Assembly: GCA_026396385.1 (NCBI GenBank)
Contig: JAPLWV010000026.1
Location: 1-55,717 of the forward strand
DNA length: 55,717 nt
Direction of reading: 5' to 3'
Source: Candidatus Micrarchaeota archaeon
GTDB taxonomy: Archaea; Micrarchaeota; Micrarchaeia; Burarchaeales; Fermentimicrarchaeaceae
Shown: one piece after another, positions 1-55,717 of the stretch
Numbering within the stretch: position 1 is the stretch's first letter
Layout of the letters: every line of letters begins with the position of its first letter
Notes under the pieces: generated by a model
Databases searched by the model: none
What the model saw: only the letters and a program-made list of their open reading frames with translations
Told to the model about the DNA's origin: nothing
Translations under genes and position numbers: made by a program

Positions 1-116
1 GCAAGGTAATATGCACAGGCTGCAAGAATGAGGGAGAAGTGAAGTATGCCCTGGAGCGGGCGATAAAGCTACTGGCTTCCCATGCAAAACCTCTGCCAGT
101 CCCCAAGAAGGGATAG
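1..116 (+). CDS. 3' end of a TATA-box-binding protein (TBP) repeat gene, truncated by the window edge
   Basis: Frame 3 reads ..KVICTGCKNEGEVKYALERAIKLLASHAKPLPVPKKG*. Positions 1-110 match 1718-1827 (tail of the solo TBP-repeat gene) with only 3 substitutions. Confidence 0.7.
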   Translation, partial: KVICTGCKNEGEVKYALERAIKLLASHAKPLPVPKKG

Positions 117-124
117 CCCCATGT

Positions 125-141
125 AAAGCAATCTTAATATA
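125..141 (+). promoter_or_regulatory. Motif A copy 1 (AAAGCAATCTTAATATA), orphan: no obvious downstream + strand gene
   Basis: Sequence identical to the copy at 5917-5933. It lies just after the TBP-fragment stop and faces the 3' end of the M23 gene. Confidence 0.5.
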
Positions 142-162
142 CTCACTATACAAGTATCTAAT

Positions 163-186
163 AGAGTGAGTGCAAGAGTGAGTGCA
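163..186. repeat. Perfect 12-nt tandem duplication AGAGTGAGTGCA x2
   Basis: Read directly. Located about 25-30 nt downstream of the TA-rich part of motif A copy 1. Confidence 0.9.
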
Positions 187-218
187 TGCTGGATGATTTT
201 GGAAGAAAGAAAAGTATA

Positions 219-1265
219 TCATTTTTGTTCTGCGTTAAAAATGTCATTTCTTACAAAAGTTTTTCCATTGAAAGCAATTGGAATTCCTTCTCCCAACCTA
301 TTTTCTGCATGAATGTGCAGATGCGGTCCGGTTGTTCTTCCTGAGTTGCCTATTTTTCCCAGAGGCTGTCCAGTTGTAACCAACTCTCCTTCAAGAACAA
401 GCAAACTCCCTTTTTTAAAATGAATAAGACTAACTCTCGCCCCCGAACAATCCAAAATAACATGATTCCCGCCAGGTTCTTTTTCATTTCTTTGCATAAT
501 TGGCATATCCTCTGAAAGATTATTTGTCTCAAAAACAATTCCACTGCACGGCGCATAAACTGTTTCATCAAAAATATAATAATCAGACAAATTGCTTGAA
601 AAGAATCCTTTTCCCATAAATCCAAGAGAATCTATTTTAATTATGTCATACGCATATTTCTGTGATTTAGATTCATGATGACTATTTAATGCAGCATTGC
701 TTCCTGCTTCCGCAAAAAAATATTGCCCCCCTTTCAAAGGAAACTCAAGTTGTACTGCCTCCACAGGATAGAACTGCGCGTTAAAGCAAGTAATAGCGGT
801 AAGCAAAAACAAAACTGCCATTATTAGTAAACAAGCATAATAAAAATAATCTTTGATTCCAAGTTTCTTAAATAAAGGAAGTTTTTTTGCATTTCTTGGA
901 AGTTTTGTCTTTAATTGGATCATCCATACTTTTTGAAAAGAATAAATACTGGCAATCAAAAACACTATTGGAAAAAAGTATCTTAAATAATAATTGATTC
1001 CAGCCCAAGGAAGTAAAAAATAAACCCAGATAATGGATGAAGCACTAAAAATAAAACGCACAATCCAATCAACTTTTGATTCATTTTTACCGACAATTTG
1101 CCACAGAATAAGCAAAAGTGGAAAAACCAGTGAAAACAAATAGAATGGAGCAAGTTCAGATATTGCAGTAAAATCCATATAGGCTAATAACTCTAAAAAC
1201 GTATAAAAGATTATGCCTTTTCCGATATTTAAGCTTTTTATTCTACGTAAGCCAGCGGCGTGCAC
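219..1265 (-). CDS. Multi-pass membrane protein with a C-terminal M23/LytM-family metallopeptidase domain
   Basis: 348-aa ORF. The N-terminal two-thirds is strongly hydrophobic. The C-terminus carries the M23 signature GQPLGKIGNSGRTTGPHLHIHAE. Very AT-rich. GTG start per the ORF track; an internal ATG at 1178 is possible. Confidence 0.75.
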   Translation of the reverse strand: MHAAGLRRIKSLNIGKGIIFYTFLELLAYMDFTAISELAPFYLFSLVFPLLLILWQIVGKNESKVDWIVRFIFSASSIIWVYFLLPWAGINYYLRYFFPIVFLIASIYSFQKVWMIQLKTKLPRNAKKLPLFKKLGIKDYFYYACLLIMAVLFLLTAITCFNAQFYPVEAVQLEFPLKGGQYFFAEAGSNAALNSHHESKSQKYAYDIIKIDSLGFMGKGFFSSNLSDYYIFDETVYAPCSGIVFETNNLSEDMPIMQRNEKEPGGNHVILDCSGARVSLIHFKKGSLLVLEGELVTTGQPLGKIGNSGRTTGPHLHIHAENRLGEGIPIAFNGKTFVRNDIFNAEQK

Positions 1266-1278
1266 CTCTCTTCAAGCC

Positions 1279-1295
1279 AAAGCAATCTTAGAATA
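1279..1295 (+). promoter_or_regulatory. Motif A copy 2 (AAAGCAATCTTAGAATA, preceded by CAAGCC)
   Basis: Conserved word AAGCCAAAGCAATCTTA in the 259-bp divergent intergenic region. Confidence 0.45.
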
Positions 1296-1452
1296 GGCCT
1301 TGCCTCTTTCTATCTTTTCCCGTTTTTCTCAGTTTCTTGTGTTGTAAGTTTTGATATGGCTTGCCAAATCTTTGTGCCTGTGTTTTGGTCATAAAACCAT
1401 CTATCAATAGTTGCTGAAAGAGGTATATTAACATTTTGGGGCAAATGAAGCC

Positions 1453-1469
1453 AAAGCAATCTTAAAATT
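1453..1469 (+). promoter_or_regulatory. Motif A copy 3 (ATGAAGCCAAAGCAATCTTAAAATT), putative promoter of the solo TBP-repeat gene
   Basis: TA-rich box about 55-60 nt upstream of the TTG start at 1525. Confidence 0.5.
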
Positions 1470-1524
1470 AGTCCATTAAAGGCTTGGTTATAAAGGAGTA
1501 GAGGAATAGAATATAGGTGTTTCA

Positions 1525-1830
1525 TTGACAAAGAAACTCACAATTGACTCAGCGTTCAAGATAGAGAACATAGTAGCTTCAGCCAATTTGGGAGTGGAGC
1601 TTGACCTTTATACCATTGCCAGCAAAATCAGGAACATAGAGTATGAGCCAGAGCAGTTCCCAGGGGCAATTCTTAAGCTGAAAGAACCAAAGGCATCTCT
1701 TCTGCTCTTCAAGAACGGCAAGGTAATATGCACAGGCTGCAAGAATGAGAGAGAAGTGAAGTATGCCCTGGAGCGGGCGATAAAGCTTCTGGCTTCCTAT
1801 GCAAAACCTCTGCCAGTCCCCAAGAAGTGA
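1525..1830 (+). CDS. Single-repeat (half) TATA-box-binding protein homolog
   Basis: The 101-aa ORF aligns along its length to one TBP repeat: KIENIVASANLGVELDL..EYEPEQFPGAILKLKEPKASLLLFKNGKVICTGCK..ALERAIKLL. Both Phe positions (EQFPG, LLLF) are retained. A canonical TBP has two such repeats (~180 aa). Confidence 0.8.
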   Translation: MTKKLTIDSAFKIENIVASANLGVELDLYTIASKIRNIEYEPEQFPGAILKLKEPKASLLLFKNGKVICTGCKNEREVKYALERAIKLLASYAKPLPVPKK

Positions 1831-1834
1831 GCAG

Positions 1835-2266
1835 ATGACAATAATCGGGAACAAAAGCAAATTGGCAAACTCGGAGATATGCCAAAGATGTGCCAAGTGT
1901 TGCAAGGAATATACTCTATACGATACTTTAGACTCCGCACTTAGGTTTAGATGGATGCTCGATAATACAATTATCACAGAGATCACAGAGGACACGCCTT
2001 TTACATTTGGGGATGGACTCGACATGAAGCAGATAACATTCAAAAAAGAGTGTGCTAAACTATATATGAAAGACGGAAAATATTACTGCTCGGTTTGGGA
2101 TAAGGAAAGACCTGATTTCTGTGCTATCGGCCCAGATAACTTATTTAGAGGAGTAGAAAAATGGAACAGGGAAAAGATACAGAAGATAATAGACTTTGAA
2201 AAAAAGGACTGCCCAATTTTTGAAACGATAACTGTTGATGAGGTAATTAAAAAATTGTGGAAGTGA
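1835..2266 (+). CDS. YkgJ/UPF0153-like cysteine-cluster (CxxCxxCC) zinc/iron-chelating protein
   Basis: ATG at 1835, 5 nt after the TBP-repeat stop (operon-like). CQRCAKCCK matches the CxxCxxCC signature, and more Cys residues follow downstream. The ORF-track start at 1799 overlaps the upstream gene and is less likely. Confidence 0.55.
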   Translation: MTIIGNKSKLANSEICQRCAKCCKEYTLYDTLDSALRFRWMLDNTIITEITEDTPFTFGDGLDMKQITFKKECAKLYMKDGKYYCSVWDKERPDFCAIGPDNLFRGVEKWNREKIQKIIDFEKKDCPIFETITVDEVIKKLWK

Positions 2267-2329
2267 AATCATGACGAAACAAAAAGATGAATTAACAAAA
2301 AAAGAAGTTAAAAAATAGAGGTGGTATAA

Positions 2330-2452
2330 ATGAAAGCTCCAACAGGTTGCATTTATAAGCGGGAAAAGAAGCGGAGGGCTAGGTATAAGGCATTTATTCT
2401 TCCTGACGGAACGGTTGGAACTAGAAAGATAAAAAAGGTGGTCTGTTATTAA
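2330..2452 (+). CDS. Small basic protein (40 aa), hypothetical
   Basis: MKAPTGCIYKREKKRRARYKAFILPDGTVGTRKIKKVVCY. Preceded by a strong Shine-Dalgarno-like GAGGTGG 6 nt upstream. Below the ORF-track length cutoff. Confidence 0.35.
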   Translation: MKAPTGCIYKREKKRRARYKAFILPDGTVGTRKIKKVVCY

Positions 2453-2565
2453 AGAGTGCATTAAGGTTCTTGACTATTTCAGTTCAAAGCTACAGCTGGG
2501 CATTAACATTTCAGTTCAGGATGCCAAGGACGAGAAGCTGTTTTTGAGTTCAGATTCCAACTTCC

Positions 2566-2582
2566 GAAGCAATCTTAATATA
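2566..2582 (+). promoter_or_regulatory. Motif A copy 4 (GAAGCAATCTTAATATA)
   Basis: The stretch AAGCAATCTTAATATACTCA is identical to copy 1. It lies 25 nt upstream of a motif B copy. Confidence 0.5.
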
Positions 2583-2606
2583 CTCATTAACAGATTCGTC
2601 CTGCTG

Positions 2607-2632
2607 TTTTAAATATTCAAAATGAGCAATTT
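2607..2632 (+). promoter_or_regulatory. Motif B copy (TTTTAAATATTCAAAATGAGCAATTT): TATA box plus conserved downstream block
   Basis: Same cassette as seven other copies. Here the motif-internal ATG (2622) is in frame with the MVEEK start at 2646. Confidence 0.6.
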
Positions 2633-4739
2633 AATAGGCGAACTTATGGTAGAGGAGAAAAATAAGAAACCGCCTGTGACAACGGTCGACTCTAAGGAGA
2701 TACAAAAAGAAGTTGCAAAGCTGCCTATCCAAATGGGGCCAAAGGAGAAAAGTATAAAACAGGAAATCCCGGAGCCTAGGATAAAGGACGTTAAGGGACT
2801 CTCTCAAGAAACAAGGGAACTTTACGAGTCAGTATTAGAAAAAATAAAGCTTGAAAAAAATGATAAGAACATCCTCCTTCTCGATAAATTGGCTGAAGCA
2901 TCACGCGAAGCAGGCTTCAACCAGCATGGCCTATTCAAGAATGCACTTCCAGAACTGACAGGAGTGATAAATAATACTGAAGATTTGAAAGAAATTGCGA
3001 AACTTGGAGAGGCGGCATGCAAGGCGGGTATTAATCCATCTGAAATATTCACATATGCACTGCCTGCACTGGCAGGAATTATAAGGAATTCAGAAGATTT
3101 GAAAGAAATTGTCAAGTTAGGAGAGGCAGCATATGAAGCAGGCTTCGATGCGCGTAAACTATTCAAATATGGACTGCCTCCACTGGCAGAAGCAGGGCTG
3201 ATAAAGAATAGTGACTATTTGAAGGAAATTGTAAGACTTGGGGAGGTGTCATACAAAGCAGACTTCGATCCATGCAGTCTATTCGAACATGCGCTTCCGT
3301 TAATGGCAGAAGCAGGGCTGATAAGGAATACAGAAGATTTGAAAGAAATTGTGAAATTGAGAGAGGCGGCATGCAAAGCAGGCTTCCATCAATCTGACAT
3401 ATTCAGATATGCGCTCCCTGCAATGGCAAAAGCAGGGCTGATAGAGAATACGGAAGACTTGAGGGAAGTTGTGAAATTGGGGAAGGCGTCATACGAAGCA
3501 GGCTTCGATCCATCCGACATATTCACAAATGCGCTTCCGGCAATGTTAGAAGCAGGGCTGATAGAGAATACGGAGGATTTGAAAGAACTTGTAAGGCTGG
3601 GAGAAGTATCATATGAAGCAGGCTTCAATCCATCTGACATATTCAAATATGCGCTTCCGGAAATGGTGGGGGCAGGGCTGATAGAGAGTATGGAAGATTT
3701 GAAAGAAATTGTGAAATTGGGGGAGGCAGCATGCAAAGCAAGCATCAATCCATGTAGTATATTCGAACATACACTGCCTGCGCTGGCAGAAGCAGGAAAG
3801 ATAGAGAATACAGAGGATATGAAGATTATGGGGTATGAGCTGGTAAAGCTCGGGGAGGCGGCACGCAAAGCAGGCTTCAATCCATCTTCCTTATTTGAGC
3901 ACGTGCTACCTGCACTGGCAAAGGCGGGAATCATAAAGGATAAAGAATATTTGAAGGAAATTGTAAGACTTGGGGAAGTATCATACGAAGCAGGCTTCGA
4001 TCCATATCAGGTATTCAAATATGCGCTCCCTGCAATGGCAGAAGCAGGGCTGATAAAGAATACAGAAGATTTGAAAGAAATTGTGAAATTGAGAGAGGCG
4101 GCATGCAAAGCAGACTTCAATCCGTCTCACCTATTTGAACATGCACTGCCTGCACTGGCAGAGGCAGTAAAGATAGAAAATACGGAGGATATGGGAGTTA
4201 TAGGAAATGAACTGGTAAAGCTTGGGGAGGCGGCACGCAAAGCAGGCTTCAATCCATCTCCACTATTCGAGTACGTAGTACCCGCATTGGCGAGAGGAAG
4301 AGTTGTAAAGAATAGTGAATATCTGAAGGAAGTTGTGAAGCTGGGGGAGGCAGCATACGAGGCGGGCATAGATCCAACTAAACTATTCGAGTATGCGCTT
4401 CCTCCACTGGGAGGAATGATAGATAATATTGAAGATTTGAAAGAGATTGTGAAGCTGGGAGAGGCGGCATGCAAAGCAGACTTCAATCCATCCCCGATAT
4501 TTGAATATGCAGTACCCGCATTGGCGAGAGCAGGGCTGGTGGATAATATTGACTATTTGAAAGAACTTGTGAAACTGGGGGAGGCAGCATATGAAGCAGG
4601 TATCAATCCATATAAGCTGTTTAGATATACGCTCCCGGCAATGGCAAGGGCAGGAAAGATAGATAATACAGAAGAACTGAGAGTTAGAGGGGATGAACTG
4701 ATAAAGCGGGAAGCATCACGCAATGGATCGAATCAATGA
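2622..4739 (+). CDS. Tandem-repeat protein: about 15 copies of a ~38-47-aa predicted helical repeat, function unknown
   Basis: Repeat consensus (D/Y)LKEIVKLGEAA(C/Y)(K/E)AGFNPSxxFxYALPA(L/M)AEAGLIxNTE. Substitutions cluster at a few positions. The start may be ATG 2646 (MVEEKNKK) if transcription begins downstream of the motif B TATA. Confidence 0.85.
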   Translation: MSNLIGELMVEEKNKKPPVTTVDSKEIQKEVAKLPIQMGPKEKSIKQEIPEPRIKDVKGLSQETRELYESVLEKIKLEKNDKNILLLDKLAEASREAGFNQHGLFKNALPELTGVINNTEDLKEIAKLGEAACKAGINPSEIFTYALPALAGIIRNSEDLKEIVKLGEAAYEAGFDARKLFKYGLPPLAEAGLIKNSDYLKEIVRLGEVSYKADFDPCSLFEHALPLMAEAGLIRNTEDLKEIVKLREAACKAGFHQSDIFRYALPAMAKAGLIENTEDLREVVKLGKASYEAGFDPSDIFTNALPAMLEAGLIENTEDLKELVRLGEVSYEAGFNPSDIFKYALPEMVGAGLIESMEDLKEIVKLGEAACKASINPCSIFEHTLPALAEAGKIENTEDMKIMGYELVKLGEAARKAGFNPSSLFEHVLPALAKAGIIKDKEYLKEIVRLGEVSYEAGFDPYQVFKYALPAMAEAGLIKNTEDLKEIVKLREAACKADFNPSHLFEHALPALAEAVKIENTEDMGVIGNELVKLGEAARKAGFNPSPLFEYVVPALARGRVVKNSEYLKEVVKLGEAAYEAGIDPTKLFEYALPPLGGMIDNIEDLKEIVKLGEAACKADFNPSPIFEYAVPALARAGLVDNIDYLKELVKLGEAAYEAGINPYKLFRYTLPAMARAGKIDNTEELRVRGDELIKREASRNGSNQ
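2877..4700 (+). repeat. In-frame ~114-141-bp tandem DNA repeats within the repeat-protein gene, with a higher-order ~3-unit duplication
   Basis: Recurring gaagatttgaaagaaattgtgaa..ggagaggcggcatgcaaagcaggcttcaatcc blocks. The units containing TEDMKIMGYELVKLGEAARKAGFNPS and TEDMGVIGNELVKLGEAARKAGFNPS indicate duplication of a multi-repeat block. Confidence 0.85.
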
Positions 4740-4785
4740 TTTAATCCTGCAACACCGGAACTGACAGACCCAGTAGCATGAAGCC

Positions 4786-4802
4786 AAAGCAAGCTTAAAT
4801 AT
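4786..4802 (+). promoter_or_regulatory. Motif A copy 5 (ATGAAGCCAAAGCAAGCTTAAATAT)
   Basis: About 30 nt upstream of ATG 4824. Confidence 0.5.
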
Positions 4803-4823
4803 CGGAAAAGGCATAATTTAATC

Positions 4824-5888
4824 ATGCTCAAGACAAGAGAGTATCAAGGACTGCCTGAAGCCGGGAATAAAGTGCAGGCGGAATTCCTGAAGGCTGCAGA
4901 AACCACACGCAGGATAGAGGAGTTTTCCAGGCACGTGGGTTCGGAAGAAATAATCAAAAGGGTACACGACAAACACGGCAGATTCATATTCCTAGACAAA
5001 GAAACTGTTTCAAAACTGCAGCTGAGAGCAAAGATGTCGTGCAAATGGGAAGAGGCGGGAGACTCCATTATGATGACTCCTCTGGAGAAAGCAGCAATTC
5101 AAGCGAAAATAATATTCAACCCTTCTAGCAATTCATTCATGGCAGTGCTTCCTAAGGGCATGCAGCCTGCGCAGCAATTCAAAGCCGGGGATGACGTGGA
5201 GTGGAGCTATGAGGGAAGGAGCCGGCTCTCGCTGGAAAAAGTGCTCTATCCTGGTATAATTCCCATCGTAACACTTAGCAGCGGCGGAAAGCACGGGACA
5301 GTCAGCCTACCTAAAAATATGGCTCTTGCGCTGGGGCTTGGGGGAAAGAAGCTGTGCGAATGGAATGAAGAGGGGAATTGCCTGATAATAACTCCTCTGG
5401 AGTTCAAAAAAAAGGACCAGCTCGTATCAAAAATTACGGAAAATCACAAAAGAGTGAGGTTGTATATACCTAGAGCAGTACAGGGAGCCGTCCGGGAAGG
5501 CGATGAAGTCATCATCAAGGGCATGGGGGACGGGAAGCTCTACATGTGGCGAATGGAAGACTTTCCCGGAGAGACTGGAGACAAGCTGCGCAACATCACA
5601 AAGATAAGGGGTTATGGCAGCGACAGCCTGCAAGCAACCATTACAAATTCAATGGCAAAGGAACTGAAAATCGAGAATGGGATGCACGGAGTCTGGACTC
5701 TTCATAAGGGGGAGCTATGGCTTGAGCTGACGCATGAGAACCCGCATATTACCGCAGTGATAGAGGAGAGGACGCCCAAGCACATATTCAGCATCTACCT
5801 ACCAGATGATATCGGCAAATCCCTCAAGGAGGGAGACAGGATTACCCTGGAAGTGTGGTACGGGAAGCTTTACATCCAGAAGAAGTAA
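4824..5888 (+). CDS. Protein built from about six tandem AbrB/SpoVT-like (swapped-hairpin) modules
   Basis: Six ~45-55-aa modules match the AbrB/MazE pattern (x-hhh-LPKxhxxxLxhxxGDxhxhxxxxGxhhhxP): GRFIFLDKETVSKLQL.., FMAVLPKGMQPAQQFKAGDDVEW.., GTVSLPKNMALALGLGGKKLCEW..CLIITPLE, VRLYIPRAVQGAVREGDEVIIKGMGDGKLYMWRME, LQATITNSMAKELKIENGMHGVW..LWLELT, FSIYLPDDIGKSLKEGDRITLEVWYGKLYIQK. Confidence 0.55.
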   Translation: MLKTREYQGLPEAGNKVQAEFLKAAETTRRIEEFSRHVGSEEIIKRVHDKHGRFIFLDKETVSKLQLRAKMSCKWEEAGDSIMMTPLEKAAIQAKIIFNPSSNSFMAVLPKGMQPAQQFKAGDDVEWSYEGRSRLSLEKVLYPGIIPIVTLSSGGKHGTVSLPKNMALALGLGGKKLCEWNEEGNCLIITPLEFKKKDQLVSKITENHKRVRLYIPRAVQGAVREGDEVIIKGMGDGKLYMWRMEDFPGETGDKLRNITKIRGYGSDSLQATITNSMAKELKIENGMHGVWTLHKGELWLELTHENPHITAVIEERTPKHIFSIYLPDDIGKSLKEGDRITLEVWYGKLYIQKK

Positions 5889-5916
5889 GCGGCAAGGCTT
5901 GATGTAAAATGAACCC

Positions 5917-5933
5917 AAAGCAATCTTAATATA
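5917..5933 (+). promoter_or_regulatory. Motif A copy 6 (ATGAACCCAAAGCAATCTTAATATA)
   Basis: About 30 nt upstream of the start at 5957. Confidence 0.5.
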
Positions 5934-5956
5934 TCTCCGAACATCAAGTATGACTG

Positions 5957-7393
5957 ATGGTCTCTTTAACATTCTTCGGCGGGGTCGGGGAGATAGGCGG
6001 CAACAAGATACTGCTGAAGGACAGGAAGACAAGGATATGGCTTGACTTCGGGATGAGCTTCTCCAAATCTGCCGAGTTCTACTCGGATTTTCTCGGTCCC
6101 AAGAAGTGCAATGGAATCGGGGATTACATCGAACTGGGGCTTGTCCCGGACATCAAGGGGCTTTACCGGGAGGACTACCTGAAGAAGATGGGCAGGGACA
6201 AGGAGGAAAGCGGGTTTGACGGGATCCTGCTCTCCCACGCGCATCTTGACCACAACGGGCATTTGGACCTCGTGAGGCCTGACATACCGCTATACTGCTC
6301 CCAGGGTTCGAAATGCATAATGGAGATGATTGACACAACAAGCGGCGGCGAGTTCCTGAGGGAAAAGGTAAGCTTCCGCTTCGTCCCGAAGAAGAGGGGG
6401 GAAGGTTTGAAGCGGCTGGACAGCAGGGAGCCTGAAGGGATTGTTGAGAGAGTTGTCAACGTGGTTGAAAAGCCGTTTAAAGTCGGGGATTTGGAAGTCA
6501 CGCCAATGCCTGTGGACCATTCCCTTCCGGGTGCATTGGCATTCGCAATAGAGACAAGCGAAGGTGCAGTCATCTACTCCGGGGATTTCAGGTTCCACGG
6601 CCTTAATGAGAAGAAGACAAGGGAATTCGTTGAAAAAGCCTCTGGGTTTGAGCCGGCTGCATTCATCTGCGAAGGAACCAGGATTGACAGCAACAAGACA
6701 GAGACTGAGAGGGATGTTTACAGCACGGTGACGAAGTTCTGCAAGGACTGCGAGGCCCTCATAATCGCAAACTACCCCCTCCGTGATACCGACAGGATGA
6801 CGACTTTCCTGAATGCTGCAAAGGACCATGACAGGAAGCTGGTGGTAAACCTGAAGCAGGCTTTCCTGCTTGATGCGTTCGGGAAGGCAGGGCAGGAAGC
6901 TCCAAGGCTGGAGGATGTCTCTATCTACATTCCGCGCAAGTCCTGGGGCCTGGTGACAGAAGACATGGATCCTGACCTGGTGCACGGTGATTATGAAACA
7001 TGGGAGTGCCAGTTTATTGATGCTGGCAACTCGATAACCTGCGAGGAGCTCAGGAAGAACCAAGATGAATATCTGTGGCACTGCGACTTCTTCGAGCTTA
7101 AGGAGCTTATTGACGTGAAGCCGATGAAGGCAAGCAAGTACGTGTGGAGCGTTACCGAGCCATTTGACGTGGTAATGGAGCTTGACGAGCAGATAGTGAT
7201 GAACTGGCTCGCGCATTTCAACATAACCGAGATAACCAGGTCGCATGTGTCCGGGCATGCAAACGGGCGGGATCTGAAGGAGACGATTGACGCGATTAAA
7301 CCGAAGAAGCTCTTTGCAGTGCATACGGAGCATCCTGAGATGTTTGAGAATGTGAGAGTGGTGGAGAAGGGGAAGGAGTGCGAGGTTGGGTGA
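5957..7393 (+). CDS. Metallo-beta-lactamase/beta-CASP ribonuclease, archaeal RNase J-like
   Basis: N-terminus FFGGVGEIGGNKILL. HxHxDH motif LLSHAHLDHNGHL. C-terminal HVSGHANGRDLKETIDAIKPKKLFAVHTEH matches the RNase J SGHA...P...HGE pattern. Size (478 aa) fits archaeal RNase J. Confidence 0.7.
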   Translation: MVSLTFFGGVGEIGGNKILLKDRKTRIWLDFGMSFSKSAEFYSDFLGPKKCNGIGDYIELGLVPDIKGLYREDYLKKMGRDKEESGFDGILLSHAHLDHNGHLDLVRPDIPLYCSQGSKCIMEMIDTTSGGEFLREKVSFRFVPKKRGEGLKRLDSREPEGIVERVVNVVEKPFKVGDLEVTPMPVDHSLPGALAFAIETSEGAVIYSGDFRFHGLNEKKTREFVEKASGFEPAAFICEGTRIDSNKTETERDVYSTVTKFCKDCEALIIANYPLRDTDRMTTFLNAAKDHDRKLVVNLKQAFLLDAFGKAGQEAPRLEDVSIYIPRKSWGLVTEDMDPDLVHGDYETWECQFIDAGNSITCEELRKNQDEYLWHCDFFELKELIDVKPMKASKYVWSVTEPFDVVMELDEQIVMNWLAHFNITEITRSHVSGHANGRDLKETIDAIKPKKLFAVHTEHPEMFENVRVVEKGKECEVG

Positions 7394-7452
7394 GGGATGT
7401 AACCATGGTTACAATCGCAGTATTTGATTGACTGGTATTTCTATAAGGTGTT

Positions 7453-7782
7453 GTGAAGAGGAAATTTGAGTTTGAGGGTTATAATGCCGTTGTTGAGAAA
7501 GAGAGAATGAAGGGTGGGAGGGCGGATGTTGCGGTATTTCCTACTGAGAAAAGCCCCCATAAGAAGAGAATTGCAGTTGAAGTTACTTTTGAGTACAAGA
7601 ATGCTGTTTCTAATATAAAGAAAGATTTTAAAGATGGGTTTGATGAGGTAATAATATTATACGAGGAGGAGTATACTAAGAGCTTCGTGGAGTCACATAT
7701 TAAAATGGAACTTGAGAAAGAGGAGCAGGAGAGAGTAACGTTCGAGGATGTAAGAGGATATGCGGCATACGTGAGCGTGTGA
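7453..7782 (+). CDS. Small hypothetical protein, possibly PD-(D/E)xK nuclease-fold
   Basis: 109 aa, GTG start. GRADVAVFP ... RIAVEVTFEYK loosely fits a D...ExK arrangement. First gene of a tightly packed three-gene set. Confidence 0.3.
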   Translation: MKRKFEFEGYNAVVEKERMKGGRADVAVFPTEKSPHKKRIAVEVTFEYKNAVSNIKKDFKDGFDEVIILYEEEYTKSFVESHIKMELEKEEQERVTFEDVRGYAAYVSV

Positions 7783-7791
7783 GGTGAACAG

Positions 7792-8157
7792 ATGGATTCA
7801 GAAGCTACTTTGGATGACTTAAAGAAGACCGTTAAAAAGTTTTGCGAAGATAGGGACTGGGATCAGTACCACAATGCGAAAGATTTAGCAATAGGGATTA
7901 TAACCGAATCATCAGAACTGTTGGAGCACTTCCGCTTCAAGTCAGAAAAGGAGATAGAGGAGATGTTCAAGGACTCAAGGAAAAAAAGTGAGATTTCAGA
8001 GGAGATGGCGGACGTATTCTACTTCCTCCTTAGACTGGCTCAGAAGTATGATATAGACCTCGGTTCTGAGCTGAGTAAGAAAATAGCACACAATGAGAAG
8101 AAATACCCAGTTGAAAAATCAAGAGGCTCTAATAAAAAATATACGGAGCTGCTGTAG
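7792..8157 (+). CDS. MazG-like nucleoside triphosphate pyrophosphohydrolase (DCTPP1/all-alpha NTP-PPase type)
   Basis: FCEDRDWDQYHNAKDLAIGIITESSELLEHFRFK and EEMADVFYFLLRLAQKYDIDL give the ExxE and EExxD metal-binding helices. KIAHNEKKYP tail. Confidence 0.8.
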   Translation: MDSEATLDDLKKTVKKFCEDRDWDQYHNAKDLAIGIITESSELLEHFRFKSEKEIEEMFKDSRKKSEISEEMADVFYFLLRLAQKYDIDLGSELSKKIAHNEKKYPVEKSRGSNKKYTELL

Positions 8158-8159
8158 AT

Positions 8160-10013
8160 ATGAAATTATATGAAGGAGATTTAGAGCAATTCAGAGAAGA
8201 CGTTCTTAATAATAGAATCGCAGATATAATGCGGAATAAAGCCAATGAGTATAAAGTAAATGTTAGCAGATCCGAGTATAGGTCTTGGCAGATTTCTCCA
8301 AGAGTCTTTAAAGATGCAGTTTCTCAGCTCCATAATAACAAGATTATACTCGAATACAGATTCCCTAACTATGGCGGAAGAATAGACGTCATTCTTTTTG
8401 GTAAGCATAACGGGTCGGACCAGGTAGTCATTACAGAATTGAAGCAATGGTCAAATGATAGTGTAAGCGACTGTGAGGATGAGGGAAGCGTGATAGCAGA
8501 GATTAATGGGCATATGGTGAAAATGGCTCATCCATCATCACAGGTTGAGGGTTATTACCTTAGCTTAATAGACAACTTACAAGTTTTTGATGAGAAACCA
8601 GAGATAAAATTGCATGCTTCTGCATACTGCCATAACTACTCTAGAGAGAATGACAAGGTGCTATACCAGGATAAATTCAAAGAAATAACCGACAAATATC
8701 CACTATTTACAAAAGAGGACAATGCAAAACTTGGCGAATATCTCAGAGACAGGCTGGTAGACGATAACGGGATAGAAGTCTTTAATCGCTTCGTAAACAG
8801 TCCTGTAAGGCCATCTAAAGGTTTAATACAGCACGTAGGGGACATGATTAACAAGCAACAGATATTTAATTTAATTGACGAGCAGATACCGGCACGCAAT
8901 GCAATTATCAGCAGGGCAAAGGAATTGGCAAAGTCTGGTAAGAAATTCGTGATAATTGTAAAGGGAGGGCCCGGCACTGGAAAGTCTGTCATTGCACTGG
9001 AGACAATGGCAGAACTCCTGAGGAAAGGGAAGAACGTATTTTATGCAACAGGCTCATCCGCATTTACAAATACTCTTAGGAAGGTTGCGGGTAAAAGGGC
9101 AAAAGACAGGTTCAAGTATTTCTTCAGCTTTACGCGTCATAAAGAAAATGAGATTGATGTGCTAGTGTGCGATGAGGCACATAGGCTAAGGAAGAATAGC
9201 GCAGATTACGGAGTTCCTTCCCATCTCAAATCAGAGTTGCCGCAGGTTGAAGACTTGATACGGCCAGCTAGACTAACTGTCTTCTTCATAGATGAGCATC
9301 AGATAGTAAGGCCGAGTGAAGTTGGGGATGTTGCACTGATTAGACAGGCTGCTTTAAAGCTTAATGCTGAAGTAGAGGAATTTGATTTAAAAACTCAATT
9401 TAGATGCGGAGGTTCAGAAGCCTATTTGCAATGGCTGGAGAATACTCTTGGCATAACAGAATCCGAGGTGCGGATGCTGGGTAAAAATGAACAGATGGAA
9501 TTTAAAATATTTGACAGCCCAGAAGCGCTTAGGGATGCGATATACGAGAAGAACAAGGCAAGGCCTAATTTCGCTAGAATCGCAGCAGGTTTCTGCTGGC
9601 CATGGAGTAAGCCGAACGCTGATGGTAGTTTAGTTAATGATGTAAAAATAGGAAGTTTTGAGATGCCGTGGGAGAGGAAGGACGAGTTTTGGAAATGGGC
9701 CACAGATGAGAGCGGAATGGAGCAGGTTGGAACAGTTTATACTGCACAGGGGTTTGAATTTGACTACATTGGGGTTATTTTTGGGAAGGATTTGATTTAT
9801 GACAAGGAGAATAACACTTGGAAGAGCGATCCGAAGAGTTCGCATGACAGCATGATAAAAAGGAATAATGAAACTTTGACAAAACACTTGAAAAACGTAT
9901 ATCGCGTTTTGATGTCAAGGGCGCATAAGGGAGTTTACATCTATTTTATGGATAAGGATACGGAGAACTTCTTTAAGTCTAGAGTAGAAAGCTACAACCC
10001 GCCCCCAAGGTGA
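8160..10013 (+). CDS. DUF2075-type (Schlafen-helicase-like) P-loop ATPase with an N-terminal PD-(D/E)xK nuclease-like domain
   Basis: N-terminal GRIDVILFG..VVITELKQW (D..ExK). Walker A VKGGPGTGKSV. Walker B VLVCDEAHRL. C-terminal YTAQGFEFDYIGVIFG and VYRVLMSRAHKGVYIY, typical of DUF2075/SF1-like proteins. Starts 3 nt after the MazG stop. Confidence 0.75.
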   Translation: MKLYEGDLEQFREDVLNNRIADIMRNKANEYKVNVSRSEYRSWQISPRVFKDAVSQLHNNKIILEYRFPNYGGRIDVILFGKHNGSDQVVITELKQWSNDSVSDCEDEGSVIAEINGHMVKMAHPSSQVEGYYLSLIDNLQVFDEKPEIKLHASAYCHNYSRENDKVLYQDKFKEITDKYPLFTKEDNAKLGEYLRDRLVDDNGIEVFNRFVNSPVRPSKGLIQHVGDMINKQQIFNLIDEQIPARNAIISRAKELAKSGKKFVIIVKGGPGTGKSVIALETMAELLRKGKNVFYATGSSAFTNTLRKVAGKRAKDRFKYFFSFTRHKENEIDVLVCDEAHRLRKNSADYGVPSHLKSELPQVEDLIRPARLTVFFIDEHQIVRPSEVGDVALIRQAALKLNAEVEEFDLKTQFRCGGSEAYLQWLENTLGITESEVRMLGKNEQMEFKIFDSPEALRDAIYEKNKARPNFARIAAGFCWPWSKPNADGSLVNDVKIGSFEMPWERKDEFWKWATDESGMEQVGTVYTAQGFEFDYIGVIFGKDLIYDKENNTWKSDPKSSHDSMIKRNNETLTKHLKNVYRVLMSRAHKGVYIYFMDKDTENFFKSRVESYNPPPR

Positions 10014-10017
10014 GTGA

Positions 10018-10131
10018 GTAAGAATCAATGACGAAATAAACAAAACCGATGCAGAGATAGATGAACTGGTTTATAAATTATATAGGATTACAGATGAAGA
10101 AAAGAAAATAATTAAAGATAGCTTGAAATAG
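10018..10131 (+). pseudogene. Relic of the C-terminal tail of a restriction-modification (type IIG/TaqI_C-like) methyltransferase
   Basis: Reads VRINDEINKTDAEIDELVYKLYRITDEEKKIIKDSLK*. The xIDxLVYxLYxLTxEExxxI tail is characteristic of many R-M/BREX methyltransferases. There is no upstream body, and the frame differs from the DUF2075 gene. Confidence 0.55.
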
Positions 10132-10162
10132 GTTATAAAATATTGCAGTAGATAAGTTAACC

Positions 10163-10639
10163 ATGGCTATTATTTTCGTCGACCAGAGCGGAAAAGTGGA
10201 GAAGACAAATAAGCATACCGTCATAGCGACAAGCGCATCGGAAAAAAAGAGCTATACGGTAATGCTCCCAAGCTATTGGAAGAAGAGAATATGCGAGGAG
10301 ATAAAGCATTATCCCAGTGCTGCCCGCCATAGAAAGGTTCCCACTGTGAAGATTTTCTCGTTCTGCGTCTATCTTGCCATGCCGTATCTCAGAAAAGATG
10401 ATTCAATCGTGATAGATACAGAATATGCGGGCAAATCGAATGAAATCAAAAGCCAGCTTCTGGAACTCATAAGAGGGAAATATCCGGAATTCAAAAAAGA
10501 GCAGATAACCTCCCTCCAGATTGGGAAGGATATATACGTCCACAAGTTAGCAAATGAAACGTACAGGGGCATTAGAAAGCCGGATAAGGTTATAGATGAA
10601 ACAGACTTGTCCAGATTGTTTGGAAAGAAAAAGAACTAA
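10163..10639 (+). CDS. Hypothetical protein
   Basis: 158-aa ORF, AT-rich. The N-terminus IIFVDQSGK is faintly reminiscent of DUF3800-type starts, but I recognise no clear family. Confidence 0.5.
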   Translation: MAIIFVDQSGKVEKTNKHTVIATSASEKKSYTVMLPSYWKKRICEEIKHYPSAARHRKVPTVKIFSFCVYLAMPYLRKDDSIVIDTEYAGKSNEIKSQLLELIRGKYPEFKKEQITSLQIGKDIYVHKLANETYRGIRKPDKVIDETDLSRLFGKKKN

Positions 10640-10739
10640 GTGGCTCAGCGGATTTTCGCCGCCTCAAGTGGGTTTACCTTTGCGTCGTAGGCACCTCGAT
10701 TTCTCGAGTGTGTTGGCTACGGATCGGTAAACCAGCCAC
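10640..10739 (+). ncRNA. Candidate ~100-nt structured RNA or DNA element (nested helices). The strand is assumed; the helices would also form on the other strand.
   Basis: Nested complementarity read directly: GTGGC/GCCAC (outer), GCGG-attttcg-CCGC hairpin, GGTTTACC/GGTAAACC, CGTAG/CTACG, CTCGA-tttc-TCGAG. Starts 1 nt after the stop codon at 10637-10639. Confidence 0.35.
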
Positions 10740-11255
10740 GTACTAGTATGTGTAAATATATGTATATATACCTTACTGGGAAATATAAACTGGAGTATAT
10801 ATTACTGGTAACACGCTAGTTTCACGCTAGAATTTCATCAGACTTTTACTAGAGTTTAACCAGTTATGTATAATATAACATCACTGAAATCCTCGAAACC
10901 GTCCGGTTTCTGAAAAAAAGCGGTAAAATCCGGCAGGATAGGCAGTTTTCTCACAATTTCTAAAAAACTCAGAAAAAGCCGGTCTAGACCGGAGAAGCCG
11001 GTTCAGGCGTGAGCCTGCTTTGCCTGCGCCAAAGCGCAGCAAATGGCATTTCGACCGTTTCACGAGGAAGCAGAAAAACAGGTGAAATGGTAAAGCCTGC
11101 TTCAGCGACGACAGCTTATTTTGAACAGGCTACCGTTTCGACCGATTCTACAGACGTATTTTATACCCGAACGGAATATGCAGAAATTGACGAACTGGTC
11201 TGCAAGCTGTGCGGGACCACTCGGCTTTAAAAAACAGGGAATCCATAATTCACGC

Positions 11256-11471
11256 ATGGAAATCGCGGAAAGCGGGAAGCCGGAAAAGACAGCCGGTGCA
11301 AAGATGAGGGAGCACCGGAAGCTCCTGGAGAGGAAATTCAAGAGGCGCGAGGAGCTTTCCATGACGGCAGGGAAATGCCAGAAAGGGATGGGCGAAATAA
11401 AATGCTGGCAAAAGAACTGCAGGAAGAAGCTGAGGATCCGGCGCTCAAAGAGATTCAAGAAAAAAGGCTGA
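11256..11471 (+). CDS. Possible small, highly basic protein (71 aa)
   Basis: MEIAESGKPEKTAGAKMREHRKLLERKFKRREELS..CRKKLRIRRSKRFKKKG. No recognisable family. Lies in an otherwise non-coding GC-richer stretch. Confidence 0.2.
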   Translation: MEIAESGKPEKTAGAKMREHRKLLERKFKRREELSMTAGKCQKGMGEIKCWQKNCRKKLRIRRSKRFKKKG

Positions 11472-11489
11472 AAGGCGGCAAACGTGAGG

Positions 11490-12157
11490 TTATCCCTTCT
11501 TCATTCGCCTGAACTCCGAAAGCTCAACGGGCCTGGCGACCTCTATAAGCCTGTCGATCGCATCATTGATTGACTTCGCGTTTATCCCCATGATGTCGCC
11601 AATCACGTATTCATTCACCGGCCTGCCGGCCTTGTAGCAGGCATGGTATACCGCCGCAGCTGAGAGCGCCATGGGGTCGGAAACGGGCGTTTTCTTCCTC
11701 TTCTCGTATCTGGAGAGAGTGTCTTTCGCAATCCCTGCAACCTCCCCCTCATGCTTCCTGTCCAGCCAGCCGCTCTCCGCCAGGAAAGACACAGCAGAAT
11801 CAACGTAATCGGCCGGCTTCTCTATCATTTTCACATCTGTCATCTTCCTTGCTTTTTGCATCTCAGCCGGATCCACTGTCTGCCATATGTGCGCACCCCT
11901 GAGCAAGTCCACGGGGCATTTGTTGTTGTCCAGGGAGAGCTGCATTGCCACCCTCGCCTGGAGTTTGGGATTCAGGCCAAGCTTCTCAATCTTCTTGTAG
12001 AATTCGGAAGCATCGCCGATAATTGCTGCTATTTTTTCCTTACTCACAAACAATTTTGATTTTCCCTCGTGATAGGACTTAAGGGAGCCTTCAAGCAGCT
12101 TATCAAACGTCCTCGCTGGCGTTTCATCCATCTTCTTAATGGATATGGTTTCGCTCA
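11490..12157 (-). CDS. TFB/TFIIB-like cyclin-fold protein lacking the N-terminal zinc ribbon
   Basis: The likely start is ATG 12157 (MSETISIKK), about 30 nt downstream of a motif B TATA; the ORF-track start at 12257 would include the promoter. PADYVDSAVSFLAESG...DPMALSAAAVYHACYKAGRPVNEYVIGDIMGINAKSINDAIDRL matches the TFB core cyclin-repeat pattern. Confidence 0.5.
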
Positions 12158-12170
12158 TATGATCACGACA

Positions 12171-12196
12171 ATATTGCTCATTTTGAATATTTAAGC
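12171..12196 (-). promoter_or_regulatory. Motif B copy (gene orientation GCTTAAATATTCAAAATGAGCAATAT)
   Basis: Conserved cassette upstream of the TFB-like gene. Confidence 0.6.
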
Positions 12197-12263
12197 ATAA
12201 GCCCAAGATGCTTCGGAAATGCCAAGAAAAGCCAAACTTTAGCGCATGATTAATCAAAGAACC

Positions 12264-12776
12264 TCAGTGCTGGATTTTTAGTTTTTTCGCAGCCTGGTTC
12301 TCCTCTTTAATCCTGGCACTCCCCGCTTTTTCCAAGTTTTTAATTTCCTCATCCATTTCATGCACCCCGGCTGCCTTGCCGAAACCGTAACCAATCAGGG
12401 CAACGCCGGCTGCGAATGCAAGCTCCAATGCATTTTGCGGAAGGCCCAGCCTAAGCAGTTCACCCGCGGTTGCCGTAATGCCAACTGCAGCGCATGCAAT
12501 TACCCCGGCAGTTATATAGTTCGCACTGCGCGCAATTTTATCCTTCGCAATCTCCCGCAGCTCTTTTAGCTGCTCCTCAAGCGTCTTTACCTTACTCTCC
12601 ACTTTCTCTTTTAATTTCTGCCCGACTGTTTTCTTCTCGACTACTGTCTCCTTTGGCCCTTTTTGGATAGCCGGAAGCTTTGCAGCTTTAGATGTCCCCT
12701 CAAAGCTGGTTGTTATATCTCCTGAAAATTTATGGGGCTTTTCCTCAACTTTCTTCTCTACCATAAACATCACCAC
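12264..12776 (-). CDS. Coiled-coil membrane protein with an MVEKK-type N-terminus, function unknown
   Basis: 170 aa. Two hydrophobic helices (ANYITAGVIACAAVGITA, LAFAAGVALIGYGFG). The N-terminus MVEKKVEEK..AKLPAIQKGPKE is shared with the repeat protein at 2622. The probable start is ATG 12764. Confidence 0.6.
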   Translation of the reverse strand: MVMFMVEKKVEEKPHKFSGDITTSFEGTSKAAKLPAIQKGPKETVVEKKTVGQKLKEKVESKVKTLEEQLKELREIAKDKIARSANYITAGVIACAAVGITATAGELLRLGLPQNALELAFAAGVALIGYGFGKAAGVHEMDEEIKNLEKAGSARIKEENQAAKKLKIQH

Positions 12777-12777
12777 T

Positions 12778-12803
12778 AAAATTGCTCATTTTCAATATTT
12801 AAA
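12778..12803 (-). promoter_or_regulatory. Motif B copy (GTTTAAATATTGAAAATGAGCAATTT)
   Basis: Conserved cassette. The motif-internal ATG opens a 14-codon out-of-frame uORF. Confidence 0.6.
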
Positions 12804-12854
12804 CATAAGCCATAGCTGCTTTACCTTCGTCCTTTTCCAAAATAAGCTTTTAGG

Positions 12855-13301
12855 TTACCCAAGGGGTTGTTTTTCCAGCAATAACTGAGGTACTGTTTTC
12901 CGAATTCTTTTGTTACGTTCCTCCAACTCCTTGTTATGTTCCTTCAGCCATTCTTTTACTTGGGGGTTTTTTAGGAAATCCCCAATCTCTTTTTCCAAAT
13001 TCTTGGGTTCGGCGTTCCACAGGTGGACGGCATCTGAGTAAACTTGGATTTTATTTAATTCTCCACTCTGTGAGAAATCCAACTTGACATCTTGTGCAAG
13101 TTTTTCCTTACCACTAATACGACTACGCCACTGAAGCGTTCCATCGTCCGTAAGATGTATCATTATTTCTCTTGTGTCTCTATCGTTCGTTTTTCCCCAA
13201 CTCAATTCCTTTCCAACCCACGTCCTTTCTTTATTTAGTTCAAGCTTGACACCCTGAAACGTTATCTCTTCCGCCTTCTTTTCTACCATAAACACCACCA
13301 A
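12855..13301 (-). CDS. Hypothetical protein, paralog of the 31327-31821 product
   Basis: VKLELNKERTWVGK..IHLTDDGTLQWRSR..VKLDFSQSGELNKI..LWNAEPKNLEKEIGDFL..VKEWLKEHNK aligns with IELELTKDKSWAGR..VHFKEGGTITWCSR..VSLNFKQDGKLNRI..LWSANIEELERKMREFL..VKEWLKERNK. The probable start is ATG 13289. Confidence 0.6.
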   Translation of the reverse strand: MVVFMVEKKAEEITFQGVKLELNKERTWVGKELSWGKTNDRDTREIMIHLTDDGTLQWRSRISGKEKLAQDVKLDFSQSGELNKIQVYSDAVHLWNAEPKNLEKEIGDFLKNPQVKEWLKEHNKELEERNKRIRKTVPQLLLEKQPLG

Positions 13302-13303
13302 TT

Positions 13304-13329
13304 AAATTGCTCATTTTGAGTATTTAAGC
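13304..13329 (-). promoter_or_regulatory. Motif B copy (GCTTAAATACTCAAAATGAGCAATTT)
   Basis: Conserved cassette. Confidence 0.6.
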
Positions 13330-13368
13330 ATAACCTCAAGAGACACCTTGGTTTCTTCTAACTCCCTG

Positions 13369-14190
13369 CTATTGCATTTTCTTCTTCTGAGCAAGCTTCA
13401 GGGAATGCTGCGCATCCAAATCGTCGGGGTTAAGCTCAATTACTTTCCTGAAGTCCCGTATAGCCTCGTCATACTCTTCCTTATCGAGATGATCAGTGCC
13501 TCTGTTGTCATAAGCAATCGAGTCAATAACCTCAAGCTTGGAAGTTATGGCATAGATCACACGGCGTTTCTTCGTCAGCCAATCAACAGAGCAATAGCCC
13601 GGCTTTGAGTCTTGGGTTGTTTCAAAGAAGAAATCCTCGGTTCTGATACGTGTATGCTCAGGAACTATAACGAACTCAACCGGCACGCCCAATTCCCTTC
13701 CGACATCAAAGACAAGCGTGGAGCAGTTATCACAAGCCCACAAGCCCTTATCAAGGGACTCATACAGGAAGCCAACCCTGTTCTCTTCGTACTTTACACC
13801 CAAATCATACAAGTTGCCGTATAGTATGCCCCAGATTCCTGTTATGAAATCCTCCTGCAGCTGCTTCTTCCCTTCCTTTGTAAGCCCCTCGTAGGTGTTT
13901 TTGCCAGTCTTAGTGTCATAGCCGGATACTCCTTCCCCCTTCAGTATGCCTGCAACTGAGTCAACCAGGCTCAGGTACATATCTGTATATTTCTCACGCT
14001 TGCTCTGGGGCTTAAATTCCAGATCTACCTTAAGCCTCCTTGCCCCGGCATACCCCTCAGCATCAAAACGCCTTTCGGCATGAGGCGCTCTCCCAAGTTT
14101 ATCAAGCGCCAAATTTGCCCATGGATTCCCTTCCCCTGTCTTTAGTTCATCTGCTGCTTTGTATGCGCCGCCCATGCTGAAATTGCTCAT
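13369..14190 (-). CDS. Transglutaminase-like cysteine-protease-fold protein with a C-terminal TPR motif
   Basis: LWACDNCSTLVFDVGRELGVPVEFVIVPEHTRIRT fits the Cys..His core of the transglutaminase-like superfamily. The C-terminal YDNRGTDHLDKEEYDEAIRDFRKVIELNPDD is a TPR. The ORF-track start 14190 is the motif-internal ATG; ATG 14175 (MGGAYK) is more likely. Confidence 0.5.
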   Translation of the reverse strand: MSNFSMGGAYKAADELKTGEGNPWANLALDKLGRAPHAERRFDAEGYAGARRLKVDLEFKPQSKREKYTDMYLSLVDSVAGILKGEGVSGYDTKTGKNTYEGLTKEGKKQLQEDFITGIWGILYGNLYDLGVKYEENRVGFLYESLDKGLWACDNCSTLVFDVGRELGVPVEFVIVPEHTRIRTEDFFFETTQDSKPGYCSVDWLTKKRRVIYAITSKLEVIDSIAYDNRGTDHLDKEEYDEAIRDFRKVIELNPDDLDAQHSLKLAQKKKMQ

Positions 14191-14205
14191 TTTCGATATT
14201 TAAAG
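14180..14205 (-). promoter_or_regulatory. Motif B copy (CTTTAAATATCGAAAATGAGCAATTT)
   Basis: Conserved cassette. Confidence 0.6.
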
Positions 14206-14225
14206 TCAGTGCCAAGGGAAACCGC

Positions 14226-15044
14226 TCACCCTTCGTCAGCCACTTCATCCTGTCTTTTAATCCACTTTTCGTAGGTTATGACTCCCCCAGCGGTTGCGTG
14301 CCTTACGTCTAGTAATTTTGCGTTTATGTTCCTCTCCGCACGTACGTCCCTTGCGCGTAGTGCCCCGCTTACGATTACATCCCTCCCCGCGTGTACGTCC
14401 CCGTCCGTGAGTATACGCTCCATGGTTATGTCCCCTCCTGCGCTTATGCTCCTGTCGTCACTGTCTACGTTTAGCCAGGAATCACTGTGTGCGTATATGT
14501 TCCGTCCGCGTATGTTTCCCCCTACATTCATGTGCCTATAAATTATGTCTCCTACTGTTACGTCTCCGTCCACTTGTACGTCCTCTCCGTCCATGTTTCC
14601 CCCTGCGGTTACGTTTCCTCTTATGTTTGTTTTCCCCCCCATTACGTCAAAATACGCTGTTACGTCTCCTCCCACGCTTAGGCCATATACTGCCATTACG
14701 CTGCTCATTGAGGTTATGTTCCCCCCTACGATTATGTGATTTGCGTTTACCACGTCCCCTGCGTGCATGTTCCCCCCTACGTTTAGGTCCCCCATCACTG
14801 CGTATCCCTCTAAGGTTAAGTTGCCTTTGACTGTCAGGTTAAATCTCTCCTTCCCCCGAATTTCGCCCTTCACTATCAGGTCCCCATCCACCACCATGTC
14901 CTTCTCCAATATCAGGTCTCCCTTTATGACTATCGCTCCACTATTCTTCCTTTCGTCTATTTTCGGGATTTTTTTAATCTTGTCCGTAATGTCTTTCTTA
15001 ATGTCTTCATTCGTTCTCACTTTTTCTACCATAAACATCAACAT
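14226..15044 (-). CDS. Beta-helical repeat protein, bactofilin/polymer-forming-cytoskeletal-like
   Basis: Dozens of short repeats of the type GDLxVxGxhxxGDVxV (DGDLIVKGEIRG, GDLNVGGNMHAGDVV, VGGDVTAYFDVMGG, GNVTAGGNMDGEDVQVDGDVTVGD...). MVEKV N-terminus. The probable start is ATG 15032. Confidence 0.5.
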   Translation of the reverse strand: MLMFMVEKVRTNEDIKKDITDKIKKIPKIDERKNSGAIVIKGDLILEKDMVVDGDLIVKGEIRGKERFNLTVKGNLTLEGYAVMGDLNVGGNMHAGDVVNANHIIVGGNITSMSSVMAVYGLSVGGDVTAYFDVMGGKTNIRGNVTAGGNMDGEDVQVDGDVTVGDIIYRHMNVGGNIRGRNIYAHSDSWLNVDSDDRSISAGGDITMERILTDGDVHAGRDVIVSGALRARDVRAERNINAKLLDVRHATAGGVITYEKWIKRQDEVADEG

Positions 15045-15046
15045 TA

Positions 15047-15072
15047 AAATTGCTCATTTTTGATATTTAAAA
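15047..15072 (-). promoter_or_regulatory. Motif B copy (TTTTAAATATCAAAAATGAGCAATTT)
   Basis: Conserved cassette. Confidence 0.6.
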
Positions 15073-15157
15073 TCAGCACCCAGAGAAACCAAATGGATTT
15101 CTCTTTCAAATCCAGCCCAGTCCATGGAAGAATTTACTTCATAAAAATACTTGGAGA

Positions 15158-15646
15158 CTAAACCCTAATTTCGTCCGTAAGTAGAAGAGTATTATTGATT
15201 CTTGTAAATACGAACCTCCTACTGCACCTCTTGCATTGAACTTCGCAAAAGTCAGGGGATAGCCTAAAACCCACTTTATGCCCCCATGTGACTTTTTTTA
15301 TCTTTTCGTTGCATGATGGGCACTTAACATTCTCCAACATCCAGTTGCTTATAGGACGGAAGAGAAAGGGAGCAAAGCGAGTAAACGAAAACAGAAAGAT
15401 AACCGCTTCTAATAGTAATAAGCCGTATATGATATCAGTTTGTTGAGATAAAGGAATAGCCGACCAAGAAAGCAGAGCAACTATAAGCAGAAGAGGCAAC
15501 AATAACAAAACAAGCAGATTAAGATAATACCTAAAAAATGCATTCGATGGTATCATATAATGCACAGTCCTCTTCCAGTCCCGGCCTCCCCAAAAAGTCG
15601 CTATTGCCGCAACATTCATCGAATCTTTAAGTTCCTTTTCGTTCAT
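15158..15646 (-). CDS. Membrane protein with a C-terminal zinc ribbon
   Basis: Two long hydrophobic segments, then CPSCNEKIKK...CEVQCKRCSRRF (CxxC..CxxC). Confidence 0.55.
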   Translation of the reverse strand: MNEKELKDSMNVAAIATFWGGRDWKRTVHYMIPSNAFFRYYLNLLVLLLLPLLLIVALLSWSAIPLSQQTDIIYGLLLLEAVIFLFSFTRFAPFLFRPISNWMLENVKCPSCNEKIKKVTWGHKVGFRLSPDFCEVQCKRCSRRFVFTRINNTLLLTDEIRV

Positions 15647-15760
15647 GATAATCCACCAGACTAGCGTTAATATTTTTGTATATATTAACTTTGCTACCTT
15701 GCCAACCTAATATCCTCAGCCGTAACCGTCTTCCTGCATGCTTCGCCAGCTTCACCGAAT

Positions 15761-15786
15761 AAATTGCTAATTTCCGATATTTAAAG
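15761..15786 (-). promoter_or_regulatory. Motif B copy, degenerate (CTTTAAATATCGGAAATTAGCAATTT)
   Basis: Lies about 115 nt upstream of ATG 15646. A second TA-rich box sits closer to the start. Confidence 0.4.
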
Positions 15787-15890
15787 GAATGTTCGGAATG
15801 CGGAAAACACATTAATAAATATTGCTTGCATAAATCTAATGCTCGAGAGGTGAAGCAGAGTTAATCGGTTAGTTTGCGGAATCTACGAGA

Positions 15891-15980
15891 GGGCCCGTGG
15901 CGCAGCCTGGATAGCGCGGCAAGAGCAATCCCGTAAGCCTTCTAAGCTGAAGGTCGTGGGTTCAAATCCCACCGGGCCCG
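15891..15980 (+). tRNA. tRNA-Arg(UCU) carrying a ~15-nt insertion/intron at a non-canonical position, 5' of the anticodon loop
   Basis: GGGCCCG-TG-GCGC-AGCCTGGATA-GCGC-G-[33 nt instead of 17]-AGGTC-GTGGG-TTCAAAT-CCCAC-CGGGCCC-G. The loop CTTCTAA and 3' stem GCTGA parallel the tRNA-Arg(CCU) at 39497. Removing ~15 nt (AGAGCAATCCCGTAA) restores a GCAGC/GCTGA stem. Confidence 0.75.
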
Positions 15981-16028
15981 CTTTTATTTGGAGGGTAGAG
16001 GGAACCGATAGGTTCCTCTGGTGATAAG

Positions 16029-16283
16029 ATGGTAAAGACAAAACTGGAGCAGATAATCTCCTTGATGGAAGAGGTGGAGAGCGACACTTCCATTCCGAGG
16101 AACGTCAGGAAGGCGGTGAGCGACGCGAAGGAAAAGATGAAGAGCGACGAAGTCGAGCTGAGGACGAGGGCGAGCTCTGCCATATACCTGCTGGATGAGG
16201 TGAGCAACGACATAAATATGCCGATGCACGCCCGCACGCAAATCTGGACGCTGATGAGCGCCCTGGAAACCGTGAAAAGCTGA
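16029..16283 (+). CDS. UPF0147 family protein
   Basis: 84 aa. SIPRNVRKAV..AIYLLDEVSNDINMPMHARTQIWTLMSALE resembles the conserved archaeal UPF0147 pattern, recalled from memory. Confidence 0.6.
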   Translation: MVKTKLEQIISLMEEVESDTSIPRNVRKAVSDAKEKMKSDEVELRTRASSAIYLLDEVSNDINMPMHARTQIWTLMSALETVKS

Positions 16284-16288
16284 GCAGA

Positions 16289-17791
16289 ATGAATGACGAG
16301 GAGATTGTGAAATTCTTCGAGAAGGAGGAGGTCTTGCTTAGTCCCGAGGCTGTGGAGTTCCTGAAGGGAAAGGGTGACGATTCTCTTTTGAAGAAGATTC
16401 TGGAGAAGAGGGGGCAGGAGGTTTTCATAAGCAAGGAATTTATTGAGGAGCTGATTGAGGAGGAAAAGAAGATTCCGCTGCCTGCTGTCGAAGTGAAGAG
16501 GGCAAGCGATTTCAAGCCGATAGCAAAGGAGTATTCTGCCGATTTGAAGCTCATGGAGGACTGCGATGTGAGCGGAAGGTGCAACTGCGGCGGAAGCGTT
16601 GAGGATTTCGTGAATCTTTTCAGGGACAGGCTGAAGAGGACCAGAAGGATGCTGGAGATGAGGGTGGGCGCAACAGGCATGAGCAACATGACCGAGCTTG
16701 GCGGATTTGCGAAGGGAAGGGAAGTGAGGATTATCGGCATGGTGACGAGCAAGATTGTCACGAAGAACGGGCATATCCTGATTGAGCTTGAAAGCGAGGA
16801 GGGAGTTGCCAAAGTCCTCGCTTTGAAGTCCGAAAGAGAACCGGAGAGGAGCTGCTTCGAGAAGGCGAACTCCCTTCTGCTTGACGAGGTAATTGCAGTT
16901 GATGGAAGGGCTTCGGAGCCCTTTGTCATGGCAACTGACGTAATATGGCCCGATCTGCCCATAAGGAATGTCCGGGTGATAGACAGGGATTTGTGCATAG
17001 CATTCCTCTCTGACCTGCACATCGGGAGCAGGTTCTTCCTGCAGGAGCATTTCCAGAAGATGCTGGGCTGGCTGAACGGGGAGGCGGGCGGAGAGAATGG
17101 AAAGGAGCTGGTTGGGAGGATAAAATACCTCATCATAGCAGGGGATTTGGTTGACGGAATAGGCATCTATCCAGAGCAGGAGAAGGAGCTCGTGATGAAG
17201 GACATATACGAGCAGTATGACATGCTCCTGAAGTTCATAAGCTCAATACCCGACTACGTAGAAGTGATAATATCGCCAGGCAATCATGATGCTGTGAGAA
17301 GGGCTGAGCCGCAGCCATCAATCTCCAAGGAACTTCTGAAGGCAAATGACGGAAGGATGCACCTCATAGGCAACCCCTCGTTTGTCGAGATAGAGGGATT
17401 CAAGACGCTTGTTTACCACGGCACATCCCTGGACTCCATCATTGCCGGCATATCCGGCATGAGCTACCAGCATCCTGAAAAGCCCATGGTGGAGCTGCTC
17501 AAGAGGAGGAATTTAAGCCCAATATACGGCGAGAATCCTATAGTGCCTGAGAGCAGGGATTATATGCTCATAGAAGAGGTTCCGAACATTGTGCACATGG
17601 GGCACGTGCACAAGAACGGCTATGAAAACTACAAGGGAACTGTCGTGATAAATTCCGGGACCTGGCAGGACCAGACCGACTTCCAGATAAGGCAGGGGCA
17701 TACGCCAAGCCCGTGCGTACTCCCGATTCTCGATTTGAGGAGCGGCAGGATAAATGTTGTCAACTTCCTGAAAAGGGAGGCAGTTGGATGA
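16289..17791 (+). CDS. polB: DNA polymerase II (PolD) small subunit DP1
   Basis: 500 aa. OB-fold region followed by calcineurin-like phosphoesterase motifs: FLSDLHIGS, IIAGDLVDG, PGNHD, GHVH. Confidence 0.9.
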   Translation: MNDEEIVKFFEKEEVLLSPEAVEFLKGKGDDSLLKKILEKRGQEVFISKEFIEELIEEEKKIPLPAVEVKRASDFKPIAKEYSADLKLMEDCDVSGRCNCGGSVEDFVNLFRDRLKRTRRMLEMRVGATGMSNMTELGGFAKGREVRIIGMVTSKIVTKNGHILIELESEEGVAKVLALKSEREPERSCFEKANSLLLDEVIAVDGRASEPFVMATDVIWPDLPIRNVRVIDRDLCIAFLSDLHIGSRFFLQEHFQKMLGWLNGEAGGENGKELVGRIKYLIIAGDLVDGIGIYPEQEKELVMKDIYEQYDMLLKFISSIPDYVEVIISPGNHDAVRRAEPQPSISKELLKANDGRMHLIGNPSFVEIEGFKTLVYHGTSLDSIIAGISGMSYQHPEKPMVELLKRRNLSPIYGENPIVPESRDYMLIEEVPNIVHMGHVHKNGYENYKGTVVINSGTWQDQTDFQIRQGHTPSPCVLPILDLRSGRINVVNFLKREAVG

Positions 17792-20700
17792 AGCAGTATT
17801 TCGAAAGTTTGCAGAAGGGATTTGCGGAAGCATTCTCGGTTGCAGAGAAGGCCAGGGCAATGAACTTCGACCCTGACGGCAAGGTGGAGATATTGCCGGC
17901 AGAGGACATAGCCGCAAGGGTTGAGGGCATAGTCGGCCCTCCGGGGATAGCCAAGAGGATAAGGGAGCTGGGAGTGGACAAGAGGAGAGAGGTGCTGGCG
18001 TTCGATATAATGAAGGAGATACTCGAGACCGGCAAAGGCGATAAGGAAAGCGTGATAGAACAGGCCGTTAGAACTGGTGTTGCCATACTCACAGAAGGGG
18101 TGCTGGTTGCGCCAACAGAGGGAATTTCAAGCATAAAAATAAGGAAAAACCCTGACGGTAGCGATTACCTTGGGATGTATTTCGCAGGCCCTATAAGAAG
18201 CGCTGGAGGGACTGTTGCCGGACTGAGCGTTGTGCTTGCCGATTTCGCAAGGAGAAAGTTCAATATTGCAGATTACAGGCCCACCGACACTGAGGTTGAG
18301 AGATATGTTGAGGAGATAGCACTCTACGACGTGAGGGCTGCAAGGCTGCAGTACAGGCCGACTGATGATGAGGTGCGAGTCATAGTAAAGAACTGCCCGG
18401 TGTGTATTGACGGGGAGCCTACAGAAGAATTCGAGGTTTCTGTCCACAAGGATTTGCCGAGAATTGCGACCAACCGCATAAGGGGGGGAATGTGCCTTGT
18501 GATTGGAGAGGGCATAGCGCAGAAAGCCAGCAAGGTGCTGAGGTATACCAAGAGCATAGGTTTGAACTGGAGTTGGCTTGAGGCTTGCGTGAAAGTCCCG
18601 AAGAAGGAGGCTGGGGGGGAGATGAAGCCGAACAGCCTTTATCTTGATGATATAGTTGCGGGCAGGCCCATATTCAGCTATCCTTCCGAGAAGGGGGGTT
18701 TCAGGCTGAGGTACGGCAGGACCAGGATGAGCGGCATTGCCGCAAAGGCAATCCATCCCGCGACAATGGTGTTGCTTGATAACTTCCTCACGATAGGAAC
18801 GCAGATGAAGATTGAGAGGCCTGGGAAAGGGTGCATTGTCACACCCTGCAGCACAATGGAAGGCCCTTTCGTGAAGCTGAAGGGCGGCAGCGTGATGCAG
18901 CTGAAGAGCGCAGAGGAAGCTCAGAAAGTGAAAGATGATGTCGCTTTAATCCTCTCCCTTGGAGACTTACTCATTTCATACGGCGATTTCTACAAGTCAA
19001 ACCATCCTCTCATGCCTGCGGGCTACTGCGAGGAGTTCTGGCACAAAGAACTGGAGAAAAGCGCGAAGGAGAAGGGGGTAGACTCGAAGTCCATCGTCCC
19101 GCAGGAGCTTAGCGGAGAGGATGCATTCAGGATATCTGAAAAGTTTGGAGTGCCACTGCATCCCTCTTACACGTATCTCTGGCACGATATAGACACAAAT
19201 GAGCTGAGGGAGCTGGTGGACTGGCTTGCAGCTGGCAAGCTCACCTACGAGTGGTTCAAGCTGAAGGAGTTGAGGGTGGAGAAAGGAAACGGGAAAGCCG
19301 TTCTGGAGAAGCTGTGCGTGCCCCACAAGGTTGAGGGTGAAACTGTAGTGGTCAGAGAGCATGCATTCACGCTTCTCATGAGCCTTGGGATACTGCAGAA
19401 CAGGAAAATAAGCGCTGAGAAGTTCAACAGCGCATTTTCGAAAGACAAGAAAGTGATGGATATTGTGAGGGAGCTTGCAGGAGTGAAGCTGAGGGAGAAG
19501 GCCCCGGTCTACATTGGGGCCAGGATGGGAAGGCCGGAGAAGGCAAGGGAGAGGAAGATGAAGCCGGCGCCACACATGCTCTTTCCCATTGGGAACTGGG
19601 GCGGGAAGACCAGGGACATAGTGAAAGCATACAAGAAAGCGAAGGAGAACGAGAGGTTTGAGGGAAGAGGGGTTGTTGTTGAGGTCGCCAGGATGGTGTG
19701 CCCCTCGTGCAAGAGGCTCCTCACAAGCAACAAATGCCCATCCTGCGATATGAGAACACTGACTGGAAGGGTGTGCCTGAAGTGCGGAAAGGATGTTGAA
19801 GGAGAGGTCTGCGAGAGATGCAAGACAAGGGCATCCGAGTCAGATTCAAGAGGAGTTAACCTTACAATGCTGGTTGATGAGGCAGTTAAGAAGTGCGGAG
19901 AGCTTCCTGAGGAGATAAAGGGAGTGAAGGGGATGACAAGCAGGAGCAAGATACCTGAGCCCCTTGAGAAGGGAATCCTTAGGGCAAAGCACAATGTTTT
20001 CGTTTTCAAGGATGGAAGCATAAGGTTTGATTCGACAAATGTCCTGCTCACCCATTTCTACCCAAGCGAGATTGGGGTGAGCGTTGAGAAAGTGAAGGAG
20101 CTGGGTTATGAGAAGGATTTTGAGGGCAAGGAGCTGAAGGATGCCAGCCAGCTGGTTGAGCTGAAGCCGCAGGATGTGATAATTTCAGAGAGGGGCGGGG
20201 ACTATCTGACAAGGACTGCGAACTTCATTGATGACCTGCTGGTATACCTCTACGGGCTGCCTCCGTTTTATAATGTCAAGAGCAAGGAGGAGCTGATTGG
20301 AAAACTCATTGTGACCCTCTCACCGCACACCTCTTGCGGAGTGCTCGGCAGGTTGATTGGCTTCACAAAGGCAAATGTGGGGTACGCTCATCCTTACATG
20401 ATCTCCGCCCGTCGCCGTAATTGTGATGGCGACGAGGATTCAATGATGCTTTTGCTTGATGCGCTGATAAACTTCTCCAAAAAATTCCTGCCTGAGAGCA
20501 GAGGAGGGACCATGGATGCCTGCCTCGTTTTGACTACTGTAATCGACCCCAAGGAGGTTGATGATGAAGTGCATGCAATGGAGACGTGCATGGAATACCC
20601 TCTGGAGCTGTACGAGGCGAGCCTGAGGTTTGATAATCCGGGAGAGGTAAAGGTGGAGAAAGTTGTGGACAGGCTGGGCAAGCCCGAACAGTATGTAGGA

Positions 20701-21168
20701 ATAAATTTCACCCACCAGACAGGCTCCCTTCAGAATATCCCGATGGTTAGCAAATACGTAGAGCTGAAGACGATGAGGGAGAAGATAGACGCCCAATTCG
20801 TACTGTCAGAGAAGATACGCGCTGTGAAAGTGAGGGATGCTGCCGAGAGGCTTATACTGAGTCACTTCCTCCCAGACTTGTACGGCAACCTGCGCTCGTT
20901 CTCAAGGCAGATTTTCAGGTGTGTTGGATGCAACAGCAAGTACAGGAGAGTCCCGCTCTCCGGGAAGTGCAGGAGGTGCGGGGGAAAATTGGTTCTCACT
21001 ATATCCAAGGGCGGGATTGAGAAATACCTGAAGATCTCTAAGGAGCTCGTTGACAGGTATGAACTGCCTGCCTACCTGAAGCAGAGGCTCGTGTTGCTTG
21101 ACAGGGATATATGCTCTGTTTTTGGTGATGGAAACAGGAAGCAGTTCAGCCTGGCGGAGTTCATGTAG
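17788..21168 (+). CDS. polC: DNA polymerase II (PolD) large subunit DP2
   Basis: About 1126 aa from ATG 17788, which forms an ATGA overlap with the DP1 stop. The N-terminus MKQYFESLQKGF is typical. Cys clusters CPSCKRLLTSNKCPSC and CVGCNSKYRRVPLSGKCRRCGG. No intein-sized insertion. Confidence 0.9.
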   Translation: MKQYFESLQKGFAEAFSVAEKARAMNFDPDGKVEILPAEDIAARVEGIVGPPGIAKRIRELGVDKRREVLAFDIMKEILETGKGDKESVIEQAVRTGVAILTEGVLVAPTEGISSIKIRKNPDGSDYLGMYFAGPIRSAGGTVAGLSVVLADFARRKFNIADYRPTDTEVERYVEEIALYDVRAARLQYRPTDDEVRVIVKNCPVCIDGEPTEEFEVSVHKDLPRIATNRIRGGMCLVIGEGIAQKASKVLRYTKSIGLNWSWLEACVKVPKKEAGGEMKPNSLYLDDIVAGRPIFSYPSEKGGFRLRYGRTRMSGIAAKAIHPATMVLLDNFLTIGTQMKIERPGKGCIVTPCSTMEGPFVKLKGGSVMQLKSAEEAQKVKDDVALILSLGDLLISYGDFYKSNHPLMPAGYCEEFWHKELEKSAKEKGVDSKSIVPQELSGEDAFRISEKFGVPLHPSYTYLWHDIDTNELRELVDWLAAGKLTYEWFKLKELRVEKGNGKAVLEKLCVPHKVEGETVVVREHAFTLLMSLGILQNRKISAEKFNSAFSKDKKVMDIVRELAGVKLREKAPVYIGARMGRPEKARERKMKPAPHMLFPIGNWGGKTRDIVKAYKKAKENERFEGRGVVVEVARMVCPSCKRLLTSNKCPSCDMRTLTGRVCLKCGKDVEGEVCERCKTRASESDSRGVNLTMLVDEAVKKCGELPEEIKGVKGMTSRSKIPEPLEKGILRAKHNVFVFKDGSIRFDSTNVLLTHFYPSEIGVSVEKVKELGYEKDFEGKELKDASQLVELKPQDVIISERGGDYLTRTANFIDDLLVYLYGLPPFYNVKSKEELIGKLIVTLSPHTSCGVLGRLIGFTKANVGYAHPYMISARRRNCDGDEDSMMLLLDALINFSKKFLPESRGGTMDACLVLTTVIDPKEVDDEVHAMETCMEYPLELYEASLRFDNPGEVKVEKVVDRLGKPEQYVGINFTHQTGSLQNIPMVSKYVELKTMREKIDAQFVLSEKIRAVKVRDAAERLILSHFLPDLYGNLRSFSRQIFRCVGCNSKYRRVPLSGKCRRCGGKLVLTISKGGIEKYLKISKELVDRYELPAYLKQRLVLLDRDICSVFGDGNRKQFSLAEFM

Positions 21169-21195
21169 GCGAATAACCAGAGCTATGCATCAGAA

Positions 21196-22053
21196 TTAGG
21201 CATGTTCTATATTCCTTCCGTACCAGTATACATACTGCTGTGCGTACCCCGCGTATCCATCCCAGTATTTCCTTGCGAATTCCGCTATTTCCTTGTCGCT
21301 CACATTTTTGTTCTTGAAATACACCTTTCTCATAGTCCTTCTGACCCACACATCTATGGGGAATGATTCCAGCTTTCCATAGGAGAAGAGCAGGACACAA
21401 TCTGCTATCTTCTCGCCGACTCCTTTCATTCTCATTAGCTCCATCCTGCCCTCGTTGTAGCTCATGTCAGCTATGCAGCTCAGGTCTATTCTGCCGGAGC
21501 ATGCTTTTGCAGCGTTCTTCAGATACTCCGCCCTGAAGCCAAGCTTGCACTGCTTCAGAGATTTAAGATTGACTTGAGAAAGGGAAAGGGCATCTGGGAA
21601 GCGGTAGAAACTCTCTCCCTCTACCTCAATTTTTTCCCCAAAAGTGCGGGAGAGGTTTCCTACTATGCATTTTATGTTTCTCAGATTGTTGTTTGTTGAG
21701 CAGATGAATGATGCTAGAGTCTCCCAGGGGTCTGAGAGAGTAAGCCGTAACCCATAGAATTCTGCAATTGCCTTTAGCATGAATTCGTCCTTTATGAGCC
21801 TCCTGTAGATGAGCTTCATGTCATCCTTCAGCCTGAACCTGTCCTCAACAACCTCTCTTATTTCCTCCTCGCTTGTATCTCCCTTCCACTCAACATTCAA
21901 TTCATACTTATTCTGCTGGAGCGATACAATAGCTCCTTCAACCAGAAAACGTGCTGCTCCCTTTTCGTAGCTCATGAGGAAAAACGGGGGCTGCCCACTG
22001 AGCATTGTATGTTCAAGGCTGAAACAGCTTACTGGAATGGTTATGGCAGGCAT
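21196..22053 (-). CDS. ogg: 8-oxoguanine DNA glycosylase/AP lyase (OGG1-type HhH-GPD)
   Basis: MKGVGEKIADCVLLFSYG and FPIDVWVRR match the OGG1 HhH-GPD Lys/Asp motif. Confidence 0.75.
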   Translation of the reverse strand: MPAITIPVSCFSLEHTMLSGQPPFFLMSYEKGAARFLVEGAIVSLQQNKYELNVEWKGDTSEEEIREVVEDRFRLKDDMKLIYRRLIKDEFMLKAIAEFYGLRLTLSDPWETLASFICSTNNNLRNIKCIVGNLSRTFGEKIEVEGESFYRFPDALSLSQVNLKSLKQCKLGFRAEYLKNAAKACSGRIDLSCIADMSYNEGRMELMRMKGVGEKIADCVLLFSYGKLESFPIDVWVRRTMRKVYFKNKNVSDKEIAEFARKYWDGYAGYAQQYVYWYGRNIEHA

Positions 22054-23540
22054 ACTACATTACCTTCTGAGAGGGAGTGTAACTTTTCCGGGAGAGTCTT
22101 CGAATCCTCCCTGCTCTGCTTGCCATCATTTCTGAAACGTATTGTGACAGTTCCATCCTTCAGGGTATCATAATCCACTGTCAAGCAGTAGGGCACTCCT
22201 ATCTCATCTGCCCTTGCGTATCTCTTGCCTATGCTCCCTGTTTCATCATAGATTACATCAAAACCTTTTTCTCTGAGTGAGTTTGCAATTTCGGATGCTC
22301 TCTCGCTCAGCCCATCCTTCTTCATGAGAGGAAGCACAGCAACTTCAAAAGGTGAGATGAAAGCTGGGAAGTCGAACCATTCCCAATCCCTTCTTTCAGC
22401 ACCGCCCCCTTCCCTGTAGCAGTACTCGAGCATGCACATTATAGTCCTGTCAACTCCAAAGCTTGGCTCAACTACGTGGGGTATGACCCTGCTCCCATCC
22501 TCAAGCAGAACAGACAAATCCTTGCCGCTTGACTGTGAATGGCTCTTCAGGTCATAATCTGTCCGGTAGGCATTGCCTATAACCTCAACCCACCCCACGG
22601 ATGTTTTCACTTCCAAGTCCACATTCCCTCCCGAGTAGTGAGGAGTCTCCTCAGGAAGCATGTGTCTGAAACGCAGCACGTCATATGGTATTCTCAGTTT
22701 CATGTAGAACTGCATCTCCCTTGCCATGAAATACGCCATTATCTCGTTTGGAACGAGCTTCCTCTCGACAGCCTCCTTTGCAGTGAGCTCTATGCACTTC
22801 TCGCTTCCCTTCTTCTGCTCCTCCCTTGTGTATATTATGAACTTCTCATTCTCAACCTCCTTGAATCTCGGGTGCTTTGGCGAACTTGGGTTGAAGAAAT
22901 ACTCAAGCTCCATCTGGCTGAACTCCCTCAGCCTCACAAGCCCCTGCCTCGGGGATATCTCATTCCTGAAGGATTTTCCGATCTGGGCTATTCCCATGGG
23001 CAGCTTTGATCCATGGCTCCTGAATACTCTTTGGAAATCAAGGAATATTCCCTGCGCTGTCTCAGGCCTTATGTAGCCGGTAGTCCCCTCTGTTGGACCT
23101 ATGTTTGTTTTGAACATGAGGTTGAACCAGCCCACATCCCCAAGGGGACCTCTGCACTCTGGACACACAATTTTCTTTTCCTTCATCTCTTTTGTGAGCT
23201 GCTCGGGCTTCATTCCCCCGCACGTGAAATTCCCCTTCTCCTCAAGCAGATGGTCGGCTCTGAATTTCTTCCCGCATTTTGAGCAGCCTACCACGGGGTC
23301 ACCGAAGCAGGAGAGATGCCCGGATGCTTTGAGAACAGCTTCTGGCAGGATATAAACAGTTTCTATTTCAAAGTTCCCCTCCCTTCTAAGGAAGAGGTCC
23401 CTCCAGCAGTCCTCAATCTTCCTCTTCAAAGCCTTTCCCACAGGCCCGTAGTCATAGAACCCCCCTACAGGCGAGTAGAGCTCATTGGAAGGAATCAATA
23501 TCGAACGCTTGAGCGCTATTTCCATCACTTTCTGCATCAT
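22041..23540 (-). CDS. glyS: Glycine--tRNA ligase (archaeal/eukaryotic alpha2 type)
   Basis: GFYDYGPVG, GIAQIGKSFRNEISPRQGLVRLREFSQMELEYF, class II motifs, C-terminal anticodon-binding domain. Confidence 0.9.
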   Translation of the reverse strand: MMQKVMEIALKRSILIPSNELYSPVGGFYDYGPVGKALKRKIEDCWRDLFLRREGNFEIETVYILPEAVLKASGHLSCFGDPVVGCSKCGKKFRADHLLEEKGNFTCGGMKPEQLTKEMKEKKIVCPECRGPLGDVGWFNLMFKTNIGPTEGTTGYIRPETAQGIFLDFQRVFRSHGSKLPMGIAQIGKSFRNEISPRQGLVRLREFSQMELEYFFNPSSPKHPRFKEVENEKFIIYTREEQKKGSEKCIELTAKEAVERKLVPNEIMAYFMAREMQFYMKLRIPYDVLRFRHMLPEETPHYSGGNVDLEVKTSVGWVEVIGNAYRTDYDLKSHSQSSGKDLSVLLEDGSRVIPHVVEPSFGVDRTIMCMLEYCYREGGGAERRDWEWFDFPAFISPFEVAVLPLMKKDGLSERASEIANSLREKGFDVIYDETGSIGKRYARADEIGVPYCLTVDYDTLKDGTVTIRFRNDGKQSREDSKTLPEKLHSLSEGNVVCLP

Positions 23541-23609
23541 GCAATCATCCGAGTTGATTAGACATGAGAAAATAGATAAAGATTAGCGTTTAAATATTCC
23601 GTAGGTGAT

Positions 23610-24389
23610 TTGATGGGACGGGAAGAATTTCTTGAGAAGGCTAGGGCGGGCGTCAAGGAAGCTTATCTTGAAAAGGACAGGCAACTCATTCAATGCGTCA
23701 ATGCTATAGATGAGATAGACAAGACGAGCAACCTGCTTTTCGAAAGGCTGCAGGAGTGGTACGGAATTTATTTTCCAGAACTCAGAGTGAAGGAGCCCGA
23801 GAAATACTGCGAACTTGTGCTTAGAATCGATAGGAAGAGTATTAACAGGGAGGAGCTTTCCAGGATAGTTGGCGAGGAGAGCGCAAATGTCATTGCCGAG
23901 AAAGCTGGGAGGAGCATGGGAGTTGATTTGGGCGATAATGATTTGGGTGAGATAAGAAAGCTTGCAAAAGAAATTCTGAATCTGCAGTCAATGAGAAGCT
24001 CATTTGAGAAGTACGAAACAGGGTTTGCGAAGGGACTCTGCCCCAATCTAACCTATCTGATTGAGGCTCCGCTTGCTGCGAAGCTCATAGCCCATGCCGG
24101 AAGTCTGAGGAGGCTTGCGAATATGCCTGCAAGCACAATTCAGGTGCTGGGGGCTGAGAAGGCTCTTTTCAAGCACTTGAGAAATCACACGAGACCACCA
24201 AAGCACGGCATTCTCTTCCAGCACCCATGGGTGAACTCCGCACCAAAGAAGGAAAGGGGGAGAATAGCACGGCTGCTCTCAACAAAGATAGCAATTGCCC
24301 TTAAAGGTGACTTCTACTCAAAGAATTTCATTGCGGATAGGCTTAAGGTAGACTTGGACAGAAGGATGGAAGAGATAAGAAAGGGATAG
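23610..24389 (+). CDS. Nop56/58 (Nop5) C/D box sRNP core protein, short form without the N-terminal fibrillarin-binding domain
   Basis: 259 aa. A NOSIC-like segment (LIQCVNAIDEIDKTSNLLFERLQEWYGIYFPEL) begins by residue ~25. Nop domain: GAEKALFKHLR..PKHGILFQHP. The upstream intergenic region is only 69 nt. Confidence 0.8.
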   Translation: MMGREEFLEKARAGVKEAYLEKDRQLIQCVNAIDEIDKTSNLLFERLQEWYGIYFPELRVKEPEKYCELVLRIDRKSINREELSRIVGEESANVIAEKAGRSMGVDLGDNDLGEIRKLAKEILNLQSMRSSFEKYETGFAKGLCPNLTYLIEAPLAAKLIAHAGSLRRLANMPASTIQVLGAEKALFKHLRNHTRPPKHGILFQHPWVNSAPKKERGRIARLLSTKIAIALKGDFYSKNFIADRLKVDLDRRMEEIRKG

Positions 24390-24391
24390 GA

Positions 24392-25045
24392 ATGAGGATA
24401 CTTGCTCTTTCTGACTTGCACAGTGAGGGGACAGTACTGGAAGGCCTGAAGAACCTGCTTGACAAGGAGAGGTTTGACTTGGTCATAATTGCAGGCGATA
24501 TAACGCAGAGAGGACCTCTCTCATACGCAGAGGACTTGCTTGACGTGCTGAGAGGAGAGAAAGTTCTGGCGATACACGGGAATATGGACACGCGGCAGGT
24601 TATTGACTTGCTGGAGAGAAATGGGTTTTTCTTCCATCTGAGCAAAGTGGAGGTGGGAGAATGGAATTTTGTAGGATTTGGCGGCAGCAGCCCAACTCCT
24701 TTCGGGACTCCAATTGAGTATGAGGAAAAGCAGATCTATGATGAGCTGAGCAAGTTTAGAATGAGTTCAAAAACAATTCTTGTTACCCATTCCCCTCCTT
24801 ATAATTCTGGTATTGACAAAACATCTGCCGGTGTGATCGCAGGCAGCAAGTCAATAAGGAGAATCATTGAGGAAAAGAAGCCGTTCATGGATATATGCGG
24901 ACATATTCACGAGGGGGGCGGGGAAGTGATGATTGGGAACACGAAGGTTATCAAGGTACCACCTGCAATGGAGGGAAAGGCAGTTGAGATAGAGCTGGGG
25001 AATAATGTTGCTACGAGAATCATCCAACTAGCTACTTTTTACTGA
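24392..25045 (+). CDS. Calcineurin-like metallophosphoesterase (YfcE/MJ0936-like)
   Basis: MRILALSDLHSE, IIAGDITQRG, HGNMD, THSPPY, GHIHEG. Confidence 0.8.
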   Translation: MRILALSDLHSEGTVLEGLKNLLDKERFDLVIIAGDITQRGPLSYAEDLLDVLRGEKVLAIHGNMDTRQVIDLLERNGFFFHLSKVEVGEWNFVGFGGSSPTPFGTPIEYEEKQIYDELSKFRMSSKTILVTHSPPYNSGIDKTSAGVIAGSKSIRRIIEEKKPFMDICGHIHEGGGEVMIGNTKVIKVPPAMEGKAVEIELGNNVATRIIQLATFY

Positions 25046-26247
25046 AGAACCCCAAACCCGCACAGCCTCCATCGCTGGCCTACCTTTCTGCTTATGGCTA
25101 TTTTGCCTTTCTTTTCAGCACACACGGGTCTCTTTAAGGCTACAGTCATCACATTCTTCTTTATCTTCTGAACGAATCCCACCGAAGTCGAGGTGCCAAT
25201 TCCCAGCACGAGAGGCTCGTTAAGCTTGAAGGGCGGGTTCTCCATGTCCGGCCTCTTGAGAATGTGGAATTCAATTTCAATGATATTGCTCGTCTCGGGG
25301 AGTGTTCCAATCTTCCCAAGGATGTTGCCCACAAGAGTATCCGCCTTTGTAAGGGAGGGGTCAAGCCCTGTGCCAACTGCCATGAGCCCACCGGGAACTG
25401 CGCTCCCCAGCCTCTCCTTTCCTGCACTGAGAGCAGTAACTTTGGAGGTTATAGCCTCGTAAACCTCCTTGTCCTTCTCCCCTTTTGAAACTCCAGGCCT
25501 TATCTCAATTTCGTCATTGCACTTCAGCTCTCCCTGTATGAGGGAACCTCCCACAACCCCCCCAACAAGCTTGTTTATTTCAGTACCCGGTCTGTTCACG
25601 TCAAATGAGCGAGCTATGTACATCCTGGGCGATGCCTCCAAATTCCTTTTTGGAGTTGGAATGTGCTTCTGTATCTCCCCAATCAGCACGTCCATGTTGA
25701 GGCAGTAGTTAGCAACGAAAGGGATTATGGGTGCCTTCTCCGCGATTGTCCCCTTCACAAAGCTCGTTATCTGCTCGTAATTCGCCTTTGCTTTTGCCTT
25801 GTCTACCAGATCTACCTTGTTCTGCACTATGACGATGTTCTTCACTCCAAGAATGTCAAGAATCATCATATGCTCAAGCGTCTGCGGCTGGGGGCACTCC
25901 TCGTTTGCAGCTATGACAAGTATGGCACCATCTATAATGGTTGAAGCTGCAATTGCAGTTGCCATAAGCGTCTCGTGGCCTGGCGCATCAAGGAAAGAAA
26001 CCCTTCTGAGAATCTCGGATGCGGCACCGCATTTCGGGCATTTCTCCTCAGTGGTGAATGCCTCGGGCTCCGGGCATTGGGGGCATTTCCTGAAAACAGC
26101 ATCCGCGTAACCCAATTTTATGGTTATGCCCCTCCTCTTCTCCTCGCTGTGAACCAGAGTCCAAACTCCTGTCAAGCACCTTACAACAGATGTTTTGCCA
26201 TGCTCCACATGACCAAGAAGACCTATGTTAACTTCAGCCTGACCCAA
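25039..26247 (-). CDS. eif2g: Translation initiation factor 2 subunit gamma (aIF2-gamma)
   Basis: NIGLLGHVEHGKTS G1 motif, zinc knuckle CPQC..CPKCG, DAPGHE, NKVD. Confidence 0.9.
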   Translation of the reverse strand: MGQAEVNIGLLGHVEHGKTSVVRCLTGVWTLVHSEEKRRGITIKLGYADAVFRKCPQCPEPEAFTTEEKCPKCGAASEILRRVSFLDAPGHETLMATAIAASTIIDGAILVIAANEECPQPQTLEHMMILDILGVKNIVIVQNKVDLVDKAKAKANYEQITSFVKGTIAEKAPIIPFVANYCLNMDVLIGEIQKHIPTPKRNLEASPRMYIARSFDVNRPGTEINKLVGGVVGGSLIQGELKCNDEIEIRPGVSKGEKDKEVYEAITSKVTALSAGKERLGSAVPGGLMAVGTGLDPSLTKADTLVGNILGKIGTLPETSNIIEIEFHILKRPDMENPPFKLNEPLVLGIGTSTSVGFVQKIKKNVMTVALKRPVCAEKKGKIAISRKVGQRWRLCGFGVLQ

Positions 26248-26258
26248 TCAACCACCGC

Positions 26259-26651
26259 TCACTTCTTCTCTTCCTTTGGCTTTGGCGGGAACAACTCCTC
26301 GAGCTTCTTCTCGCCTGCTTCAACAATCACTGTGTTAAGCTGGACTATCTGGTCTGTGACTAGGTTGCCCCTCACGCTCTTCTTCCTTCTCTCCCCCTTC
26401 CTCTTCGCCCTGAAGCCAACGCCAGTAGAGAGCAGCAGCCTTGCCTTTCTTGCCCCTCTCAAATCGCTCCTCATGGGGAGGCCATCCTTGTCGCTTCCTC
26501 CGGTTATCTTCAGCTTGTAGCCTGCTGCGCCAACAGCTCCTCCGTCAAGCGGGTCTCCAAGCTTCAAGCCAACAAGGGAAGCTTCCTTATCCTTCGTTAT
26601 ATCCGTCTGGTAGCTCTTTCCTGTTTTCGGGTCTGAAATGACAACTTTCAT
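26259..26651 (-). CDS. rps6e: 30S ribosomal protein S6e
   Basis: MKVVISDPKTGKSYQ.., GYKLKITGGSDKDGLPMR, basic C-terminal half. Confidence 0.9.
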   Translation of the reverse strand: MKVVISDPKTGKSYQTDITKDKEASLVGLKLGDPLDGGAVGAAGYKLKITGGSDKDGLPMRSDLRGARKARLLLSTGVGFRAKRKGERRKKSVRGNLVTDQIVQLNTVIVEAGEKKLEELFPPKPKEEKK

Positions 26652-26737
26652 CGTTATACCTCCTCTTTAGTATGTCTAAAATTTGGGATATGAATATCGT
26701 TATTAATCTTTATAATCCTGTCGTCTTTGTTCACATG

Positions 26738-28027
26738 TCAACCGTGTGAGGATGCCGCAAACGTATCACCTAAAATGCCTCGTATCCTGCCAAGCAGCTC
26801 AATCTCAGTTGGGCTGAGGAACTCCCTGTACTTGCTCAGTAGCAGCTTGGCATGTGCCCTTGGGACATTGGAATACAGTACATCTCCCTCATTCACCTGC
26901 CTTCCGAAAGTGGGCTCACTCATTGAGATTGCAACCTGCATTCCCTCCTTTGCTTCTGCTATGCTCTCCTTCTCGCTCTGTATTGCCTTTATTTTCCCCA
27001 CAGCCACTCCTTTCTCATTTATCAGCTCATACTCCGGCTTTATTCTTCCAGCAGTTATATCCACTCCGAATATTGCGGGGTGGGAAGTCCTGAAGCAGCA
27101 GCCGGCCATAACCTTCAGCCTGGCGGGCAGTGTCAGTGAGGAGAAAGCCTGGCTGCGCTCCGATTCCCTTTCCTTCTCAACCCACTTCTTGTAGTTGTCG
27201 AGCAACGCGTATATTATCCCCTCTTTCATTATTGTTATCCCAGTCCTCCTGGACTCCTCCTCTGCATCCTCAAGAACATCAACGTTGAATGAGAGAACTA
27301 CACCGTAATACCTGTTCTGGTTCCTTATCCCTGATGCATCAACAACATCCTTCTTCACAACAGCGCCTATGCCTGCCTTGCTAACGGGCACCTTCTCATC
27401 CTTCAGAAGCTTCGTTATCGCTTCAAGAGAGCCCAGCGTATCAGCTTTCAGTATAACTCCTTCCTCACCCTTCTCGATGAGTACTGCTTTTATCTCCTTG
27501 TCTACTTCTGCCTTCAGCTTCCTCTCATCAGACTTGCCTGCAACGAATATGGGTGAGCCTGCAATTGCATCCTCCAAGCCAGGAGCTGCTATTTTCACTC
27601 CAGCGGCAGCATGCACTTCCTCCACATTCAGGAATTTCTCCTTTGGATCTCTCATCTCATCAAGCGGCTTGGGTCTTAGTAACGCTCTGACCTTCGTAGT
27701 CCTTGCTCCATTGATAGTTCCGAACACTATCGTGTCTCCTCTCCTGATTACGCCATCGTAGAATATTGCATCAACAGTCTTCCCAAGCCCTGTCTCATCC
27801 TTCACTTCCAGTATGCTCCCCCTTCCCTCCCCCTTCACCTTAAGATGCAGCCTGGTCTTGAGGAACCTCTGGGATAAACCCGCTATGAACATGAGCAGCT
27901 CGTTCACCCCTTCGCCCGTCTTTGCGCTTATGGGTATTATTGCGATCTGTTTTGTGAAATCTGAAATCCTGTCAAACCTCTCTGACTGGAAGCCCAGCTC
28001 GCTTAATCTTCCTACAAACTGGTAAGC
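26738..28027 (-). CDS. infB: Translation initiation factor aIF5B (IF-2), C-terminal ~430 codons; the frame is displaced from the N-terminal fragment
   Basis: The frame is open from about 28033 and reads [83 protein letters not shown]. This continues the aIF5B G domain into domains II-IV. Confidence 0.85.
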
Positions 28028-28524
28028 TTCTTCTCAAGTTCCTGTTGCGCATGCGGCGGCTGGGAGTTGAAGGATTGCATAAATGTTGAGTCGGGATGAG
28101 AAACCCAGCCGTCTACCAAATCTATCTTGTTCATTGCAATTACAAAAGGAGTCTTGTAATCCCTCAGAATCTCAATTGTCTCAAGTGTCTGGGGCTCAAA
28201 CCCTTTCGTGATGTCCAGTACGAGCACAGCCATGTCTGAGATGCTGCCTCCTCTCTCTCTCAGGTTTGTGAATGCCTCGTGGCCTGGCGTGTCTATGAAG
28301 AGCAGGCCGGGTATCTCCAGCTTTGTCTGCATGAGGGCCATCATCGCGCTGCAGGCTTTGACTATCACCTCTGTCGGCACCTCGCTTGCCCCTATGTGCT
28401 GCGTTATGCTCCCCTTCTCTCTCTTTGCAACAGAAGTCTTCCTTATCTTGTCTAGCAGGGAAGTCTTCCCGTGGTCTACATGACCCATCACCACTACAAT
28501 AGGCTGCCTTATCATATCAAACAC
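28012..28524 (-). CDS. infB: Translation initiation factor aIF5B (IF-2), N-terminal GTPase fragment, ending at a premature stop after a frame change
   Basis: [32 protein letters not shown]. The frame ends ..[11 protein letters not shown], where homologs continue in the other frame. Confidence 0.85.
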
Positions 28525-28616
28525 CAGAACAAGCCTAGAGAGACTGGCAAATTGAATTGCTCTTATTATGCTGGATAAGATATTTAACGCTTTTTCTAAG
28601 TTGGGTGTAATGCTTT

Positions 28617-29333
28617 TTAGCGGGCCGGTATGCTTCCCCTCATTATCTCCCTCAGCTTGCGCGACTCTTCCTTCGGATTTGCTGAATCGAGTATGCCTCT
28701 CCCAACAATTGCGAAGTTGGAACCTGCTCTGAATGCTTTTCCAGCATCCCCTCCCTGTGCTCCTATGCCTGGTGACAGAATCAGGATATCCTCTCCTATC
28801 AGCTTCCTCACCATTGAGAGCAGATCGTACTGATTTCCAGGTGCTATCACACCTGCAACATCCAGCTTCTTGGCAATCTGCGCAATCTCCTCAGTTACCT
28901 CTTTCTTGAATAGATGGCCCGGGCTTGTCATCGCAGTAAGCAGGAAAACCCCCTTTCCCATCTTGTTGGCGGAACTGACAACTGCCTCAACAGCCTTCTC
29001 ACCCTGGAAGCCATGGCAGATTATGGCATCATACCCTTTCGTGAAGTAGTATTCCGCCTTCATTGCATTGCTCTTCTCTATATCAGCAATCTTGGCGTCA
29101 AGTATCACTGGGACTCCATCGCCAGCCCTCTTCAATGCACCTATGGCGTTTTCATGGGAGAACCCCCATATATCGGCATATTCGGGGTGCACCTTCACAG
29201 CCGCAATGTTCTTTGCCGACTCCGAGAGCACTCTTTGCGCTTTCTTCCAGTCAGCAGTATCCACTGCCAGTATCAGGGTTGAGTCCCTGCTCATTGCGTT
29301 CTGCAAGAATACTTTTCGATATTCGGCCTGCAT
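28617..29333 (-). CDS. pyrF: Orotidine 5'-phosphate decarboxylase
   Basis: [23 protein letters not shown], and a C-terminal FAIVGRGI phosphate-binding loop. Confidence 0.8.
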
Positions 29334-29392
29334 AAGATACCCCCATAGGATTAGGCGATTGCCTAATAAATACTTACGGTGGCATACTCCAC

Positions 29393-29554
29393 TTATGAAT
29401 AAGTGTGGGCTTCCTGCTTCACAGACGTTGCTTCTGCAACATCTCTCTCCTTTATGGAATTGCAGGCGTTACTTCCCCCTTGCCCAGGGGTAGCTCTTAT
29501 GAGTATATTATGTGCAGAATTCAAATCTCTATCTGTTGATAAGCCACAGCAGCA
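29393..29554 (-). pseudogene. Relic of the C-terminus of an IS200/IS605-family TnpB (OrfB) gene
   Basis: Reads CCCGLSTDRDLNSAHNILIRATPGQGGSNACNSIKERDVAEATSVKQEAHTYS*. The CG..DRDxNxAxNIL motif (RuvC-III / zinc-finger end) and the ..G..NACG....KQEA tail are typical TnpB 3' ends. The remaining ~350 codons are absent. Confidence 0.6.
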
Positions 29555-29813
29555 TGATGAGGAGCCCAAGCAGGAAGACACAGTAATGGCTGGCTATAAG
29601 ACCCACTCGCTCGCTGTTATCCTTGATTTCGCGGTAGACGAAAAGGGTCGGCAGAAGCCATATGGTAAGGACAAGTGCTGCAACCAGCAGGGGGCCTCCA
29701 GTCCCTATGAATGTGAGTATTTCAAGGCAGAGGAAAAGGACTACCAAACCGATGACAAGTCCCTTAGCAAAACCATTTTTGAATTTATCATGGTTGAGCT
29801 TTATGATTTTCAT
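29529..29813 (-). CDS. Small membrane protein (94 aa), hypothetical
   Basis: Three hydrophobic segments. Follows scpB by 8 nt on the same strand. Its 3' end overlaps the TnpB relic in another frame. Confidence 0.45.
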   Translation of the reverse strand: MKIIKLNHDKFKNGFAKGLVIGLVVLFLCLEILTFIGTGGPLLVAALVLTIWLLPTLFVYREIKDNSERVGLIASHYCVFLLGLLIMLLWLINR

Positions 29814-29820
29814 GCGACCA

Positions 29821-30411
29821 CTACACGGTGAAATACTCCTTGAACTTCTTCGTTGTCCTCAGCAGCTTCGTCCTACCCTGCTTCTCGGCAGTGATGAACT
29901 CTTTCTCCACAAGCTCCTTCACATGGTCGTATACTGCTGAGCCGACCATCTTGGCAAGCTTGGACTGGGCAATCCCGTCATTTTTCGCAATTACTGCAAG
30001 ATTCTTTATTGCGCCTTTTGATAACTCTGCCTCCTTTGCCAGATTGGACACCTTCCTCTCATACTCAAGCTTGAGGCGCATTATATATCCTCCATCCTCG
30101 AAAGATATCACGATTGCACTGCCCCTCGCCTCGTACTCCTGCTGCAGCTCCTTCAGCTTCTCCTGCACTATCTTCCAGGAGTTGACTCCTGCAAGCTTTG
30201 AAAGCGTCCTCACGGTCATGGGGGAGGTGCTCATGAAAAGCGCAGCCTCAATAATGCTCTTCGCATCAAGCGTCTCTTCGGGCTTCCGAGCCTGTTCCTG
30301 TGGTCTCTCCCCTGCAGGCCGCCCTTCTACCTCCTCCTCAAGCATCTGCTCGAACTTCTCCTCTTCAATTTTCCCCATTCCGGTTTTATCCTGCGGCGTT
30401 CCCTCTTCCAT
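29821..30411 (-). CDS. scpB: Segregation and condensation protein B (ScpB)
   Basis: SIIEAALFMSTSPMTVRTLSKLAGV and a second winged-helix segment, GAIKNLAVIAKNDGIAQSKLAKMVG. Confidence 0.8.
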   Translation of the reverse strand: MEEGTPQDKTGMGKIEEEKFEQMLEEEVEGRPAGERPQEQARKPEETLDAKSIIEAALFMSTSPMTVRTLSKLAGVNSWKIVQEKLKELQQEYEARGSAIVISFEDGGYIMRLKLEYERKVSNLAKEAELSKGAIKNLAVIAKNDGIAQSKLAKMVGSAVYDHVKELVEKEFITAEKQGRTKLLRTTKKFKEYFTV

Positions 30412-30445
30412 GCTTAGTCCCTTGTTCTCTAGTTAATATTAATCT

Positions 30446-31201
30446 TTACTGCAGCTTTGTTTTTCCTTCTTCTTTAAAGGCAGTATTCTCAAGCCGAAGC
30501 TTTGAATTTTGCAACTCCTTTTGCATGTTCATCACCGGAAGTTGAATAAAAATCTCGCCAAAGAACTTCTCCTGAAAGACGGAGAGCTTCCCATCTTGGG
30601 CAAGGTGCAGCAGTGGAATGAGCGTGTATATGATCTCCTTCCTGCTCCTCTCCTTCAGCAGGGATGAAAAGGTCGCAAGCCCGCTGGCATCTGCTGTTTT
30701 CTTCACTCTTGCGAAAACCTCATTCATCTGCCTGGTGATATTGTATTTCGGTATGTCTATCACCATGTTCTCCCTTATCACCGGCTTCTCCTGCCTTCTC
30801 TTCTGCTCCTCAAAAACCTCTTCAAGAGCTGTCATGAGCTCGTTCAGCGTCACCTTCCTCTTCCTCGGTATCCTCGTCCTCAGGGATAGCATGGGTATCT
30901 CGACAGGCGCCTGCGTCTCGTCAATGAAGGTCTGCTGCTCCACGACCTGCTCCTCCTCTTCAAACCTGAGGGCATCGCTCTTGAAGCGCAGGAGGATTGA
31001 TGCGGCAAGGATGAGGTTTGCCGGCACGCGCAGGTCCAGCTTCTGCAGCTTCCTCACCCTCTCCAGATATTTTGAGGTAATGTCAACAAGGTCTATGTTC
31101 CAGGGGTCCAGCTTCTCGCTCACCACAAGGTCAAACAGCATCTCCCTCCAGGTGGGCTGGGCGACAAGCTGCTCCAGATTTATTCCTTCTTTCTGTTCCA
31201 T
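30446..31201 (-). CDS. scpA: Segregation and condensation protein A (ScpA, kleisin)
   Basis: From ATG 31201: MEQKEGINLEQLV..FDLVVSEKLDPWNIDLVDITSKYL..LILAASILLRFKS.. and C-terminal IYTLIPLLHLAQDGKL. The ORF-track start at 31249 is probably too far upstream. Confidence 0.75.
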   Translation of the reverse strand: MEQKEGINLEQLVAQPTWREMLFDLVVSEKLDPWNIDLVDITSKYLERVRKLQKLDLRVPANLILAASILLRFKSDALRFEEEEQVVEQQTFIDETQAPVEIPMLSLRTRIPRKRKVTLNELMTALEEVFEEQKRRQEKPVIRENMVIDIPKYNITRQMNEVFARVKKTADASGLATFSSLLKERSRKEIIYTLIPLLHLAQDGKLSVFQEKFFGEIFIQLPVMNMQKELQNSKLRLENTAFKEEGKTKLQ

Positions 31202-31295
31202 CGCAATGATTTCACTCTGGAACAATATTAACCTTTCCAGCCGGCACATCTCGCGTGAAAAACATCAACGGCATTTCCCTCTTCCGAGCGCTTGC

Positions 31296-31320
31296 TTTAA
31301 ATATCTGGAATGAGCTATTC
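31296..31320 (+). promoter_or_regulatory. Motif B copy, diverged (TTTAAATATCTGGAATGAGCTATTC)
   Basis: Same architecture as the island copies, upstream of the paralog at 31327. Confidence 0.5.
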
Positions 31321-31326
31321 TAGAGG

Positions 31327-31821
31327 GTGGTGCCTATGGCAGCGGGCCAAGGAGGAAGTGCAGTAGCACTAGCGCGAAAACCAATGCTGGATGATATTGA
31401 GCTTGAACTGACGAAGGATAAGAGTTGGGCAGGAAGACAAACAGTTGACGACGAAACTAGACACGTATCCGTACATTTCAAGGAAGGTGGAACAATAACC
31501 TGGTGTTCAAGACTTACGTGTTCAATTGATGATAAGGAACTATCAGATGTCAGCTTAAACTTCAAACAGGATGGAAAGCTGAATCGAATCGAACACGTTA
31601 TTCTGGATCGAGATAGGTTATGGAGTGCTAACATTGAAGAGTTAGAAAGAAAAATGAGGGAATTTTTGGATACCCTACCAGTAAAGGAATGGCTGAAGGA
31701 GAGGAATAAAACAAATGGAATAGATGTTGCAAAGGAAAAGGAAAGGAAGGGTGAACAAGAACGATTTAGAAAGCTGATGGAAGAACTTGGACCAAACGGG
31801 AGACGGCGGCTAGTTCATTGA
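31327..31821 (+). CDS. Hypothetical protein, paralog of the 12855-13301 product
   Basis: See the alignment under 12855-13301. Inserted between scpA and trm5 in opposite orientation. GTG 31327 or ATG 31336 start. Confidence 0.6.
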   Translation: MVPMAAGQGGSAVALARKPMLDDIELELTKDKSWAGRQTVDDETRHVSVHFKEGGTITWCSRLTCSIDDKELSDVSLNFKQDGKLNRIEHVILDRDRLWSANIEELERKMREFLDTLPVKEWLKERNKTNGIDVAKEKERKGEQERFRKLMEELGPNGRRRLVH

Positions 31822-31851
31822 ATCCGATTTCATCCCTGCCGTTCGCAAGGG

Positions 31852-32871
31852 TCATTTCACTCTAAAATCAAGCACCACTTGCACAACTCCGGGAGCGAAA
31901 GGCCTCACAACTCTTTTCGCAATTACCTCTGCCTTTCTCCCGCTTATCATCGCTTCCTTTGTGATAAACCTCTCGGTATCCTCAAAAGGGTTCTGCTCGC
32001 TAGCAAACTGGTAGAAGTGGATTATGCAGTTCTTCCTGGCTGCAAGGAAAGCTTCTCCAAGGAATTTCTCGGCTCCTTTCGGGAGAGGCATTAGAATCCT
32101 GTCCGCAGAATTCACAAACCTTTTTGGAATGATGTCCTTGACATCTCCGAGTATGGGAATTATTGCTTCCTGCATCCTATTCAGCCTTATGTTCTCCTCC
32201 ATGTATTTGAATGCATCTGGATTGAGCTCAACTGCATGAATCTTCACCTGGGGCTGCATCTTCACAATGACTATAGGGAAGGGTCCTACACCTGCGAAAA
32301 GCGCAAGTATACGTTCGCCGGGCTTCACCTGCTCTGCTATTCTTTTCCTCTCAAAAGACAGCCTAGGGGTGAAGTATACTTTTGTCACATCAAGCCTGAA
32401 CCTGCAGTTGTTTTCTTTATATTCCGTGACTGTCTTCCTCTCCCCCGCAAGGAACTTCAGCTTCCTCGTCCTGTACACTCCTTCCATGGGCCCGAGCTTC
32501 TTGAAGACTGATTTAACATTCCTGTGGACGCTGAGCAATGAAGCTGCAATGAGCTTCTCCTTCTTCTCAAGCTTCTTGGGAATTTCAACTATCGCGATGT
32601 CTCCGATTACATCGAAGGATTTCACAATCAAGCCGAACTCTTCTGGTGTAAGTTTACTTCTCAAGCTATCCTCAAGAGAAAAGACCCCGGGGGCTCTTTC
32701 CTTAAGCTTCTTTTCAACAAGCTTGAAATTCCTGAATTGACCTTTTACTGGGAAGTAAATGCCATCATCCTCAGCTTTGGGGGCGTAGTTATTGTCAAGA
32801 AGATTCAGAGAGATGAGCTCCCTTCTGATGTGCTCCGCTTCATTTCTATTAACTTCTATGCACTTAGTCAT
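31852..32871 (-). CDS. trm5: tRNA (guanine37-N1)-methyltransferase Trm5/Taw22 family (Met-10+ like)
   Basis: FDVIGDIAIVEIP, ERILALFAGVGPFPIVI (SAM site), VELNPDAFKYMEENIRLN (NPxx catalytic loop), ADRILMPLP. Confidence 0.8.
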   Translation of the reverse strand: MTKCIEVNRNEAEHIRRELISLNLLDNNYAPKAEDDGIYFPVKGQFRNFKLVEKKLKERAPGVFSLEDSLRSKLTPEEFGLIVKSFDVIGDIAIVEIPKKLEKKEKLIAASLLSVHRNVKSVFKKLGPMEGVYRTRKLKFLAGERKTVTEYKENNCRFRLDVTKVYFTPRLSFERKRIAEQVKPGERILALFAGVGPFPIVIVKMQPQVKIHAVELNPDAFKYMEENIRLNRMQEAIIPILGDVKDIIPKRFVNSADRILMPLPKGAEKFLGEAFLAARKNCIIHFYQFASEQNPFEDTERFITKEAMISGRKAEVIAKRVVRPFAPGVVQVVLDFRVK

Positions 32872-32882
32872 TCGACCACGGA

Positions 32883-35696
32883 TTATTCAAAGAATATTGA
32901 AGGCTTCATTGGCTTTGCCTGCCTTGCTTTCTTTGCATGAGTTTCCTGAGCTTTCTCCTCAGGCATAATGTAAACATCGGCATTCAGCTCCCTTGATAGG
33001 AACTTCTTTGCCCCTTCAAGCGCTTCCATCTCCTGCCTCAGGGTCAGCACCAGTGGGGAGAGATAGTTGACGTTTTTGATTAGTTGCTGCAGAACCCTCT
33101 GCGTCTCATCTGGGTCGGCCCTCATCCTGTCATCCCTCATGGCTTCTTTCATGACAACATCAAATTTCTTCTCCTTGTATGCCATGGAGTAGAGCTTCCT
33201 CTTCCAGTCTGACGCACAGTATATGTAGATGCTCCTCGGCGTAGCCTTCCTTATCTTAACTATGTTCTCGATATCCTCCCTTGTATCCGAGATGAGCTCC
33301 TCTGAGAGGTCTGCAACTTTATCTATCTTCATCTCATCATGCCTGGGCCATTCTGCAATGGAAACGAATTCAGAATCCTTGACAAACTCCTTCTTTCCAA
33401 GCTTCTCCCACATCTCCTCAGAGAAGTGCGGCATAAAGGGAGCGAGCAGCAGTATGATGTATTCCAGGTACTCCCTGAGCACTTTGCGGTTCTTTCCATC
33501 TCTTCTAAGATACCACTTCAGCTCGTTCACTGCCCCGTAGAATGCATCCTGACCAATGTCGCGCAACTCCAGATTCCTATAGCGCTCTTCGGACAGCTTC
33601 ACTTTCTTGTGAATTGCCGACAGGAGCCATCTGTCAACGCTGTTGACCTCCGCAGGGAATTCGTTGCATCTCTCAACAAGCATGGCAATGGAGCCCATCC
33701 TTGAAGCTATGCCTTCTGCCATTGTAGGGTTGAAGTCGGCATCTTGGGATAGGTCTGCTCCAGAAACAACGGAGAAGCGCACGACATCTGTTCCGTACTT
33801 CTTTATAGCTTCCCTCAGTGGGAGTATGTTGCCCATGCTCTTGCTCATCTTTTTCCCTTCCATGAGCACGAAGCCGTTTGTAACTATCTGCTTGGGCCAG
33901 AGCTCCTGCGGGAAGATGGCAACGTGGTTGAAAAGTAAGAAGGTAAGATGATTATGAACAAGATCTCCCGCAGAATGCCTCGAATCAAGGGGGTACCAGT
34001 AGAGCAGCTCCTCCCTCATGTTGTTGAGTAGCTTCTCCTCAATGCCGGTTTTGGCAGAAAGCCCCTTTGCATCGCCTTTTCCCAGCATCACATAGTCGAA
34101 AAACTCTGGAGAGAGCTTCTCTGCATCAACATCTTTGAGATAGTGGGAAATTGTGTAGAACGCCATGTAGATTGTCGAATCAGAGAGGGATTCAATTATC
34201 TGGGTCCTGTCAAATGGGAAGGGAGTTCCGAGCCCGCTTGCCCTCACGCATGCCTTCTCCTTCAGCCAGTCTATCGTATATTCGTATTCAACTATAGTTT
34301 TTTTCGGTATTATGTTAACCTGTTTCAAACATTCTCTGACCCGCTCCTTCCATCCCTCATCTCCATAGTTGATGAACCACTGCCCTTCCACTCTCTTGAC
34401 AACGCAGAGGGTGCCGCATCTGCAGTATATCGGACCGTTTATTATATCATAGATGAGAAGCGCCTTTCCTTCTGCAAGCATATCCTGTTTTATCTTCTCC
34501 TTCGCAGTGAGTGCTTTCTCCCCTTTGTATTTTCCTACGATCATTCTTCCTCCATGCGCCTCTGCTCTGTAGAGCCCCTCAGTTGCCTGCTCTGCCTTTT
34601 TGTCTTGCTGGTTTGCAACGCCCATTCTTTCTGAAATCTCTTTAGCAGGGTATTTTCCATATCCAGCAAGCTCTATTACCTGAATTAGCCTATCGGAATA
34701 ATTCTCAAAAGAGGTTCCCTTCAAATCGCGGAGGGCGAGAAAATCATAGGGAGCATGGGCCGGCACGCTCATCACAACCCCTGAGCCGTTCTTTGGGTCT
34801 ACGAAATCGGCAGGAAGGATGGGAATTTCCTCTCCAGTCATGAGGTTTTTGCAGTTCTTTCCAATGAGCTCAACTGTGCGTATCTGCTCCTTCACCTCAA
34901 GCTTCATCTGGTGCTTCAGCTTCTCGGCTGCATCAGAGGATACAATGTAGCTCTCCCCATTGCTTTCAATCCTCATGTAGTTCACGGCAGGGTTCACCCA
35001 GATGTTTGTCACTCCGTATATTGTCTCAGGCCTGAATGTTGCAGTCAGTAGGTAGTAATTGCCAAATTTGAACTTTATGAGTACGTACTCGTCAATATTG
35101 GGGTCAACGTCCCCCTGGGTGTCATGGGAACCAACCGCATTGTTATCCTTCGGGCACCAGGGGACAGGATGGCTGCCCTGCTTCAGATAGCCCTTCTCAT
35201 TCAGCTTCAGGAACTGCCATTCAATGAATTTGTTGAATATTTTATCATATGTATAGAATTTCCTCCTCCAGTCTATGGAAAAACCCATCTCCCTCATGCC
35301 CAGCTCAATTTCCTTGCTGAAGTAGTCCACGAGCTTCTCAGGAGTTGTCAGCTGGGAGATGATGTGCTCGGGTATGTTGTAGATATTCTTGAAAATTTCG
35401 TATATCTCCTTGTCCCCCTCGGCTATTCTCTTCGCCATGGCAAGCACGGGTGTACCCGTCACATGGAAGCCCATTGGGAAGAGCACGTTGTAGCCCTTCA
35501 TCCTCATGAAGCGCGCATATACGTCTGTTGTGGTATACGTTCTGGCATGCCCTATGTGCTGGGGGCTGTTGGGGTAGGGAAAGGCAGCTGTAAGGAAGAA
35601 CTTCCTGCTCTCGCTCACATCCGGCTCGAAAGTCTTCGCGTCGGCCCATCTCTTCTGCCACTTCTCCTCAATTTCATGGGATTCCATAGGTATCAC
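32883..35696 (-). CDS. leuS: Leucine--tRNA ligase
   Basis: PYPNSPQHIGHARTY (HIGH), KMSKSMGN (KMSKS), CP1 editing insertion, 937 aa. Confidence 0.92.
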   Translation of the reverse strand: MIPMESHEIEEKWQKRWADAKTFEPDVSESRKFFLTAAFPYPNSPQHIGHARTYTTTDVYARFMRMKGYNVLFPMGFHVTGTPVLAMAKRIAEGDKEIYEIFKNIYNIPEHIISQLTTPEKLVDYFSKEIELGMREMGFSIDWRRKFYTYDKIFNKFIEWQFLKLNEKGYLKQGSHPVPWCPKDNNAVGSHDTQGDVDPNIDEYVLIKFKFGNYYLLTATFRPETIYGVTNIWVNPAVNYMRIESNGESYIVSSDAAEKLKHQMKLEVKEQIRTVELIGKNCKNLMTGEEIPILPADFVDPKNGSGVVMSVPAHAPYDFLALRDLKGTSFENYSDRLIQVIELAGYGKYPAKEISERMGVANQQDKKAEQATEGLYRAEAHGGRMIVGKYKGEKALTAKEKIKQDMLAEGKALLIYDIINGPIYCRCGTLCVVKRVEGQWFINYGDEGWKERVRECLKQVNIIPKKTIVEYEYTIDWLKEKACVRASGLGTPFPFDRTQIIESLSDSTIYMAFYTISHYLKDVDAEKLSPEFFDYVMLGKGDAKGLSAKTGIEEKLLNNMREELLYWYPLDSRHSAGDLVHNHLTFLLFNHVAIFPQELWPKQIVTNGFVLMEGKKMSKSMGNILPLREAIKKYGTDVVRFSVVSGADLSQDADFNPTMAEGIASRMGSIAMLVERCNEFPAEVNSVDRWLLSAIHKKVKLSEERYRNLELRDIGQDAFYGAVNELKWYLRRDGKNRKVLREYLEYIILLLAPFMPHFSEEMWEKLGKKEFVKDSEFVSIAEWPRHDEMKIDKVADLSEELISDTREDIENIVKIRKATPRSIYIYCASDWKRKLYSMAYKEKKFDVVMKEAMRDDRMRADPDETQRVLQQLIKNVNYLSPLVLTLRQEMEALEGAKKFLSRELNADVYIMPEEKAQETHAKKARQAKPMKPSIFFE

Positions 35697-35726
35697 ATAG
35701 TATTTGCAACCTGCATTTAAAACTAT

Positions 35727-36629
35727 TCACGGAAAAGCGCTGCAGAAGCTCCAGAAGTTCTGGCCAAGAGTTCCCAAGTAGTAGCCTCCCTCAAGGACCG
35801 CAAATGCCCTCGCTCCGAGCTTCTCGGCCTCTTCCTGTATAATGCCGCCAATCCTGTTGTATGTTGCGCTGTCCTCTATATCAATTGCATTTCCACAGGA
35901 GTAATCCCTGTAGAACGTGTCAAACCCAACACTGACTCCTATGAGTTCTGGCTTGAATGCATTCACATCTTTTCTGAATTTCTCTTCAAAAATTTTCAGG
36001 TATCCGGCATCCTTGGTCCCTGGCTGGATCACTACATTGTGGATATGCTCATTGTTCTCCCTCTCAAAGCCGGAGTTCCAGGGGAAACAGGTGTTCGGGT
36101 CCTGGTGGAAGGAGAGGTAGAAAACCCTCCTGTCATCGTAGAATATATCCTGGGTTCCATTGCCGTGGTGCTGGTCTATGTCGACAATCATTGCCTTTTT
36201 TACTTCAGATTTAAGCATGGATGCAGTGGCAAAGGCAATGTTGTTAAGATAGCAGAAGCCCCCAAATGCATTCCTGCTGGCGTGATGCCCCGGCGGTCTG
36301 ATGAGAGCGAAGGAGAATTCTTTCTTGGAGTTCTCTGCAGCCTTCAGAGCTCCGCCTGCCGCAAGCTTGGCAATTTTGAATGTGTTCATTGAGAATGGAT
36401 TGTCCCCTGCCCCCTGCTGCGTATCTGAGAGGAATTTCAGCCTTTCTATGTATTCCTCGTCATGAACTATGTAAAGCTCTCTTTCCGAGATTTCTTTGGG
36501 TTTGTCAAATGAGACGGCTAGGTTGTTTTCTTTCAGATATCTTATAATCGCAATAAGCCTCTGGGGGTTTTCCGGGTGACCCGGACCAGTCTCATGCTCC
36601 AGAAACCTTTCCGAATAGACAATTTTCAT
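35727..36629 (-). CDS. Histone deacetylase/acetoin-utilization (AcuC) family deacetylase
   Basis: From ATG 36629 (MKIVYSERF). IRPPGHHA, DIDQHHGNGTQ, LEGGY. The ORF-track start at 36662 would overlap tRNA-Ser. Confidence 0.85.
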   Translation of the reverse strand: MKIVYSERFLEHETGPGHPENPQRLIAIIRYLKENNLAVSFDKPKEISERELYIVHDEEYIERLKFLSDTQQGAGDNPFSMNTFKIAKLAAGGALKAAENSKKEFSFALIRPPGHHASRNAFGGFCYLNNIAFATASMLKSEVKKAMIVDIDQHHGNGTQDIFYDDRRVFYLSFHQDPNTCFPWNSGFERENNEHIHNVVIQPGTKDAGYLKIFEEKFRKDVNAFKPELIGVSVGFDTFYRDYSCGNAIDIEDSATYNRIGGIIQEEAEKLGARAFAVLEGGYYLGTLGQNFWSFCSAFP

Positions 36630-36637
36630 AGAACCAA

Positions 36638-36724
36638 CGCCAGGGGTGAGATTTGAACTCACACTACCCGTGAGGGTAACCAGATCTCAAGTCTGGCGCA
36701 TTGACCAGATTCTGCCACCCTGGC
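36638..36724 (-). tRNA. tRNA-Ser(UGA), class II with a long variable arm
   Basis: Reverse complement: GCCAGGG-TG-GCAG..-CCAGA-CTTGAGA-TCTGG-TTACCCTCACGGGTAGT-GTGAG-TTCAAAT-CTCAC-CCCTGGC-G. Confidence 0.85.
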
Positions 36725-36784
36725 ACGAGATATACTCTGTCCTCTCAGGTTTAAAAAGCATTATTAATTTCTGCAGAACGAGAA

Positions 36785-37099
36785 TCACTCCAAGCTTATC
36801 TCAATGTGAACCGTATCAGGCACGCGCACGCGCATGATCTGCCTCAGAATCCGCTCGTCACCAACAACATCAATCACGCGCTTCCTTATCCGCATCTCCC
36901 AATGCTCGTAGGTGTCCGAGCCGTCTCCACAGGGAGTCCTTCTCGTAGTTATTCTCAGTCTTTTCGTAGGAAGAGGAATCGGGCCACGCATCTCAACGCC
37001 AGCTGCCTTTGTGATATCCCTTATCTGGTTGCAGACATCGTCGAGCTCCTTGGGGTCCTTGCCTATGAGTTTTATCCTTGCGCGCGTCATGTGTGGCAC
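36785..37099 (-). CDS. rps10: 30S ribosomal protein S10
   Basis: ARIKLIGKDPKELDDVCNQIRDITKAAGVEMRGPIPLPTKRL. Confidence 0.9.
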   Translation of the reverse strand: MPHMTRARIKLIGKDPKELDDVCNQIRDITKAAGVEMRGPIPLPTKRLRITTRRTPCGDGSDTYEHWEMRIRKRVIDVVGDERILRQIMRVRVPDTVHIEISLE

Positions 37100-37156
37100 C
37101 TTTATTCGCTCTCATTAGGTCATAATGAGAAACAGAAAAGGAAAAAAGAAAAGAAA

Positions 37157-38425
37157 TCAAGCGACTTTCACTACCTCCAGAACAACTCCGGCAGCAACGG
37201 TCTGCCCCATGTCTCGTATGGCAAACCTTCCCAGCTGCGGGAACTCATTGAACTTCTCAACAACGAGAGGTCTCAGTGGTTTCACCTTCACTATTGCCAC
37301 ATCACCCGTCTTGATGAAGTCCGGGTTCTTCTGCACCGTCTGGCCTGTCTTCGGATCCTTCTTCTCAAGTATCTCAGTGATTGTGCAGGCCATCTGCGAA
37401 GTGTGGATGTGGAAGACTGGCGTGTACCCCTTTAGTATTGCTGTTGGATGCTCAAGCACAACAATGTTTGCCGTGAACTCCTGAGCAACTGTAGGCGGAT
37501 TGCTTGCCGGTCCAGCTACCTCCCCTCTCCTCAAATCCTTCTTGTCAACTCCCTTGACGTTAAATCCTACATTGTCACCAGGCACTGCTTTCTCAAGAGG
37601 CTGGTGGTGCATCTCAATGCTCTTCACCTCCCCTTTGGCTCCTGATGGCATGAACACGATAAGGTCACCTGGCTTCATGACGCCCGTCTCAACTCTCCCT
37701 ACTGGCACAGTGCCGTGCCCTGTTATCGTGAACACGTCCTGCACTGGAAGCCTGAGCGGCTTGTCCAGTGGCTTTGCCGGAACTGTGAATTTGTCGAATG
37801 ACTCAACAAGAGTAGGGCCTTTGTACCAGTCCATCTTGGTCGGCTTCTTTCCAACGTTCTCTCCCTCGTAAGCAGAGTACGGGATGAACTGGAGTGACTC
37901 CGTCTTGTAACCAATATTCTTCAGCAGAGTTGTGGCCTGATTCTTCAAATCCTCAAATTTAACTCTCTCATAGCCAACGCTGTCCATCTTATTTATTCCA
38001 ATCACCATCTGCTGTATTCCCAGCACCTTTGCCAGGAAGGCATGCTCCTTGGTCTGCTGCTGTATGCCTTCCTTACAGGAAATTACAAGAACTGCAGCAT
38101 CTGCCTGCGATGCGCCTGTAATCATATTCTTGACAAAGTCCCTGTGGCCTGGCGCGTCAATTATTGTGAAGTAGTACTTGGGAGTCTGGAATTCTTTGTG
38201 GGCAACATCTATGGTGACTCCTCTCTCCCTCTCCTCCTTGAGCTGATCCATGGCAAAGGCGAACTCGAAGGTTGGCTTGCCTACCTTACCAGCCTCCTCC
38301 TTCAGTTTCCTCAATTCCTGTTCGCTCAATGCACCGGTATCATACAGGATTCTTCCAATTGAAGTGGATTTTCCGTGGTCAATATGCCCAATGAAGACCA
38401 AGTTTAGGTGTTCTTTTTCGGCCAT
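37157..38425 (-). CDS. tuf: Translation elongation factor 1-alpha (aEF-1A)
   Basis: [26 protein letters not shown], 422 aa. Sits upstream of rps10, as in many archaea. Confidence 0.95.
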
Positions 38426-38527
38426 AGATATACCTCCAATATTTTATGACATCTGTAAATATCCATCTAATGCTTTAGAAGCCATATACTTCTGTACCTG
38501 ATTATTTTTAACCCTTTCGGAGAAAAC

Positions 38528-39409
38528 TCACCTTTTTGAGAACTCTGCGGAGATGGCGCCTCCAACTGCACCCAGCAGAGCGAATAATACTATTGTTGCT
38601 ATTAGTTTAGGGAGTATGAATATGCTTGAAAGCGATAGGTCAGTGAAGGCAAACTTTACGAGCAGGTCTGCTATACCAATATCAAGCCAGGAGTTGAGAG
38701 TAGTCTCGGCCTGGTGCGCGAGCCCCTCAAAAAGCACTGTGTAGATTATATTAAAGGTCGTTGCTATGAGCGCTGCAAAAACTCCGCTTATTGCGCCGAC
38801 TTCCAGCGCATTCCTTCTGTTTATATAGCCGTTTCCACACCTGTCAACCCTGAGCCTGAGGAGATAAGCGGAAACTGCACCTCCAATCGCGGGCCATATC
38901 AGCAGGAAATTTATGAAAGGAAGACCCATCAGGAACCCCCCGACTATCCCGCCTACTATAGTTGAACTTACCGTCTCGGAAGGCTTTACCGATAGCTCGA
39001 CCCTTGAAACAGGTATGCGCCTAGCTTCAAACCTTGCAGGTATTCTTTCTTCCGTTCTTGCGATAGGCATCCCCCTTTCCTCGTATCTTTTCTGCTGCAC
39101 TTCTACTATGTCAGTTGGAGTTGGAACTTCAAACTCCGCAGGAATCTTTGCCGAGCACAGCCTGCAGTAGAGCTTGTCGTCCTTCTCTATCGCACAGTCT
39201 GCGCAAATAAGCTTCTTGCATGACGAGCACATCCCGATTGCTTCGGAACGAGGATGGTTGTAGCACCTGTCAACAATTTTTGAGCGCGACAGGCAGTCCC
39301 TGCAGTATACCTTTCCATCTTCCTCAACTGCACATTTCGAGCATACTCCCTTGTTGCACGAGGAGCATATGCCAACTGCCTCTGACTTTGGATGTTTGAA
39401 GCATCTCAT
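38528..39409 (-). CDS. Membrane protein with two N-terminal B-box-type zinc fingers
   Basis: CFKHPKSEAVGICSSCNKGVCSKCAVEEDGKVYCRDC and CYNHPRSEAIGMCSSCKKLICADCAIEKDDKLYCRLC. The C-terminal half is hydrophobic and Gly-rich. Confidence 0.65.
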   Translation of the reverse strand: MRCFKHPKSEAVGICSSCNKGVCSKCAVEEDGKVYCRDCLSRSKIVDRCYNHPRSEAIGMCSSCKKLICADCAIEKDDKLYCRLCSAKIPAEFEVPTPTDIVEVQQKRYEERGMPIARTEERIPARFEARRIPVSRVELSVKPSETVSSTIVGGIVGGFLMGLPFINFLLIWPAIGGAVSAYLLRLRVDRCGNGYINRRNALEVGAISGVFAALIATTFNIIYTVLFEGLAHQAETTLNSWLDIGIADLLVKFAFTDLSLSSIFILPKLIATIVLFALLGAVGGAISAEFSKR

Positions 39410-39496
39410 ATTATCATGTATATTCTTGAAGTCCCTTATTTAAATTTATGGGCGAGTTAGTGATTTAAAGCTACACAGCTAGATATTTAGGAGCGT

Positions 39497-39571
39497 GGGC
39501 CCGTAGCTCAGCTTGGATAGAGCGACAGCCTCCTAAGCTGAAGGTCGCGGGTTCAAATCCCGCCGGGCCCG
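39497..39571 (+). tRNA. tRNA-Arg(CCU)
   Basis: GGGCCCG-TA-GCTC-AGCTTGGATA-GAGC-G-ACAGC-CTCCTAA-GCTGA-AGGTC-GCGGG-TTCAAAT-CCCGC-CGGGCCC-G. Confidence 0.9.
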
Positions 39572-39578
39572 CACTTTC

Positions 39579-39944
39579 GTGATTGTAATGAGCTCTTCAA
39601 TTGGTCTGAAAAAGGGCAAGCTGACAGCCGAGCTTAAGGATGCGGATAGAAGGGTAAAGCTCGCCAGGAAAGGAGATTATCTCGCCCTGCTGAAATTCAT
39701 TGGCAACGAGGCTGTTTCTGATTTCGATAAATACTCTGCAATACTCGAGCTGGTGAAAATCACGAACAGCAGGCAGGTCGGCCTTCGTGCGTTGGAACAC
39801 CTCGTATTATACATAAACTCAAAATACTCTGGGAAAGAAAGAAGCGAGAGGATGCACGCAATGCTGAAAGAAGTTGCCTCCCAGAAGCTCAACAGCCCGA
39901 TGATAAAGAAGGCAGCGCTTGCAGAGCTGGAGAGGATTGAATGA
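39579..39944 (+). CDS. Hypothetical protein
   Basis: 121-aa ORF, predicted helical. ATGA overlap with the downstream gene. Confidence 0.45.
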   Translation: MIVMSSSIGLKKGKLTAELKDADRRVKLARKGDYLALLKFIGNEAVSDFDKYSAILELVKITNSRQVGLRALEHLVLYINSKYSGKERSERMHAMLKEVASQKLNSPMIKKAALAELERIE

Positions 39945-41161
39945 GTTCAATTTTTGGAATCTCGGATGGGGAAGGCAGCAACATGCTTAGAGTAAATGGA
40001 GAGGAACTACAACTACCCCCAAACTCTGACGAAGGATTTCTCTCCTTCAATGGCTGGTTCTATAAATCTCCTGCTGATGAGGAAGAGTTGATTCAACTTA
40101 TTGAAAAGAAAGGCATTGGGGAATCTGTGAGAATGCTTGAAGGGGATTATGCATTATGTTACTACAAGAAAGGAAGCTTCAAACTTGCAAGAGACCCTGT
40201 GGGGGCCAGGGCGCTTTTCTATGGAGAAAATAATGAAGTTTTTGCTTTCTCCTCCTCCAGGGAACTGCTCCAGAAGCTTGGCGTTGGTGTAATCTCCCTA
40301 AAACCCGGCAGCATGTTGAGCTATGAGGAAGGGAGGATTAAACTCGTTCAATGCAATTCGTTGCCACAGCCTGCATTCAGCTCCGAATTCACCGGCTCGG
40401 TTAAGAGGAAACTGGAGGAAGCTCTCATCCACTCAGTTGAGAAAAGGATGCTCGGTATTGGGAAAATCGGGATAATGTTCTCAGGCGGAATAGACAGCAC
40501 GCTCATAGCGCATGTTGCCAAGAAGTTCAATTCAGAGCTGTTCCTCTACTCGGTTGGAACTGAGGAGTCAGAAGACATGAAGTACATTTCAAAGTTCTCA
40601 GAAGAGCTTGGGCTCGAGGCAAAGCAGATAATTTTAGAGGAGGATGAACTTTTGAGCTATTACGGAAAAGTCCAGGGTCTGCTCTATGACAAGGGCTTCA
40701 TGAAGGTTGAGCTTGCAATTCCCATCTTCATCTGCTCGGAGCATGCAAGAAGGGATGGAGTGAGGGTTATGCTGACGGGCTCCGGTGCCGAGGAGCTTTT
40801 CGCAGGCTATGACAGGCATCTGCAGTGCTTCCTTTCCGGAGGCGACTTGAGGAGAATGCTCCGTGATGAGCTGAGAGCGCTACACTCAAAAGATTTGGAG
40901 AACGGCGAGTATGCTGCATCCCTCAATCAGTGTGAACTGAGGTATCCTTTCCTAGATTTAGGTGTGATAGAAGCTGCCACTCTGGTAAAGCCCGAGTTGA
41001 ATCTAAGCAGGAGAGGGGAGAAGAAACGCGTGCTTAAAGCGGTTTCGAGGGAAATGGGCCTGCTAGAGGATGCTGTTGAGAGACCCAAGAAAGCCATGCA
41101 GTACGGCTCTGGAATGCACAAGCTGCTCATTCGTGCAAGGAGAAAGAACCTAATCAAATGA
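39941..41161 (+). CDS. Asparagine synthetase B-like PP-loop ATPase lacking the N-terminal catalytic Cys
   Basis: The N-terminus is MSSIFGI rather than MCGI. PP-loop IGIMFSGGIDSTLIAH. LTGSGAEELFAGY. Confidence 0.7.
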   Translation: MSSIFGISDGEGSNMLRVNGEELQLPPNSDEGFLSFNGWFYKSPADEEELIQLIEKKGIGESVRMLEGDYALCYYKKGSFKLARDPVGARALFYGENNEVFAFSSSRELLQKLGVGVISLKPGSMLSYEEGRIKLVQCNSLPQPAFSSEFTGSVKRKLEEALIHSVEKRMLGIGKIGIMFSGGIDSTLIAHVAKKFNSELFLYSVGTEESEDMKYISKFSEELGLEAKQIILEEDELLSYYGKVQGLLYDKGFMKVELAIPIFICSEHARRDGVRVMLTGSGAEELFAGYDRHLQCFLSGGDLRRMLRDELRALHSKDLENGEYAASLNQCELRYPFLDLGVIEAATLVKPELNLSRRGEKKRVLKAVSREMGLLEDAVERPKKAMQYGSGMHKLLIRARRKNLIK

Positions 41162-41197
41162 TTAATTTTAATAACCGTTCATAACAAATAGGATAGC

Positions 41198-41809
41198 ATG
41201 AAGGAAGAAGACAAGCCGCTTGTCTCAAGAAGGGTTGCGGCAGTTTTGAGCATACTTATCATAGCAGCACTGGTGCTCTCATTCTACTACTTATCTTGGG
41301 GCATGAAAGCAGGCACAAGCATGGCAGGCATAAACCCAAACAACCAAGCCCCGCAGCCAAACCTGACAGAGGACAGGTGGCAACTCAGCCCGCTTGTGGG
41401 TAAGTATAACATAGACAAGATAAATCAGACTCCAATTCTGATGATAAACTGTAGGTATATGCTGATTGGCTCCTTCGTCCCGACATATTCAGCTGATGTG
41501 GAGAGGAATAATATAGGCAACGCATTGTGTGCTGCAACCCATAACACCATATTCTGCAGCCAATTCTGGGGCTCTCCTAAAGGTTTTTATACCATAAACT
41601 CTAGCGAATGCAATTCTGGAGGCAAGGTGCTCATCTACGCTTTCCACAGCCCCTCCTGCGGCTTCTCATCAGCGCAGAGAGAAGTCCTGAATGCTTTAGA
41701 AGAGGAGTTCCCGAACCAGGTTGAACTCCAGTATATATGCACTCCTATACATTCGGGGGATATAGCGGCATGCTCAAGAGACTTTCTGTTAAAAAGATAT
41801 AACGCATGA
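41198..41809 (+). CDS. Membrane-anchored thioredoxin-fold protein (CxxS motif)
   Basis: N-terminal TM anchor. LIYAFHSPSCGFSSAQREVLNALEEEF resembles a DsbA/thioredoxin active-site helix with CGFS. Confidence 0.5.
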   Translation: MKEEDKPLVSRRVAAVLSILIIAALVLSFYYLSWGMKAGTSMAGINPNNQAPQPNLTEDRWQLSPLVGKYNIDKINQTPILMINCRYMLIGSFVPTYSADVERNNIGNALCAATHNTIFCSQFWGSPKGFYTINSSECNSGGKVLIYAFHSPSCGFSSAQREVLNALEEEFPNQVELQYICTPIHSGDIAACSRDFLLKRYNA

Positions 41810-41818
41810 GGTGTTTCT

Positions 41819-42799
41819 ATGAAGAAAAAAAAGGCTACTAAATTCCCTTATACCGCCGTTCTTTTAGTCCTGGCAATAATTGTAATTGCCGCCCTCTCAT
41901 ACATAATTGTGAGCAGACCTCCAGCAGGGCCGCAGTATAACGTCATTAATCTCACCATTCTCACCCCCACTCCGAAACATAATATTTCTGAAGTGAAAAG
42001 GTTCATGGCAAGGGTTATGGACAGCTACAGCGACCTTCCCTATGCGGACCCCACCACCCTTTATTTCAGAGATGAAAAAGGTCTTTGGGAGGAAGTAGTT
42101 TTGATGAACAAGAGCGGCAGTGCTAAGAATGTCATGATACGAGTCTACGACTCAAACCTCACGCTCGAGAACATTTTTGTTGAAGGACCCAAGCCTATTG
42201 TGCTGAGCAATGATGAGGTTGTAACGAAAGGGGTGGTAAAGTTAAGTGGTAAGCTCAACTGCTCCCAGGACAAGATAAGGGCATTCGTATTCTTCGATTT
42301 ATACTGCCCACCCTGTATAGCAGCTGAGAATAAGATTGATGAGCTCAGGCAGAAGTTCAATAGCAGCATGGATTTTGAATATAAAATAATACTAACGCAT
42401 TCCTACGACCTTGCTCCAAAATACGGGCTTGAAAATGTAACAAAGGCTGCGGGCTACCTTCTCTGCTCCAGGGCGCAGGGCAAGCTTGAGGAATTTAAGA
42501 GATGTGCGATAGATGCATACATGAAGCATGAGGAGGTTCCTCTGACTCCTGATGAACTTAGCCAATGCGTTAACTCAACCTCCCTTGACATCACCGCGCT
42601 CGACGAGTGCATGGGCAGCTACTACGTTGACCTAAACAGGGATAGGACACTTGCGGAAACCTACTCGATTGTGGAGACCAAGCAGCTGTATGCTGTGGGC
42701 GCACCTGTGGTCACAGTTGATTGCATGTACAAAGCAGAAGTGGCGTATGCAGAAGCAGCAATATGCTACGCACACCCAGAACTGCCTGAGTGCAGGTAG
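41819..42799 (+). CDS. Membrane-anchored DsbA/thioredoxin-like oxidoreductase (CPPC motif)
   Basis: N-terminal TM anchor. VFFDLYCPPCIAAENKIDELRQKF. Confidence 0.6.
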   Translation: MKKKKATKFPYTAVLLVLAIIVIAALSYIIVSRPPAGPQYNVINLTILTPTPKHNISEVKRFMARVMDSYSDLPYADPTTLYFRDEKGLWEEVVLMNKSGSAKNVMIRVYDSNLTLENIFVEGPKPIVLSNDEVVTKGVVKLSGKLNCSQDKIRAFVFFDLYCPPCIAAENKIDELRQKFNSSMDFEYKIILTHSYDLAPKYGLENVTKAAGYLLCSRAQGKLEEFKRCAIDAYMKHEEVPLTPDELSQCVNSTSLDITALDECMGSYYVDLNRDRTLAETYSIVETKQLYAVGAPVVTVDCMYKAEVAYAEAAICYAHPELPECR

Positions 42800-43384
42800 C
42801 TACATATTCATTTTTTCGAAAACTTCGGTTAAGTCAACTTCAGTGTTCACGCATCCATCCTTCTTCAGCATAACTCCCTGCCCAGGGAAGTGTGAGCCTC
42901 CTCCAAGCTTCTCGATCGCCATCTGAAGCTCGTTGAAGCATGCAACCCCAAGAAATGCTTTTGGCTTGTGCCTCTGTACTATATTGAATACCTGCGAGCC
43001 TCCTCCAACTATGAAATACTTCATTTCGTTCTTCTCGCATTCCTTGACTATATCCCCAAGTACGCACTTGCCGCATTTCAGGCAGTGGTATCCATCCTCA
43101 TCCACCGGCATCTTGCATTCCTTTATGTTTCTCAAGCAGTGCGGCAGGAATACGACTCTATCTTTTTTTGGAACTACCTTGTAGAAATCCTTGTTTATCC
43201 CGTTATAGAGCTCAATGGTTGTGTACCTGCTCCATTTCTCATCCATAACCCCGATATCCTTCATTATCTTGTTGGCTATGTCGCTTACTGAGGTGTGCAG
43301 GCCAACGGTAAGAGTTCTCGCTGCAAAATCCTTTATCTTTCTCTTAATTCCGTCATCCTTCAAAGCAGTTTCTTTTTTAGCCAT
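42800..43384 (-). CDS. DUF116 family protein
   Basis: VVFLPHCLRN..CLKCGKCVLGDI..IVGGGSQV..LGVACFNEL fits my recollection of the DUF116 pattern. Confidence 0.55.
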   Translation of the reverse strand: MAKKETALKDDGIKRKIKDFAARTLTVGLHTSVSDIANKIMKDIGVMDEKWSRYTTIELYNGINKDFYKVVPKKDRVVFLPHCLRNIKECKMPVDEDGYHCLKCGKCVLGDIVKECEKNEMKYFIVGGGSQVFNIVQRHKPKAFLGVACFNELQMAIEKLGGGSHFPGQGVMLKKDGCVNTEVDLTEVFEKMNM

Positions 43385-43422
43385 AAGCTCACTATAAATT
43401 TTGTAGCATCTGCTTAAAATAT

Positions 43423-44088
43423 CTAACCTCTGTACCTCATCAAAACGAAAAGATGGTCCTTGTCAAACGGGGAGAGCTCGTATTGCTCAAGAATCTCGAA
43501 ATGCTTTCTTAGTTTCTCAAGCATACTCTCATAAACCTCGCTAGGTTTCTTGGTTACATCCACGCTCTGCGACTTTATTGCAAGCATCGCATAGGCCCCT
43601 TTCCTGAGGAACTGCCTTGCATTGCTTATCATTATGCCCTCCTGGTTTGGCTGGGCGACATCCTCGTATACCACATCCACCTTTCCAACTTCTTTTGCAT
43701 ATTCCTCAGTCTTCCTGGCATCCGCAAGCAGTGGCAGCATGTTGCTCCTTTTCTCGCAAACATAAAGCAGGTCCCTCATGCTTCTTGGGGCGAATTCAAC
43801 ACAGTAAACCACGCCTTTCTTACCTACAATATCTGAAATGAAACTTGGGGTAACGCCAGCAGCAGCACCTAGGTAAAGTACTCTGCAACCCTCCTTGAGT
43901 GGCATCTGCTTCATGCCCTTGATTATTGCAACCGCCAGCTTGCTCCGGTATGGGTCCCAGTAGCGGTACTGAACTCCTCCTATCTCTACCAACCTCTCCC
44001 CATGCACCTTGAAATTCTCCACAAGGTTCCTAGTTGCAAGCCTGCCACTTATGAAGAATATGCCCTCAAACTTTTCCTCAATCTTCAT
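43423..44088 (-). CDS. flpA: Fibrillarin-like rRNA/tRNA 2'-O-methyltransferase
   Basis: YRYWDPYRSKLAVAI, VLYLGAAAGVTPSFISDIVG, YEDVAQPNQ. Confidence 0.92.
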   Translation of the reverse strand: MKIEEKFEGIFFISGRLATRNLVENFKVHGERLVEIGGVQYRYWDPYRSKLAVAIIKGMKQMPLKEGCRVLYLGAAAGVTPSFISDIVGKKGVVYCVEFAPRSMRDLLYVCEKRSNMLPLLADARKTEEYAKEVGKVDVVYEDVAQPNQEGIMISNARQFLRKGAYAMLAIKSQSVDVTKKPSEVYESMLEKLRKHFEILEQYELSPFDKDHLFVLMRYRG

Positions 44089-44114
44089 TCTATCACTTTT
44101 GAGTTCCTCCTCAG

Positions 44115-44204
44115 CGGGCCCGGCGGGATTTGAACCCGCGACTCCCTGGTTTCCTCGTGTGAGTTTAAAAGCCAGGTACTCTGGCCAAGCTGAGTTACGG
44201 GCCC
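44115..44204 (-). tRNA. tRNA-Lys(UUU) with a ~15-nt intron at the canonical 37/38 position
   Basis: Reverse complement: GGGCCCG-TA-ACTC-AGCTTGGCCA-GAGT-A-CCTGG-CTTTTA[ACTCACACGAGGAAA]-CCAGG-GAGTC-GCGGG-TTCAAAT-CCCGC-CGGGCCC-G. Confidence 0.85.
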
Positions 44205-44241
44205 TCAGAAACTCTTAGAATTGTGAAGTTATTGGTATTTA

Positions 44242-45861
44242 TTATTTCCTGAGCTTAGTCTCCTGCTGCTTTATGCTTTCATCGCTCACCTTCTCAAATA
44301 GAGGCTTGGCTGTAGCTATCTTTTTCCCAGGTGCCAGAAGCTCCTTGTCAGCATGCTCCCATGTGATTTTCTCACTGATTTCCAGCATGCTCAGGAGTTT
44401 CTCAGAAGAGAACGGCAGATATGGTGAGAGCAGCACAGCCAGAGCGGTGACCGCGCGGGAGCAGACATAAAGGCAGTTTCCAAGCTTCTGCTTGTCCTTC
44501 TCCCTCCAGGGCTCCCTCTCACTGAGGTATCGGTTGAATTCCGAGGCAAGGGAGTTTATCTCCTCAAGCCCTTCCTTGAAATCAAAGGAGTCTACCCTCT
44601 TCCCAACCGATTCTTTCTTCTCGCTTATCAGCCTGAGCAGCTTCTCCTCATTTCCATCCAAGTTCTCGGGTTTCGGTATTTGCGAGGAACAGGACTTGTT
44701 TATTAGAACAAGGGTTCTATGCACGAAGTTGCCTATGCACGCAATCAACTCATTATTCACCTTATCCTGGAAGTCATTCCAGTAGAAATCCGCATCCTGC
44801 ACGCTATGAGGAGTTATTGTTGTGATGTAATAGCGCAGGTAATCCGGAGGGAATGCCGAGAGGTAGTCCTCCAGGGAAACGAACCAGTGCTTGCTCTTTG
44901 AGAATTTCCTTCCTTCAAGGTTGAGGTATCCTCTTGTGGGAATTGCATCTGGAGGCTTGAAACCCTCCCCAACTTCCATCAGCATAGCAGGCCAGAAGAG
45001 GTAATGGTGGTAGACTATATCTTTTCCTATGAAGTGCACCACTCGGGAATCCTTCTTCCAATAGTCCTCCCAGTTCTTTCCGTTGAGCTTTGCCCATGCG
45101 ACCGTTGAGCTCACATATCCTATGGGAGCATCGAACCATACATAGAGGACTTTGCCCTTCTCTCCAGGTATGGACACGCCCCATTCCATATCCCTGCTGA
45201 TGTCCCAGTCCTTCAGTCCTTCCTTTATCCAGTTCAGCAGGTAGTTGACAACTTCAGACTGCAGCTCCTTGTTTCCCTTCAGCCAAGCCTCAAGTTTTGG
45301 GGAGAGCTGGCTGAGCTTGAGGAAGTAATGCCTGCTCTTCTTTGTTACTGGTTTGGAGCCGCAGGAGGAACATTTGGGCTCGAGAAGCTCCCCTGCGCCA
45401 AGAGCTTTTCCGCAAGCATCACAGTAATCACTGTACTGTCCATCTGTATTGCAGTGTGGGCATCTCCCTATGACAAATCTGTCGGGCAGGAAGCGCTTGC
45501 ACTTCTCGCAGTAAGCCTGCTCAACCTCTTTCTCGTAAATCAAACCTTTTTCATTCAGCTTTAGGAAGAAGTGCTGCGCCATTTCTTTATTTTCCTTTGA
45601 TGAAGTCCTGTGGAATACGTCCATGCTGAAGCCGAGCTTTTCAAATTCGCTCTTGTCCTTCTCGTGGTAGTAGTCAGCGAATTCAGCAGGCGTCTTCTTC
45701 TCCTTCTCGGCAGCAGCTACGATGGGCGTGCCGTGCTCATCGCTTGCGCAGATATAAACTGCGTCATTTCCTGCAAGCCTCTGGTAGCGGGCATAGATGT
45801 CTGCAGGCAGGTATGTGCTCCGGATGTGCCCTAGGTGCAACGGCCCGTTCGCATAGGGCAA
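44242..45861 (-). CDS. metG: Methionine--tRNA ligase (short form, no C-terminal tRNA-binding appendix)
   Basis: LPYANGPLHLGH (HIGH), zinc knuckles CEKC..CPHC, KFSKSK (KMSKS). The reading frame stays open 14 codons upstream (..SSGDWIRITITAA) without a standard start codon, so the true N-terminus is uncertain. Confidence 0.88.
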   Translation of the reverse strand: MPYANGPLHLGHIRSTYLPADIYARYQRLAGNDAVYICASDEHGTPIVAAAEKEKKTPAEFADYYHEKDKSEFEKLGFSMDVFHRTSSKENKEMAQHFFLKLNEKGLIYEKEVEQAYCEKCKRFLPDRFVIGRCPHCNTDGQYSDYCDACGKALGAGELLEPKCSSCGSKPVTKKSRHYFLKLSQLSPKLEAWLKGNKELQSEVVNYLLNWIKEGLKDWDISRDMEWGVSIPGEKGKVLYVWFDAPIGYVSSTVAWAKLNGKNWEDYWKKDSRVVHFIGKDIVYHHYLFWPAMLMEVGEGFKPPDAIPTRGYLNLEGRKFSKSKHWFVSLEDYLSAFPPDYLRYYITTITPHSVQDADFYWNDFQDKVNNELIACIGNFVHRTLVLINKSCSSQIPKPENLDGNEEKLLRLISEKKESVGKRVDSFDFKEGLEEINSLASEFNRYLSEREPWREKDKQKLGNCLYVCSRAVTALAVLLSPYLPFSSEKLLSMLEISEKITWEHADKELLAPGKKIATAKPLFEKVSDESIKQQETKLRK

Positions 45862-46012
45862 TGCGGCAGTTATTGTTATTCTTATCCAATCACCACTGGA
45901 AAGTTACCCTCTCCTTACCTATTTAAACCCATCCGGATAAGGGATAGGTCAGCAAAAGATATTTATGCACTACGGTATAAAATAGCAATACTCTTTTTAG
46001 GAGGAGAGGTGA

Positions 46013-48088
46013 ATGGCCGAGGATATCTCGCTCATAGTGGACGAGTTCGAGAAGTTCTTTGACACTTTCTGTAAGGAGGATGTTGAGAAGCTTCTTGACA
46101 GGTACCCAGAGAAAAGAAGCTTGGATGTCAGCTATACGCAGCTCAGCAAGTACAGCAGCAAAATTGCAGATAATTTGCTGAACAAGCCTGACTTATTCAT
46201 TAAAGCCGCTATTGAGGCATTGAAGGGAATGGCCATGCCATCCCAGTACGAGGTGCCATTCGAGCCCCATGTCAGATTTTTCGAATTGCCAGAACAGAGC
46301 AGACCCCTGATTCAAGACATAGGGGCGGATCACGTTGGGAAACTCATCTGTATTGATTGTCTTATAACCAAGAGGACGGAGATAAGGCCGAAAGTGAAAA
46401 TGATGGTGCTGAGATGCCCATACTGCGAGCATATTGAGAAAATTCTTATTGAGAAAAATACCGTAATACCCGAGGCATGCTCAAGCTGCAAGAGGAAAGG
46501 CCTGCAGCATGATGAGGAAGAGTCTAGATTCGTAAACCTGCAGAAAGCCGAGGCTCAGGAGCCCCTTGAGAGGACGAGGGGAGGCGCTCCCGCAAGCCAT
46601 ATTGAGGTGTGGCTGGAGGATGACTTAGTCAATACGATCAGCCCGGGGCAGAGGGTTGAGATAACCGGCGTTTTGAGGATAAGACCTTTCAACGAGTCGA
46701 AGGGGCAGGCCTCAAGAACAGTATATTCAAAGTTCCTTGATGCCGTTCACCTCAAGAGGGTTGAGAAGGAGTTTGAGGAAGTGGATATCAATAAGGAGGA
46801 TGAGGAGGAGATACTGACGCTCTCAAAAGATCCGAGCATATACCAGAAGATAGTGGGCTCGATAGCACCTTCTATATATGGTCATGATGAGGTGAAGGAG
46901 GCGCTTGCGCTCCAGCTTTTCGGGGGAACTCCGAACAAGATGCTCTCTGATGGAGGGCGTATAAGGAGCGACATACATGTGCTTCTCATAGGTGACCCGG
47001 GAGTCAGCAAAACGAGAATGCTGCAGTACATAACAAACCTTGCCCCAAAGAGTATATATGTGAGCGGCAAGGCGGTGACATCCGCCGGTCTTACGGCGAG
47101 TGCTGAGAAGGACGAACTTGGCGATGGAGGGTGGACTCTGAAGGCAGGTGCGCTTGTCCTTGCATCAGGAGGCCTGGCTGGCATAGATGAATTTGACAAG
47201 ATTAAGGATGAGGAATTAGCAGCAATGCACGAAGTAATGGAATCACAGAGCATAAGTGTTGCAAAAGCAGGCATAGTCGCAAAGTTCAATGCGAAAACTT
47301 CAATACTTGCGGCAGCCAACCCCAAGTATGGCAGGTTTGACCCCAACAGATATCCCGCAGAGCAGTTTGACATTCCTCCAACAATTCTCTCCAGGTTTGA
47401 CCTAATATTCCCGATAAAGGACATACTGGATGAGGAGAAGGACAGGAAGCTTGCGGATTTTATACTCAACCAGCACACAATAGCCGGGAAGAGGGTGGAG
47501 AAGACCATAAGCGAGGAGGAGGAGATAAGACCGCCCATTGACGCAACTCTGCTGAGGAAGTATATAGCATACTCAAGAACCAGAGTGAATCCAATACTGA
47601 CTTCGGAGGCGAATGAGAAGATAAAGGAGTATTATGTAGAGCTGAGAAGAATTGGCGCAAGTCAGGGAGCAGTGCCTATAACACCGAGGTATATTGAGGG
47701 AATGGTGAGGCTGGCAGAGGCGAGCGCAAAGGTGAGGCTGAGCAGAAGGGTGGAGCTTTGTGATGCAGAGAGGGCTACAAAGCTCATGGATTTCATGCTT
47801 AAGTCTATAACAATGGATAAGGGGCTGGGCAGAATTGACATAGATATAATAACTACAGGGCAGCCAAAATCAAAAGCAGACAGAATAAGAAATGTGCTTG
47901 ACATAGTGAAGGATCTTGAGAAGGAATACGACCTGGTTGAAGTGGAGAAAGTTGTTGAAGAGGCAAAGAAATACGGATTGGATGAAACAACAACAAGAAG
48001 GATAATTGAAGAAATGCTGAGGAAGACCGGTGAACTCTATGAGCCAAAGCACGGGCATGTGAAAGTTGTGAGGCCAAAGGTTGAGTGA
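46013..48088 (+). CDS. mcm: Minichromosome maintenance (MCM) replicative helicase
   Basis: Zinc finger CPYCEH..CSSCKRK. Walker A LIGDPGVSKT. Walker B GIDEFDKI. SRFDLIF arginine-finger region. C-terminal winged helix. Confidence 0.95.
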   Translation: MAEDISLIVDEFEKFFDTFCKEDVEKLLDRYPEKRSLDVSYTQLSKYSSKIADNLLNKPDLFIKAAIEALKGMAMPSQYEVPFEPHVRFFELPEQSRPLIQDIGADHVGKLICIDCLITKRTEIRPKVKMMVLRCPYCEHIEKILIEKNTVIPEACSSCKRKGLQHDEEESRFVNLQKAEAQEPLERTRGGAPASHIEVWLEDDLVNTISPGQRVEITGVLRIRPFNESKGQASRTVYSKFLDAVHLKRVEKEFEEVDINKEDEEEILTLSKDPSIYQKIVGSIAPSIYGHDEVKEALALQLFGGTPNKMLSDGGRIRSDIHVLLIGDPGVSKTRMLQYITNLAPKSIYVSGKAVTSAGLTASAEKDELGDGGWTLKAGALVLASGGLAGIDEFDKIKDEELAAMHEVMESQSISVAKAGIVAKFNAKTSILAAANPKYGRFDPNRYPAEQFDIPPTILSRFDLIFPIKDILDEEKDRKLADFILNQHTIAGKRVEKTISEEEEIRPPIDATLLRKYIAYSRTRVNPILTSEANEKIKEYYVELRRIGASQGAVPITPRYIEGMVRLAEASAKVRLSRRVELCDAERATKLMDFMLKSITMDKGLGRIDIDIITTGQPKSKADRIRNVLDIVKDLEKEYDLVEVEKVVEEAKKYGLDETTTRRIIEEMLRKTGELYEPKHGHVKVVRPKVE

Positions 48089-48089
48089 G

Positions 48090-48932
48090 ATGAATCACAT
48101 AGCAAGAATAGTTGCAATGTTCCTCATTGCACAGTTCATTGGACTGTTTGTTGGAATCCAACTTGTTGGAAACCCTGTGTACAATGATTTGAATGTCACC
48201 CCCAACCAGCAGCCAGGCGATATGGGGAACTCGTTTCTATTCATTCTTTATGTAATTTTAGTTGCAGTAATAGTTGTGCTTGTCATAAGATACGTTAAAT
48301 GGTCTCATTCTCTCTTCAGGCTGTTTGAGGTTGTCATGATATTTGGAACTTCATCCCTCGTCTTCTTCATCTTCCTGACATACTTTGGAGTGCCCTACTA
48401 CATGGAGATAACTGTTGTGCTTTCCCTTCTGCTTGTTCTTCTAAAGGTGAAGCGCCCGGAGTTCAGGAATGTGGCAGCAATAATCTCCAGCGCTGCTGCG
48501 GGGGCGCTTTTCGGCTTCTCATTCGACATGATACCTGCGCTCATCTTCATAACTTTCGCCTCTCTCTATGATTTTGTTTCCGTCTTCGTGACAAAGCACA
48601 TGATTTACATGGCGAAGGAAATGAGCAAGATGGATTTGTCCTTCACCATCTCCAGCAGGGAGAAGAGGTATGTGAAAGCGCACAAGAAGGAGGAGGAGTT
48701 TTCCGTTGAGCTTGGGAGCGGAGATATTGCCCTGCCTCTCATGCTTGCAGTTTCAGCTTACAGGTTTGACTTCAGCTTCATAGACGCATTTGCAGTTGTG
48801 CTGGGCGCGACAATAGGGCTCGTTATAGTGCTCTACTACGTCACGAAAAATAAGGTTTTCCTGCCTGCCCTGCCGCCCCTATGCTTCTTCGGAGTGCTTT
48901 CCTTTGGCTTATCAAGGCTGCTGCTACACTGA
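48090..48932 (+). CDS. Presenilin/signal-peptide-peptidase homolog (A22 family intramembrane aspartyl protease)
   Basis: Polytopic membrane protein with SLYDFVSVF (YD), LGSGDIALP (GxGD) and FLPALPP (PAL) motifs. ATG 48090 is preferred over TTG 48081. Confidence 0.8.
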   Translation: MNHIARIVAMFLIAQFIGLFVGIQLVGNPVYNDLNVTPNQQPGDMGNSFLFILYVILVAVIVVLVIRYVKWSHSLFRLFEVVMIFGTSSLVFFIFLTYFGVPYYMEITVVLSLLLVLLKVKRPEFRNVAAIISSAAAGALFGFSFDMIPALIFITFASLYDFVSVFVTKHMIYMAKEMSKMDLSFTISSREKRYVKAHKKEEEFSVELGSGDIALPLMLAVSAYRFDFSFIDAFAVVLGATIGLVIVLYYVTKNKVFLPALPPLCFFGVLSFGLSRLLLH

Positions 48933-48968
48933 GCTTTATAAATTTGTATTTGCATAAGAGATGCTGCT

Positions 48969-49373
48969 ATGGAATACGACAAACTTTTGGAGAGGGCATA
49001 TTCCTGCCTGCCTGAAAAGGCTAGCGGAGGGGCCAGGTTTGAGATGCCCGTGGTTGAGAGCTTCGTGCAGGGGAACAAAACTATAATAAAGAATTTTGAC
49101 GAGATTGCCGGAAAGCTTAGGAGAACTCCTGAGGAGATTATGAAATACCTCACAAGGGAGCTTGCAATTCCCATGAGCAGGGAGGGGCCAGGGCTTATAC
49201 TGCAGGGTAAATTCTATGACCGGGTGCTCAACGAGAAGCTGAAGAAGTATGTTACTTCATTCGTCATATGTAAGGAGTGCAAGAAGGCAGATACTAAGAT
49301 AATTGGTGTTGAGAGGGGAACGAGGGCTATAGTTTGTGAGGCTTGTGGAGCCCGGTCTCCAGTGAGGGCTTGA
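48969..49373 (+). CDS. eif2b: Translation initiation factor 2 subunit beta (aIF2-beta)
   Basis: YDKLLERAYSCLPEK, TIIKNFDEIA, C-terminal zinc ribbon CKECKKADT..CEACGA. Confidence 0.9.
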   Translation: MEYDKLLERAYSCLPEKASGGARFEMPVVESFVQGNKTIIKNFDEIAGKLRRTPEEIMKYLTRELAIPMSREGPGLILQGKFYDRVLNEKLKKYVTSFVICKECKKADTKIIGVERGTRAIVCEACGARSPVRA

Positions 49374-49374
49374 T

Positions 49375-49668
49375 ATGGTAGAGGAAGAACAGGAAGTTAT
49401 TGGAAGGTTGAGATTACCAAGGAAGGGAGAAGTGCTGGGGGTAGTAATTAGCATGATGGGCGCAAGCAGGCTTCTGGTCGACTGTATAGACGAAAAGGAG
49501 AGGATGTGCAGGATTCCGGGTAAGATAAAGAGGAGGATATGGGTGAAGGATGGGGATGTTGTGCTCATCAAGCCCTGGATAGTTGAAAGCGATAAGAAAG
49601 GGGATTTAGTTTGGAGGTATACCAGGCTGCAGGCAGACTGGCTTAGAAGAGCGGGCCACATGAAGTGA
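49375..49668 (+). CDS. eif1a: Translation initiation factor 1A (aIF1A)
   Basis: RLPRKGEVLGVVISMMGASRLLVDCIDEKERMCRIPGKIKRRIWVKDGDVVLIKPW. Confidence 0.9.
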   Translation: MVEEEQEVIGRLRLPRKGEVLGVVISMMGASRLLVDCIDEKERMCRIPGKIKRRIWVKDGDVVLIKPWIVESDKKGDLVWRYTRLQADWLRRAGHMK

Positions 49669-49672
49669 GAGC

Positions 49673-50440
49673 ATGGCGAGGAAGCTCTCAACAAGGAAAA
49701 GACCCCGTAGGGAGGATAAACAGTTAAAGGAAAAGAAGAAGATTGAGTCAAAGGTTTTTGACAGATACACAATGCTCATTCTGGGGGGGTTTTTGAACAA
49801 GAAGATAATAAGGAGCGTAGACTACCCCATAGCCAGCGGGAAGGAGGCAGTTGTCTTCAGGGCAACCGCAGGTGAGAAATTTGAGGGTGAGGAGGAGCAC
49901 ATAGCAATCAAGATATACAAGATTGAGACGAGCAGTTTTGCGAGGATGCAGACATATATAAGGGGAGACCCGCGCTTCCTTGGTGTGGGGGGAGTCAAAA
50001 GGGGAATTATTTTTGCCTGGTGTAGGAAGGAGTTCAGGAATCTTCAGATATGCAAGGATGCAGAAGTGCCTGCCCCAACTCCGTATTTTTTTAAGGATAA
50101 TGTACTGCTCATGCAGTTCCTTGGTGAGGAGGGAATTCCGGATTCCCTGCTTGTTGATGTGGGAAGCGACAACCCTGAGAAAGACTGCAACACTCTGATT
50201 GGCTATGTAAGGAAGTTGTACAATAGGGGGTTCGTTCATGCGGATATAAGTGAGTTTAATATACTGATGCATGGAGATGTTCCTTACCTGATAGATATGG
50301 GGCAGGGAGTTCTCTTGGACCATCCCAAAGCAGAGGAATTCATGAGGAGAGATGTTGAGAATATATTGAGGTATTTCAGGAAGTATGGAATTGAGAAGAA
50401 TGGAGAGGAGGTTATCAAGTGGGTGAAGGGCTCAGGGTAG
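49673..50440 (+). CDS. rio1: RIO-type serine/threonine protein kinase (Rio1)
   Basis: IASGKEAVVFRA, IAIKIYK, VHADISEFNILM, IDMGQGV. No N-terminal wHTH, so Rio1 rather than Rio2. Confidence 0.85.
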   Translation: MARKLSTRKRPRREDKQLKEKKKIESKVFDRYTMLILGGFLNKKIIRSVDYPIASGKEAVVFRATAGEKFEGEEEHIAIKIYKIETSSFARMQTYIRGDPRFLGVGGVKRGIIFAWCRKEFRNLQICKDAEVPAPTPYFFKDNVLLMQFLGEEGIPDSLLVDVGSDNPEKDCNTLIGYVRKLYNRGFVHADISEFNILMHGDVPYLIDMGQGVLLDHPKAEEFMRRDVENILRYFRKYGIEKNGEEVIKWVKGSG

Positions 50441-51076
50441 TTATTTATAACCGAATTCTCCAATGAGAGGTACAAAAACAACCGGCATAAGATTTGAGGT
50501 TTCTACTTCTTTTCCAACCTTCACAACAAGCTCCAAGTCCTGGAACATTCTGGAGCCCACAGGTATGAGTAGCTTTCCGCCATCCGCAAGCTGGTCTACC
50601 AGAGGCTGAGGAATTGAGGGAGATGCTGCTGTGACAATTATTCTGTCATAGGGAGCTTCTTGGGGATACCCTTTCGTGCCATCGCCCTCAATAAATTTTA
50701 TATTTGTCAGACCCAGTTTCTCGACATTGCCTTTGGCAAGCGCTATGAGCTCTGGAATTCTCTCAACTGTATAGACGGATCCGGAATCGCCTGCCAGCAC
50801 AGCCAGAATTGCAGCTTGGTAGCCGCTTCCTGAGCCTATCTCCAGCATCTTCATTCCATCTTGAACATCAAGTGATTTGCTCATGAACGCAACTATGCTT
50901 GGAGCAGAGATGGTCTGCCCAAGCCCTATGGGCAGAGGGGTATCAGAGTAAGAAGCCTTTGCGTAATCGGGATGAACAAACAGCTCTCTTGGCACCTTTT
51001 TCATTGCTTCAGCTACCCAGTCATCCGCATAACCCTGCTGTAAAAGAAGCTCAATCATCTCCTCATTTCCACCCAT
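50441..51076 (-). CDS. pcm: Protein-L-isoaspartate O-methyltransferase
   Basis: GQTISAPSIVAFM, MLEIGSGSGYQAAILA, DRIIVTAA. Confidence 0.88.
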   Translation of the reverse strand: MGGNEEMIELLLQQGYADDWVAEAMKKVPRELFVHPDYAKASYSDTPLPIGLGQTISAPSIVAFMSKSLDVQDGMKMLEIGSGSGYQAAILAVLAGDSGSVYTVERIPELIALAKGNVEKLGLTNIKFIEGDGTKGYPQEAPYDRIIVTAASPSIPQPLVDQLADGGKLLIPVGSRMFQDLELVVKVGKEVETSNLMPVVFVPLIGEFGYK

Positions 51077-51212
51077 GGTAGTTTTGTGAAATTAGGTGGA
51101 TTAATAGCTTTGCCCAAACAGCTAAAAAATGCCTTTTTTGATAAAATTATCGACGTAAAACCAATAAGAAGTTTTTTATATTCTCTTATCCAAATAATAC
51201 TAGTGAATAACA

Positions 51213-51743
51213 ATGCAGGTAGTGAAAATTCCCAGCGAGAGAGTGCCGGTGGTAATAGGAAAAAAGGGTGAAGTGAAGGGGAACATAGAGAGAAGGGGAA
51301 AAGTGAAGCTGGATATAGATTATGAGGGAGAGGTGGAGATAAGCAGCGAGAACAGCATAGATGAGTGGAAGGCTGCGGATGTTGTGAGGGCTATAGGCAG
51401 AGGTTTCGGCCCTGACAGGGCTTTCGAGCTCTTCAACGATGAATTCTCCCTGAAAATCATTGACTTGAAGCAGATATTCGGCAGTGACAAGGATATAACA
51501 AGATACAAAGGGAGAGTGATAGGACACGCTGGGAAGGCGAAGAGGGTGATTGAGGTGACCAGCGGCGCTGACCTGTGCATATACGGCAACACCATAAGCA
51601 TAATTGGCAGGCTGGATGCGCTGGGCCTTGCTGAGAGTGCAGTGAACAAACTGCTTGAAGGTTCAAGCCATGCTAAGGTTTATGCAATGCTCGAGAAGGG
51701 AAGAAGAAAGATGAGGGAGGAGAAGTTATGGGAGGAGAGATGA
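51213..51743 (+). CDS. KH-domain RNA-binding protein (Dim2/Pno1-like)
   Basis: VKIPSERVPVVIGKKGEVKGNIE and a second KH-like segment, GRVIGHAGKAKRVIE. The usual archaeal neighbour of aIF1A and Rio1. Confidence 0.75.
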   Translation: MQVVKIPSERVPVVIGKKGEVKGNIERRGKVKLDIDYEGEVEISSENSIDEWKAADVVRAIGRGFGPDRAFELFNDEFSLKIIDLKQIFGSDKDITRYKGRVIGHAGKAKRVIEVTSGADLCIYGNTISIIGRLDALGLAESAVNKLLEGSSHAKVYAMLEKGRRKMREEKLWEER

Positions 51744-53383
51744 TGGAGGAAGAAAAAGAACCAGAAAAGGAAGTAAACGGAAGCGAGATTTTCAAGGAGT
51801 TCAAGGAGTATTCGGTAGTCGAATTCTTCAAGAAGAACAGGCAGATGCTGGGCTTTGCCGGCAAGGTGAGGTCTCTCACAACTATAGTCCACGAGTATTG
51901 CACCAACGCGCTTGATGCGACGGAGGAGGCGCACATACTCCCAGAGATAATGGTGAAGGTTGAGGAGTTGCCTGACGAGCATGTTAAAGTCACAATTCAG
52001 GATAACGGGCCGGGAATTCCTCCGAGCCATTTGGGAAAAGCAATGGGTATGATGCTCGCGGGCACCAAGTTCCACAGGTATATGCAGCAGAGAGGGCAGC
52101 AGGGTATCGGGGGGGCAGGCTGCACATTATTTTCGCAGATAACAACTGGAAAGCCTACTAGAATGCGCTCGGGTTTAGGTGATGGAAAGGTATATGAGTG
52201 CGACATGAAGATTGATGTGAAGAACAACCAGCCTGTTATCACGAACCAGATTGAATTCATGGGAAATTTCAGAGGTTTGAGAGTTGAAGCGGAGTTTGCA
52301 GAAGTGAAGTATGACAAGAGCGAGCATGGAGTTTATGAGTATCTCAAGAGAACTGCCATGGCAAACCCGCATGCGCAGATAACGCTCATAGAGCCCACTG
52401 GTGAGAAGCACGTATTCCAGAGGGTTTCTGATAGGATCCCTGAGAAGCCTGCTGAGATACAGCCGCATCCCCTTGGGATTACCACTGGCGATTTGGTGGA
52501 TATGGCTCACAGGACGGATTCCAGGAAGCTTTCCTCTTTCCTTACAAACACGTTCTCAAGGATGAGCTCTGCGAAGGTTGAGGAGCTTGCTAAACTTGTT
52601 CCAACTGTCAACTTTGAGAAGCATCCGAGGGATTTGAAGTGGCCGGAGGCAGAGGCGGTAGTCAATTCAGTAAAGACTTTGAAATGGATTGCGCCTCCCA
52701 CTGATGCGCTGAGGCCCATAGGCTCTGACCAGATTGACAAAGCGCTGAAAAACATACTGGCTCCTGAATTTGTTTCCGTGAGCGAGAGGAGGCCTAAGGT
52801 GTTCAGAGGCGGAATTCCCTTCATGGTTGAGGCTGCAATAGCCTATGGGGGGAATTCAGGAAGAGCCAGAAGCGATGAGGGGAGGGGCGGGGACATTATA
52901 AGATACGCAAACAGGGTTCCTCTGATGTTCGATGGTGGCTCATGCGCAATAACAGAGGCTGTGAAGAATATAGACTGGAAGAGGTATGACGTAAGGGATT
53001 TTGATAAGGAACCCGTGACAGTTTTCGCAAACTTCGTGTCTGTGCATGTTCCCTACACCGGGACTGGAAAGCAGGCCATAACAATGGAAGAGGAGATAGT
53101 TGGGGAGATAAGGTATGCAATAATGGAAGTTGCAAGGGACATGCAGGTTTACCTGAGAGGCAAAGTAAGGGAGATGGACAAGGAGACTAAGAAGAAGATA
53201 ATAATGCGTTATGTAAAGGAGCTATCTGCAGATTTGGCGGATTTGGCAGGCACCGGCGCTCCTGCAGATATTGAGAAGAAACTTGTTAACATGATTGAGA
53301 CGAAGTATGAGAAGATTGAGGGGGAAGCTGAAGAGGCGGTTGAGGAGGTTAAGGAGGTAGAGGAGAATGAAAAAGAAGAGTGA
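51728..53383 (+). CDS. top6B: DNA topoisomerase VI subunit B
   Basis: GHKL ATPase motifs HEYCTNALDA, IQDNGPGIP, GQQGIGGAG, followed by the transducer domain. The start could be ATG 51740, which forms an ATGA overlap with the KH gene stop. Confidence 0.92.
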   Translation: MGGEMMEEEKEPEKEVNGSEIFKEFKEYSVVEFFKKNRQMLGFAGKVRSLTTIVHEYCTNALDATEEAHILPEIMVKVEELPDEHVKVTIQDNGPGIPPSHLGKAMGMMLAGTKFHRYMQQRGQQGIGGAGCTLFSQITTGKPTRMRSGLGDGKVYECDMKIDVKNNQPVITNQIEFMGNFRGLRVEAEFAEVKYDKSEHGVYEYLKRTAMANPHAQITLIEPTGEKHVFQRVSDRIPEKPAEIQPHPLGITTGDLVDMAHRTDSRKLSSFLTNTFSRMSSAKVEELAKLVPTVNFEKHPRDLKWPEAEAVVNSVKTLKWIAPPTDALRPIGSDQIDKALKNILAPEFVSVSERRPKVFRGGIPFMVEAAIAYGGNSGRARSDEGRGGDIIRYANRVPLMFDGGSCAITEAVKNIDWKRYDVRDFDKEPVTVFANFVSVHVPYTGTGKQAITMEEEIVGEIRYAIMEVARDMQVYLRGKVREMDKETKKKIIMRYVKELSADLADLAGTGAPADIEKKLVNMIETKYEKIEGEAEEAVEEVKEVEENEKEE

Positions 53384-54485
53384 GAAGGAAAGCTCGTCCG
53401 AAGTCCTGAGCAAATTGGAAGGGCTCGGAAAGGAGATGCTGGAGGACATAGATGTTGGCGAGGCTCCGAGGTTCGAGTGCCCTCTTAGGAGCAGGGGAAA
53501 CATATTGTATGATGAAAACCTCGGTTACATAAAGCTTGGCGAAAAGAGGGAGACGAGAACTTTCCTCAATGTTGGGCAGGCCAAGAAGTTCATGCAGACA
53601 GTTGCAGTTGCATCAAAATGCAAGAAATTCCTGAAGGAGGACTCCCACACGAGTATAAGAGGCCTTTTCTACCAGCTAAAGTTCAGCTTGGGGGAGAATG
53701 TTGATGAGGAGCTGTTCTCGGAGCAGAGCGAGAGCAACCCGCTTGTTGAGGATTTGGAGGTTGCACTCGATGTGAAGAGGGAGGATTTGAACCTTAATAC
53801 AGACAGGAAAGGGGTTGTTGCAGGCAATCTGGTGCTCAAGGACAAGTTCGGGGGAGTAACTGACGAGATAGACTGCTCCAAGCAGGGAAGAAGCGGGTGG
53901 ATGATACCAAGCGATGTGGACAATGGAATGGAGTTCGTCAGCGTTGATGCCAACTATGTAATTGTTGTGGAGAAGGATGCACTGTGGCAGAGGCTTAATG
54001 AGGATAAGTTCTGGAAGAAGGAGAACTGCATACTTATAACACCGAAGGGGCAGGCCTCAAGGGGATGCAGGAGGCTCATAAGGAAGCTGGCCGACACGAA
54101 GCTCCCAGTATACTGCTTCACGGACTGCGATGCCTGGGGGTGGTATATCTACTGGACGATAAAGACGGGCAGCATGAACCTTGCGTACCTTGGCAGTGAC
54201 ATTGCAACTCCGGAGGCAAAATTCATTGGCGTTACAATGAGGGACATAGTGGACTATGATTTCCTTGGCAAGCTCACCATAAAGACGAAGGAAGTGGACT
54301 TGAAGAGGGCTGAGGAGATGCTCACCTACCCATGGATAACAGCGCACAAGGAGTGGGTGGAGGAACTGAAGACAGTCATTGCAACCAAGAAGAAGCTGGA
54401 GCAGGATGCTTTGCAGGGGCCCAGGCTCTCATTCGTGGGGGATTATATAAGAGAAAAGTTGGAGAAGAAGAAGTTCCTTCCGTAG
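53367..54485 (+). CDS. top6A: DNA topoisomerase VI subunit A (Spo11 homolog)
   Basis: TSIRGLFYQLK (catalytic Tyr region), VIVVEKDALWQRL, LITPKGQASRGCRRL, Toprim DCDAWG. Confidence 0.92.
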   Translation: MKKKSEKESSSEVLSKLEGLGKEMLEDIDVGEAPRFECPLRSRGNILYDENLGYIKLGEKRETRTFLNVGQAKKFMQTVAVASKCKKFLKEDSHTSIRGLFYQLKFSLGENVDEELFSEQSESNPLVEDLEVALDVKREDLNLNTDRKGVVAGNLVLKDKFGGVTDEIDCSKQGRSGWMIPSDVDNGMEFVSVDANYVIVVEKDALWQRLNEDKFWKKENCILITPKGQASRGCRRLIRKLADTKLPVYCFTDCDAWGWYIYWTIKTGSMNLAYLGSDIATPEAKFIGVTMRDIVDYDFLGKLTIKTKEVDLKRAEEMLTYPWITAHKEWVEELKTVIATKKKLEQDALQGPRLSFVGDYIREKLEKKKFLP

Positions 54486-54520
54486 ATTTAAATATTCCGA
54501 ATTCCTAACTATTAACTCAC

Positions 54521-54593
54521 GCCCCGATAGCTCAGTCGGTAGAGCGACTGGCTGTTAACCAGTAGGTCGTCGGTTCGAGTCCGACTCGGGGCG
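54521..54593 (+). tRNA. tRNA-Asn(GUU)
   Basis: GCCCCGA-TA-GCTC-AGTCGGTA-GAGC-G-ACTGG-CTGTTAA-CCAGT-AGGTC-GTCGG-TTCGAGT-CCGAC-TCGGGGC-G. TTTAAATATT box about 30 nt upstream. Confidence 0.92.
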
Positions 54594-54798
54594 CAAACTT
54601 TTTTACGACGGGAGGGGGAGGGTTCGATTATAGGGGTATTGGTATTCCTTTGATTCGAAACCGGTTACAACAACATATATTAAATAGGTTGTGCAAAGTA
54701 TACAGGGGGCCAAGGAGATTTGTTTTTTAGAAACAATAGACTATAGTGGATAGGCTGAAAATAGAGGAGGTGGTTGAACGGTAAAGGTTAAGGAGATA

Positions 54799-55218
54799 AT
54801 GCATGGGATAACTTTAGTGAATCAAGAGGCAACAATATTAGAAATTGCAAAGCTTATGGAGAGAAAAGGGATAGGTTCTGTTTTGGTTGAGACTAGGAAT
54901 GGAGTTAATGGAATTTTAACGGAGAGGGACATTTTAAAGAAAGTTGTTGCCGCTGGCTTGGATCCGTCAGTTGCAAAAGCGAAGCAGGCAATGACAAAAA
55001 TGATCAAAACAGTAGGCAATGAAGCTGATATCTTTGAGGCTAATGAACTATTCAACAGGTATAATATAAGGAGATTGCCTGTTACAGACTCAAAAGGGAA
55101 GATTATTGGTATAATAACGATAGGGGATGTTACAAAAAGTTTACCATACGCATTCCGCAAACTAATAAGGGATGAGGATTACAGGGGGGCAGTAGTCTTC
55201 TCAAAAAAAGATGATTAG
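54799..55218 (+). CDS. CBS domain pair protein
   Basis: GIGSVLV..GILTERDILKKV and IRRLPVTDSKGKIIGIITIGDV. Confidence 0.8.
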   Translation: MHGITLVNQEATILEIAKLMERKGIGSVLVETRNGVNGILTERDILKKVVAAGLDPSVAKAKQAMTKMIKTVGNEADIFEANELFNRYNIRRLPVTDSKGKIIGIITIGDVTKSLPYAFRKLIRDEDYRGAVVFSKKDD

Positions 55219-55261
55219 TGTAGGAAAGTTATTTTTAAATCCTTGTATACAAAATTAAGTT

Positions 55262-55573
55262 ATGGAGTGCAGCTACTGCCACAAGGTTTCAAACGAGCTG
55301 CCTTACAGATGCAAGTTCTGCGGGGGTACCTTCTGCTCAGACCACAGGCTGCCTGAGAACCACGAGTGCATAGGGCTGGAGAGCTACAAGGATACCAAGC
55401 ACGAGAAGTTCAAGGAGGATGTGGTTAAGGCGGCAAAGGAATATGAGGCAAAAGTCAAGGCATACAAAGACAGGGGGTTGGATAAAAGGAAGATAGCCAT
55501 ATGCGCAGTAATTCTGATTATACTGGCATTCATAGCTTACTATATAATGAAACTAGTGAAGTTTTTGCCCTGA
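55262..55573 (+). CDS. AN1-type zinc-finger protein with a C-terminal TM helix
   Basis: CSYCHK..YRCKFCGGTFCSDHRLPENHEC. C-terminal IAICAVILIILAFIAYYIM. Confidence 0.75.
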   Translation: MECSYCHKVSNELPYRCKFCGGTFCSDHRLPENHECIGLESYKDTKHEKFKEDVVKAAKEYEAKVKAYKDRGLDKRKIAICAVILIILAFIAYYIMKLVKFLP

Positions 55574-55717
55574 GCGGGCTTTGCACATAAATTAGCCATT
55601 TTTAAGAATCGGTCCCTCCTTTATGTGCAGGTTCGGGAATAAATGTGCAGACTTCTCAAACTCGGCCGTAAAGCCCATTTCGCACGACTCCCGCACGAGA
55701 ACGCATAGGTTATGGCA

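Follow-up and report, generated by a model that had tools for sequence, protein, structure and literature searches.

A Repeated Putative BRE/TATA Promoter Motif at Cassette Boundaries in a Variable Region of a Micrarchaeota Genome

A 21-nt sequence, here called motif A, is repeated in the window (the whole stretch of 55,717 nt analyzed here, from a Candidatus Micrarchaeota archaeon), is restricted to the variable region of this genome and of close relatives, keeps regular distances to start codons and coincides with breakpoints of homology. Judged by its base pattern, motif A is most likely an archaeal promoter composed of a B recognition element (BRE) and a TATA box. We consider it probable that the motif represents the BRE and TATA box of portable promoters, and that accessory cassettes are exchanged at its copies; promoter activity, the binding factors and the mechanism of recombination are what we infer from these observations. 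The genomes of DPANN archaea are tiny and the organisms host-dependent, and little is understood of the way in which their accessory genes vary. If motif A is indeed a promoter, it would give a phylum that lacks genetic tools a promoter sequence that is defined and very strongly conserved, as well as a concrete test bed for asking if promoter specificity comes from single-repeat TBPs or from other factors.

Sequence and Anatomy of Motif A

Motif A has the consensus (G)AAGCCAAAGCAAtCTTAAwAtA and occurs in six plus-strand copies between window positions 119 and 5933, all of which had been listed in a preliminary description of this DNA and were found in place; the leading ATG of the consensus proposed there is not conserved in relatives. 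The 17-mer AAAGCAATCTTAATATA has five matches with at most three mismatches, compared to 0.31 expected (at least five were reached in 0 of 100 shuffles), and GAAGCCAAAGCAAT has four window matches with at most two mismatches, compared to 0.84 expected. With a PWM derived from these copies, the six score 27–33 bits, and positions 5934–55717 contain nothing of 14 bits or more on either strand. The other 49.8 kb of the window, including 40 kb of core genes such as PolD, aaRS, EF1A, MCM, and TopoVI, contain zero copies, in agreement with the earlier remark that core-gene promoters lack the motif, which is found at accessory genes only.

Alignment of about 20 contexts delimits a conserved span of ~21 nt (a.GCC AAAGCAA kC TTAAwAww) between random flanks, with an abrupt drop of conservation outside positions −4 to +16. 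Positions +9 to +16 read TTAAwAww in 20 contexts, an A/T octamer close to the host TATA consensus, TTTAAATA, found at the window's core genes, and the invariant AAAGCAA lies 2 nt 5′ of this part, i.e., at the position of a BRE. The TATA half, the AAAGCAA at the BRE position and the spacing to start codons together argue for a promoter, so that the promoter-like character ascribed to the motif in the preliminary description is upheld as far as its layout goes. Within the motif, the BRE-side half is invariant and the TATA half varies, which points away from a TBP-specific signal.

In the proposed mechanism, TTAAwAww would be the binding site of TBP and the invariant AAAGCAA(kC) immediately 5′ of it that of TFB, while the extra GCC/GAAGCC positions may offer a contact for a dedicated factor. 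Transcription would start ~22 nt downstream and produce leaderless mRNAs, or mRNAs with a short Shine-Dalgarno leader, for any gene that follows. Since the same 21 nt stand in the same orientation at many neighboring accessory genes, the copies might also act as short homology, by which cassettes could be deleted, inserted or swapped, and the outcome would be a hypervariable array in a narrow clade of Micrarchaeota. Copies without a gene of their own would then be remnants at the upstream border of cassettes with an oppositely pointing gene.

The Six Copies and Their Surroundings

The window starts inside the array. Its first 113 nt duplicate the 3′ end (1718–1830) of the solo (single-repeat) TBP gene with 96% identity, and copy 1 (CCATGTAAAGCAATCTTAATATA, 119–141, plus strand) follows 9 nt after the stop codon of this partial duplicate (1–115). 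Copy 1 is an orphan that points into the M23 peptidase gene (219–1178, minus strand) from its 3′ side; this gene makes up the cassette from copy 1 to copy 2. Homology to the related locus L187 begins at window base 125, and the ortholog of copy 1 in L187 (11016) retains the full GAAGCC 5′ part. A conserved small RNA after copy 1 is unlikely, as indels between the window and L187 are tolerated there, and Rfam searches of window 1–16.5 kb and of L187 returned nothing downstream of any motif A copy. The TBP leaders contain C/D-box-like words, but these were dropped as candidates because D boxes are missing.

Copy 2 (CAAGCCAAAGCAATCTTAGAATA, 1273–1295, plus strand) is likewise an orphan, and each of the two orphans is located where a minus-strand gene ends. 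That both lack a plus-strand gene to serve had been recognized before. The TATA part of copy 2 overlaps the stop codon of a conserved minus-strand ORF for a basic 34-aa product (MTKTQAQRFGKPYQNLQHKKLRKTGKDRKRQGLF, 1288–1392) between copies 2 and 3. This overlap accounts for the variation of its TATA part, and copy 2 may therefore be no active promoter. At least five different sequences precede copy 2 among relatives and populations, and in L187 (12178) its 5′ half heads a leaderless gene of 318 aa. The 174 nt between copies 2 and 3, a tandem in the preliminary description, are not empty, as they contain the 34-codon ORF. Comparison of this ORF between four relatives reveals synonymous differences (CCA/CCG/CCC, CTA>TTA, TTC>TTT); Pfam and NCBIfam contain no match to it. 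Copy 3 (1447–1469, plus strand) is located 55 nt 5′ of the solo TBP gene (1525–1830, plus strand, 101 aa), with a GGTG Shine-Dalgarno sequence in the leader.

Copies 4 and 6 bound two strain-specific cassettes, which encode a 705-aa repeat protein and a 354-aa multi-AbrB protein (2622–5888, plus strand). Copy 4 (2560–2582, plus strand) is followed after 24 nt by a copy of a further element, motif B, and then by the repeat-protein gene; elsewhere, an RNase J-like gene (metagenomic contigs X3 and X6) or a Big_1-type gene (X8) comes next, which makes three different following genes across populations. Copy 5 (GAAGCCAAAGCAAGCTTAAATAT, 4780–4802, plus strand) precedes the multi-AbrB ATG by 21 nt, a leaderless spacing. 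Its inclusion in motif A (at 4786) is justified for the shared 5′ half, but not for the TATA part, which differs (AAGCTTAAATAT). Moreover, 27 nt at copy 5 (4791–4817) recur on the opposite strand in the M23 promoter region (1210–1236) as a perfect inverted repeat: the putative M23 promoter (1205–1236, minus strand) has a TATA box and downstream module, AAGCTTAAATATCGGAAAAGGCATAAT, in common with copy 5, next to a degenerate 5′ half. Copy 6 (5911–5933, plus strand) ends 23 nt before the ATG of a beta-CASP/RNase J-like gene (5957–7393, plus strand). The preliminary description placed the four gene-bearing copies 30–60 nt upstream of their genes; measured from the motif end, the distances are 55, 39, 21, and 23 nt.

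A possible degenerate copy, AATCGCAGTATTTGATTGAC, follows the palindrome GTAACCATGGTTAC at 7400–7435 (plus strand). In relatives, good motif A copies come directly after this palindrome, and contigs X1 and X2 show at the corresponding place the palindrome, then AAAGCAATCTTGATATTC, then a solo-TBP leader. On the minus strand, a motif-A-like putative promoter (GGCAAGGTAGCAAAGTTAATATA, 15681–15703) stands 34 nt 5′ of the ATG of a 162-aa gene (15158–15646); it matches motif A at 14 of 23 positions, AGCAA..TTAATATA among them.

Distribution and Spacing in Relatives

Motif A is found in about 20 different contexts in the closest relatives (L002–L004, L185, and L187), and in the window, L002–L004 and L187 it is restricted to the variable regions. 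At a survey scope of one island per genome, the motif is missing from more distant Micrarchaeota/Iainarchaeota loci, as well as from L005, which belongs to the same MAG as L003. The motif-bearing relatives are all close (their solo TBPs are at least 88% identical), and conservation alone is therefore a weak sign of selection. A literature search retrieved no specific description of a Micrarchaeota promoter or of a solo TBP.

The gap to the start codon falls into two classes, 21–23 nt (leaderless) or 31–34 nt (short leader with Shine-Dalgarno sequence). The former includes L004 6540 (22 nt) and L187 12178 and 13198 (21 nt each), the latter L002 9175, L004 10389, and L187 10392, which carry GGTGG or GGAGG. 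Strong copies are nearly always oriented with the downstream gene: all matches of at least 18 bits in the window, L002, L004, and L187 lie on the strand of the TBP gene, with a minus-strand match of 23 bits at L003 2122 as the exception. The downstream genes are unrelated to each other and encode solo TBP, a methyltransferase, PsbP-like, HAD, Big_1/CarboxypepD_reg, multi-AbrB and beta-CASP proteins, and unknown proteins.

Cassette Junctions at Motif A

Blocks of homology between relatives have their starts or ends at the motif. Window positions 125–1295 correspond to L187 11022–12199, where the M23 cassette forms a single block between different neighbors, and positions 1274–1468 correspond to L002 9002–9196. 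Among the internal HSP endpoints, 30 of 100 fall within 10 nt of a copy, compared to 1.9 under a null model that is uniform rather than restricted to intergenic DNA and that treats endpoints which are not independent. Contigs from eight metagenomes likewise start or stop at motif A, and different sequences precede copies 2 and 5 in wild populations. X6, X8, and X9 lack the two cassettes bounded by copies 4 and 6; they have zero depth at 2671–5874, with joints at 2582>5990 and 2583>5914. Variants of the TATA part move with the downstream flank and variants of the 5′ part with the upstream flank, which implies crossovers within the shared core AAGCAAkCTTAA; individual crossover points are located at the 5′ edge, in the middle or at the 3′ edge of the motif.

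The recombination-junction aspect is absent from the preliminary description. A coincidence of breakpoints and motif is partly expected if such a promoter simply marks the 5′ boundary of every gene. With 7–13 identical bases, the shared core is short by the standard of ordinary homologous recombination.

It is conceivable, if still tentative, that the 21-nt promoter doubles as the exchange point itself, such that accessory genes, those for extra single-repeat TBPs among them, are gained, lost and re-ordered by recombination within the BRE/TATA module, perhaps via excised circles and perhaps with lineage-specific initiation factors. If this was true, the array would be a cellular archaeal counterpart of the promoter shuffling of phages discussed below, and an alternative to integrons that operates without a recombinase. 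A promoter that serves as the seam would account for new genes arriving already expressible, for assembly breaks at such loci, and for strain-level diversity without dedicated recombinases.

Relationship to Motif B

Motif B occurs once close to copy 4 (TTTTAAATATTCAAAATGAGCAATTTAATAGGCGAACTTATGGTAGAG, 2607–2650, plus strand), where it presents a TATA box and the downstream module of the same promoter family, and in six minus-strand copies between 12156 and 15790 (TATA boxes at about 12194, 12802, 13327, 14204, 15071, and 15785), which head a set of paralogous genes. The preliminary description noted a resemblance between motifs A and B and suggested that related factors may read them. The two are related, but as modules of one mosaic promoter family and not as two similar sites: at L187 12184, 13204, and 15034, the 5′ half of motif A is fused to the TATA and downstream part of motif B. 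The AGCAAT common to both is not positionally equivalent, since in motif B it lies 3′ of the TATA box. The AAGCC(C/A)AAG-like words reported beside the minus-strand copies of motif B do not exceed chance level; in the window, AAGCCNAAG is found seven times, and its occurrence at 12199 has the opposite orientation.

Alternative Explanations

A possible, though less probable, explanation is that motif A is an operator or upstream activating sequence, in which GAAGCCAAAGCAA, with its tandem AAGCNA hexamers, would be the binding site of a specific transcription factor, of a TFB paralogue or of a homodimer of the solo TBP; the multi-AbrB protein behind copy 5 would be one candidate factor. The copies would then constitute a co-regulated regulon, their similarity kept by selection for the factor, a reading that fits a promoter as well, the sole difference being what preserves the motif. 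In its favor, the seven invariant bases together with GCC exceed the 3–5 bp usually ascribed to the BRE, the core genes of this genome have promoters with different upstream sequences, and solo-TBP genes themselves carry motif A upstream. In other archaea, multiple combinations of TBP and TFB give promoter specificity (PMC7289017). However, the half contacted by TBP, the TATA half, is the variable one, a second class of solo-TBP paralogues (L005 and L189) has an ordinary TTTAAATAT promoter, and the TFB-like proteins that the preliminary description assigned to the window could not be confirmed, as Pfam detects a TFIIB/TFB domain in none of the scanned ORFs. The genes downstream of motif A share no function, and a regulon leaves the orphan copies and the block junctions unexplained. 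Furthermore, copying yields near-identity over 21 nt between unrelated contexts more easily than convergence does.

Another possibility is an integron-like array, in which a dedicated recombinase would use the motif as its core site and the likeness to a promoter would be a secondary trait. It draws on the direct orientation of the copies, on the cassette-like blocks that they bound, on the orphan copies that flank reversed genes, and on a Phage_integrase gene at the edge of L002. We nevertheless regard it as unlikely. The island contains no recombinase gene, and window 1–16 kb no integrase or recombinase domain; the integrase of L002 is 6.5 kb away behind housekeeping genes. Folding around the six copies ruled out a hairpin or attC-like site (z-scores of −2.2 to +1.0, no common fold, no inverted repeat), the motif has 21 nt compared to 55–140 nt for attC, the crossover points are not fixed, and the distance to start codons is as regular as for a promoter. 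A MITE or IS remnant was ruled out as well, as the repeat search and flank alignment revealed neither TIRs nor TSDs. Less probable than the integron-like array is a provirus or plasmid next to the tRNA gene at 15891, the promoters of which would be read by factors of the element itself, e.g., the solo TBP. The low G+C content of window 1–4 kb and 7–11 kb, the tRNA at the inner edge, the phage relatives of the M23 peptidase and MazG-like genes, and the restriction of motif A to the region would suit such an element, but genes for capsid, portal, terminase, integrase and replication hallmarks are all absent (PHROGs and PADLOC searches; only an SLFN-like helicase resembles defense proteins), strains vary cassette by cassette and not as one unit, and the array of L002 abuts ArgRS. 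Scanning IMG/VR with AAAGCAATCTTAAWATW retrieved 102 matches, each of them single and within low-GC coding DNA of phages, and the GCC/GAAGCC 5′ part is missing from all; these are chance matches, and a viral family reading was therefore dropped. Finally, the copies could be passive, functionless remnants of recent local duplications, which do exist here, as the 96% identical segments 1–113 and 1718–1830 and the 27-nt perfect inverted repeat demonstrate. This is very improbable, as similarity stops a few bases to either side in ~20 contexts whose flanks are unrelated, the copies keep a regular placement and direction with respect to start codons, and alignments place them outside any longer decayed duplication.

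Comparison With Known Systems

Several known systems resemble a portable promoter with cassette exchange in part. Integron attC cassette arrays, which have been reported also in Archaea, consist of mostly promoterless cassettes. They resemble the motif A array as rows of unrelated genes with a repeated site in one orientation, and in strain differences in cassette presence and absence, whereas the array described here has neither imperfect inverted repeats that would fold into a hairpin nor an IntI-type integrase next to it, and each cassette is predicted to have its own promoter. The upstream homology box (UHB) of Borrelia, a promoter-containing segment of the erp, ospE-F and mlp families, has been proposed as a recombination substrate. 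It is alike in being a conserved promoter-containing upstream segment common to different genes, but it is bacterial, much longer, plasmid-borne, and found before paralogous lipoprotein families instead of unrelated genes.

Archaeal BRE/TATA promoters have a conserved A-rich element that adjoins the TATA box on its upstream side (PMC7289017). This BRE sets the orientation of the promoter, and transcription starts about 22–27 nt 3′ of the TATA box. Motif A corresponds to them in its A/T octamer with an A-rich upstream element, its direction toward genes and the 21–23 nt to the start codon. It differs in the near-identity of 21 nt across unrelated genes, in an upstream part longer than the usual BRE, and in its confinement to the variable region, away from core genes.

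The best reading of the motif is that of a portable promoter module with cassette exchange, by analogy to the promoter-early stem-loop (PeSL) elements of T4-type phages, which are mobile regulatory cassettes that combine a sigma-70 promoter with a terminator stem-loop (Arbiol et al., 2010, PMC2839356; Comeau et al., 2014, PMC4122927). In both cases, short conserved promoters or promoter-like sequences occupy hyperplastic regions rich in non-essential ORFs, and insertions, deletions and replacements between close relatives end at the motif. The differences are that motif A resembles the archaeal promoter type, that the six copies have no common stem-loop around them, the palindrome GTAACCATGGTTAC preceding only a few copies, and that the host here is a cellular DPANN genome and not a phage.

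Genomic Setting

The window is archaeal DNA. Its stretch from 16 to 55 kb encodes the archaeal core genes PolD, aIF2-gamma, S6e, aIF5B, ScpAB, EF1A, MCM, TopoVI, and several aaRS, its best genome matches are Micrarchaeota MAGs, and homologues of the 101-aa single-repeat TBP (“solo TBP”) are labelled Micrarchaeota by their sources. The first 16 kb have a patchy low G+C content (0.38–0.41 vs. 0.48 elsewhere in the window) and carry accessory genes, i.e., those for an M23 peptidase, the solo TBP, a CxxCxxCC protein, a 705-aa protein of 120-nt repeats, a multi-AbrB protein, a beta-CASP/RNase J-like protein, a MazG-like protein, and an SLFN-like helicase, as well as a paralogous gene set. The 705-aa protein (2848–4748), which is missing from several populations, is built of tandem repeats of 40 aa (120 nt), ~13 or more in number, with a DNA identity of 60–79%. 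At 7792–10013, the gene of a 617-aa SLFN-group-3/DUF2075-type helicase comes after that of a MazG-like pyrophosphatase; since the helicase matches the PADLOC models PDC-S41, Nhi, and AbiO, the two resemble a pair of defence genes located in the variable region. ARAGORN reports two 91-nt tRNAs with odd anticodons, at 15891–15981 (“???”), the variable region's inner edge, and at 44114–44204 (“Stop tta”); both probably contain introns. Positions 1–113 are the 3′ end of a second solo-TBP gene copy, 96% identical to 1718–1830. Close relatives, too, have at least two single-repeat TBP genes clustered in a few kb (L002 7036–7344 and 10001–10315; L003), and Micrarchaeota have both single-repeat (~100 aa) and two-repeat (~175–200 aa) TBPs.

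Occurrence and Conservation of Motif A

A sequence search of the window bore out the six + strand copies of the preliminary description at their coordinates (copies 1–6; the full element starts at 119, 1273, 1447, 2560, 4780, and 5911). The 17-mer AAAGCAATCTTAATATA has five matches at ≤3 mismatches (0.31 expected; 0 of 100 shuffles reach five), the 5′ word GAAGCCAAAGCAAT has four at ≤2 mismatches (0.84 expected), and a repeat search gives the same families, D8 and D11. A PWM built from the six copies scores them at 27–33 bits and finds no match above 14 bits on either strand of the other 49.8 kb.

Loci of relatives were retrieved via the solo TBP, without selection for motif A. Only the closest relatives (solo TBP at least 88% identical) have strong copies (>18–20 bits): five in L002, four each in L003 and L004, two in L185, and eight on the 287-kb contig L187, all of them in one 7-kb stretch, the further 13 kb retrieved having none. 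Motif A was found neither in L005, from the same MAG as L003, nor in ~150 more distant Micrarchaeota/Iainarchaeota loci; it is known from a narrow Micrarchaeota clade. After collapsing orthologous copies, ~20 different contexts remain, in which positions −4 to +16 are conserved (a.GCC AAAGCAA kC TTAAwAww) between random flanks, AAAGCAA being invariant across the contexts aligned.

Cassette Junctions at Motif A

In blastn comparisons of the window with its relatives, homology blocks begin and end at motif A copies. The segment 125–1295 (copy 1, reversed M23 gene, copy 2) equals L187 11022–12199 amid different neighbours, and 1274–1468 (copies 2 to 3) equals L002 9002–9196, behind which a Big_1-type gene takes the place of the TBP gene. 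Among eight sequences, 30 of 100 internal HSP endpoints lie ≤10 nt from a copy, against 1.9 under a uniform null (maximum 8 in 2000 trials), the endpoints not being independent; most of the others are borders of the multi-copy TBP gene.

Wild populations repeat this pattern in Logan contigs from eight metagenomes of sediment and groundwater. What comes after copy 4 differs among them: in X3 it is the RNase J-like gene (joint 2582>5990, the intervening 56 nt being as long as the interval 5934–5989), in X8 a Big_1-type leader, and in X6 a copy-6-like junction. In X6, X8, and X9, both cassettes that lie between copies 4 and 6 show a depth of zero. At least five different sequences precede copy 2, and at least two others copy 5. 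After the RNase J-like gene, X1 and X2 have the palindrome GTAACCATGGTTAC, a good motif A copy, and then a solo-TBP gene. Downstream flanks keep their TATA variants and upstream flanks their 5′ variants, which points to crossovers within the shared AAGCAAkCTTAA core.

The 14-nt perfect palindrome (window 7400–7413, L002 ~6951–6964, L003 ~5071–5084; as GTAACCATAGTTAC at L187 ~15014–15027) stands directly 5′ of some motif A copies and also just past the RNase J-like stop codon; it may bind a protein or be terminator-like. The M23 promoter is tied to copy 5 and the segment downstream of that copy by a perfect inverted repeat of 27 nt (1210–1236 and 4791–4817), whose arms could recombine and would then flip the intervening 3.5 kb.

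Copies 1 and 2 lack a + strand gene. Both are placed at 3′ ends of minus-strand genes, as copy 1 points into that of the M23 gene and copy 2 shares bases with the stop codon of an ORF of 34 codons (1288–1392, minus strand). Copy 1 is kept in L187 together with the 60 nt downstream, which tolerate indels and match no RNA family. The ORF is conserved, with four relatives differing in it synonymously, and encodes a very basic 34-aa peptide (MTKTQAQRFGKPYQNLQHKKLRKTGKDRKRQGLF) without a family match; on the minus strand, it is preceded at 30 nt by a TTAATATA box. In L187, the 5′ half of copy 2 heads a leaderless gene. Such orphan copies, superfluous in a pure promoter model, are what would remain where a segment was inserted by recombination between motif copies in direct orientation.

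Motif A as a Putative Promoter

The 3′ half of motif A resembles the TTTAAATA boxes of window core genes, and its A-rich invariant part lies where a BRE is expected, upstream of the archaeal TATA box (PMC7289017). Start codons follow at 21 nt (copy 5; L187 12178 and 13198), 22 nt (L004 6540), or 23 nt (copy 6, in-frame ATG at 5957), and at 31–34 nt, with GGTGG or GGAGG between, at L002 9175, L004 10389, and L187 10392; solo-TBP gene leaders measure 55 nt or ~100 nt. Strong copies share the orientation of the downstream gene, with one exception, a minus-strand copy in L003, and the genes that follow are functionally unrelated to one another. From these sequence features we infer that motif A is active as a promoter.

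Near the RNase J-like start (5950–6045), an out-of-frame ATG, 7 nt before that start and 16 nt after motif A, begins an ORF of 31 codons that overlaps the start of the gene. The ~100-nt solo-TBP leader (L004 9900–9990, L185 916–1005, L187 9926–9990) starts with a 9-codon ORF (ATGAGTGAGAGTATGGTGGGAGGCATCTAA) at leaderless distance from motif A. Before the solo-TBP gene, L187 9903–9925 and L186 102–124 keep GAAGCCAAAGCAA but have the TATA part deleted compared to L004 and L185 (AAGGTTGATGAG), and this copy may be naturally disabled. Two motif A copies of L187 are followed by paralogous ~85-nt segments (8566–8650 and 15695–15780; ..TTTTACGT.GTA.AA.TCGTTT.GCCTCGGACGCTGT.GA..) with no common ORF and no Rfam match.

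Motif B, a TATA box plus downstream segment (TTTAAATATyrAAAATGAGCAATTT..GGTG.TGTTTATGGTAGA), occurs six times on the minus strand (12.2–15.8 kb) and once on the + strand (2607). In several copies, the ATG in its ATGAGCAAT does not share the reading frame of the gene and is thus not the start codon. The AAGCC(C/A)AAG words previously noted beside motif B occur at chance frequency. At L187 12184, 13204, and 15034, the motif A 5′ half is joined to the motif B module, and a third module (TTAAATATcggaaaaggcataat) is common to copy 5, the M23 promoter, and L004 6540; the region's putative promoters are thus mosaics of a few modules. The minus-strand gene set at 11490–15812 shares the motif B promoter and first codons (ATGGTAGAr...) among differing bodies (TPR, FapA/beta-solenoid-like, unknown), resembling a family whose members agree at the 5′ end and vary in the remainder.

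Alternative Explanations and Comparison With Known Systems

A dedicated regulator or initiation-factor variant could possibly read the 5′ half of motif A, which would be compatible with a promoter role; however, no TFB domain was detected by Pfam in the window, and it is in the TATA half that motif A varies. Segment exchange at the copies might also suggest an integron-like site, but this is unlikely given the absence of hairpins at the copies and of a recombinase nearby, and the varying crossover points. Also unlikely is that the cluster marks a provirus, as hallmark genes and IMG/VR relatives are missing, and passive duplication is at odds with how sharply the motif ends on both sides.

Motif A would work in the manner of an archaeal BRE/TATA promoter, with which it shares two sequence features, an A/T-rich box and an A-rich element just upstream of it. 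The literature searched did not turn up any such element described from archaea. The genomic behaviour of motif A is like that of the PeSL cassettes of T4-type phages (PMC2839356, PMC4122927). These, however, have a terminator stem-loop, and because motif A is without one, it counts as an analogue of PeSL cassettes rather than a member.

Follow-up and report, generated by a model that had tools for sequence, protein, structure and literature searches.

The window analysed here is an entire NCBI contig of 55,717 bp and has the gene content of an ordinary archaeal chromosome, including PolD, MCM, aIF2-gamma, EF1-alpha, Nop5, fibrillarin, Topo VI, and several aminoacyl-tRNA synthetases. Near its left end lies a complete gene for a single-repeat TATA-binding protein (TBP), here called TBP-B (1525..1830, + strand, 101 aa, TTG start), which has no upstream (N-terminal) extension because of an in-frame TAG stop at 1507-1509. 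A second copy, TBP-A, is represented at 1..116 (+) by its 3' end, comprising the last 37 codons and the stop TAG at 114-116, and is truncated by the contig end. Since the window is the whole contig, its left edge marks a point where the assembly broke within a repeated gene, and an exact-protein look-up for an upstream extension of the contig gave no further record. Two related loci serve for comparison, one on a JGI metagenome contig (L002) and one from the MAG GCA_026396455.1 (L003). In both, the gene order is ArgRS, TBP-A, a minus-strand gene, TBP-B, a gene for a CxxCxxCC protein, and a 40-aa ORF.

As the earlier note had it, TBP-B in the window is co-oriented with the CxxCxxCC (PF03692) gene at 1835..2266 (+; 143 aa, Pfam E 1.8e-5) and with a small, conserved basic ORF at 2330..2452 (+; 40 aa). 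The CxxCxxCC protein starts at the ATG at 1835, not at 1799, and is 99.3% identical to the product of a 143-aa gene in L003, where the ATG overlaps the TBP-B stop as ATGA. The 40-aa ORF has a 97.5% identical counterpart in L003, predicted there as a gene, and has no family match in Pfam or NCBIfam. Both genes accompany TBP-B only in near-identical relatives, and for this reason the CxxCxxCC protein was rejected as a conserved functional partner of TBP. A TFB-like cyclin protein, which the same note had placed in this island, was not recovered, as Pfam finds no TFIIB or cyclin domain in the ~45 window ORFs, the unassigned ones having also been searched at E<=1. Between the two TBP copies lies a gene for an M23 peptidase (219..1265, - strand; PF01551, E 1.5e-10), contained in a variable segment (117-1273) that represents an indel between two TBP direct repeats. 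The M23 gene is missing between A and B in L002 and L003, and positions 1274-2496 of the window match L003 at 97.5%. Ca. Fermentimicrarchaeum limneticum has an M23 gene 96% identical to it, in the opposite orientation.

TBP-B is preceded by a promoter-like (BRE/TATA-like) motif at 1456..1469 (+), which is also found ahead of each of the two TBP genes in L002 and L003. The motif, (A)AAGCAATCTTAATATA, occurs six times in the window against 0.53 expected, with five copies on the + strand of the first 6 kb (128-141, 1282-1295, 1456-1469, 2569-2582, and 5920-5933) and one on the - strand (15681-15694). It precedes TBP-B, a gene for a 705-aa repeat protein, and a beta-CASP gene, and it is also found at both boundaries of the M23 indel segment and flanking an insertion in L002. 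The copy at 128..141 (+), GCAATCTTAATATA, lies just after TBP-A and forms the left boundary of the segment absent from L003. The motif could act both as a strong promoter and as a substrate for recombination. The 705-aa protein (2622-4739, +), which has the motif upstream, consists of ~16 near-identical units of ~40 aa (…EDLKEIVKLGEAA.KAGF.PS.IF..ALPA…) and has no convincing Pfam family. A 354-aa protein encoded at 4824-5888 (+) gives weak, repeated SpoVT/AbrB (MazE_antitoxin) matches and adjoins a MazG-like gene (7792-8157) and a Schlafen-type helicase (8160-10013), and these genes may form a defence-like cluster.

TBP-B has a single Pfam match, to PF00352, spanning residues 11-91 and model positions 2-84 of 85 (E 2.8e-30; 104.4 bits, gathering cutoff 22.9), which bears out the earlier description of a free-standing single-repeat TBP gene at 1525-1830. 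Both DNA-kinking phenylalanines mentioned there are found as the intercalating F45 and F62, together with the stirrup motif E41-P-E-Q44, and all of these are invariant in 17 aligned solo TBPs. The alignment has 45 invariant columns, including F45, F62, and EYEPEQFPG, and its invariant segments include FKIENIVASANL in strand S1 and EYEPEQFPGAILK in the stirrup. In a larger set of 129 solo repeats, both Phe (columns 39 and 56) are 100% conserved. The gene encodes one repeat with stops on both sides, not the two tandem repeats of canonical TBP, and a six-frame search (hmmsearch --max, E<=10) of all 55.7 kb turned up no additional TBP repeat, whether intact or decayed, and none in the stretch 1300-1524. 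Against the NCBIfam TBP models (NF00159x), TBP-B matches half of each model and reaches at best 96.6 bits versus a cutoff of 270; owing to such half-length matches below the cutoff, many homologues are labelled 'hypothetical protein'.

The AlphaFold2 monomer model of TBP-B (mean pLDDT 79.9) has the order S1-H1-S2-S3-S4-S5-H2, and when it was compared with the PDB using Foldseek, ranks 1-44 were all TBPs. The TM scores were 0.70-0.76 when normalised to the query and ~0.41 on two-repeat targets, showing that the model covers half a saddle. In terms of sequence, TBP-B scores about equally against the N and C repeats of solved archaeal TBPs, with 72.9/70.5 bits for M. jannaschii and 74.2/64.3 bits for S. 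acidocaldarius. The gene is intact and under purifying selection, with Nei-Gojobori dN/dS values of 0.08-0.23 between TBP-B and six related copies, and the start column is conserved across copies, being TTG in B and GTG in A. A 1-nt deletion at 1825-1837 distinguishes TBP-B from L002 and L003, making its C-terminus 3 aa shorter and removing the ATGA stop/start overlap with the CxxCxxCC gene; the deletion may be genuine or may have arisen in assembly. A conserved 5' leader (1470..1524, +) lies upstream of the start codon; over ~70 nt, the B copies of the window, L002, and L003 differ from one another at 0-1 sites and from the A copies at 4-6. A TATA-like element, GGTTATAAAGG, lies at 1481-1493 within the leader common to both TBP copies, downstream of the promoter-like motif, and is a possible candidate site for autoregulation by TBP.

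TBP-A and TBP-B are nearly identical where they can be compared in the window. Positions 1-110 align without gaps to 1718-1827, the last 110 nt of the gene before the stop, with 3 substitutions (107/110 nt identical), and the similarity ends at the stop codon, where the edge copy reads AAGAAGGGATAG (KKG-stop) and the ORF reads AAGAAGTGA (KK-stop); the earlier note had given the same count and the same end point. The edge copy translates to KVICTGCKNEGEVKYALERAIKLLASHAKPLPVPKKG followed by the stop and matches the HMM with an E of 8e-12. In L002 and L003, TBP-A is 102 aa long, has a GTG start, and ends in PLPVPKKG-stop, and TBP-B is 104 aa long and ends in KKVSR-stop. The KKG end, together with the synteny with L002 and L003, identifies the edge copy as the orthologue of TBP-A and thus as a complete solo repeat. 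Hence, of the two origins that had been considered for it, the C-terminal repeat of a canonical TBP falls away and the solo repeat stands.

The similarity between A and B begins at the promoter-like motif, ~60 nt upstream of the start codon, and continues through the leader and coding sequence to the stop. Over the last 110 nt, A and B of the window differ at 3 sites, whereas A of the window differs from the A copies of L003 and L002 at 8 and 9 sites, respectively, and B differs from the B copy of L003 at 9 sites. Similarly, A and B of L003 differ at 8 of 304 sites, and the B copies of L002 and L003 differ from each other at 21. Paralogues in one genome therefore resemble each other more than orthologues in different genomes do, even though the genomes have the synteny in common, which argues for concerted evolution by gene conversion. 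The sequence pattern points to an older duplication homogenised by gene conversion, and the earlier proposal of a recent duplication is rejected because the A/B arrangement is common to relatives and the copies within one genome are the closest.

A protein search with TBP-B gave 835 matches, and ~80 of the best 120 are single-repeat proteins of 90-125 aa. The named sources of these single-repeat proteins are Micrarchaeota, namely Burarchaeum, Gugararchaeum, Micrarchaeia, and Fermentimicrarchaeum. A genome scan using one genome per GTDB species, taken as far as 600 candidates, yielded at least 583 confirmed loci, of which the best 80 were analysed; these come from 79 assemblies, nearly all Micrarchaeota. 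Genes of ~100 aa, for which the earlier note would have related genomes searched, are plentiful, since 44 of these best 80 loci are solo (stop-bounded ORFs in 43 assemblies). The other 36 are two-repeat genes, one with an in-frame stop and one with a frameshift. Of the 44 solo loci, 37 have genes for L21e, Rpo4/RpoF, and DUF655, and in many cases KsgA, no more than 3 kb away, as do 34 of the 36 two-repeat loci, and this common neighbourhood makes the solo gene the positional orthologue of the TBP that has two repeats in related lineages. Among the 79 assemblies contributing the best 80 loci, none has both a solo and a two-repeat TBP, and 42 of the 43 solo-bearing assemblies have one solo locus only. 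Single-repeat TBPs are thus widespread in Micrarchaeota and usually occupy the normal position of the TBP gene.

The only assembly with more than one locus among the best 80 is the MAG closest to the window, which carries A and B (L004) and, next to L21e, a third solo gene encoding 100 aa (L006). In addition, the closed 1.18-Mb genome of Ca. Fermentimicrarchaeum limneticum (CP058998.1) has two solo copies. One is a core copy (QLJ53355.1, L085) beside L21e-Rpb4-DUF655-KsgA, and the other is an accessory copy (QLJ52669.1) that, like the window copies, has genes for an M23 peptidase and a beta-CASP nuclease nearby. At the core locus the TBP gene lies divergent beside L21e-Rpo4-DUF655-KsgA; these neighbours are found at the core copies of the closest MAG and of CP058998.1, and the arrangement is absent from the window copies and loci L001-L005. 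The presence of core and accessory copies in both genomes indicates that A and B of the window are lineage-specific accessory paralogues of the core solo TBP, to which they are ~80% identical, with saturated dS and a dN/dS of 0.08. Neither the window nor the closest MAG showed a two-repeat TBP, and there was none among the top matches. Beyond what the earlier note described, TBP-A and TBP-B are accessory copies of a family found at the canonical TBP locus across Micrarchaeota, and because they lie outside that conserved locus, they may be specialised or regulatory and not general factors.

The two repeats of Micrarchaeota two-repeat TBPs are more alike (N versus C repeat identity of median 63%, up to 84%) than those of three solved archaeal TBPs (45-56%), and TBP-B is equidistant from them, with 64% identity to the N repeats and 63% to the C repeats. 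A flanking-gene tree was built by neighbour-joining from L21e, RpoF, DUF655, and KsgA (597 columns, 67 loci, midpoint rooting). In this tree, 32 two-repeat loci form one clade, and one further two-repeat locus, L080, stands separately as sister to the solo locus L074 inside a solo clade. The state changes between solo and two-repeat number 2, versus ~19 expected for shuffled states in a 56-locus version. The repeats of L080 (3001-3549) have 84% protein and 80% DNA identity, their differences falling mostly at third codon positions; both carry lineage-specific residues of the solo TBP of L074 (2959-3273), and they are sisters in 172 of 200 bootstraps of the repeat tree. Taken together, the repeat identity, the L074 residues, and the tree position suggest that the two-repeat TBP of L080 was re-created from a solo one, and the sequences make a good case for one tandem duplication from solo to two-repeat.

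For the large two-repeat clade, re-duplication would be favoured by midpoint rooting, in a tree without an outgroup, and by the equal distances between solo, N, and C repeats. The neighbour-joining tree of repeats had given rise to the idea of many independent re-duplications, which is weakened by the placement of 32 two-repeat loci in one clade in the flanking-gene tree. Intragenic conversion or poor resolution accounts better for the N/C sister pairs inside this clade. Separately, the two-repeat TBP of L043 (2629-3261) has an in-frame TAG in its second repeat, in place of the invariant Ser of NIVASANL, for which sequencing error, pseudogenisation, or recoding of the stop are possible explanations.

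The pseudo-dyad of canonical TBP is where its S1 and S1' strands pair with each other. With one repeat per chain, a saddle is possible only as a dimer, as the earlier note had reasoned. The reading we lean towards is that 1525-1830 (TBP-B) and the tail at 1-116 (TBP-A) belong to near-identical, functional single-repeat TBPs of a relative of Ca. Fermentimicrarchaeum limneticum (Micrarchaeota, DPANN) that are extra copies of the core solo TBP and would form a symmetric saddle by pairing. More generally, Micrarchaeota with a solo TBP probably make their DNA-binding saddle from two copies of a small protein, and from sequence comparison we infer a symmetric dimeric saddle as the likely mechanism. 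Two solo chains would pair through the central S1 strand to give a truly symmetric ten-stranded saddle, which would bind and bend TATA-like DNA with four Phe and present two identical EPEQ stirrups to TFB. With such a saddle, promoter polarity would come only from the BRE-TFB contact. Work from 1999 by Bell and by Littlefield and their colleagues is said to have shown that archaeal promoter polarity is set by this contact and not by TBP, and a symmetric TBP would thus be compatible with the archaeal system.

The conservation of S1 is consistent with a dimeric saddle. The S1 entropy is 0.31 bits in solo TBPs, compared, in two-repeat relatives, with 0.89 bits for the N repeat and 1.04 bits for the C repeat, and the other regions are similar; the low value fits a self-complementary interface, although the higher conservation could be partly due to sampling. 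Between accessory and core copies, the S1 segments are identical and most substitutions fall in helices H1 and H2, which lie on the upper surface, making heterodimers of accessory and core copies plausible. Heterodimers of A, B, and core TBP would then have DNA binding in common and differ in their regulatory surface. Haloarchaea have multiple TBP and TFB paralogues per genome, which may diversify promoter use. The lineage of the window likewise has several TBP paralogues per genome, but here they are half-size, and unlike in haloarchaea, combinations would arise at dimer assembly. We give about even credence to the wider proposal that most Micrarchaeota initiate transcription on a truly homodimeric solo TBP, the positional orthologue of canonical TBP, and that the two-repeat form has been re-created by tandem duplication at least once (L080) and possibly also at the base of the large clade.

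Alternatively, it could be speculated that TBP-A and TBP-B are monomeric modulators and not saddle-forming general factors, for example, decoys that titrate TFB via the stirrup or cap the core TBP. This is unlikely in our judgement, yet it would suit their position outside the L21e-Rpo4 TBP locus in a variable region with indels and their occurrence only in the closest relatives, and halobacterial TbpA, a dispensable single-domain TBP, offers a parallel (PMC3597702). However, the DNA-contact Phe and the whole concave-face sequence are under strong purifying selection, which a pure TFB decoy would not need, and the identity of S1 between TBP-A/B and the core solo TBP also speaks against this reading. 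Less probable still is that the solo genes are the halves of a split TBP, with the accessory and core types as obligate heterodimer partners in the N and C roles. It is true that a core copy of 100 aa and an accessory copy, ~80% identical, occur together in the closest MAG and also in the closed Fermentimicrarchaeum genome. Yet a second copy of more than ~55% identity should appear in the scan, and nearly every solo-bearing assembly among the best 80 loci has a single one; moreover, the accessory type occurs only in one small lineage, and neither type prefers N or C repeats. Finally, the truncation of the edge copy by the contig end, the TTG start, and the 1-nt deletion near the 3' end of TBP-B relative to L002 and L003 might suggest a truncated pseudogene or, for the edge copy, an assembly artefact, but this is very improbable given the low dN/dS, the conserved start column, the absence of a decayed first repeat upstream, where the earlier note had likewise seen no TBP-like reading frame, hundreds of intact homologues of 90-120 aa inside long contigs, and the complete A copy in L002 and L003 with an identical KKG end and a different downstream flank.

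The solo, saddle-forming TBP proposed here can be set against several known systems. Canonical archaeal TBPs (M. jannaschii 2Z8U, S. acidocaldarius 1MP9, P. woesei 1PCZ/1AIS) have PF00352 and the predicted fold in common with TBP-B, either repeat being 41-48% identical to it, with the paired Phe alike. The EPEQ stirrup, which contacts TFB in the C-terminal repeat of canonical TBP, is also present in TBP-B. In contrast, canonical TBPs have two repeats per chain, whereas TBP-B has one, scores ~1/3 of the NCBIfam cutoff, and would need a true homodimer to make a saddle. The two-repeat TBPs of other Micrarchaeota (Bilamarchaeaceae P0150, loci L007-L081) are found at the L21e-Rpo4-DUF655 locus, as is the core solo TBP, and each of their repeats is 57-73% identical to TBP-B, but the two repeats lie in one chain.

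Monopartite TBP-domain proteins as such have been described before and are of two kinds, the TBP-like, non-essential TbpA of halobacteria and the diverged proteins of ~95 aa in Thermococcales (PMC3597702). TbpA closely resembles the full-length TBPs of its own species and is like TBP-B in being a free-standing single domain that clusters with genuine TBP repeats and an extra paralogue in a genome with several TBP genes (PMC3597702). However, TbpA is non-essential and occurs beside full-length TBPs, whereas the other TBP genes found in the genomes closest to the window are also single-repeat, and unlike TbpA, the solo form in Micrarchaeota occupies the conserved TBP locus in many lineages. The Thermococcales proteins likewise have a free-standing single TBP-fold domain of ~95-100 aa (PMC3597702, Table 3), but they are highly diverged, form a separate cluster, and occur beside a normal TBP, whereas the family of TBP-B is strongly TBP-like (Pfam E 1e-30) and extremely conserved. 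All the monopartite proteins in that study accompany a normal TBP, and every contemporary TBP variant is said to be double-repeat (Brindefalk et al. 2013, PMC3597702).

According to the literature up to 2026, TBP is two-repeat in all archaea and eukaryotes (PMC7289017, PMC12917281, PMC3597702), and a monopartite TBP is still treated as ancestral and hypothetical in a review of archaeal transcription from 2018 (PMC7289017) and a structural study from 2026 (PMC12917281). A comparative genomics study of DPANN notes TBP as conserved and says no more of it (PMC8407392). In the literature searched, whose scope left out most subscription journals, there was no report of a single-repeat TBP in DPANN, and such terms appeared only in Brindefalk 2013 and a 2026 poxvirus paper. 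Thus, the phylum-wide solo form of TBP is probably new.

If the proposed reading holds, Micrarchaeota would be living examples of the pre-duplication state of TBP that has long been postulated, and the three solo paralogues in the lineage of the window could combine into as many as six different saddles. A solo TBP that is conserved and under selection at the TBP locus throughout the phylum would open the hypothetical single-repeat ancestor to experiment, and with it questions such as whether a perfectly symmetric saddle binds TATA, how polarity arises with identical stirrups, and what course duplication and fusion took. For the internal duplication of TBP, L080 and its solo relative L074 would serve as a natural before-and-after pair. 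At the level of the family, this reading would come as a surprise to transcription specialists and would make the ancestral-homodimer hypothesis testable. Furthermore, as solo TBPs fall below curated cutoffs and are often annotated as hypothetical, DPANN genomes may be mis-scored for TBP content.

Two further genes of the window deserve mention. An 8-oxoguanine DNA glycosylase with an OGG_N domain is encoded at 21196-22053 (-); in the TBP-domain superfamily as treated by Brindefalk et al. (2013, PMC3597702), it belongs to the non-TBP branch. In addition, aIF5B/IF-2 is present as two ORFs at 26738-27907 (-) and 28012-28524 (-), ~100 nt apart, one piece being a 170-aa GTPase domain and the other comprising 389 aa with domains II-IV, which may reflect a split gene or a frameshift.

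Follow-up and report, generated by a model that had tools for sequence, protein, structure and literature searches.

The window analysed here is the whole stretch of 55,717 nt, a piece of a Micrarchaeota-like archaeal chromosome that carries core genes (PolD DP1/DP2, eIF2-gamma and ProRS). Three open reading frames (ORFs) lie close together on its forward strand at 7453-7782, 7792-8157 and 8160-10013, with gaps of 9 nt and 2 nt between them, a tight layout that an earlier note on this DNA had given with exact coordinates and gaps. The features of the region are the following.

7453..7782, + strand: 109-aa orphan ORF with a GTG start (from the ORF list)
7783..7787, + strand: SD-like GGTGA, read directly in the sequence, within the 9-nt gap
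7792..8157, + strand: 121-aa MazG-like NTP pyrophosphohydrolase, gene 2 (Pfam PF12643, DCTPP1 structure matches)
8160..10013, + strand: 617-aa nuclease-helicase, gene 3 (Pfam PF09848, AlphaFold and Foldseek)
8262..8654, + strand: RecB/NERD-type PD-(D/E)xK nuclease domain of gene 3, residues ~35-165 (invariant motifs)
8871..9959, + strand: DUF2075/Schlafen-group-3 SF1 helicase core of gene 3, residues ~238-600 (Pfam, motifs, Foldseek)

The GGTGA sits 4 nt ahead of the ATG of the MazG gene and is a putative ribosome-binding site. A scan for sigma-70 promoters and terminators gave nothing over the shuffled expectation, the sigma-70 model being unsuited to an archaeon. The AT-richness remarked on previously is present by two measures: the GC content of the three-gene region is 0.41 as against 0.47 for the window, which places it at the 4th percentile among windows of the same size, and the GC3 of its genes is 0.43-0.51 as against 0.64-0.69 in PolD and the MBL gene. 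The R-M methylase tail relics that were said to flank the operon were not found: the flanking ORFs, including those at 10881-11471, gave no Pfam match at E<=1, and the methylase and restriction enzyme from the corresponding slot of a related Micrarchaeota genome (L028), used as tblastn queries, gave best E-values of just 0.03-0.27. What had been called other accessory genes nearby are lineage-specific hypotheticals.

The product of gene 3 is predicted to combine a RecB/NERD-type PD-(D/E)xK nuclease with a DUF2075/Schlafen-group-3 SF1 helicase, in agreement with the fusion proposed in the earlier note. Residues 264-598 match Pfam PF09848 (SLFN-g3_helicase/DUF2075) over profile positions 3-354 of 354, which is its full length, with an E-value of 3.2e-87 and a score of 293.5 bits against a cut-off of 24. 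The Walker A motif GGPGTGKS (residues 269-276, nt 8964-8987) and the Walker B motif DEAH (residues 338-341, nt 9171-9182) are invariant in 28 homologs, as is the pattern YRVLxSRAxxG of motif VI, which reads YRVLMSRAHKG at residues 581-591 of gene 3. The nuclease domain contains the segments IDVILFG (residues 75-81) and ITELKQW (residues 91-97), and its residues E39, D76, E93, K95, Q128 and Y132 are likewise invariant (alignment A1, 28 homologs). The nuclease core is predicted to be alpha-beta-beta-beta-alpha-beta, with E39, D76, E93/K95 and Q128/Y132 falling on predicted alpha1, beta2, beta3 and alpha2 respectively; the QxxxY pattern is the mark of RecB-like nucleases. Pfam NERD (PF08378) does not match gene 3 at E<=0.1; it does match the close homolog P0077 (25.2 bits, cut-off 22.1) at residues 63-148, which are equivalent to the nuclease region of gene 3, and gene 3 itself gives a weak match to the PADLOC model 'NERD+UvrD'.

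The AlphaFold model of gene 3 has a pLDDT of 85.8, and its best Foldseek matches, SLFN11, RecD2, SLFN14, Dna2 and Dda, agree with an SF1 helicase fold. Sequence searches of the PDB reach less far: phmmer found nothing with gene 3 as the query, and a profile search gave marginal P-loop matches alone (HelD, SLFN5/11, RadA). Many homologs of gene 3 add a C-terminal LexA-like Peptidase_S24 domain, with an AA(A/C)G cleavage-site motif and a Ser/Lys dyad, which gene 3 itself does not have.

Gene 2 is, judged by its sequence, a DCTPP1-like all-alpha MazG protein and a predicted NTP pyrophosphohydrolase. It matches the Pfam MazG-like family PF12643 (E 1.2e-13, 51.6 bits, cut-off 27), and its best solved relatives are the DCTPP1/RS21-C6 enzymes (2a3q, 6sqw), which align without gaps to residues 3-120 at E 1.5e-20. 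The metal site ExxE...ExxD is intact (E39-x-x-E42, E71-x-x-D74), and gene 2 shares with DCTPP1/RS21-C6 not only this site but also the RDWxQ(F/Y)H motif and the C-terminal YP..G..KY tail. An alignment of 19 MazG partners of DUF2075 genes shows no variation at E42, E71 and D74 and conservation of 90% or more at E39, W23, H27, F47 and K50. At about 120 aa, the protein contains no regulatory or sensor domain, and it matches none of the PADLOC 2.0 models. MazG-type enzymes are classically house-cleaning enzymes, and those of the DCTPP1 kind prefer modified dCTP. The mammalian DCTPP1 is a eukaryotic housekeeping dCTP pyrophosphatase with no helicase partner, which distinguishes it from gene 2.

The first gene was described earlier as encoding a small nuclease-like protein, a description for which four HMM libraries and Foldseek offer no support: no Pfam, NCBIfam or PHROG match was found for the product, its sole PADLOC match, to DpdC, is non-significant (E 0.014, 13 bits), the AlphaFold model is poor (pLDDT 62), and a Foldseek search with this low-confidence model returned no fold match below E 0.1. 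The nuclease label is therefore unsupported, although the sequence has a loose D25...E47-x-K49 pattern. The start codon is itself uncertain, because homology with the nearest divergent relative begins only near an internal ATG at 7507, from which a protein of 91 aa would be made. Only four relatives of the protein exist among 5.8 billion proteins, and all are on Micrarchaeota-like contigs.

A three-gene system, in which the 109-aa protein would assist the other two as an adaptor or a small nuclease, must be evaluated against this background. Co-transcription is suggested by the short gap of 9 nt with its SD-like sequence, the 109-aa gene shares the low GC of the two genes downstream, and the synteny of all three is the same in the closest relatives (L023-L027). 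The gene was nonetheless found at none of the 102 other DUF2075 loci, and in L028 its homolog, which has 81% nucleotide identity and the same stop codon, precedes not the MazG and DUF2075 genes but a DpdB-like gene and a type II R-M system. Thus the co-occurrence of the three families holds for MazG and DUF2075 and fails for the 109-aa gene, and the trio of the earlier note does not stand as a unit; a three-gene system is very unlikely. The 109-aa gene is a lineage-specific neighbour outside the conserved module, though it is probably co-transcribed with the pair at the present locus.

The conserved unit is the pair formed by MazG and DUF2075. The linkage was counted by HMM over informative loci, defined as those whose sequence extends 400 nt or more upstream (n=89). 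MazG adjoins or is near the DUF2075 gene in 69 of these (~78%), lying directly upstream in 60, adjacent or near in 8 and downstream in 1. The remaining 20 loci have no MazG, so that it is not obligatory for every DUF2075 relative. The direct upstream position is found in 16/22 genome loci and predominates among the 80 loci from metagenomes, and in the reverse look-up, which starts from MazG relatives, DUF2075 is immediately downstream in 3/4. The claim that the nuclease-helicase has a dedicated MazG partner is in this way supported across bacteria and archaea. At least 519 relatives were found in a metagenome scan.

The loci with the pair are spread over many phyla of bacteria and archaea, and some are on plasmids in cultured strains. 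Archaeal and bacterial copies are ~60% identical, and in annotated isolates the pair is kept down to 25-34% identity, as on plasmids of Priestia aryabhattai and Halalkalicoccus jeotgali B3, on pBT62A of B. thuringiensis and in the Microcystis phage Mwe-JY31. Searching IMG/VR with a single protein gave no match; with the profile, 3 relatives of full length were found in IMG/VR and 4 records in the phage collection. The pair is thus rare in viral contigs, which counts in favour of a defence role, and a viral origin is rejected. The identities of the MazG and DUF2075 partners are weakly correlated (rho 0.17), which we read as a linkage that has outlasted the shuffling of partners, and which therefore gives no argument for a tight physical interface. 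At one locus (L034) the gene downstream of MazG encodes another protein, of 448 aa, which is unrelated to DUF2075 and has no Pfam or PADLOC match.

These distributions also bear on the explanation that a nucleotide-pool sanitiser and a replicative or repair helicase are adjacent by chance and perform housekeeping roles. Such an explanation accords with the core genes of the chromosomal window and with the classical role of MazG-type enzymes. It is, however, extremely improbable, given that the adjacency is conserved far past the level of chance neighbourhoods (69/89 loci), that the GC and GC3 of the pair are atypical, that the copies closest to it belong to unrelated phyla and plasmids, and that it is missing from the corresponding slot of the related Micrarchaeota genome L028. 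The best explanation is instead that the two genes at 7792-10013, which are translationally coupled, make up the functional unit, and that they form a module which moves horizontally and occupies a variable, low-GC defence slot of the archaeal chromosome.

The contents of the slot and the neighbours of the pair elsewhere are in keeping with a defence setting, as had been suggested for this locus. The slot in L028 contains a DpdB/DndB-like protein with an Mrr-like N-terminal stretch, together with a complete type II R-M system. In Priestia a type I R-M system and a restriction endonuclease are near the pair, and a gene of the DUF3578 family, which we take to be a McrB-N-like reader of modified DNA, overlaps the start of MazG. 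In L001 a true PDC-S41 gene lies directly downstream of the pair, and genes for KwaA, ParE, Fic, HEPN and PIN proteins are nearby at the loci obtained from the MazG look-ups. Among 150 neighbour ORFs surveyed, strong matches were obtained to SoFic, type IV and type II methyl-directed REases, PDC-S13, ShosA, AbiEi, DRT and GajB-like models, and also to RadC, Fic and PDDEXK_1; most of these neighbour ORFs are not defence genes, and the survey has no background control. Taken with the plasmid carriage and the swappable slot, these R-M, TA and defence-candidate neighbours are the context from which we infer a defence function.

Some of the same data admit another reading, in which the pair, as a mobile module, serves the response to DNA damage or replication stress and not immunity. 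On this view damaged dNTPs would be removed by MazG, and stalled forks would be processed by the nuclease-helicase in the way of Dna2 and RecD; RadC and the LexA-like S24 domain would tie the module to SOS, and its purpose could be mobile-element maintenance or counter-defence. The RadC/JAB gene is a recurrent neighbour, and in L011 it lies between the two genes of the pair; many homologs have the S24 domain with its LexA-like cleavage-site motif, and both features also fit a DNA-damage response. MutT is close to the pair in Priestia, the top fold matches of gene 3 include Dna2 and RecD2, and the pair is present in one phage record. On the other hand, the distribution is patchy and horizontally transferred, with the archaeal-bacterial identity given above, which does not suggest a core repair pathway; the genes around it belong to R-M, TA and candidate defence systems and not to repair operons; and the protein in the window has no S24 domain. 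A damage module is on balance unlikely. The SOS-like features do not by themselves separate it from immunity, because the sensing of DNA damage or ssDNA is a known trigger of defence systems according to the account in PMC10732053.

The comparison with known systems supports the assignment to defence and shows where the pair departs from what has been described. The trio had not been recognised as a named system. This holds only in part: gene 3 is no member of the PADLOC Nhi, AbiO or PDC-S41 models, yet its domain organisation is that of a published system. Nhi of Staphylococcus epidermidis and the Nhi-like proteins (Millman et al. 2022) are, as those accounts present them, validated single-gene antiphage proteins in which the same N-terminal nuclease and DUF2075 (PF09848) helicase are found in one polypeptide. 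Both they and the pair occur in accessory or defence contexts. Nhi is likely to act on replicating foreign DNA (its proposed mechanism is outlined in PMC10732053), and the pair would be likely to do so as well. The differences are that Nhi and Nhi-like proteins work as single genes, so that the known kind does not need a partner, whereas the gene 3 subfamily has a conserved MazG partner in ~78% of informative loci; that many relatives of gene 3 add the C-terminal S24 domain; and that the present copy is archaeal.

Membership of the PADLOC families Nhi, AbiO and PDC-S41 was considered for gene 3 and rejected, the matches being only partial (43-81 bits). The Nhi model PDLC02372 is matched with 43.4 bits at profile positions 183-330 of 470 only, and the MazG-associated relatives also match it just partially. 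The best PADLOC model for gene 3 is that of PDC-S41, a single-gene DUF2075 candidate of the same Pfam family (PDLC05014, E 1.2e-23); its 81 bits are spread over three fragments, whereas the true PDC-S41 paralog in L001 scores 965 bits end to end (positions 1-652 of 657), which makes PDC-S41 a paralogous subfamily distinct from that of gene 3. In the literature searched, no joint mention of DUF2075 and MazG was found, nor any mention of PDC-S41 or of MazG together with Nhi, nor anything relevant on MazG together with Schlafen. Since bacteria and archaea alike have the pair in surroundings of the defence-island type, it probably represents a two-gene version, so far undescribed, of the single-gene Nhi-like antiviral proteins.

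More distant likenesses concern the parts rather than the whole. The C-terminal domain of the group 3 Schlafens (SLFN11, SLFN14, SLFN5) is in the same Pfam family as the helicase of gene 3, SLFN11 being the top Foldseek match, and Dna2, like gene 3, combines a PD-(D/E)xK nuclease with an SF1B-like helicase. Sequence identity to the SLFN and Dna2 proteins is 10-14%, and domain order and partners differ; the N-terminal nuclease of the Schlafens is a different, tRNA-cleaving fold, and the nuclease domain of Dna2 carries an Fe-S cluster. Gabija (the GajA nuclease with the UvrD-like helicase/NTPase GajB) resembles the pair in joining nuclease-helicase activity to nucleotide hydrolysis in a compact module. 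The match of gene 3 to GajB models is, however, marginal (E 0.005, PADLOC), the MazG fold is unrelated to GajB, and gene 3 fuses the nuclease and the helicase, which Gabija does not.

The best explanation of the locus, which can be regarded as moderately probable, is therefore a mobile module of MazG and a nuclease-helicase that provides antiviral or anti-plasmid defence of the Nhi kind, with MazG proposed to clean the nucleotide pool. The ATP-driven helicase would load on foreign replication intermediates, which the N-terminal nuclease would degrade, and MazG would be a constitutive 'pool-cleaning' partner that hydrolyses non-canonical dNTPs made by the virus, the candidate substrates being precursors of the 5-substituted dCTP/dUTP type. 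Its action may either block the protection of viral DNA by base modification or stall viral replication, and in both cases substrates would be exposed to the nuclease-helicase. A role in modified-dNTP hydrolysis is favoured by the full-length relatedness to DCTPP1/RS21-C6 with conserved W23/H27/F47/K50 and the C-terminal tail, and by the pairing of DUF2075 genes with modification-dependent restriction modules (PMC6765204), of which a DUF3883 neighbour is a further instance. Against this part of the model, a MazG of ~120 aa without a sensor could equally serve repair or housekeeping. In its most general form, the proposal is that MazG and DUF2075 constitute a widespread and undescribed two-component immunity, in which the one destroys modified dNTPs and the other degrades the DNA that is thereby exposed; stated so broadly, it is speculative, and its probability is low but appreciable.

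The division of labour between the two proteins could also follow a different defence logic. MazG might deplete canonical (d)NTPs and so free the nuclease-helicase from nucleotide inhibition in the manner of Gabija, or it might act like an antitoxin, removing an activating nucleotide and so holding the system back until infection. The translational coupling is tight, with a gap of 2 nt here and of 0-9 nt elsewhere, and the use of an alternative partner in L034 suggests that MazG is a generic accessory to various effectors. Defences based on nucleotide depletion exist and are a precedent, as is the coupling of a nuclease to nucleotide hydrolysis that is described for Gabija in the account of bioRxiv 10.1101/2023.05.02.539174. 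Constitutive hydrolysis of canonical dNTPs would nevertheless be costly, because MazG has no regulatory domain; its closest solved relatives are DCTPP1 enzymes; and the weak co-evolution signal argues against an interface of the tight toxin-antitoxin type. Depletion and the brake are together rather improbable, and the pool-cleaning role in Nhi-like defence is preferred.

A dedicated nucleotide pyrophosphohydrolase partner is undescribed for the stand-alone antiphage nuclease-helicases of the Nhi type, and it is common: MazG is present at roughly three in four of the loci sampled, and the pair spans the boundary between bacteria and archaea. Should MazG target modified dNTPs, it would be a means by which hosts counter the hypermodification of viral DNA; should it deplete or gate nucleotides, it would represent a new logic in nucleotide-based immunity. 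Either would fill a gap in the defence annotation of DPANN archaea. The pair may also shed light on Schlafen and DCTPP1 proteins in eukaryotes. Among solved structures, both partners have their closest relatives in human proteins (DCTPP1 and SLFN11), so that, if the immune reading is true, the cleaning of the nucleotide pool and genome guardians of the Schlafen type would have a putative functional link of ancient origin. Culturable organisms that have the pair include Halalkalicoccus jeotgali B3, Priestia aryabhattai and Bacillus thuringiensis, and it is therefore directly testable.

The MazG-like protein and the nuclease-helicase encoded by adjacent genes in the window form a candidate defence module, an idea of the earlier note which comparative genomics supports well, while we infer the defence activity itself; the pair would best be placed with the Nhi-like kind as a new, two-gene form of it, Nhi and Nhi-like being the published single-gene nuclease-helicase antiphage proteins. 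Both enzymes are intact by motifs, their genes are tightly coupled, their adjacency is conserved, and their context is of an accessory or defence type. The note's underlying observation of three tightly spaced, AT-rich ORFs on one strand is largely correct, as the ORF listing shows:

7453-7782, + strand, gene 1, 109 aa, GTG start
7792-8157, + strand, gene 2, MazG, 121 aa
8160-10013, + strand, gene 3, DUF2075 nuclease-helicase, 617 aa

The genes are separated by gaps of 9 nt, within which lies an SD-like GGTGA, and 2 nt. The GC content of the pair formed by genes 2 and 3 is 0.41 versus 0.47 for the window, at the 4th percentile of windows of the same size, and its GC3 is 0.43-0.51 versus 0.64-0.69 in the PolD and MBL genes. 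The window is archaeal chromosome; its genes include PolD DP1/DP2, eIF2-gamma, ProRS and TBP, and its nearest relatives are Micrarchaeota-like contigs. A 158-aa ORF on the + strand (10163-10639), 150 nt 3' of the nuclease-helicase gene, has no family match and is kept only in the closest relatives (loci L023, L025 and L026).

The product of gene 3 matches PF09848 (SLFN-g3_helicase/DUF2075) from end to end (E 3.2e-87), and its AlphaFold model is good (pLDDT 85.8), the best PDB fold matches being SLFN11, RecD2, SLFN14, the Dna2 nuclease-helicase and Dda. Walker A, Walker B and motif VI are invariant in an alignment of 28 homologs, as are the N-terminal motifs E39, D76, E93-L-K95 and Q128-x-x-x-Y132, a set which we take to be of the RecB/Cas4/Dna2-type PD-(D/E)xK class; in one close homolog the equivalent residues score above the Pfam NERD cut-off. 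The same combination of an N-terminal nuclease with DUF2075 defines Nhi and Millman's Nhi-like protein in the published description. By sequence, the protein is not a member of the PADLOC models Nhi, AbiO or PDC-S41; its matches to them are partial and amount to 43 bits over about one third of the Nhi profile, 43 bits for AbiO, and 81 bits in three fragments for PDC-S41, a true member of which scores 965 bits. In the literature library searched, no paper names DUF2075 together with MazG, or MazG together with Nhi.

A Peptidase_S24 domain of the LexA/UmuD-like type, which the window protein does not have, forms the C-terminus of about a fifth of the close homologs, these being about 790-835 aa long (examples are L001 830-3223, L004 6001-8394 and L005 2070-4460, and proteins P0016, P0026 and P0056). 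These domains keep a cleavage-site-like LEAA(A/C)G, the GKSMEP serine and the KKY lysine of a Ser/Lys dyad, a pattern which suggests that self-cleavage triggered by RecA*/ssDNA may act as a regulatory switch in the fused proteins.

Gene 2 encodes a MazG-like all-alpha NTP pyrophosphohydrolase (PF12643, E 1.2e-13 in Pfam) without a match among the PADLOC models. Its closest solved structures are mammalian DCTPP1/RS21-C6, which align without gaps over residues 3-120 (E 1.5e-20). The metal site ExxE...ExxD (E39, E42, E71, D74) is conserved among 19 MazG proteins linked to DUF2075, together with W23, H27, F47, K50 and a C-terminal YP..G..KY tail. On another contig (ERZ21878447 ctg45461l, L034 3439-5712), a MazG 75% identical to that of the window is preceded by an HNH_5 protein and followed after 2 nt by a 448-aa protein, with a KwaA gene adjoining; the 448-aa protein is unlike DUF2075 and matches neither Pfam nor PADLOC, and this MazG may use it as an alternative effector.

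The adjacency of the two genes extends far beyond this lineage. A scan of genome collections gave 22 DUF2075 loci, from archaea (Woesearchaeota, Pacearchaeota, Micrarchaeota, Methanosarcinales, Bathyarchaeia) and bacteria (Omnitrophota, Planctomycetia, Syntrophaceae, Gammaproteobacteria, Saccharibacteria, Staphylococcaceae), and by tblastn a MazG homolog sits directly before the DUF2075 gene in 16 of them and after it in one. A further 80 loci came from a metagenome scan with a profile, and an HMM was then used to place MazG in the 89 loci whose upstream sequence reached 400 nt or more:

Where MazG lies with respect to DUF2075 (HMM, 89 loci)
Immediately upstream: 60
Next to it or nearby (over-extended ORF starts, RadC between, or 1.2 kb off): 8
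Downstream: 1
No MazG: 20

Most of the loci that do not have MazG come from one clade, whose identity to the window protein is about 40%. The reverse look-up from MazG relatives found DUF2075 immediately downstream in three of four cases. The pair occurs in annotated isolates at 25-34% identity, with isolate loci at NC_014298.1 272434-274676, NZ_CP083270.1 36894-40212 and NZ_CP044979.1 46773-50365. The arrangements in the annotated records are as follows:

Priestia aryabhattai plasmid: DUF3578-MazG-DUF2075, with a type I R-M system and a restriction endonuclease alongside
Halalkalicoccus jeotgali B3 plasmid: MazG-DUF2075 pair
B. thuringiensis pBT62A: MazG-HNH-DUF2075
Microcystis phage Mwe-JY31: 109-aa gene adjoining DUF2075

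The DUF2075 family is on many plasmids and is rare in viral collections. The pairwise identities of MazG and DUF2075 partners are weakly correlated (rho 0.17), and the linkage is therefore read as having been maintained despite partner shuffling.

The same conservation does not extend to gene 1, so that of the proposed three-gene system only the MazG and nuclease-helicase portion survives. The 109-aa protein is present in none of the 22 genome-collection loci (tblastn), a search of 5.8 billion proteins gave only four relatives of it, and in locus L028 of another Candidatus Micrarchaeota genome (GCA_013425335.1) its counterpart precedes different cargo; the trio was rejected as a system on these grounds. 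The label “nuclease-like” is likewise unsupported, since searches of Pfam, NCBIfam, PADLOC and PHROGs gave the product no significant match, and its poor AlphaFold model (pLDDT 62) gave no fold match reaching E<0.1. Relatives 89-90% identical share the synteny of the window. The L028 counterpart has 81% nucleotide identity and the same stop codon, and because the homology begins near the internal ATG at 7507, the true start of gene 1 is uncertain. Gene 1 is a local neighbour at the boundary of a defence slot whose contents can be exchanged, since in L028 it is followed by a DpdB/DndB-like protein with an Mrr-like N-terminal stretch and then by a type II R-M system that is complete, with both REase (E 8.5e-52) and MTase (E 1e-99). 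This 654-aa protein and R-M pair occupy the equivalent of the pair's position (L028 8350-11594; contig JACCLG010000050.1), and the slot looks like a defence hot spot of this archaeal lineage.

Elsewhere the neighbours of the pair include a true PDC-S41 paralog (965 bits), KwaA, ParE, Fic, HEPN_RiboL-PSP, PIN and RadC. A bulk scan of 150 neighbouring ORFs from 58 loci, which had no background control and is hence suggestive rather than statistical, gave strong PADLOC matches to SoFic, type IV and type II methyl-directed restriction enzymes, PDC-S13, ShosA, AbiEi, DRT and GajB-like helicases, and Pfam matches to RadC, Fic, PDDEXK_1, HNH and ParB_N. A RadC/JAB gene (HNHPSG...PS..D) is a recurrent third neighbour (L008 7861-8535, L009 7861-8526, L012 4946-5626, L014 8605-9339, L019 4933-5646, L041 7124-7783 and several metagenome loci), and lies between the two genes in L011 (1039-1749). 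These RadC neighbours, together with the LexA-like S24 domains in about a fifth of relatives, would favour a DNA-damage module, a reading which we consider unlikely.

The relatives of the MazG-less clade lie beside HNH_2 endonucleases in five loci (L098, L100, L108, L117, L123) and TacA-TacT pairs in three (L114, L115, L123), and have a large Cas1 (510-520 aa) directly upstream in two (L113 2286-3848, L119 981-2513). On the Hymenobacter canadensis plasmid NZ_CP114769.1 (L030 1904-5890), two tandem DUF2075 genes, again with no MazG, follow a site-specific DNA methyltransferase and a DUF4747 gene, a further arrangement of DUF2075 within what looks like a defence cluster.

As a defence module, the pair would combine two activities. 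By analogy with Nhi, the nuclease-helicase would degrade foreign replication intermediates; the model proposed for Nhi is that the phage replication complex, of which phage SSB is a part, activates the protein, which then degrades phage DNA (PMC10732053). MazG would most likely remove non-canonical dNTPs made by the virus, because the enzyme is DCTPP1-like, because it has no sensor domain, so that hydrolysing canonical dNTPs all the time would be costly, and because DUF2075 genes recur with modified-DNA readers. DUF2075 NTPases were noted in 2019 beside modification-dependent restriction enzymes, with a suggested role in phage attenuation (PMC6765204). It is improbable that MazG acts instead by nucleotide depletion or gating, as in Gabija, or as an antitoxin-like brake.

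Several further features of this lineage were observed. A comparison of L028 4209-6178 with window 4824-7393 shows different genes upstream of the MBL/beta-CASP (RNase J-like) homologs: in L028 a Csa3/CARF-domain gene which overlaps the homolog, and in the window a gene for a 354-aa protein with an AbrB/MazE-like domain. The beta-CASP nuclease could be regulated by signalling. Several minus-strand genes with products starting MV(M/V)FMVEKK carry, at the 5' end or in the region upstream, a repeat of about 35-55 nt (window 12173-12206, 12762-12811, 13287-13343 and 15030-15070; also matching L028 14979-15035), and form by sequence a paralogous family sharing a putative conserved leader or promoter. 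Finally, ARAGORN called a 91-nt “tRNA-Stop” with anticodon TTA at 44114-44204 on the minus strand (Rfam tRNA, 56.9 bits) and a 91-nt tRNA with an unreadable anticodon and no Rfam match at 15891-15981 on the plus strand; the former could alternatively be a UAA-reading suppressor, but both are probably archaeal tRNAs that contain introns and were misread in the bacterial mode.

Follow-up and report, generated by a model that had tools for sequence, protein, structure and literature searches.

A recurring, probable promoter and translation-initiation module precedes accessory genes and coincides with junctions of gene exchange in Micrarchaeota

Why should nearly the same short stretch of DNA precede gene after gene when the encoded proteins have so little in common? 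The question is raised by contig JAPLWV010000026.1 (assembly GCA_026396385.1) from a tiny, symbiotic archaeon of the Micrarchaeota. The whole 55,717-nt stretch that was analyzed is referred to here as the window. The original prediction described eight near-identical promoter-like cassettes and proposed that they define either a regulon or the boundaries of a cassette array. The two proposals appear to be compatible. One promoter-plus-ribosome-site module heads many accessory genes and also marks the points at which genes are swapped, and the comparison between strains is the main new result.

A search with TTTAAATANNNNNAATGAGCAAT, allowing up to three mismatches, returned eight matches in the window, which are the sites that name the cassettes in Table 1. 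Shuffled sequences gave 0.10 matches on average and never attained eight, in agreement with the predicted copy number. Similarly, the pattern TTTAAATA-N5-AATGAGCAAT occurs eight times in the window, with 0.1 expected. A repeat search recovered a 26-nt core in six copies, a 44-nt version in five, and a 67-nt version in three, the last of which extends into the coding region. The exact 10-mer AATGAGCAAT is present six times in the window, each time 5 nt past a TATA box and nowhere else.

Table 1. Positions of the cassettes, the genes behind them and associated features of the window.
Feature	Positions	Strand	Details
Cassette c2608	2594..2648	+	TATA 2608-2615; block AATGAGCAAT 2621-2630; ATG 2646
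Gene behind c2608	2646-4739	+	697-aa protein of ~40-aa repeats
Cassette c12195	12156..12209	-	TATA CTTAAATA 12195-12188; block 12182-12173; GTGATC SD; ATG 12158
Cassette c12803	12762..12817	-	TATA 12803-12796; block 12790-12781; GGTGAT; ATG 12764
Gene behind c12803	12264-12764	-	Coiled-coil protein with transmembrane hairpin
Cassette c13328	13287..13342	-	TATA CTTAAATA 13328-13321; block 13315-13306; ATG 13289
Gene behind c13328	12855-13289	-	144-aa protein, fold unknown
Cassette c14204	14173..14218	-	TATA 14204-14197; block 14191-14182; ATG 14175; leaderless candidate
Gene behind c14204	13369-14175	-	TPR protein
Cassette c15071	15030..15085	-	TATA 15071-15064; block 15058-15049; ATG 15032
Gene behind c15071	14226-15032	-	Beta-helix protein
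Cassette c15785	15740..15799	-	TATA 15785-15778; block AATTAGCAAT 15772-15763; first of array, adjoins tRNA-Cys
Zn-ribbon membrane protein gene	15158..15646	-	Own block-less TATA/SD; within strain-specific segment
Cassette c31296	31281..31338	+	TATA 31296-31303; block AATGAGCTAT 31309-31318; ATG 31336
Gene behind c31296	31336-31821	+	161-aa paralogue of the 13328 protein
TFB-core-only protein	11490..12158	-	222 aa; two predicted cyclin repeats; no Zn ribbon or B-reader
Single-domain TBP	1525..1830	+	101 aa; at other end of variable island
tRNA-Cys(GCA), intron-containing	15891..15981	+	Divergent from cassette 1; conserved array anchor in all relatives
Zn-ribbon unit 3' hairpin	15082..15104	-	AGA-GAAATCC-ATTT-GGTTTC-TCT; next TATA 10 nt on
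TPR unit 3' hairpin	13339..13361	-	TTAGAA-GAAACC-AA-GGTGTC-TCT; next TATA 10 nt on
Hairpin copy	15990..16019	+	GGTAGAG-GGAACC-GATA-GGTTCC-TCT; between tRNA-Cys and UPF0147/PolD operon

Judged by its sequence, the module has the layout and position of an archaeal promoter joined to a translation start. The consensus TATA box TTTAAATA is found in all copies at module positions 1-8, in agreement with an archaeal core promoter, in which an 8-bp A/T-rich TATA box lies about 22-30 nt before the start site. The invariant 10-nt block of the AATGAGCAAT type follows at positions 14-23 (about -16 to -7) and in its extended form, (A)AAATGAGCAAT(TT), at positions 12-25 (about -18 to -5), the minus coordinates being counted from a start site near position 30 that is deduced from the layout alone. 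The block would thus lie between TATA box and start site, as originally proposed. The Shine-Dalgarno or initiator sequence GGTGAT occupies positions 30-35, and the ATG is near position 40. In two genes, those of c14204 and L171_4971, the ATG is instead at exactly position 30, which suggests leaderless mRNAs. Among the tRNA genes, 35 nt separate the mature 5' end of tRNA-Asn from the first base of its TATA box TTTAAATA, and for tRNA-Arg the distance, read by eye from the sequence, is about 34 nt. The 6-7 nt preceding the TATA box read GCTGGT, GCTTGC or GCTTATG and do not form a purine-rich BRE.

The N5 spacing from TATA box to block and the single orientation are shared by 38 of 38 unique cassettes, while the spacer and flanks vary. 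The divergence of spacer and flanks around an invariant block points to selection on the block itself. Spacing this rigid would be just as expected if the basal machinery read the element. Within the block, the arms AAAAT and ATTTT mirror each other across a central GAGCA that is invariant and asymmetric, and the 3' half is AT-rich. There is no clean palindrome, unlike in most archaeal operator sites. The block is co-conserved with GGTGAT and ATGG, and its distance from the SD differs by 1-3 nt among relatives. Because of this variable distance, and because the motif-internal ATG would precede the start site, the role suggested for that ATG or for a short upstream reading frame is not supported. 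For the c14204 gene, the ATG at position 30 is likely the start, rather than the motif-internal one.

The genes headed by the cassettes are mostly small, mostly unrelated and mostly lineage-specific accessory genes, with no shared function to account for co-regulation. The folds found behind cassettes include a TFB core, beta-helix, TPR, HEAT-like, GNAT, TFE-like and APH kinase. The claim that all of the downstream proteins are unrelated was, however, too strong. The 13328 protein is a paralogue of the 31296 protein (40% identity, E 7e-24), a common N-terminal region links the 2608 and 12803 proteins (E 1e-8), and both MVEKK-type N-termini and a K/E-rich region, 'KIxERGPK / LPIQxGPKE', recur among cassette-driven proteins. 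Outside the window, the c13328 protein is homologous to the cassette-driven L108_4795, and the beta-helix protein has a 30%-identical relative in L180 behind a c2608-type cassette. Two assignments also had to be revised. The TPR repeats of the 14204 protein were confirmed, but Pfam did not detect the transglutaminase domain predicted alongside them. Additionally, c15785, placed before the Zn-ribbon gene in the original prediction, is an orphan: no ORF starts at the canonical distance, and the Zn-ribbon gene 117 nt downstream has a TATA/SD of its own. A AAGCAATC-TTAATATA module sits 41 nt before c2608.

An nhmmer profile made from the 38 unique cassettes recovered the same eight sites in the window at 28-38 bits. 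The runner-up scored 5.8 bits (E 0.68), with nothing in between. Based on this gap, the module is a discrete class and not the generic promoter, an outcome that within the window favors the original prediction, which had named such a scan as a check. The block is absent from the window's housekeeping promoters (EF-1alpha, aminoacyl-tRNA synthetases, PolD and tRNAs), and promoters without it share the TATA-SD-ATG layout, as seen for the 15646 gene of the window and in L183. Other promoters carry a block of a second class, AAGGCATRAT, at almost the same position, which suggests that each class has its own reader.

Full cassettes are present in at least four further Micrarchaeota MAGs (JACCLF01, CAVXDX01, JAPLWT01 and JBFLVJ01), and all 13 of the 13 matches in metagenome contigs are full cassettes. 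The conservation of the block is partly circular, since relatives were gathered by exact-match searches for it, and L184, a locus retrieved independently of the motif, carries one cassette. The cassette is conserved among genomes whose proteins are just 40-80% identical, and orthologous copies retain the block with different single changes (c31296/L040_6847, c2608/L180_12844 and c15785/L175 cassette 1). Families that recur behind it across genomes include the 13328, TFB-core and coiled-coil membrane proteins, among others. Conservation ahead of partly the same gene families fits a regulon, as does a motif that some promoters share at corresponding positions and others lack.

The comparison of strains bears on the second proposal, that of a cassette array. 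Each unit consists of a cassette and an ORF, often, though not at every unit end, followed by a conserved 3' hairpin, and the units abut head to tail. Between the tRNA-Cys/PolD genes and the TFB-core-only gene, the array is replaced wholesale: flanking genes are 89-100% identical between strains, whereas genes of the array either have no counterpart or share no more than 60% identity. The breaks in homology fall within the first and the last module, and three further breakpoints coincide with modules as well. In blastn, homology of the window to array type B is limited to 22404-15760 and 12194-8587, so that it stops within c15785 and picks up again at c12195, the last cassette of the array. 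For type C (L180), the breakpoints are 15761 and the ATG of c2608. The array is nested, with a constant TFB-core gene, a coiled-coil membrane unit in types A, B and C, and strain-specific tRNA-proximal units; the c12803 coiled-coil gene is the sole array gene with a counterpart in types B and C (56-60% identical). Type A, that of the window, is known from one contig only. In L040, a syntenic MAG locus, two units are inserted at non-array sites; the whole c31296 unit, which is specific to the window, is missing there, and a different cassette unit lies about 60 nt away. Overall, eight of eight copies either border or lie within DNA in which the window departs from its closest relatives. The coincidence of breakpoints with cassettes has a rough p of about 1e-3, calculated by hand from the blastn breakpoints, and could be due in part to a preference of breakpoints for intergenic DNA. 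At the level of the aligned sequences, cassettes are junctions where gene content changes, and the comparison of syntenic loci originally recommended shows units gained, lost and swapped at them.

Which protein might read the block? The gene behind c12195 encodes a protein predicted to consist of the two-cyclin-fold TFB core. Its AF2 model (pLDDT 80.5) gave only TFIIB/TFB cores as top Foldseek matches (E about 1e-4, TM 0.5-0.63), including 1ais_B, 1d3u_B and 1vol_A over about 205-220 columns. The family profile finds canonical TFBs (E about 5e-4), and against the Pfam TFIIB repeat (cut-off 23.6) the members P0141 and P0136 score 25.1 and 23.1 bits. The 13 close clusters of the family measure 156-245 aa, and 12 of them 220-245 aa. 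The protein gave no Zn_Ribbon_TF match, and at its N-terminus, where the Zn ribbon and B-reader/B-linker of a TFB would recruit RNA polymerase, the model shows a short helix and a beta hairpin. A block cassette precedes this gene in every lineage seen (the window, L175, L180, L183 and L182), down to 41% protein identity. With its own gene regularly behind such a cassette, and with the potential to bind TBP-DNA but not to recruit RNA polymerase, the protein is the leading candidate regulator of the cassette genes. A tie to the single-domain TBP, whose gene lies within about 1 kb of a c2608-type cassette in the window, L175 and L180, is speculative. Such TBPs are common across Micrarchaeota, and the 20 kb examined in Gugararchaeum contain no cassette although a single-domain TBP is present.

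Taken together, it seems likely, with a probability of about 0.6, that the module is a class-specific archaeal promoter and translation-initiation region, which a clade of Micrarchaeota employs for a regulon of accessory genes and whose copies also act as recombination junctions. This reading draws on the layout, the discreteness of the class, its conservation across genomes and its absence from other promoters of the same layout, all evident in the sequences compared. A dedicated trans-acting factor, possibly the TFB-core-only paralogue, would bind the block and couple the genes into one regulon. Homologous recombination between the repeated 45-90-nt modules, within the genome or with DNA of relatives, may delete, insert or swap units without need of a dedicated recombinase. 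Archaeal regulons with a cis-element between TATA box and start site are known for Phr, TrmB/TrmBL1, SurR, MDR1 and Lrp-type repressors. As in Phr/TrmB/SurR-type regulons, a short motif conserved across related species lies in the TFB/RNA polymerase loading region of many promoters. Here, however, the distance to the TATA box never varies, the motif is asymmetric, conservation extends over all 45-90 nt of the module, SD and start context included, and the targets are strain-variable accessory genes rather than a metabolic pathway. In haloarchaea, regulons are directed by multiple TFB/TBP pairs, and Sulfolobus Tfb3, a truncated TFB, activates UV-induced genes that share a promoter motif. The association, putative here, of a truncated, non-canonical TFB with motif-sharing promoters is common to both systems, but Tfb3 retains the N-terminus without the core, whereas the candidate here has the cyclin core without Zn ribbon or B-reader.

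It is also conceivable, though unlikely, that the module is a constitutive, expression-optimised core promoter without a dedicated regulator. The general machinery (TFB B-linker, TFE and RNA polymerase) would then recognize the block as an element of the proximal promoter or of the initially melted region, alongside a consensus TATA box, perfect SD and good start context. The fixed spacing and orientation, the asymmetry of the block, its co-conservation with the translation signals and its AT-rich 3' half, as expected for a melted region, would all suit this view. In contrast, the block-free housekeeping genes, the lack of intermediate scores and the second block class argue against it. The most improbable of the alternatives is that the block is a functionless relic at the 5' ends of fast-diverging paralogues. 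While the two related protein pairs, the recurring N-termini and K/E-rich region, and the reach of the 67-nt repeat into coding sequence hint at duplication, the folds behind the cassettes cannot be paralogous, and the block has stayed invariant where spacer and flanks have diverged. A resemblance to the vsp/vlp/vsa surface-protein loci of Mycoplasma, variable loci of divergent tandem genes with near-identical 5' noncoding DNA and first codons, is limited by the mostly non-homologous proteins, the absence of signal peptides and the lack of any sign of inversion or phase switching.

Other alternatives place the origin of the array in mobile DNA. Archaeal integrons have been reported in MAGs, and in an integron-like system the cassette, the hairpin or both would be att sites, with a recombinase excising promoter-ORF-hairpin circles and inserting them at the cassette nearest the tRNA. 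Integron arrays likewise consist of small genes on one strand that are unrelated to one another and vary among close strains, with a short conserved element at unit boundaries and hairpins at the units' 3' ends. The head-to-tail units, the hairpins just ahead of the next TATA box, the nested content with its strain-specific tRNA-proximal end and the single units at non-array sites of L040 match this picture. However, the Pfam lists of three strains (the window, L175 and L180) contain no integrase or recombinase gene, such as that for the integron tyrosine recombinase IntI, within 10-20 kb, and junctions range from about position 13 to 43 in the cassette; for these two reasons, such a mechanism is improbable, and a dedicated recombination site, as raised in the boundary proposal, is not supported. 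Moreover, by eye the two L040 insertions show no target duplication or terminal inverted repeat, the marks of a transposable element or MITE, relative to the empty sites of the window, and each unit has its own promoter, which is itself the conserved element, instead of depending on one Pc. Even less probable is an integrated mobile element or virus whose own TBP-like and TFB-like factors serve the promoters of its genes. The island that stretches over 14 kb between the single-domain TBP and tRNA-Cys is lower in GC (0.38-0.46 versus 0.48-0.52), adjoins a tRNA gene, carries defence and toxin-antitoxin-type genes and encodes both kinds of factor. Nevertheless, capsid, integrase and replication genes were not found, viral contigs yielded no cassette (all 41 matches look like chance), and cassettes occur elsewhere on the chromosome, at 31296, by scpAB in L040 and by tRNA-Val in L162/L174. 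Additionally, the PolD-tRNA-array-TFB-core order is kept down to 41% protein identity, and the TBP is of a widespread type. The early motif AAAATTGA of mimivirus also sits at a fixed place before many unrelated genes and defines an expression class, but the present module is on a cellular chromosome without viral hallmark genes.

Also at odds with the integron reading, the 3' hairpin is a simple 6+3-bp stem without attC-like R/L boxes and occurs away from cassettes too. Its alignment has 92.8% of cells paired and two compensatory pairs. At the point of the copy next to tRNA-Cys, L180 carries a 319-nt insertion.

The original prediction of eight copies of one promoter module was borne out. The module, here called the cassette, consists of a TATA box, a spacer, a block, an SD sequence and the start codon, with positions counted from the first T of the TATA box (Table). 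The window contains eight instances of the arrangement TTTAAATA-N5-AATGAGCAAT, against 0.10 expected from shuffles. With a profile made from 38 unique cassettes, these sites score 28-38 bits, and the runner-up in 55.7 kb scores 5.8 bits. In a repeat search, the six consecutive minus-strand copies were found as a 26-nt core, with a 44-nt version in five copies and a 67-nt version reaching into the coding sequence in three. The exact 10-mer AATGAGCAAT is present six times in the window, each time 5 nt 3' of a TATA box, and at no other site. The gap in profile scores, together with the repeat and shuffle counts, indicates that the element is real and forms a discrete class.

Features of the cassette, of the window and of loci in relatives (L numbers)
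Feature	Location	Remarks
TATA box, TTTAAATA	cassette 1-8	
Variable spacer	cassette 9-13	consensus TYNAA
Block, AATGAGCAAT	cassette 14-23	extended by conserved A's 5' and TT 3'
Variable stretch	cassette, between block extension and GGTGAT	~6 nt
GGTGAT	cassette 30-35	
ATG	cassette ~40	often as ATGGTAGAGAAG
Window cassettes	2608+, 12195-, 12803-, 13328-, 14204-, 15071-, 15785-, 31296+	
Type A array genes	window	162, 268, 268, 144, 166 aa
Type B array genes	sister contigs	164/166/193, 180, 202+167, 186 aa
TFB-core-only gene	window 11490-12158	last array gene
Single-domain TBP gene	window 1525-1830 (+)	101 aa; Pfam TBP E 2.8e-30
Repeat-protein gene	window 2646-4739 (+)	697 aa
MazG-like and helicase genes	window 7792-10013 (+)	helicase of 617 aa
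tRNA-Cys(GCA)	window 15891-15981 (+)	contains an intron
AAGGCAT(A/G)AT block	window 4787-4826; L182 903; L171 985	
AAAGCAATCTTAATATACTC	window 2566-2585	single copy, 23 nt upstream of the cassette at 2608
Toxin-antitoxin insertion	L175 1600-2423	785 nt
ATATCGGTGAAAACAGTGATTTCACYTCGGC-type element	L040 7570-7600; L180 about 10980-11100; L172 1150-1180	
TFE-alpha-like gene	L117 2018-2760	MAG JBFLVJ01

The cassette is conserved in other Micrarchaeota. A scan of a genome collection used an over-degenerate pattern that gave mostly chance matches in AT-rich bacteria, and its informative matches were confined to the Micrarchaeota, where the full cassette, including SD and ATG, was recovered at six loci from four MAGs. 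A metagenome scan of higher specificity yielded 13 loci, every one a genuine cassette, with a GC content of 0.44-0.50 and with 2-5 copies in several of them. The relatives were inspected as slices of at most 20 kb; a locus fetched via its TBP gene, not the motif, held one cassette in 11 kb, and the 20 kb of Ca. Gugararchaeum looked at held none. The 41 pattern matches in viral contigs are all single, AT-rich and without SD or ATG, and look like chance. Rfam recognized no RNA family in the cassette region. The apparent conservation of the block is partly circular, as the relatives were recruited by exact matching, which introduces an ascertainment bias. Independent support comes from orthologous cassettes, which retain the block with different single substitutions while their spacers diverge.

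The spacing within the cassette points to the position of the transcription start. The distance from TATA box to block is constant in 38 of 38 cassettes, and that from block to SD differs between relatives by 1, 3 or more nt. GGTGAT can pair with the 3' end of archaeal 16S rRNA. In two independent cassettes (14204 in the window and L171_4971 in a relative) the start codon falls exactly at position 30. For tRNA-Asn, 35 nt separate the mature 5' end from the first base of the gene's own TTTAAATA. Based on these distances, transcription probably starts near position 30, which would leave a leader of ~10 nt in most genes and none in two, and would place the block at about -16 to -7. The earlier idea that an ATG inside the motif is used in frame or opens a uORF was not sustained, because the block-to-SD spacing varies among relatives and this ATG would lie upstream of the predicted start. 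An AAGCAAT-TATA-like module is also present 41-42 nt upstream of the cassettes at 2608 and 15785.

Comparison of strains indicates that gene content changes at the cassettes. In at least five samples, contigs match the flanks of the window almost exactly (94.6-98.6% at the nucleotide level, with flanking proteins 89-100% identical) and carry a different array, type B, between PolD/tRNA-Cys and the TFB-core gene. Homology between the window (type A) and type B stops 3 nt past the block of the first cassette (15760) and restarts at the TATA box of the last (12194), and only the coiled-coil membrane gene of type A has a type B counterpart, at 57-60% identity. In the relative L180 (type C), the array consists of just the coiled-coil membrane unit and the TFB-core gene, with the break again at 15761, and in L182 the tRNA-proximal cassette is joined directly to the TFB-core gene. 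The cassette at 2608 and L180 have in common an 88-nt module from AAGCAATCTTAATATAC through ATGG; past this module L180 continues into a beta-helix gene related to a window array gene instead of the repeat protein, and window 2650-11200 is wholly missing from L180. In the Micrarchaeota MAG locus L040, which is syntenic with window 26.6-31.2 kb at ~80% nucleotide identity, scpB and scpA are separated by an inserted cassette unit in reverse orientation, a second cassette unit lies upstream of scpA, and the window unit at 31296 is lacking. From these break patterns, 8 of 8 window cassettes border, or lie within, a segment that varies between strains, and the junctions are scattered over the module between about positions 13 and 43. 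Thus, the suggestion that the element marks cassette boundaries holds insofar as gene content breaks there; it does not extend to a dedicated recombination site, since there is no integrase nearby and the junctions vary.

Several other ideas were rejected. An assembly chimera at repeats is contradicted by the longest exact repeat between cassettes, ~16-26 nt by our own inspection and well under assembly k-mers, and at least five samples yielded the type B array in separate assemblies; type A is known from one contig. The sequence AATATTAAYCTTTMC was considered as an insertion target, and its 2 matches against 0.38 expected are not significant, being equalled in 5 of 100 shuffles. Adjacency to tRNA genes is not a rule, being limited to two loci (tRNA-Cys and tRNA-Val).

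A conserved hairpin, GGGnGnTAGAr-GGAACC-N3-4-GGTTCC-TCT, closes many of the units, with 10 nt between it and the following TATA box. In an alignment of 14 copies, 92.8% of cells are paired, with the compensatory variants GAAACC/GGTTTC and GGGACC/GGTCCC. The hairpin is not exclusive to cassette units, because copies are also found between tRNA-Cys and the PolD operon and around a toxin-antitoxin pair in the relative L172. It may serve in 3'-end formation or stability, or as a recombination handle.

The promoter nature of the module, its discreteness, its conservation and its coincidence with breakpoints are shown, and the most probable reading is a class-specific promoter and translation-start unit whose block would be bound by a dedicated factor, creating a regulon of accessory genes. 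As the module is a dispersed direct repeat of 45-90 nt, homologous recombination at it could delete, insert and swap units. The best candidate for the reader of the block is the product of the TFB-core-only gene, which is a real TFB-core homologue. Its AF2 model (pLDDT 80.5) has as top PDB matches TFIIB/TFB cores throughout, including Pyrococcus TFB-TBP-DNA complexes. Direct sequence matches are weak; the family profile reaches canonical TFBs at E ~5e-4, and two family members score at or slightly below the cut-off of the Pfam TFIIB repeat. The family is small, comprising 13 clusters at E <= 1e-30, 12 of 220-245 aa and one of 156 aa, and lacks the Zn ribbon and B-reader. A homologue of the protein is annotated as Micrarchaeota, which, with the synteny at L040, assigns the window to a Micrarchaeota archaeon. 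A block cassette precedes the gene in 5 of 5 lineages inspected, down to 41% identity. Such a protein would dock on TBP-DNA and be unable to recruit polymerase, and for this reason would be expected to repress or gate the cassette promoters, including its own.

The window also encodes a single-domain TBP. A homologue search returned many single-domain TBPs of ~91-125 aa, many of them named Micrarchaeota, Ca. Burarchaeum or Ca. Gugararchaeum, which are not truncations, since they lie on contigs of up to 228 kb, as well as two-domain TBPs of 170-177 aa at 65-71% identity. A homodimeric TBP on a palindromic TTTAAA box would merit its own study. It is conceivable, if unlikely, that promoter-ORF-hairpin units are self-contained exchangeable cassettes in a tRNA-Cys-anchored array, all read by the TFB-core-only factor as their dedicated reader, possibly with the single-domain TBP on such a box. 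They would then be a promoter-bearing counterpart of integron cassettes that needs no integrase, and one cis-module would be both the regulatory address and the recombination handle of a DPANN symbiont's flexible genome.

The rival with the most weight is that the cassette is a strong core promoter that needs no regulator. The block is not the generic promoter consensus within the window: the same TATA type and TATA-SD-ATG layout, with unrelated sequence at positions 14-23, is found at tRNA-Asn, the genes beginning at 4824, 23610, 35696 and 39409 and the Zn-ribbon gene at 15646, and a gene adjoining the TFB-like gene in the relative L183 likewise has the layout without the block. In addition, a few promoters carry a second, rarer block class, AAGGCAT(A/G)AT, about as far from the TATA box as AATGAGCAAT is, which hints that this position carries class-specific information. 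In two cases, a BRE-like AAGCAA(T/G)C precedes the rarer block.

Next in weight is an integron-like site-specific system. Against it stand the promoters carried inside the units, the lack of an integrase and the variable junctions. Cassettes acting as promoters of an integrated element carry less weight; there are no hallmark genes and no viral matches, the cassettes are spread over the chromosome and the arrangement is deeply conserved. The least weight falls on mere paralogy of the downstream genes. These genes are small and heterogeneous, encoding a 697-aa protein of ~40-aa repeats, coiled-coil proteins that have a transmembrane hairpin, beta-helix proteins, a TPR protein, HEAT-like proteins, a lipoprotein, a GNAT, an APH-type kinase, a TFE-like protein and several families of no assigned fold. 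The original view that they are all unrelated requires correction, as the proteins behind the cassettes at 13328 and 31296 are paralogues, with a LacPavin MAG homologue likewise behind a cassette, and those at 2608 and 12803 have a common N-terminal region.

A promoter-motif regulon is a known kind of system; what is unusual is that the modules would double as recombination junctions of a flexible gene array. We know of no earlier description of such a module in Micrarchaeota or other DPANN archaea. Because DPANN archaea are seldom grown in culture, next to nothing is known of how their genes are regulated. A promoter class that is discrete and conserved in the lineage provides a handle on this regulation, with a predicted regulon, a predicted start site and a candidate non-canonical initiation factor. 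The tie between promoter and strain-level gain, loss and swap suggests a simple route by which a reduced symbiont genome could hold interchangeable, co-regulated accessory genes without mobile-element machinery. For annotators, repeated 5' modules flag flexible genome and possible break points in assembly and binning.

Other elements lie close to the variable segments. The MazG-like and helicase genes lie within an island of low GC that separates the TBP gene from the array, and the helicase matches the defence families PDC-S41, Nhi and AbiO (E 1e-23 to 7e-12). The insertion in relatives encodes, by our own sequence reading, a RelE/ParE-like toxin and a wHTH antitoxin, and is flanked by two copies of AAAGCAATCTTAATATACTC. 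A conserved element of ~30 nt, ATATCGGTGAAAACAGTGATTTCACYTCGGC, and the related GGGCATAA...CGGTGAAAACA occur near cassette units in relatives; the ATATCGGTGAAAACAGTGATTTCACYTCGGC type is absent from the window. With Rfam at the gathering threshold, the tRNA-Cys of the window went undetected, and ARAGORN gave an ambiguous call for it there; in L175 and L180 it is called tRNA-Cys. GAGCAAT, the core of the block, lies within its intron/anticodon region, probably by coincidence.

Among the cassette proteins, PADLOC and PHROGs gave no convincing defence or phage match. For the 144-aa 13328 protein, a homologue search found only itself and its AF2 model (pLDDT 73.5) had no significant PDB match; exact look-ups for this protein and for P0005 were empty. 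The 697-aa protein has about sixteen repeats with the consensus ...ALPxLAEAGLIxNTEDLKEIVKLGEAxxKAGFNPSxxF..., weak helix-hairpin-helix-like Pfam matches only, and 97.6% conservation in a sister strain. In L117, a block cassette drives a protein that, by our own sequence reading, is TFE-alpha-like, with a winged helix, a Zn ribbon and a lysine-rich extension at the N-terminus; it would add a second homologue of a transcription-initiation factor to this promoter class.
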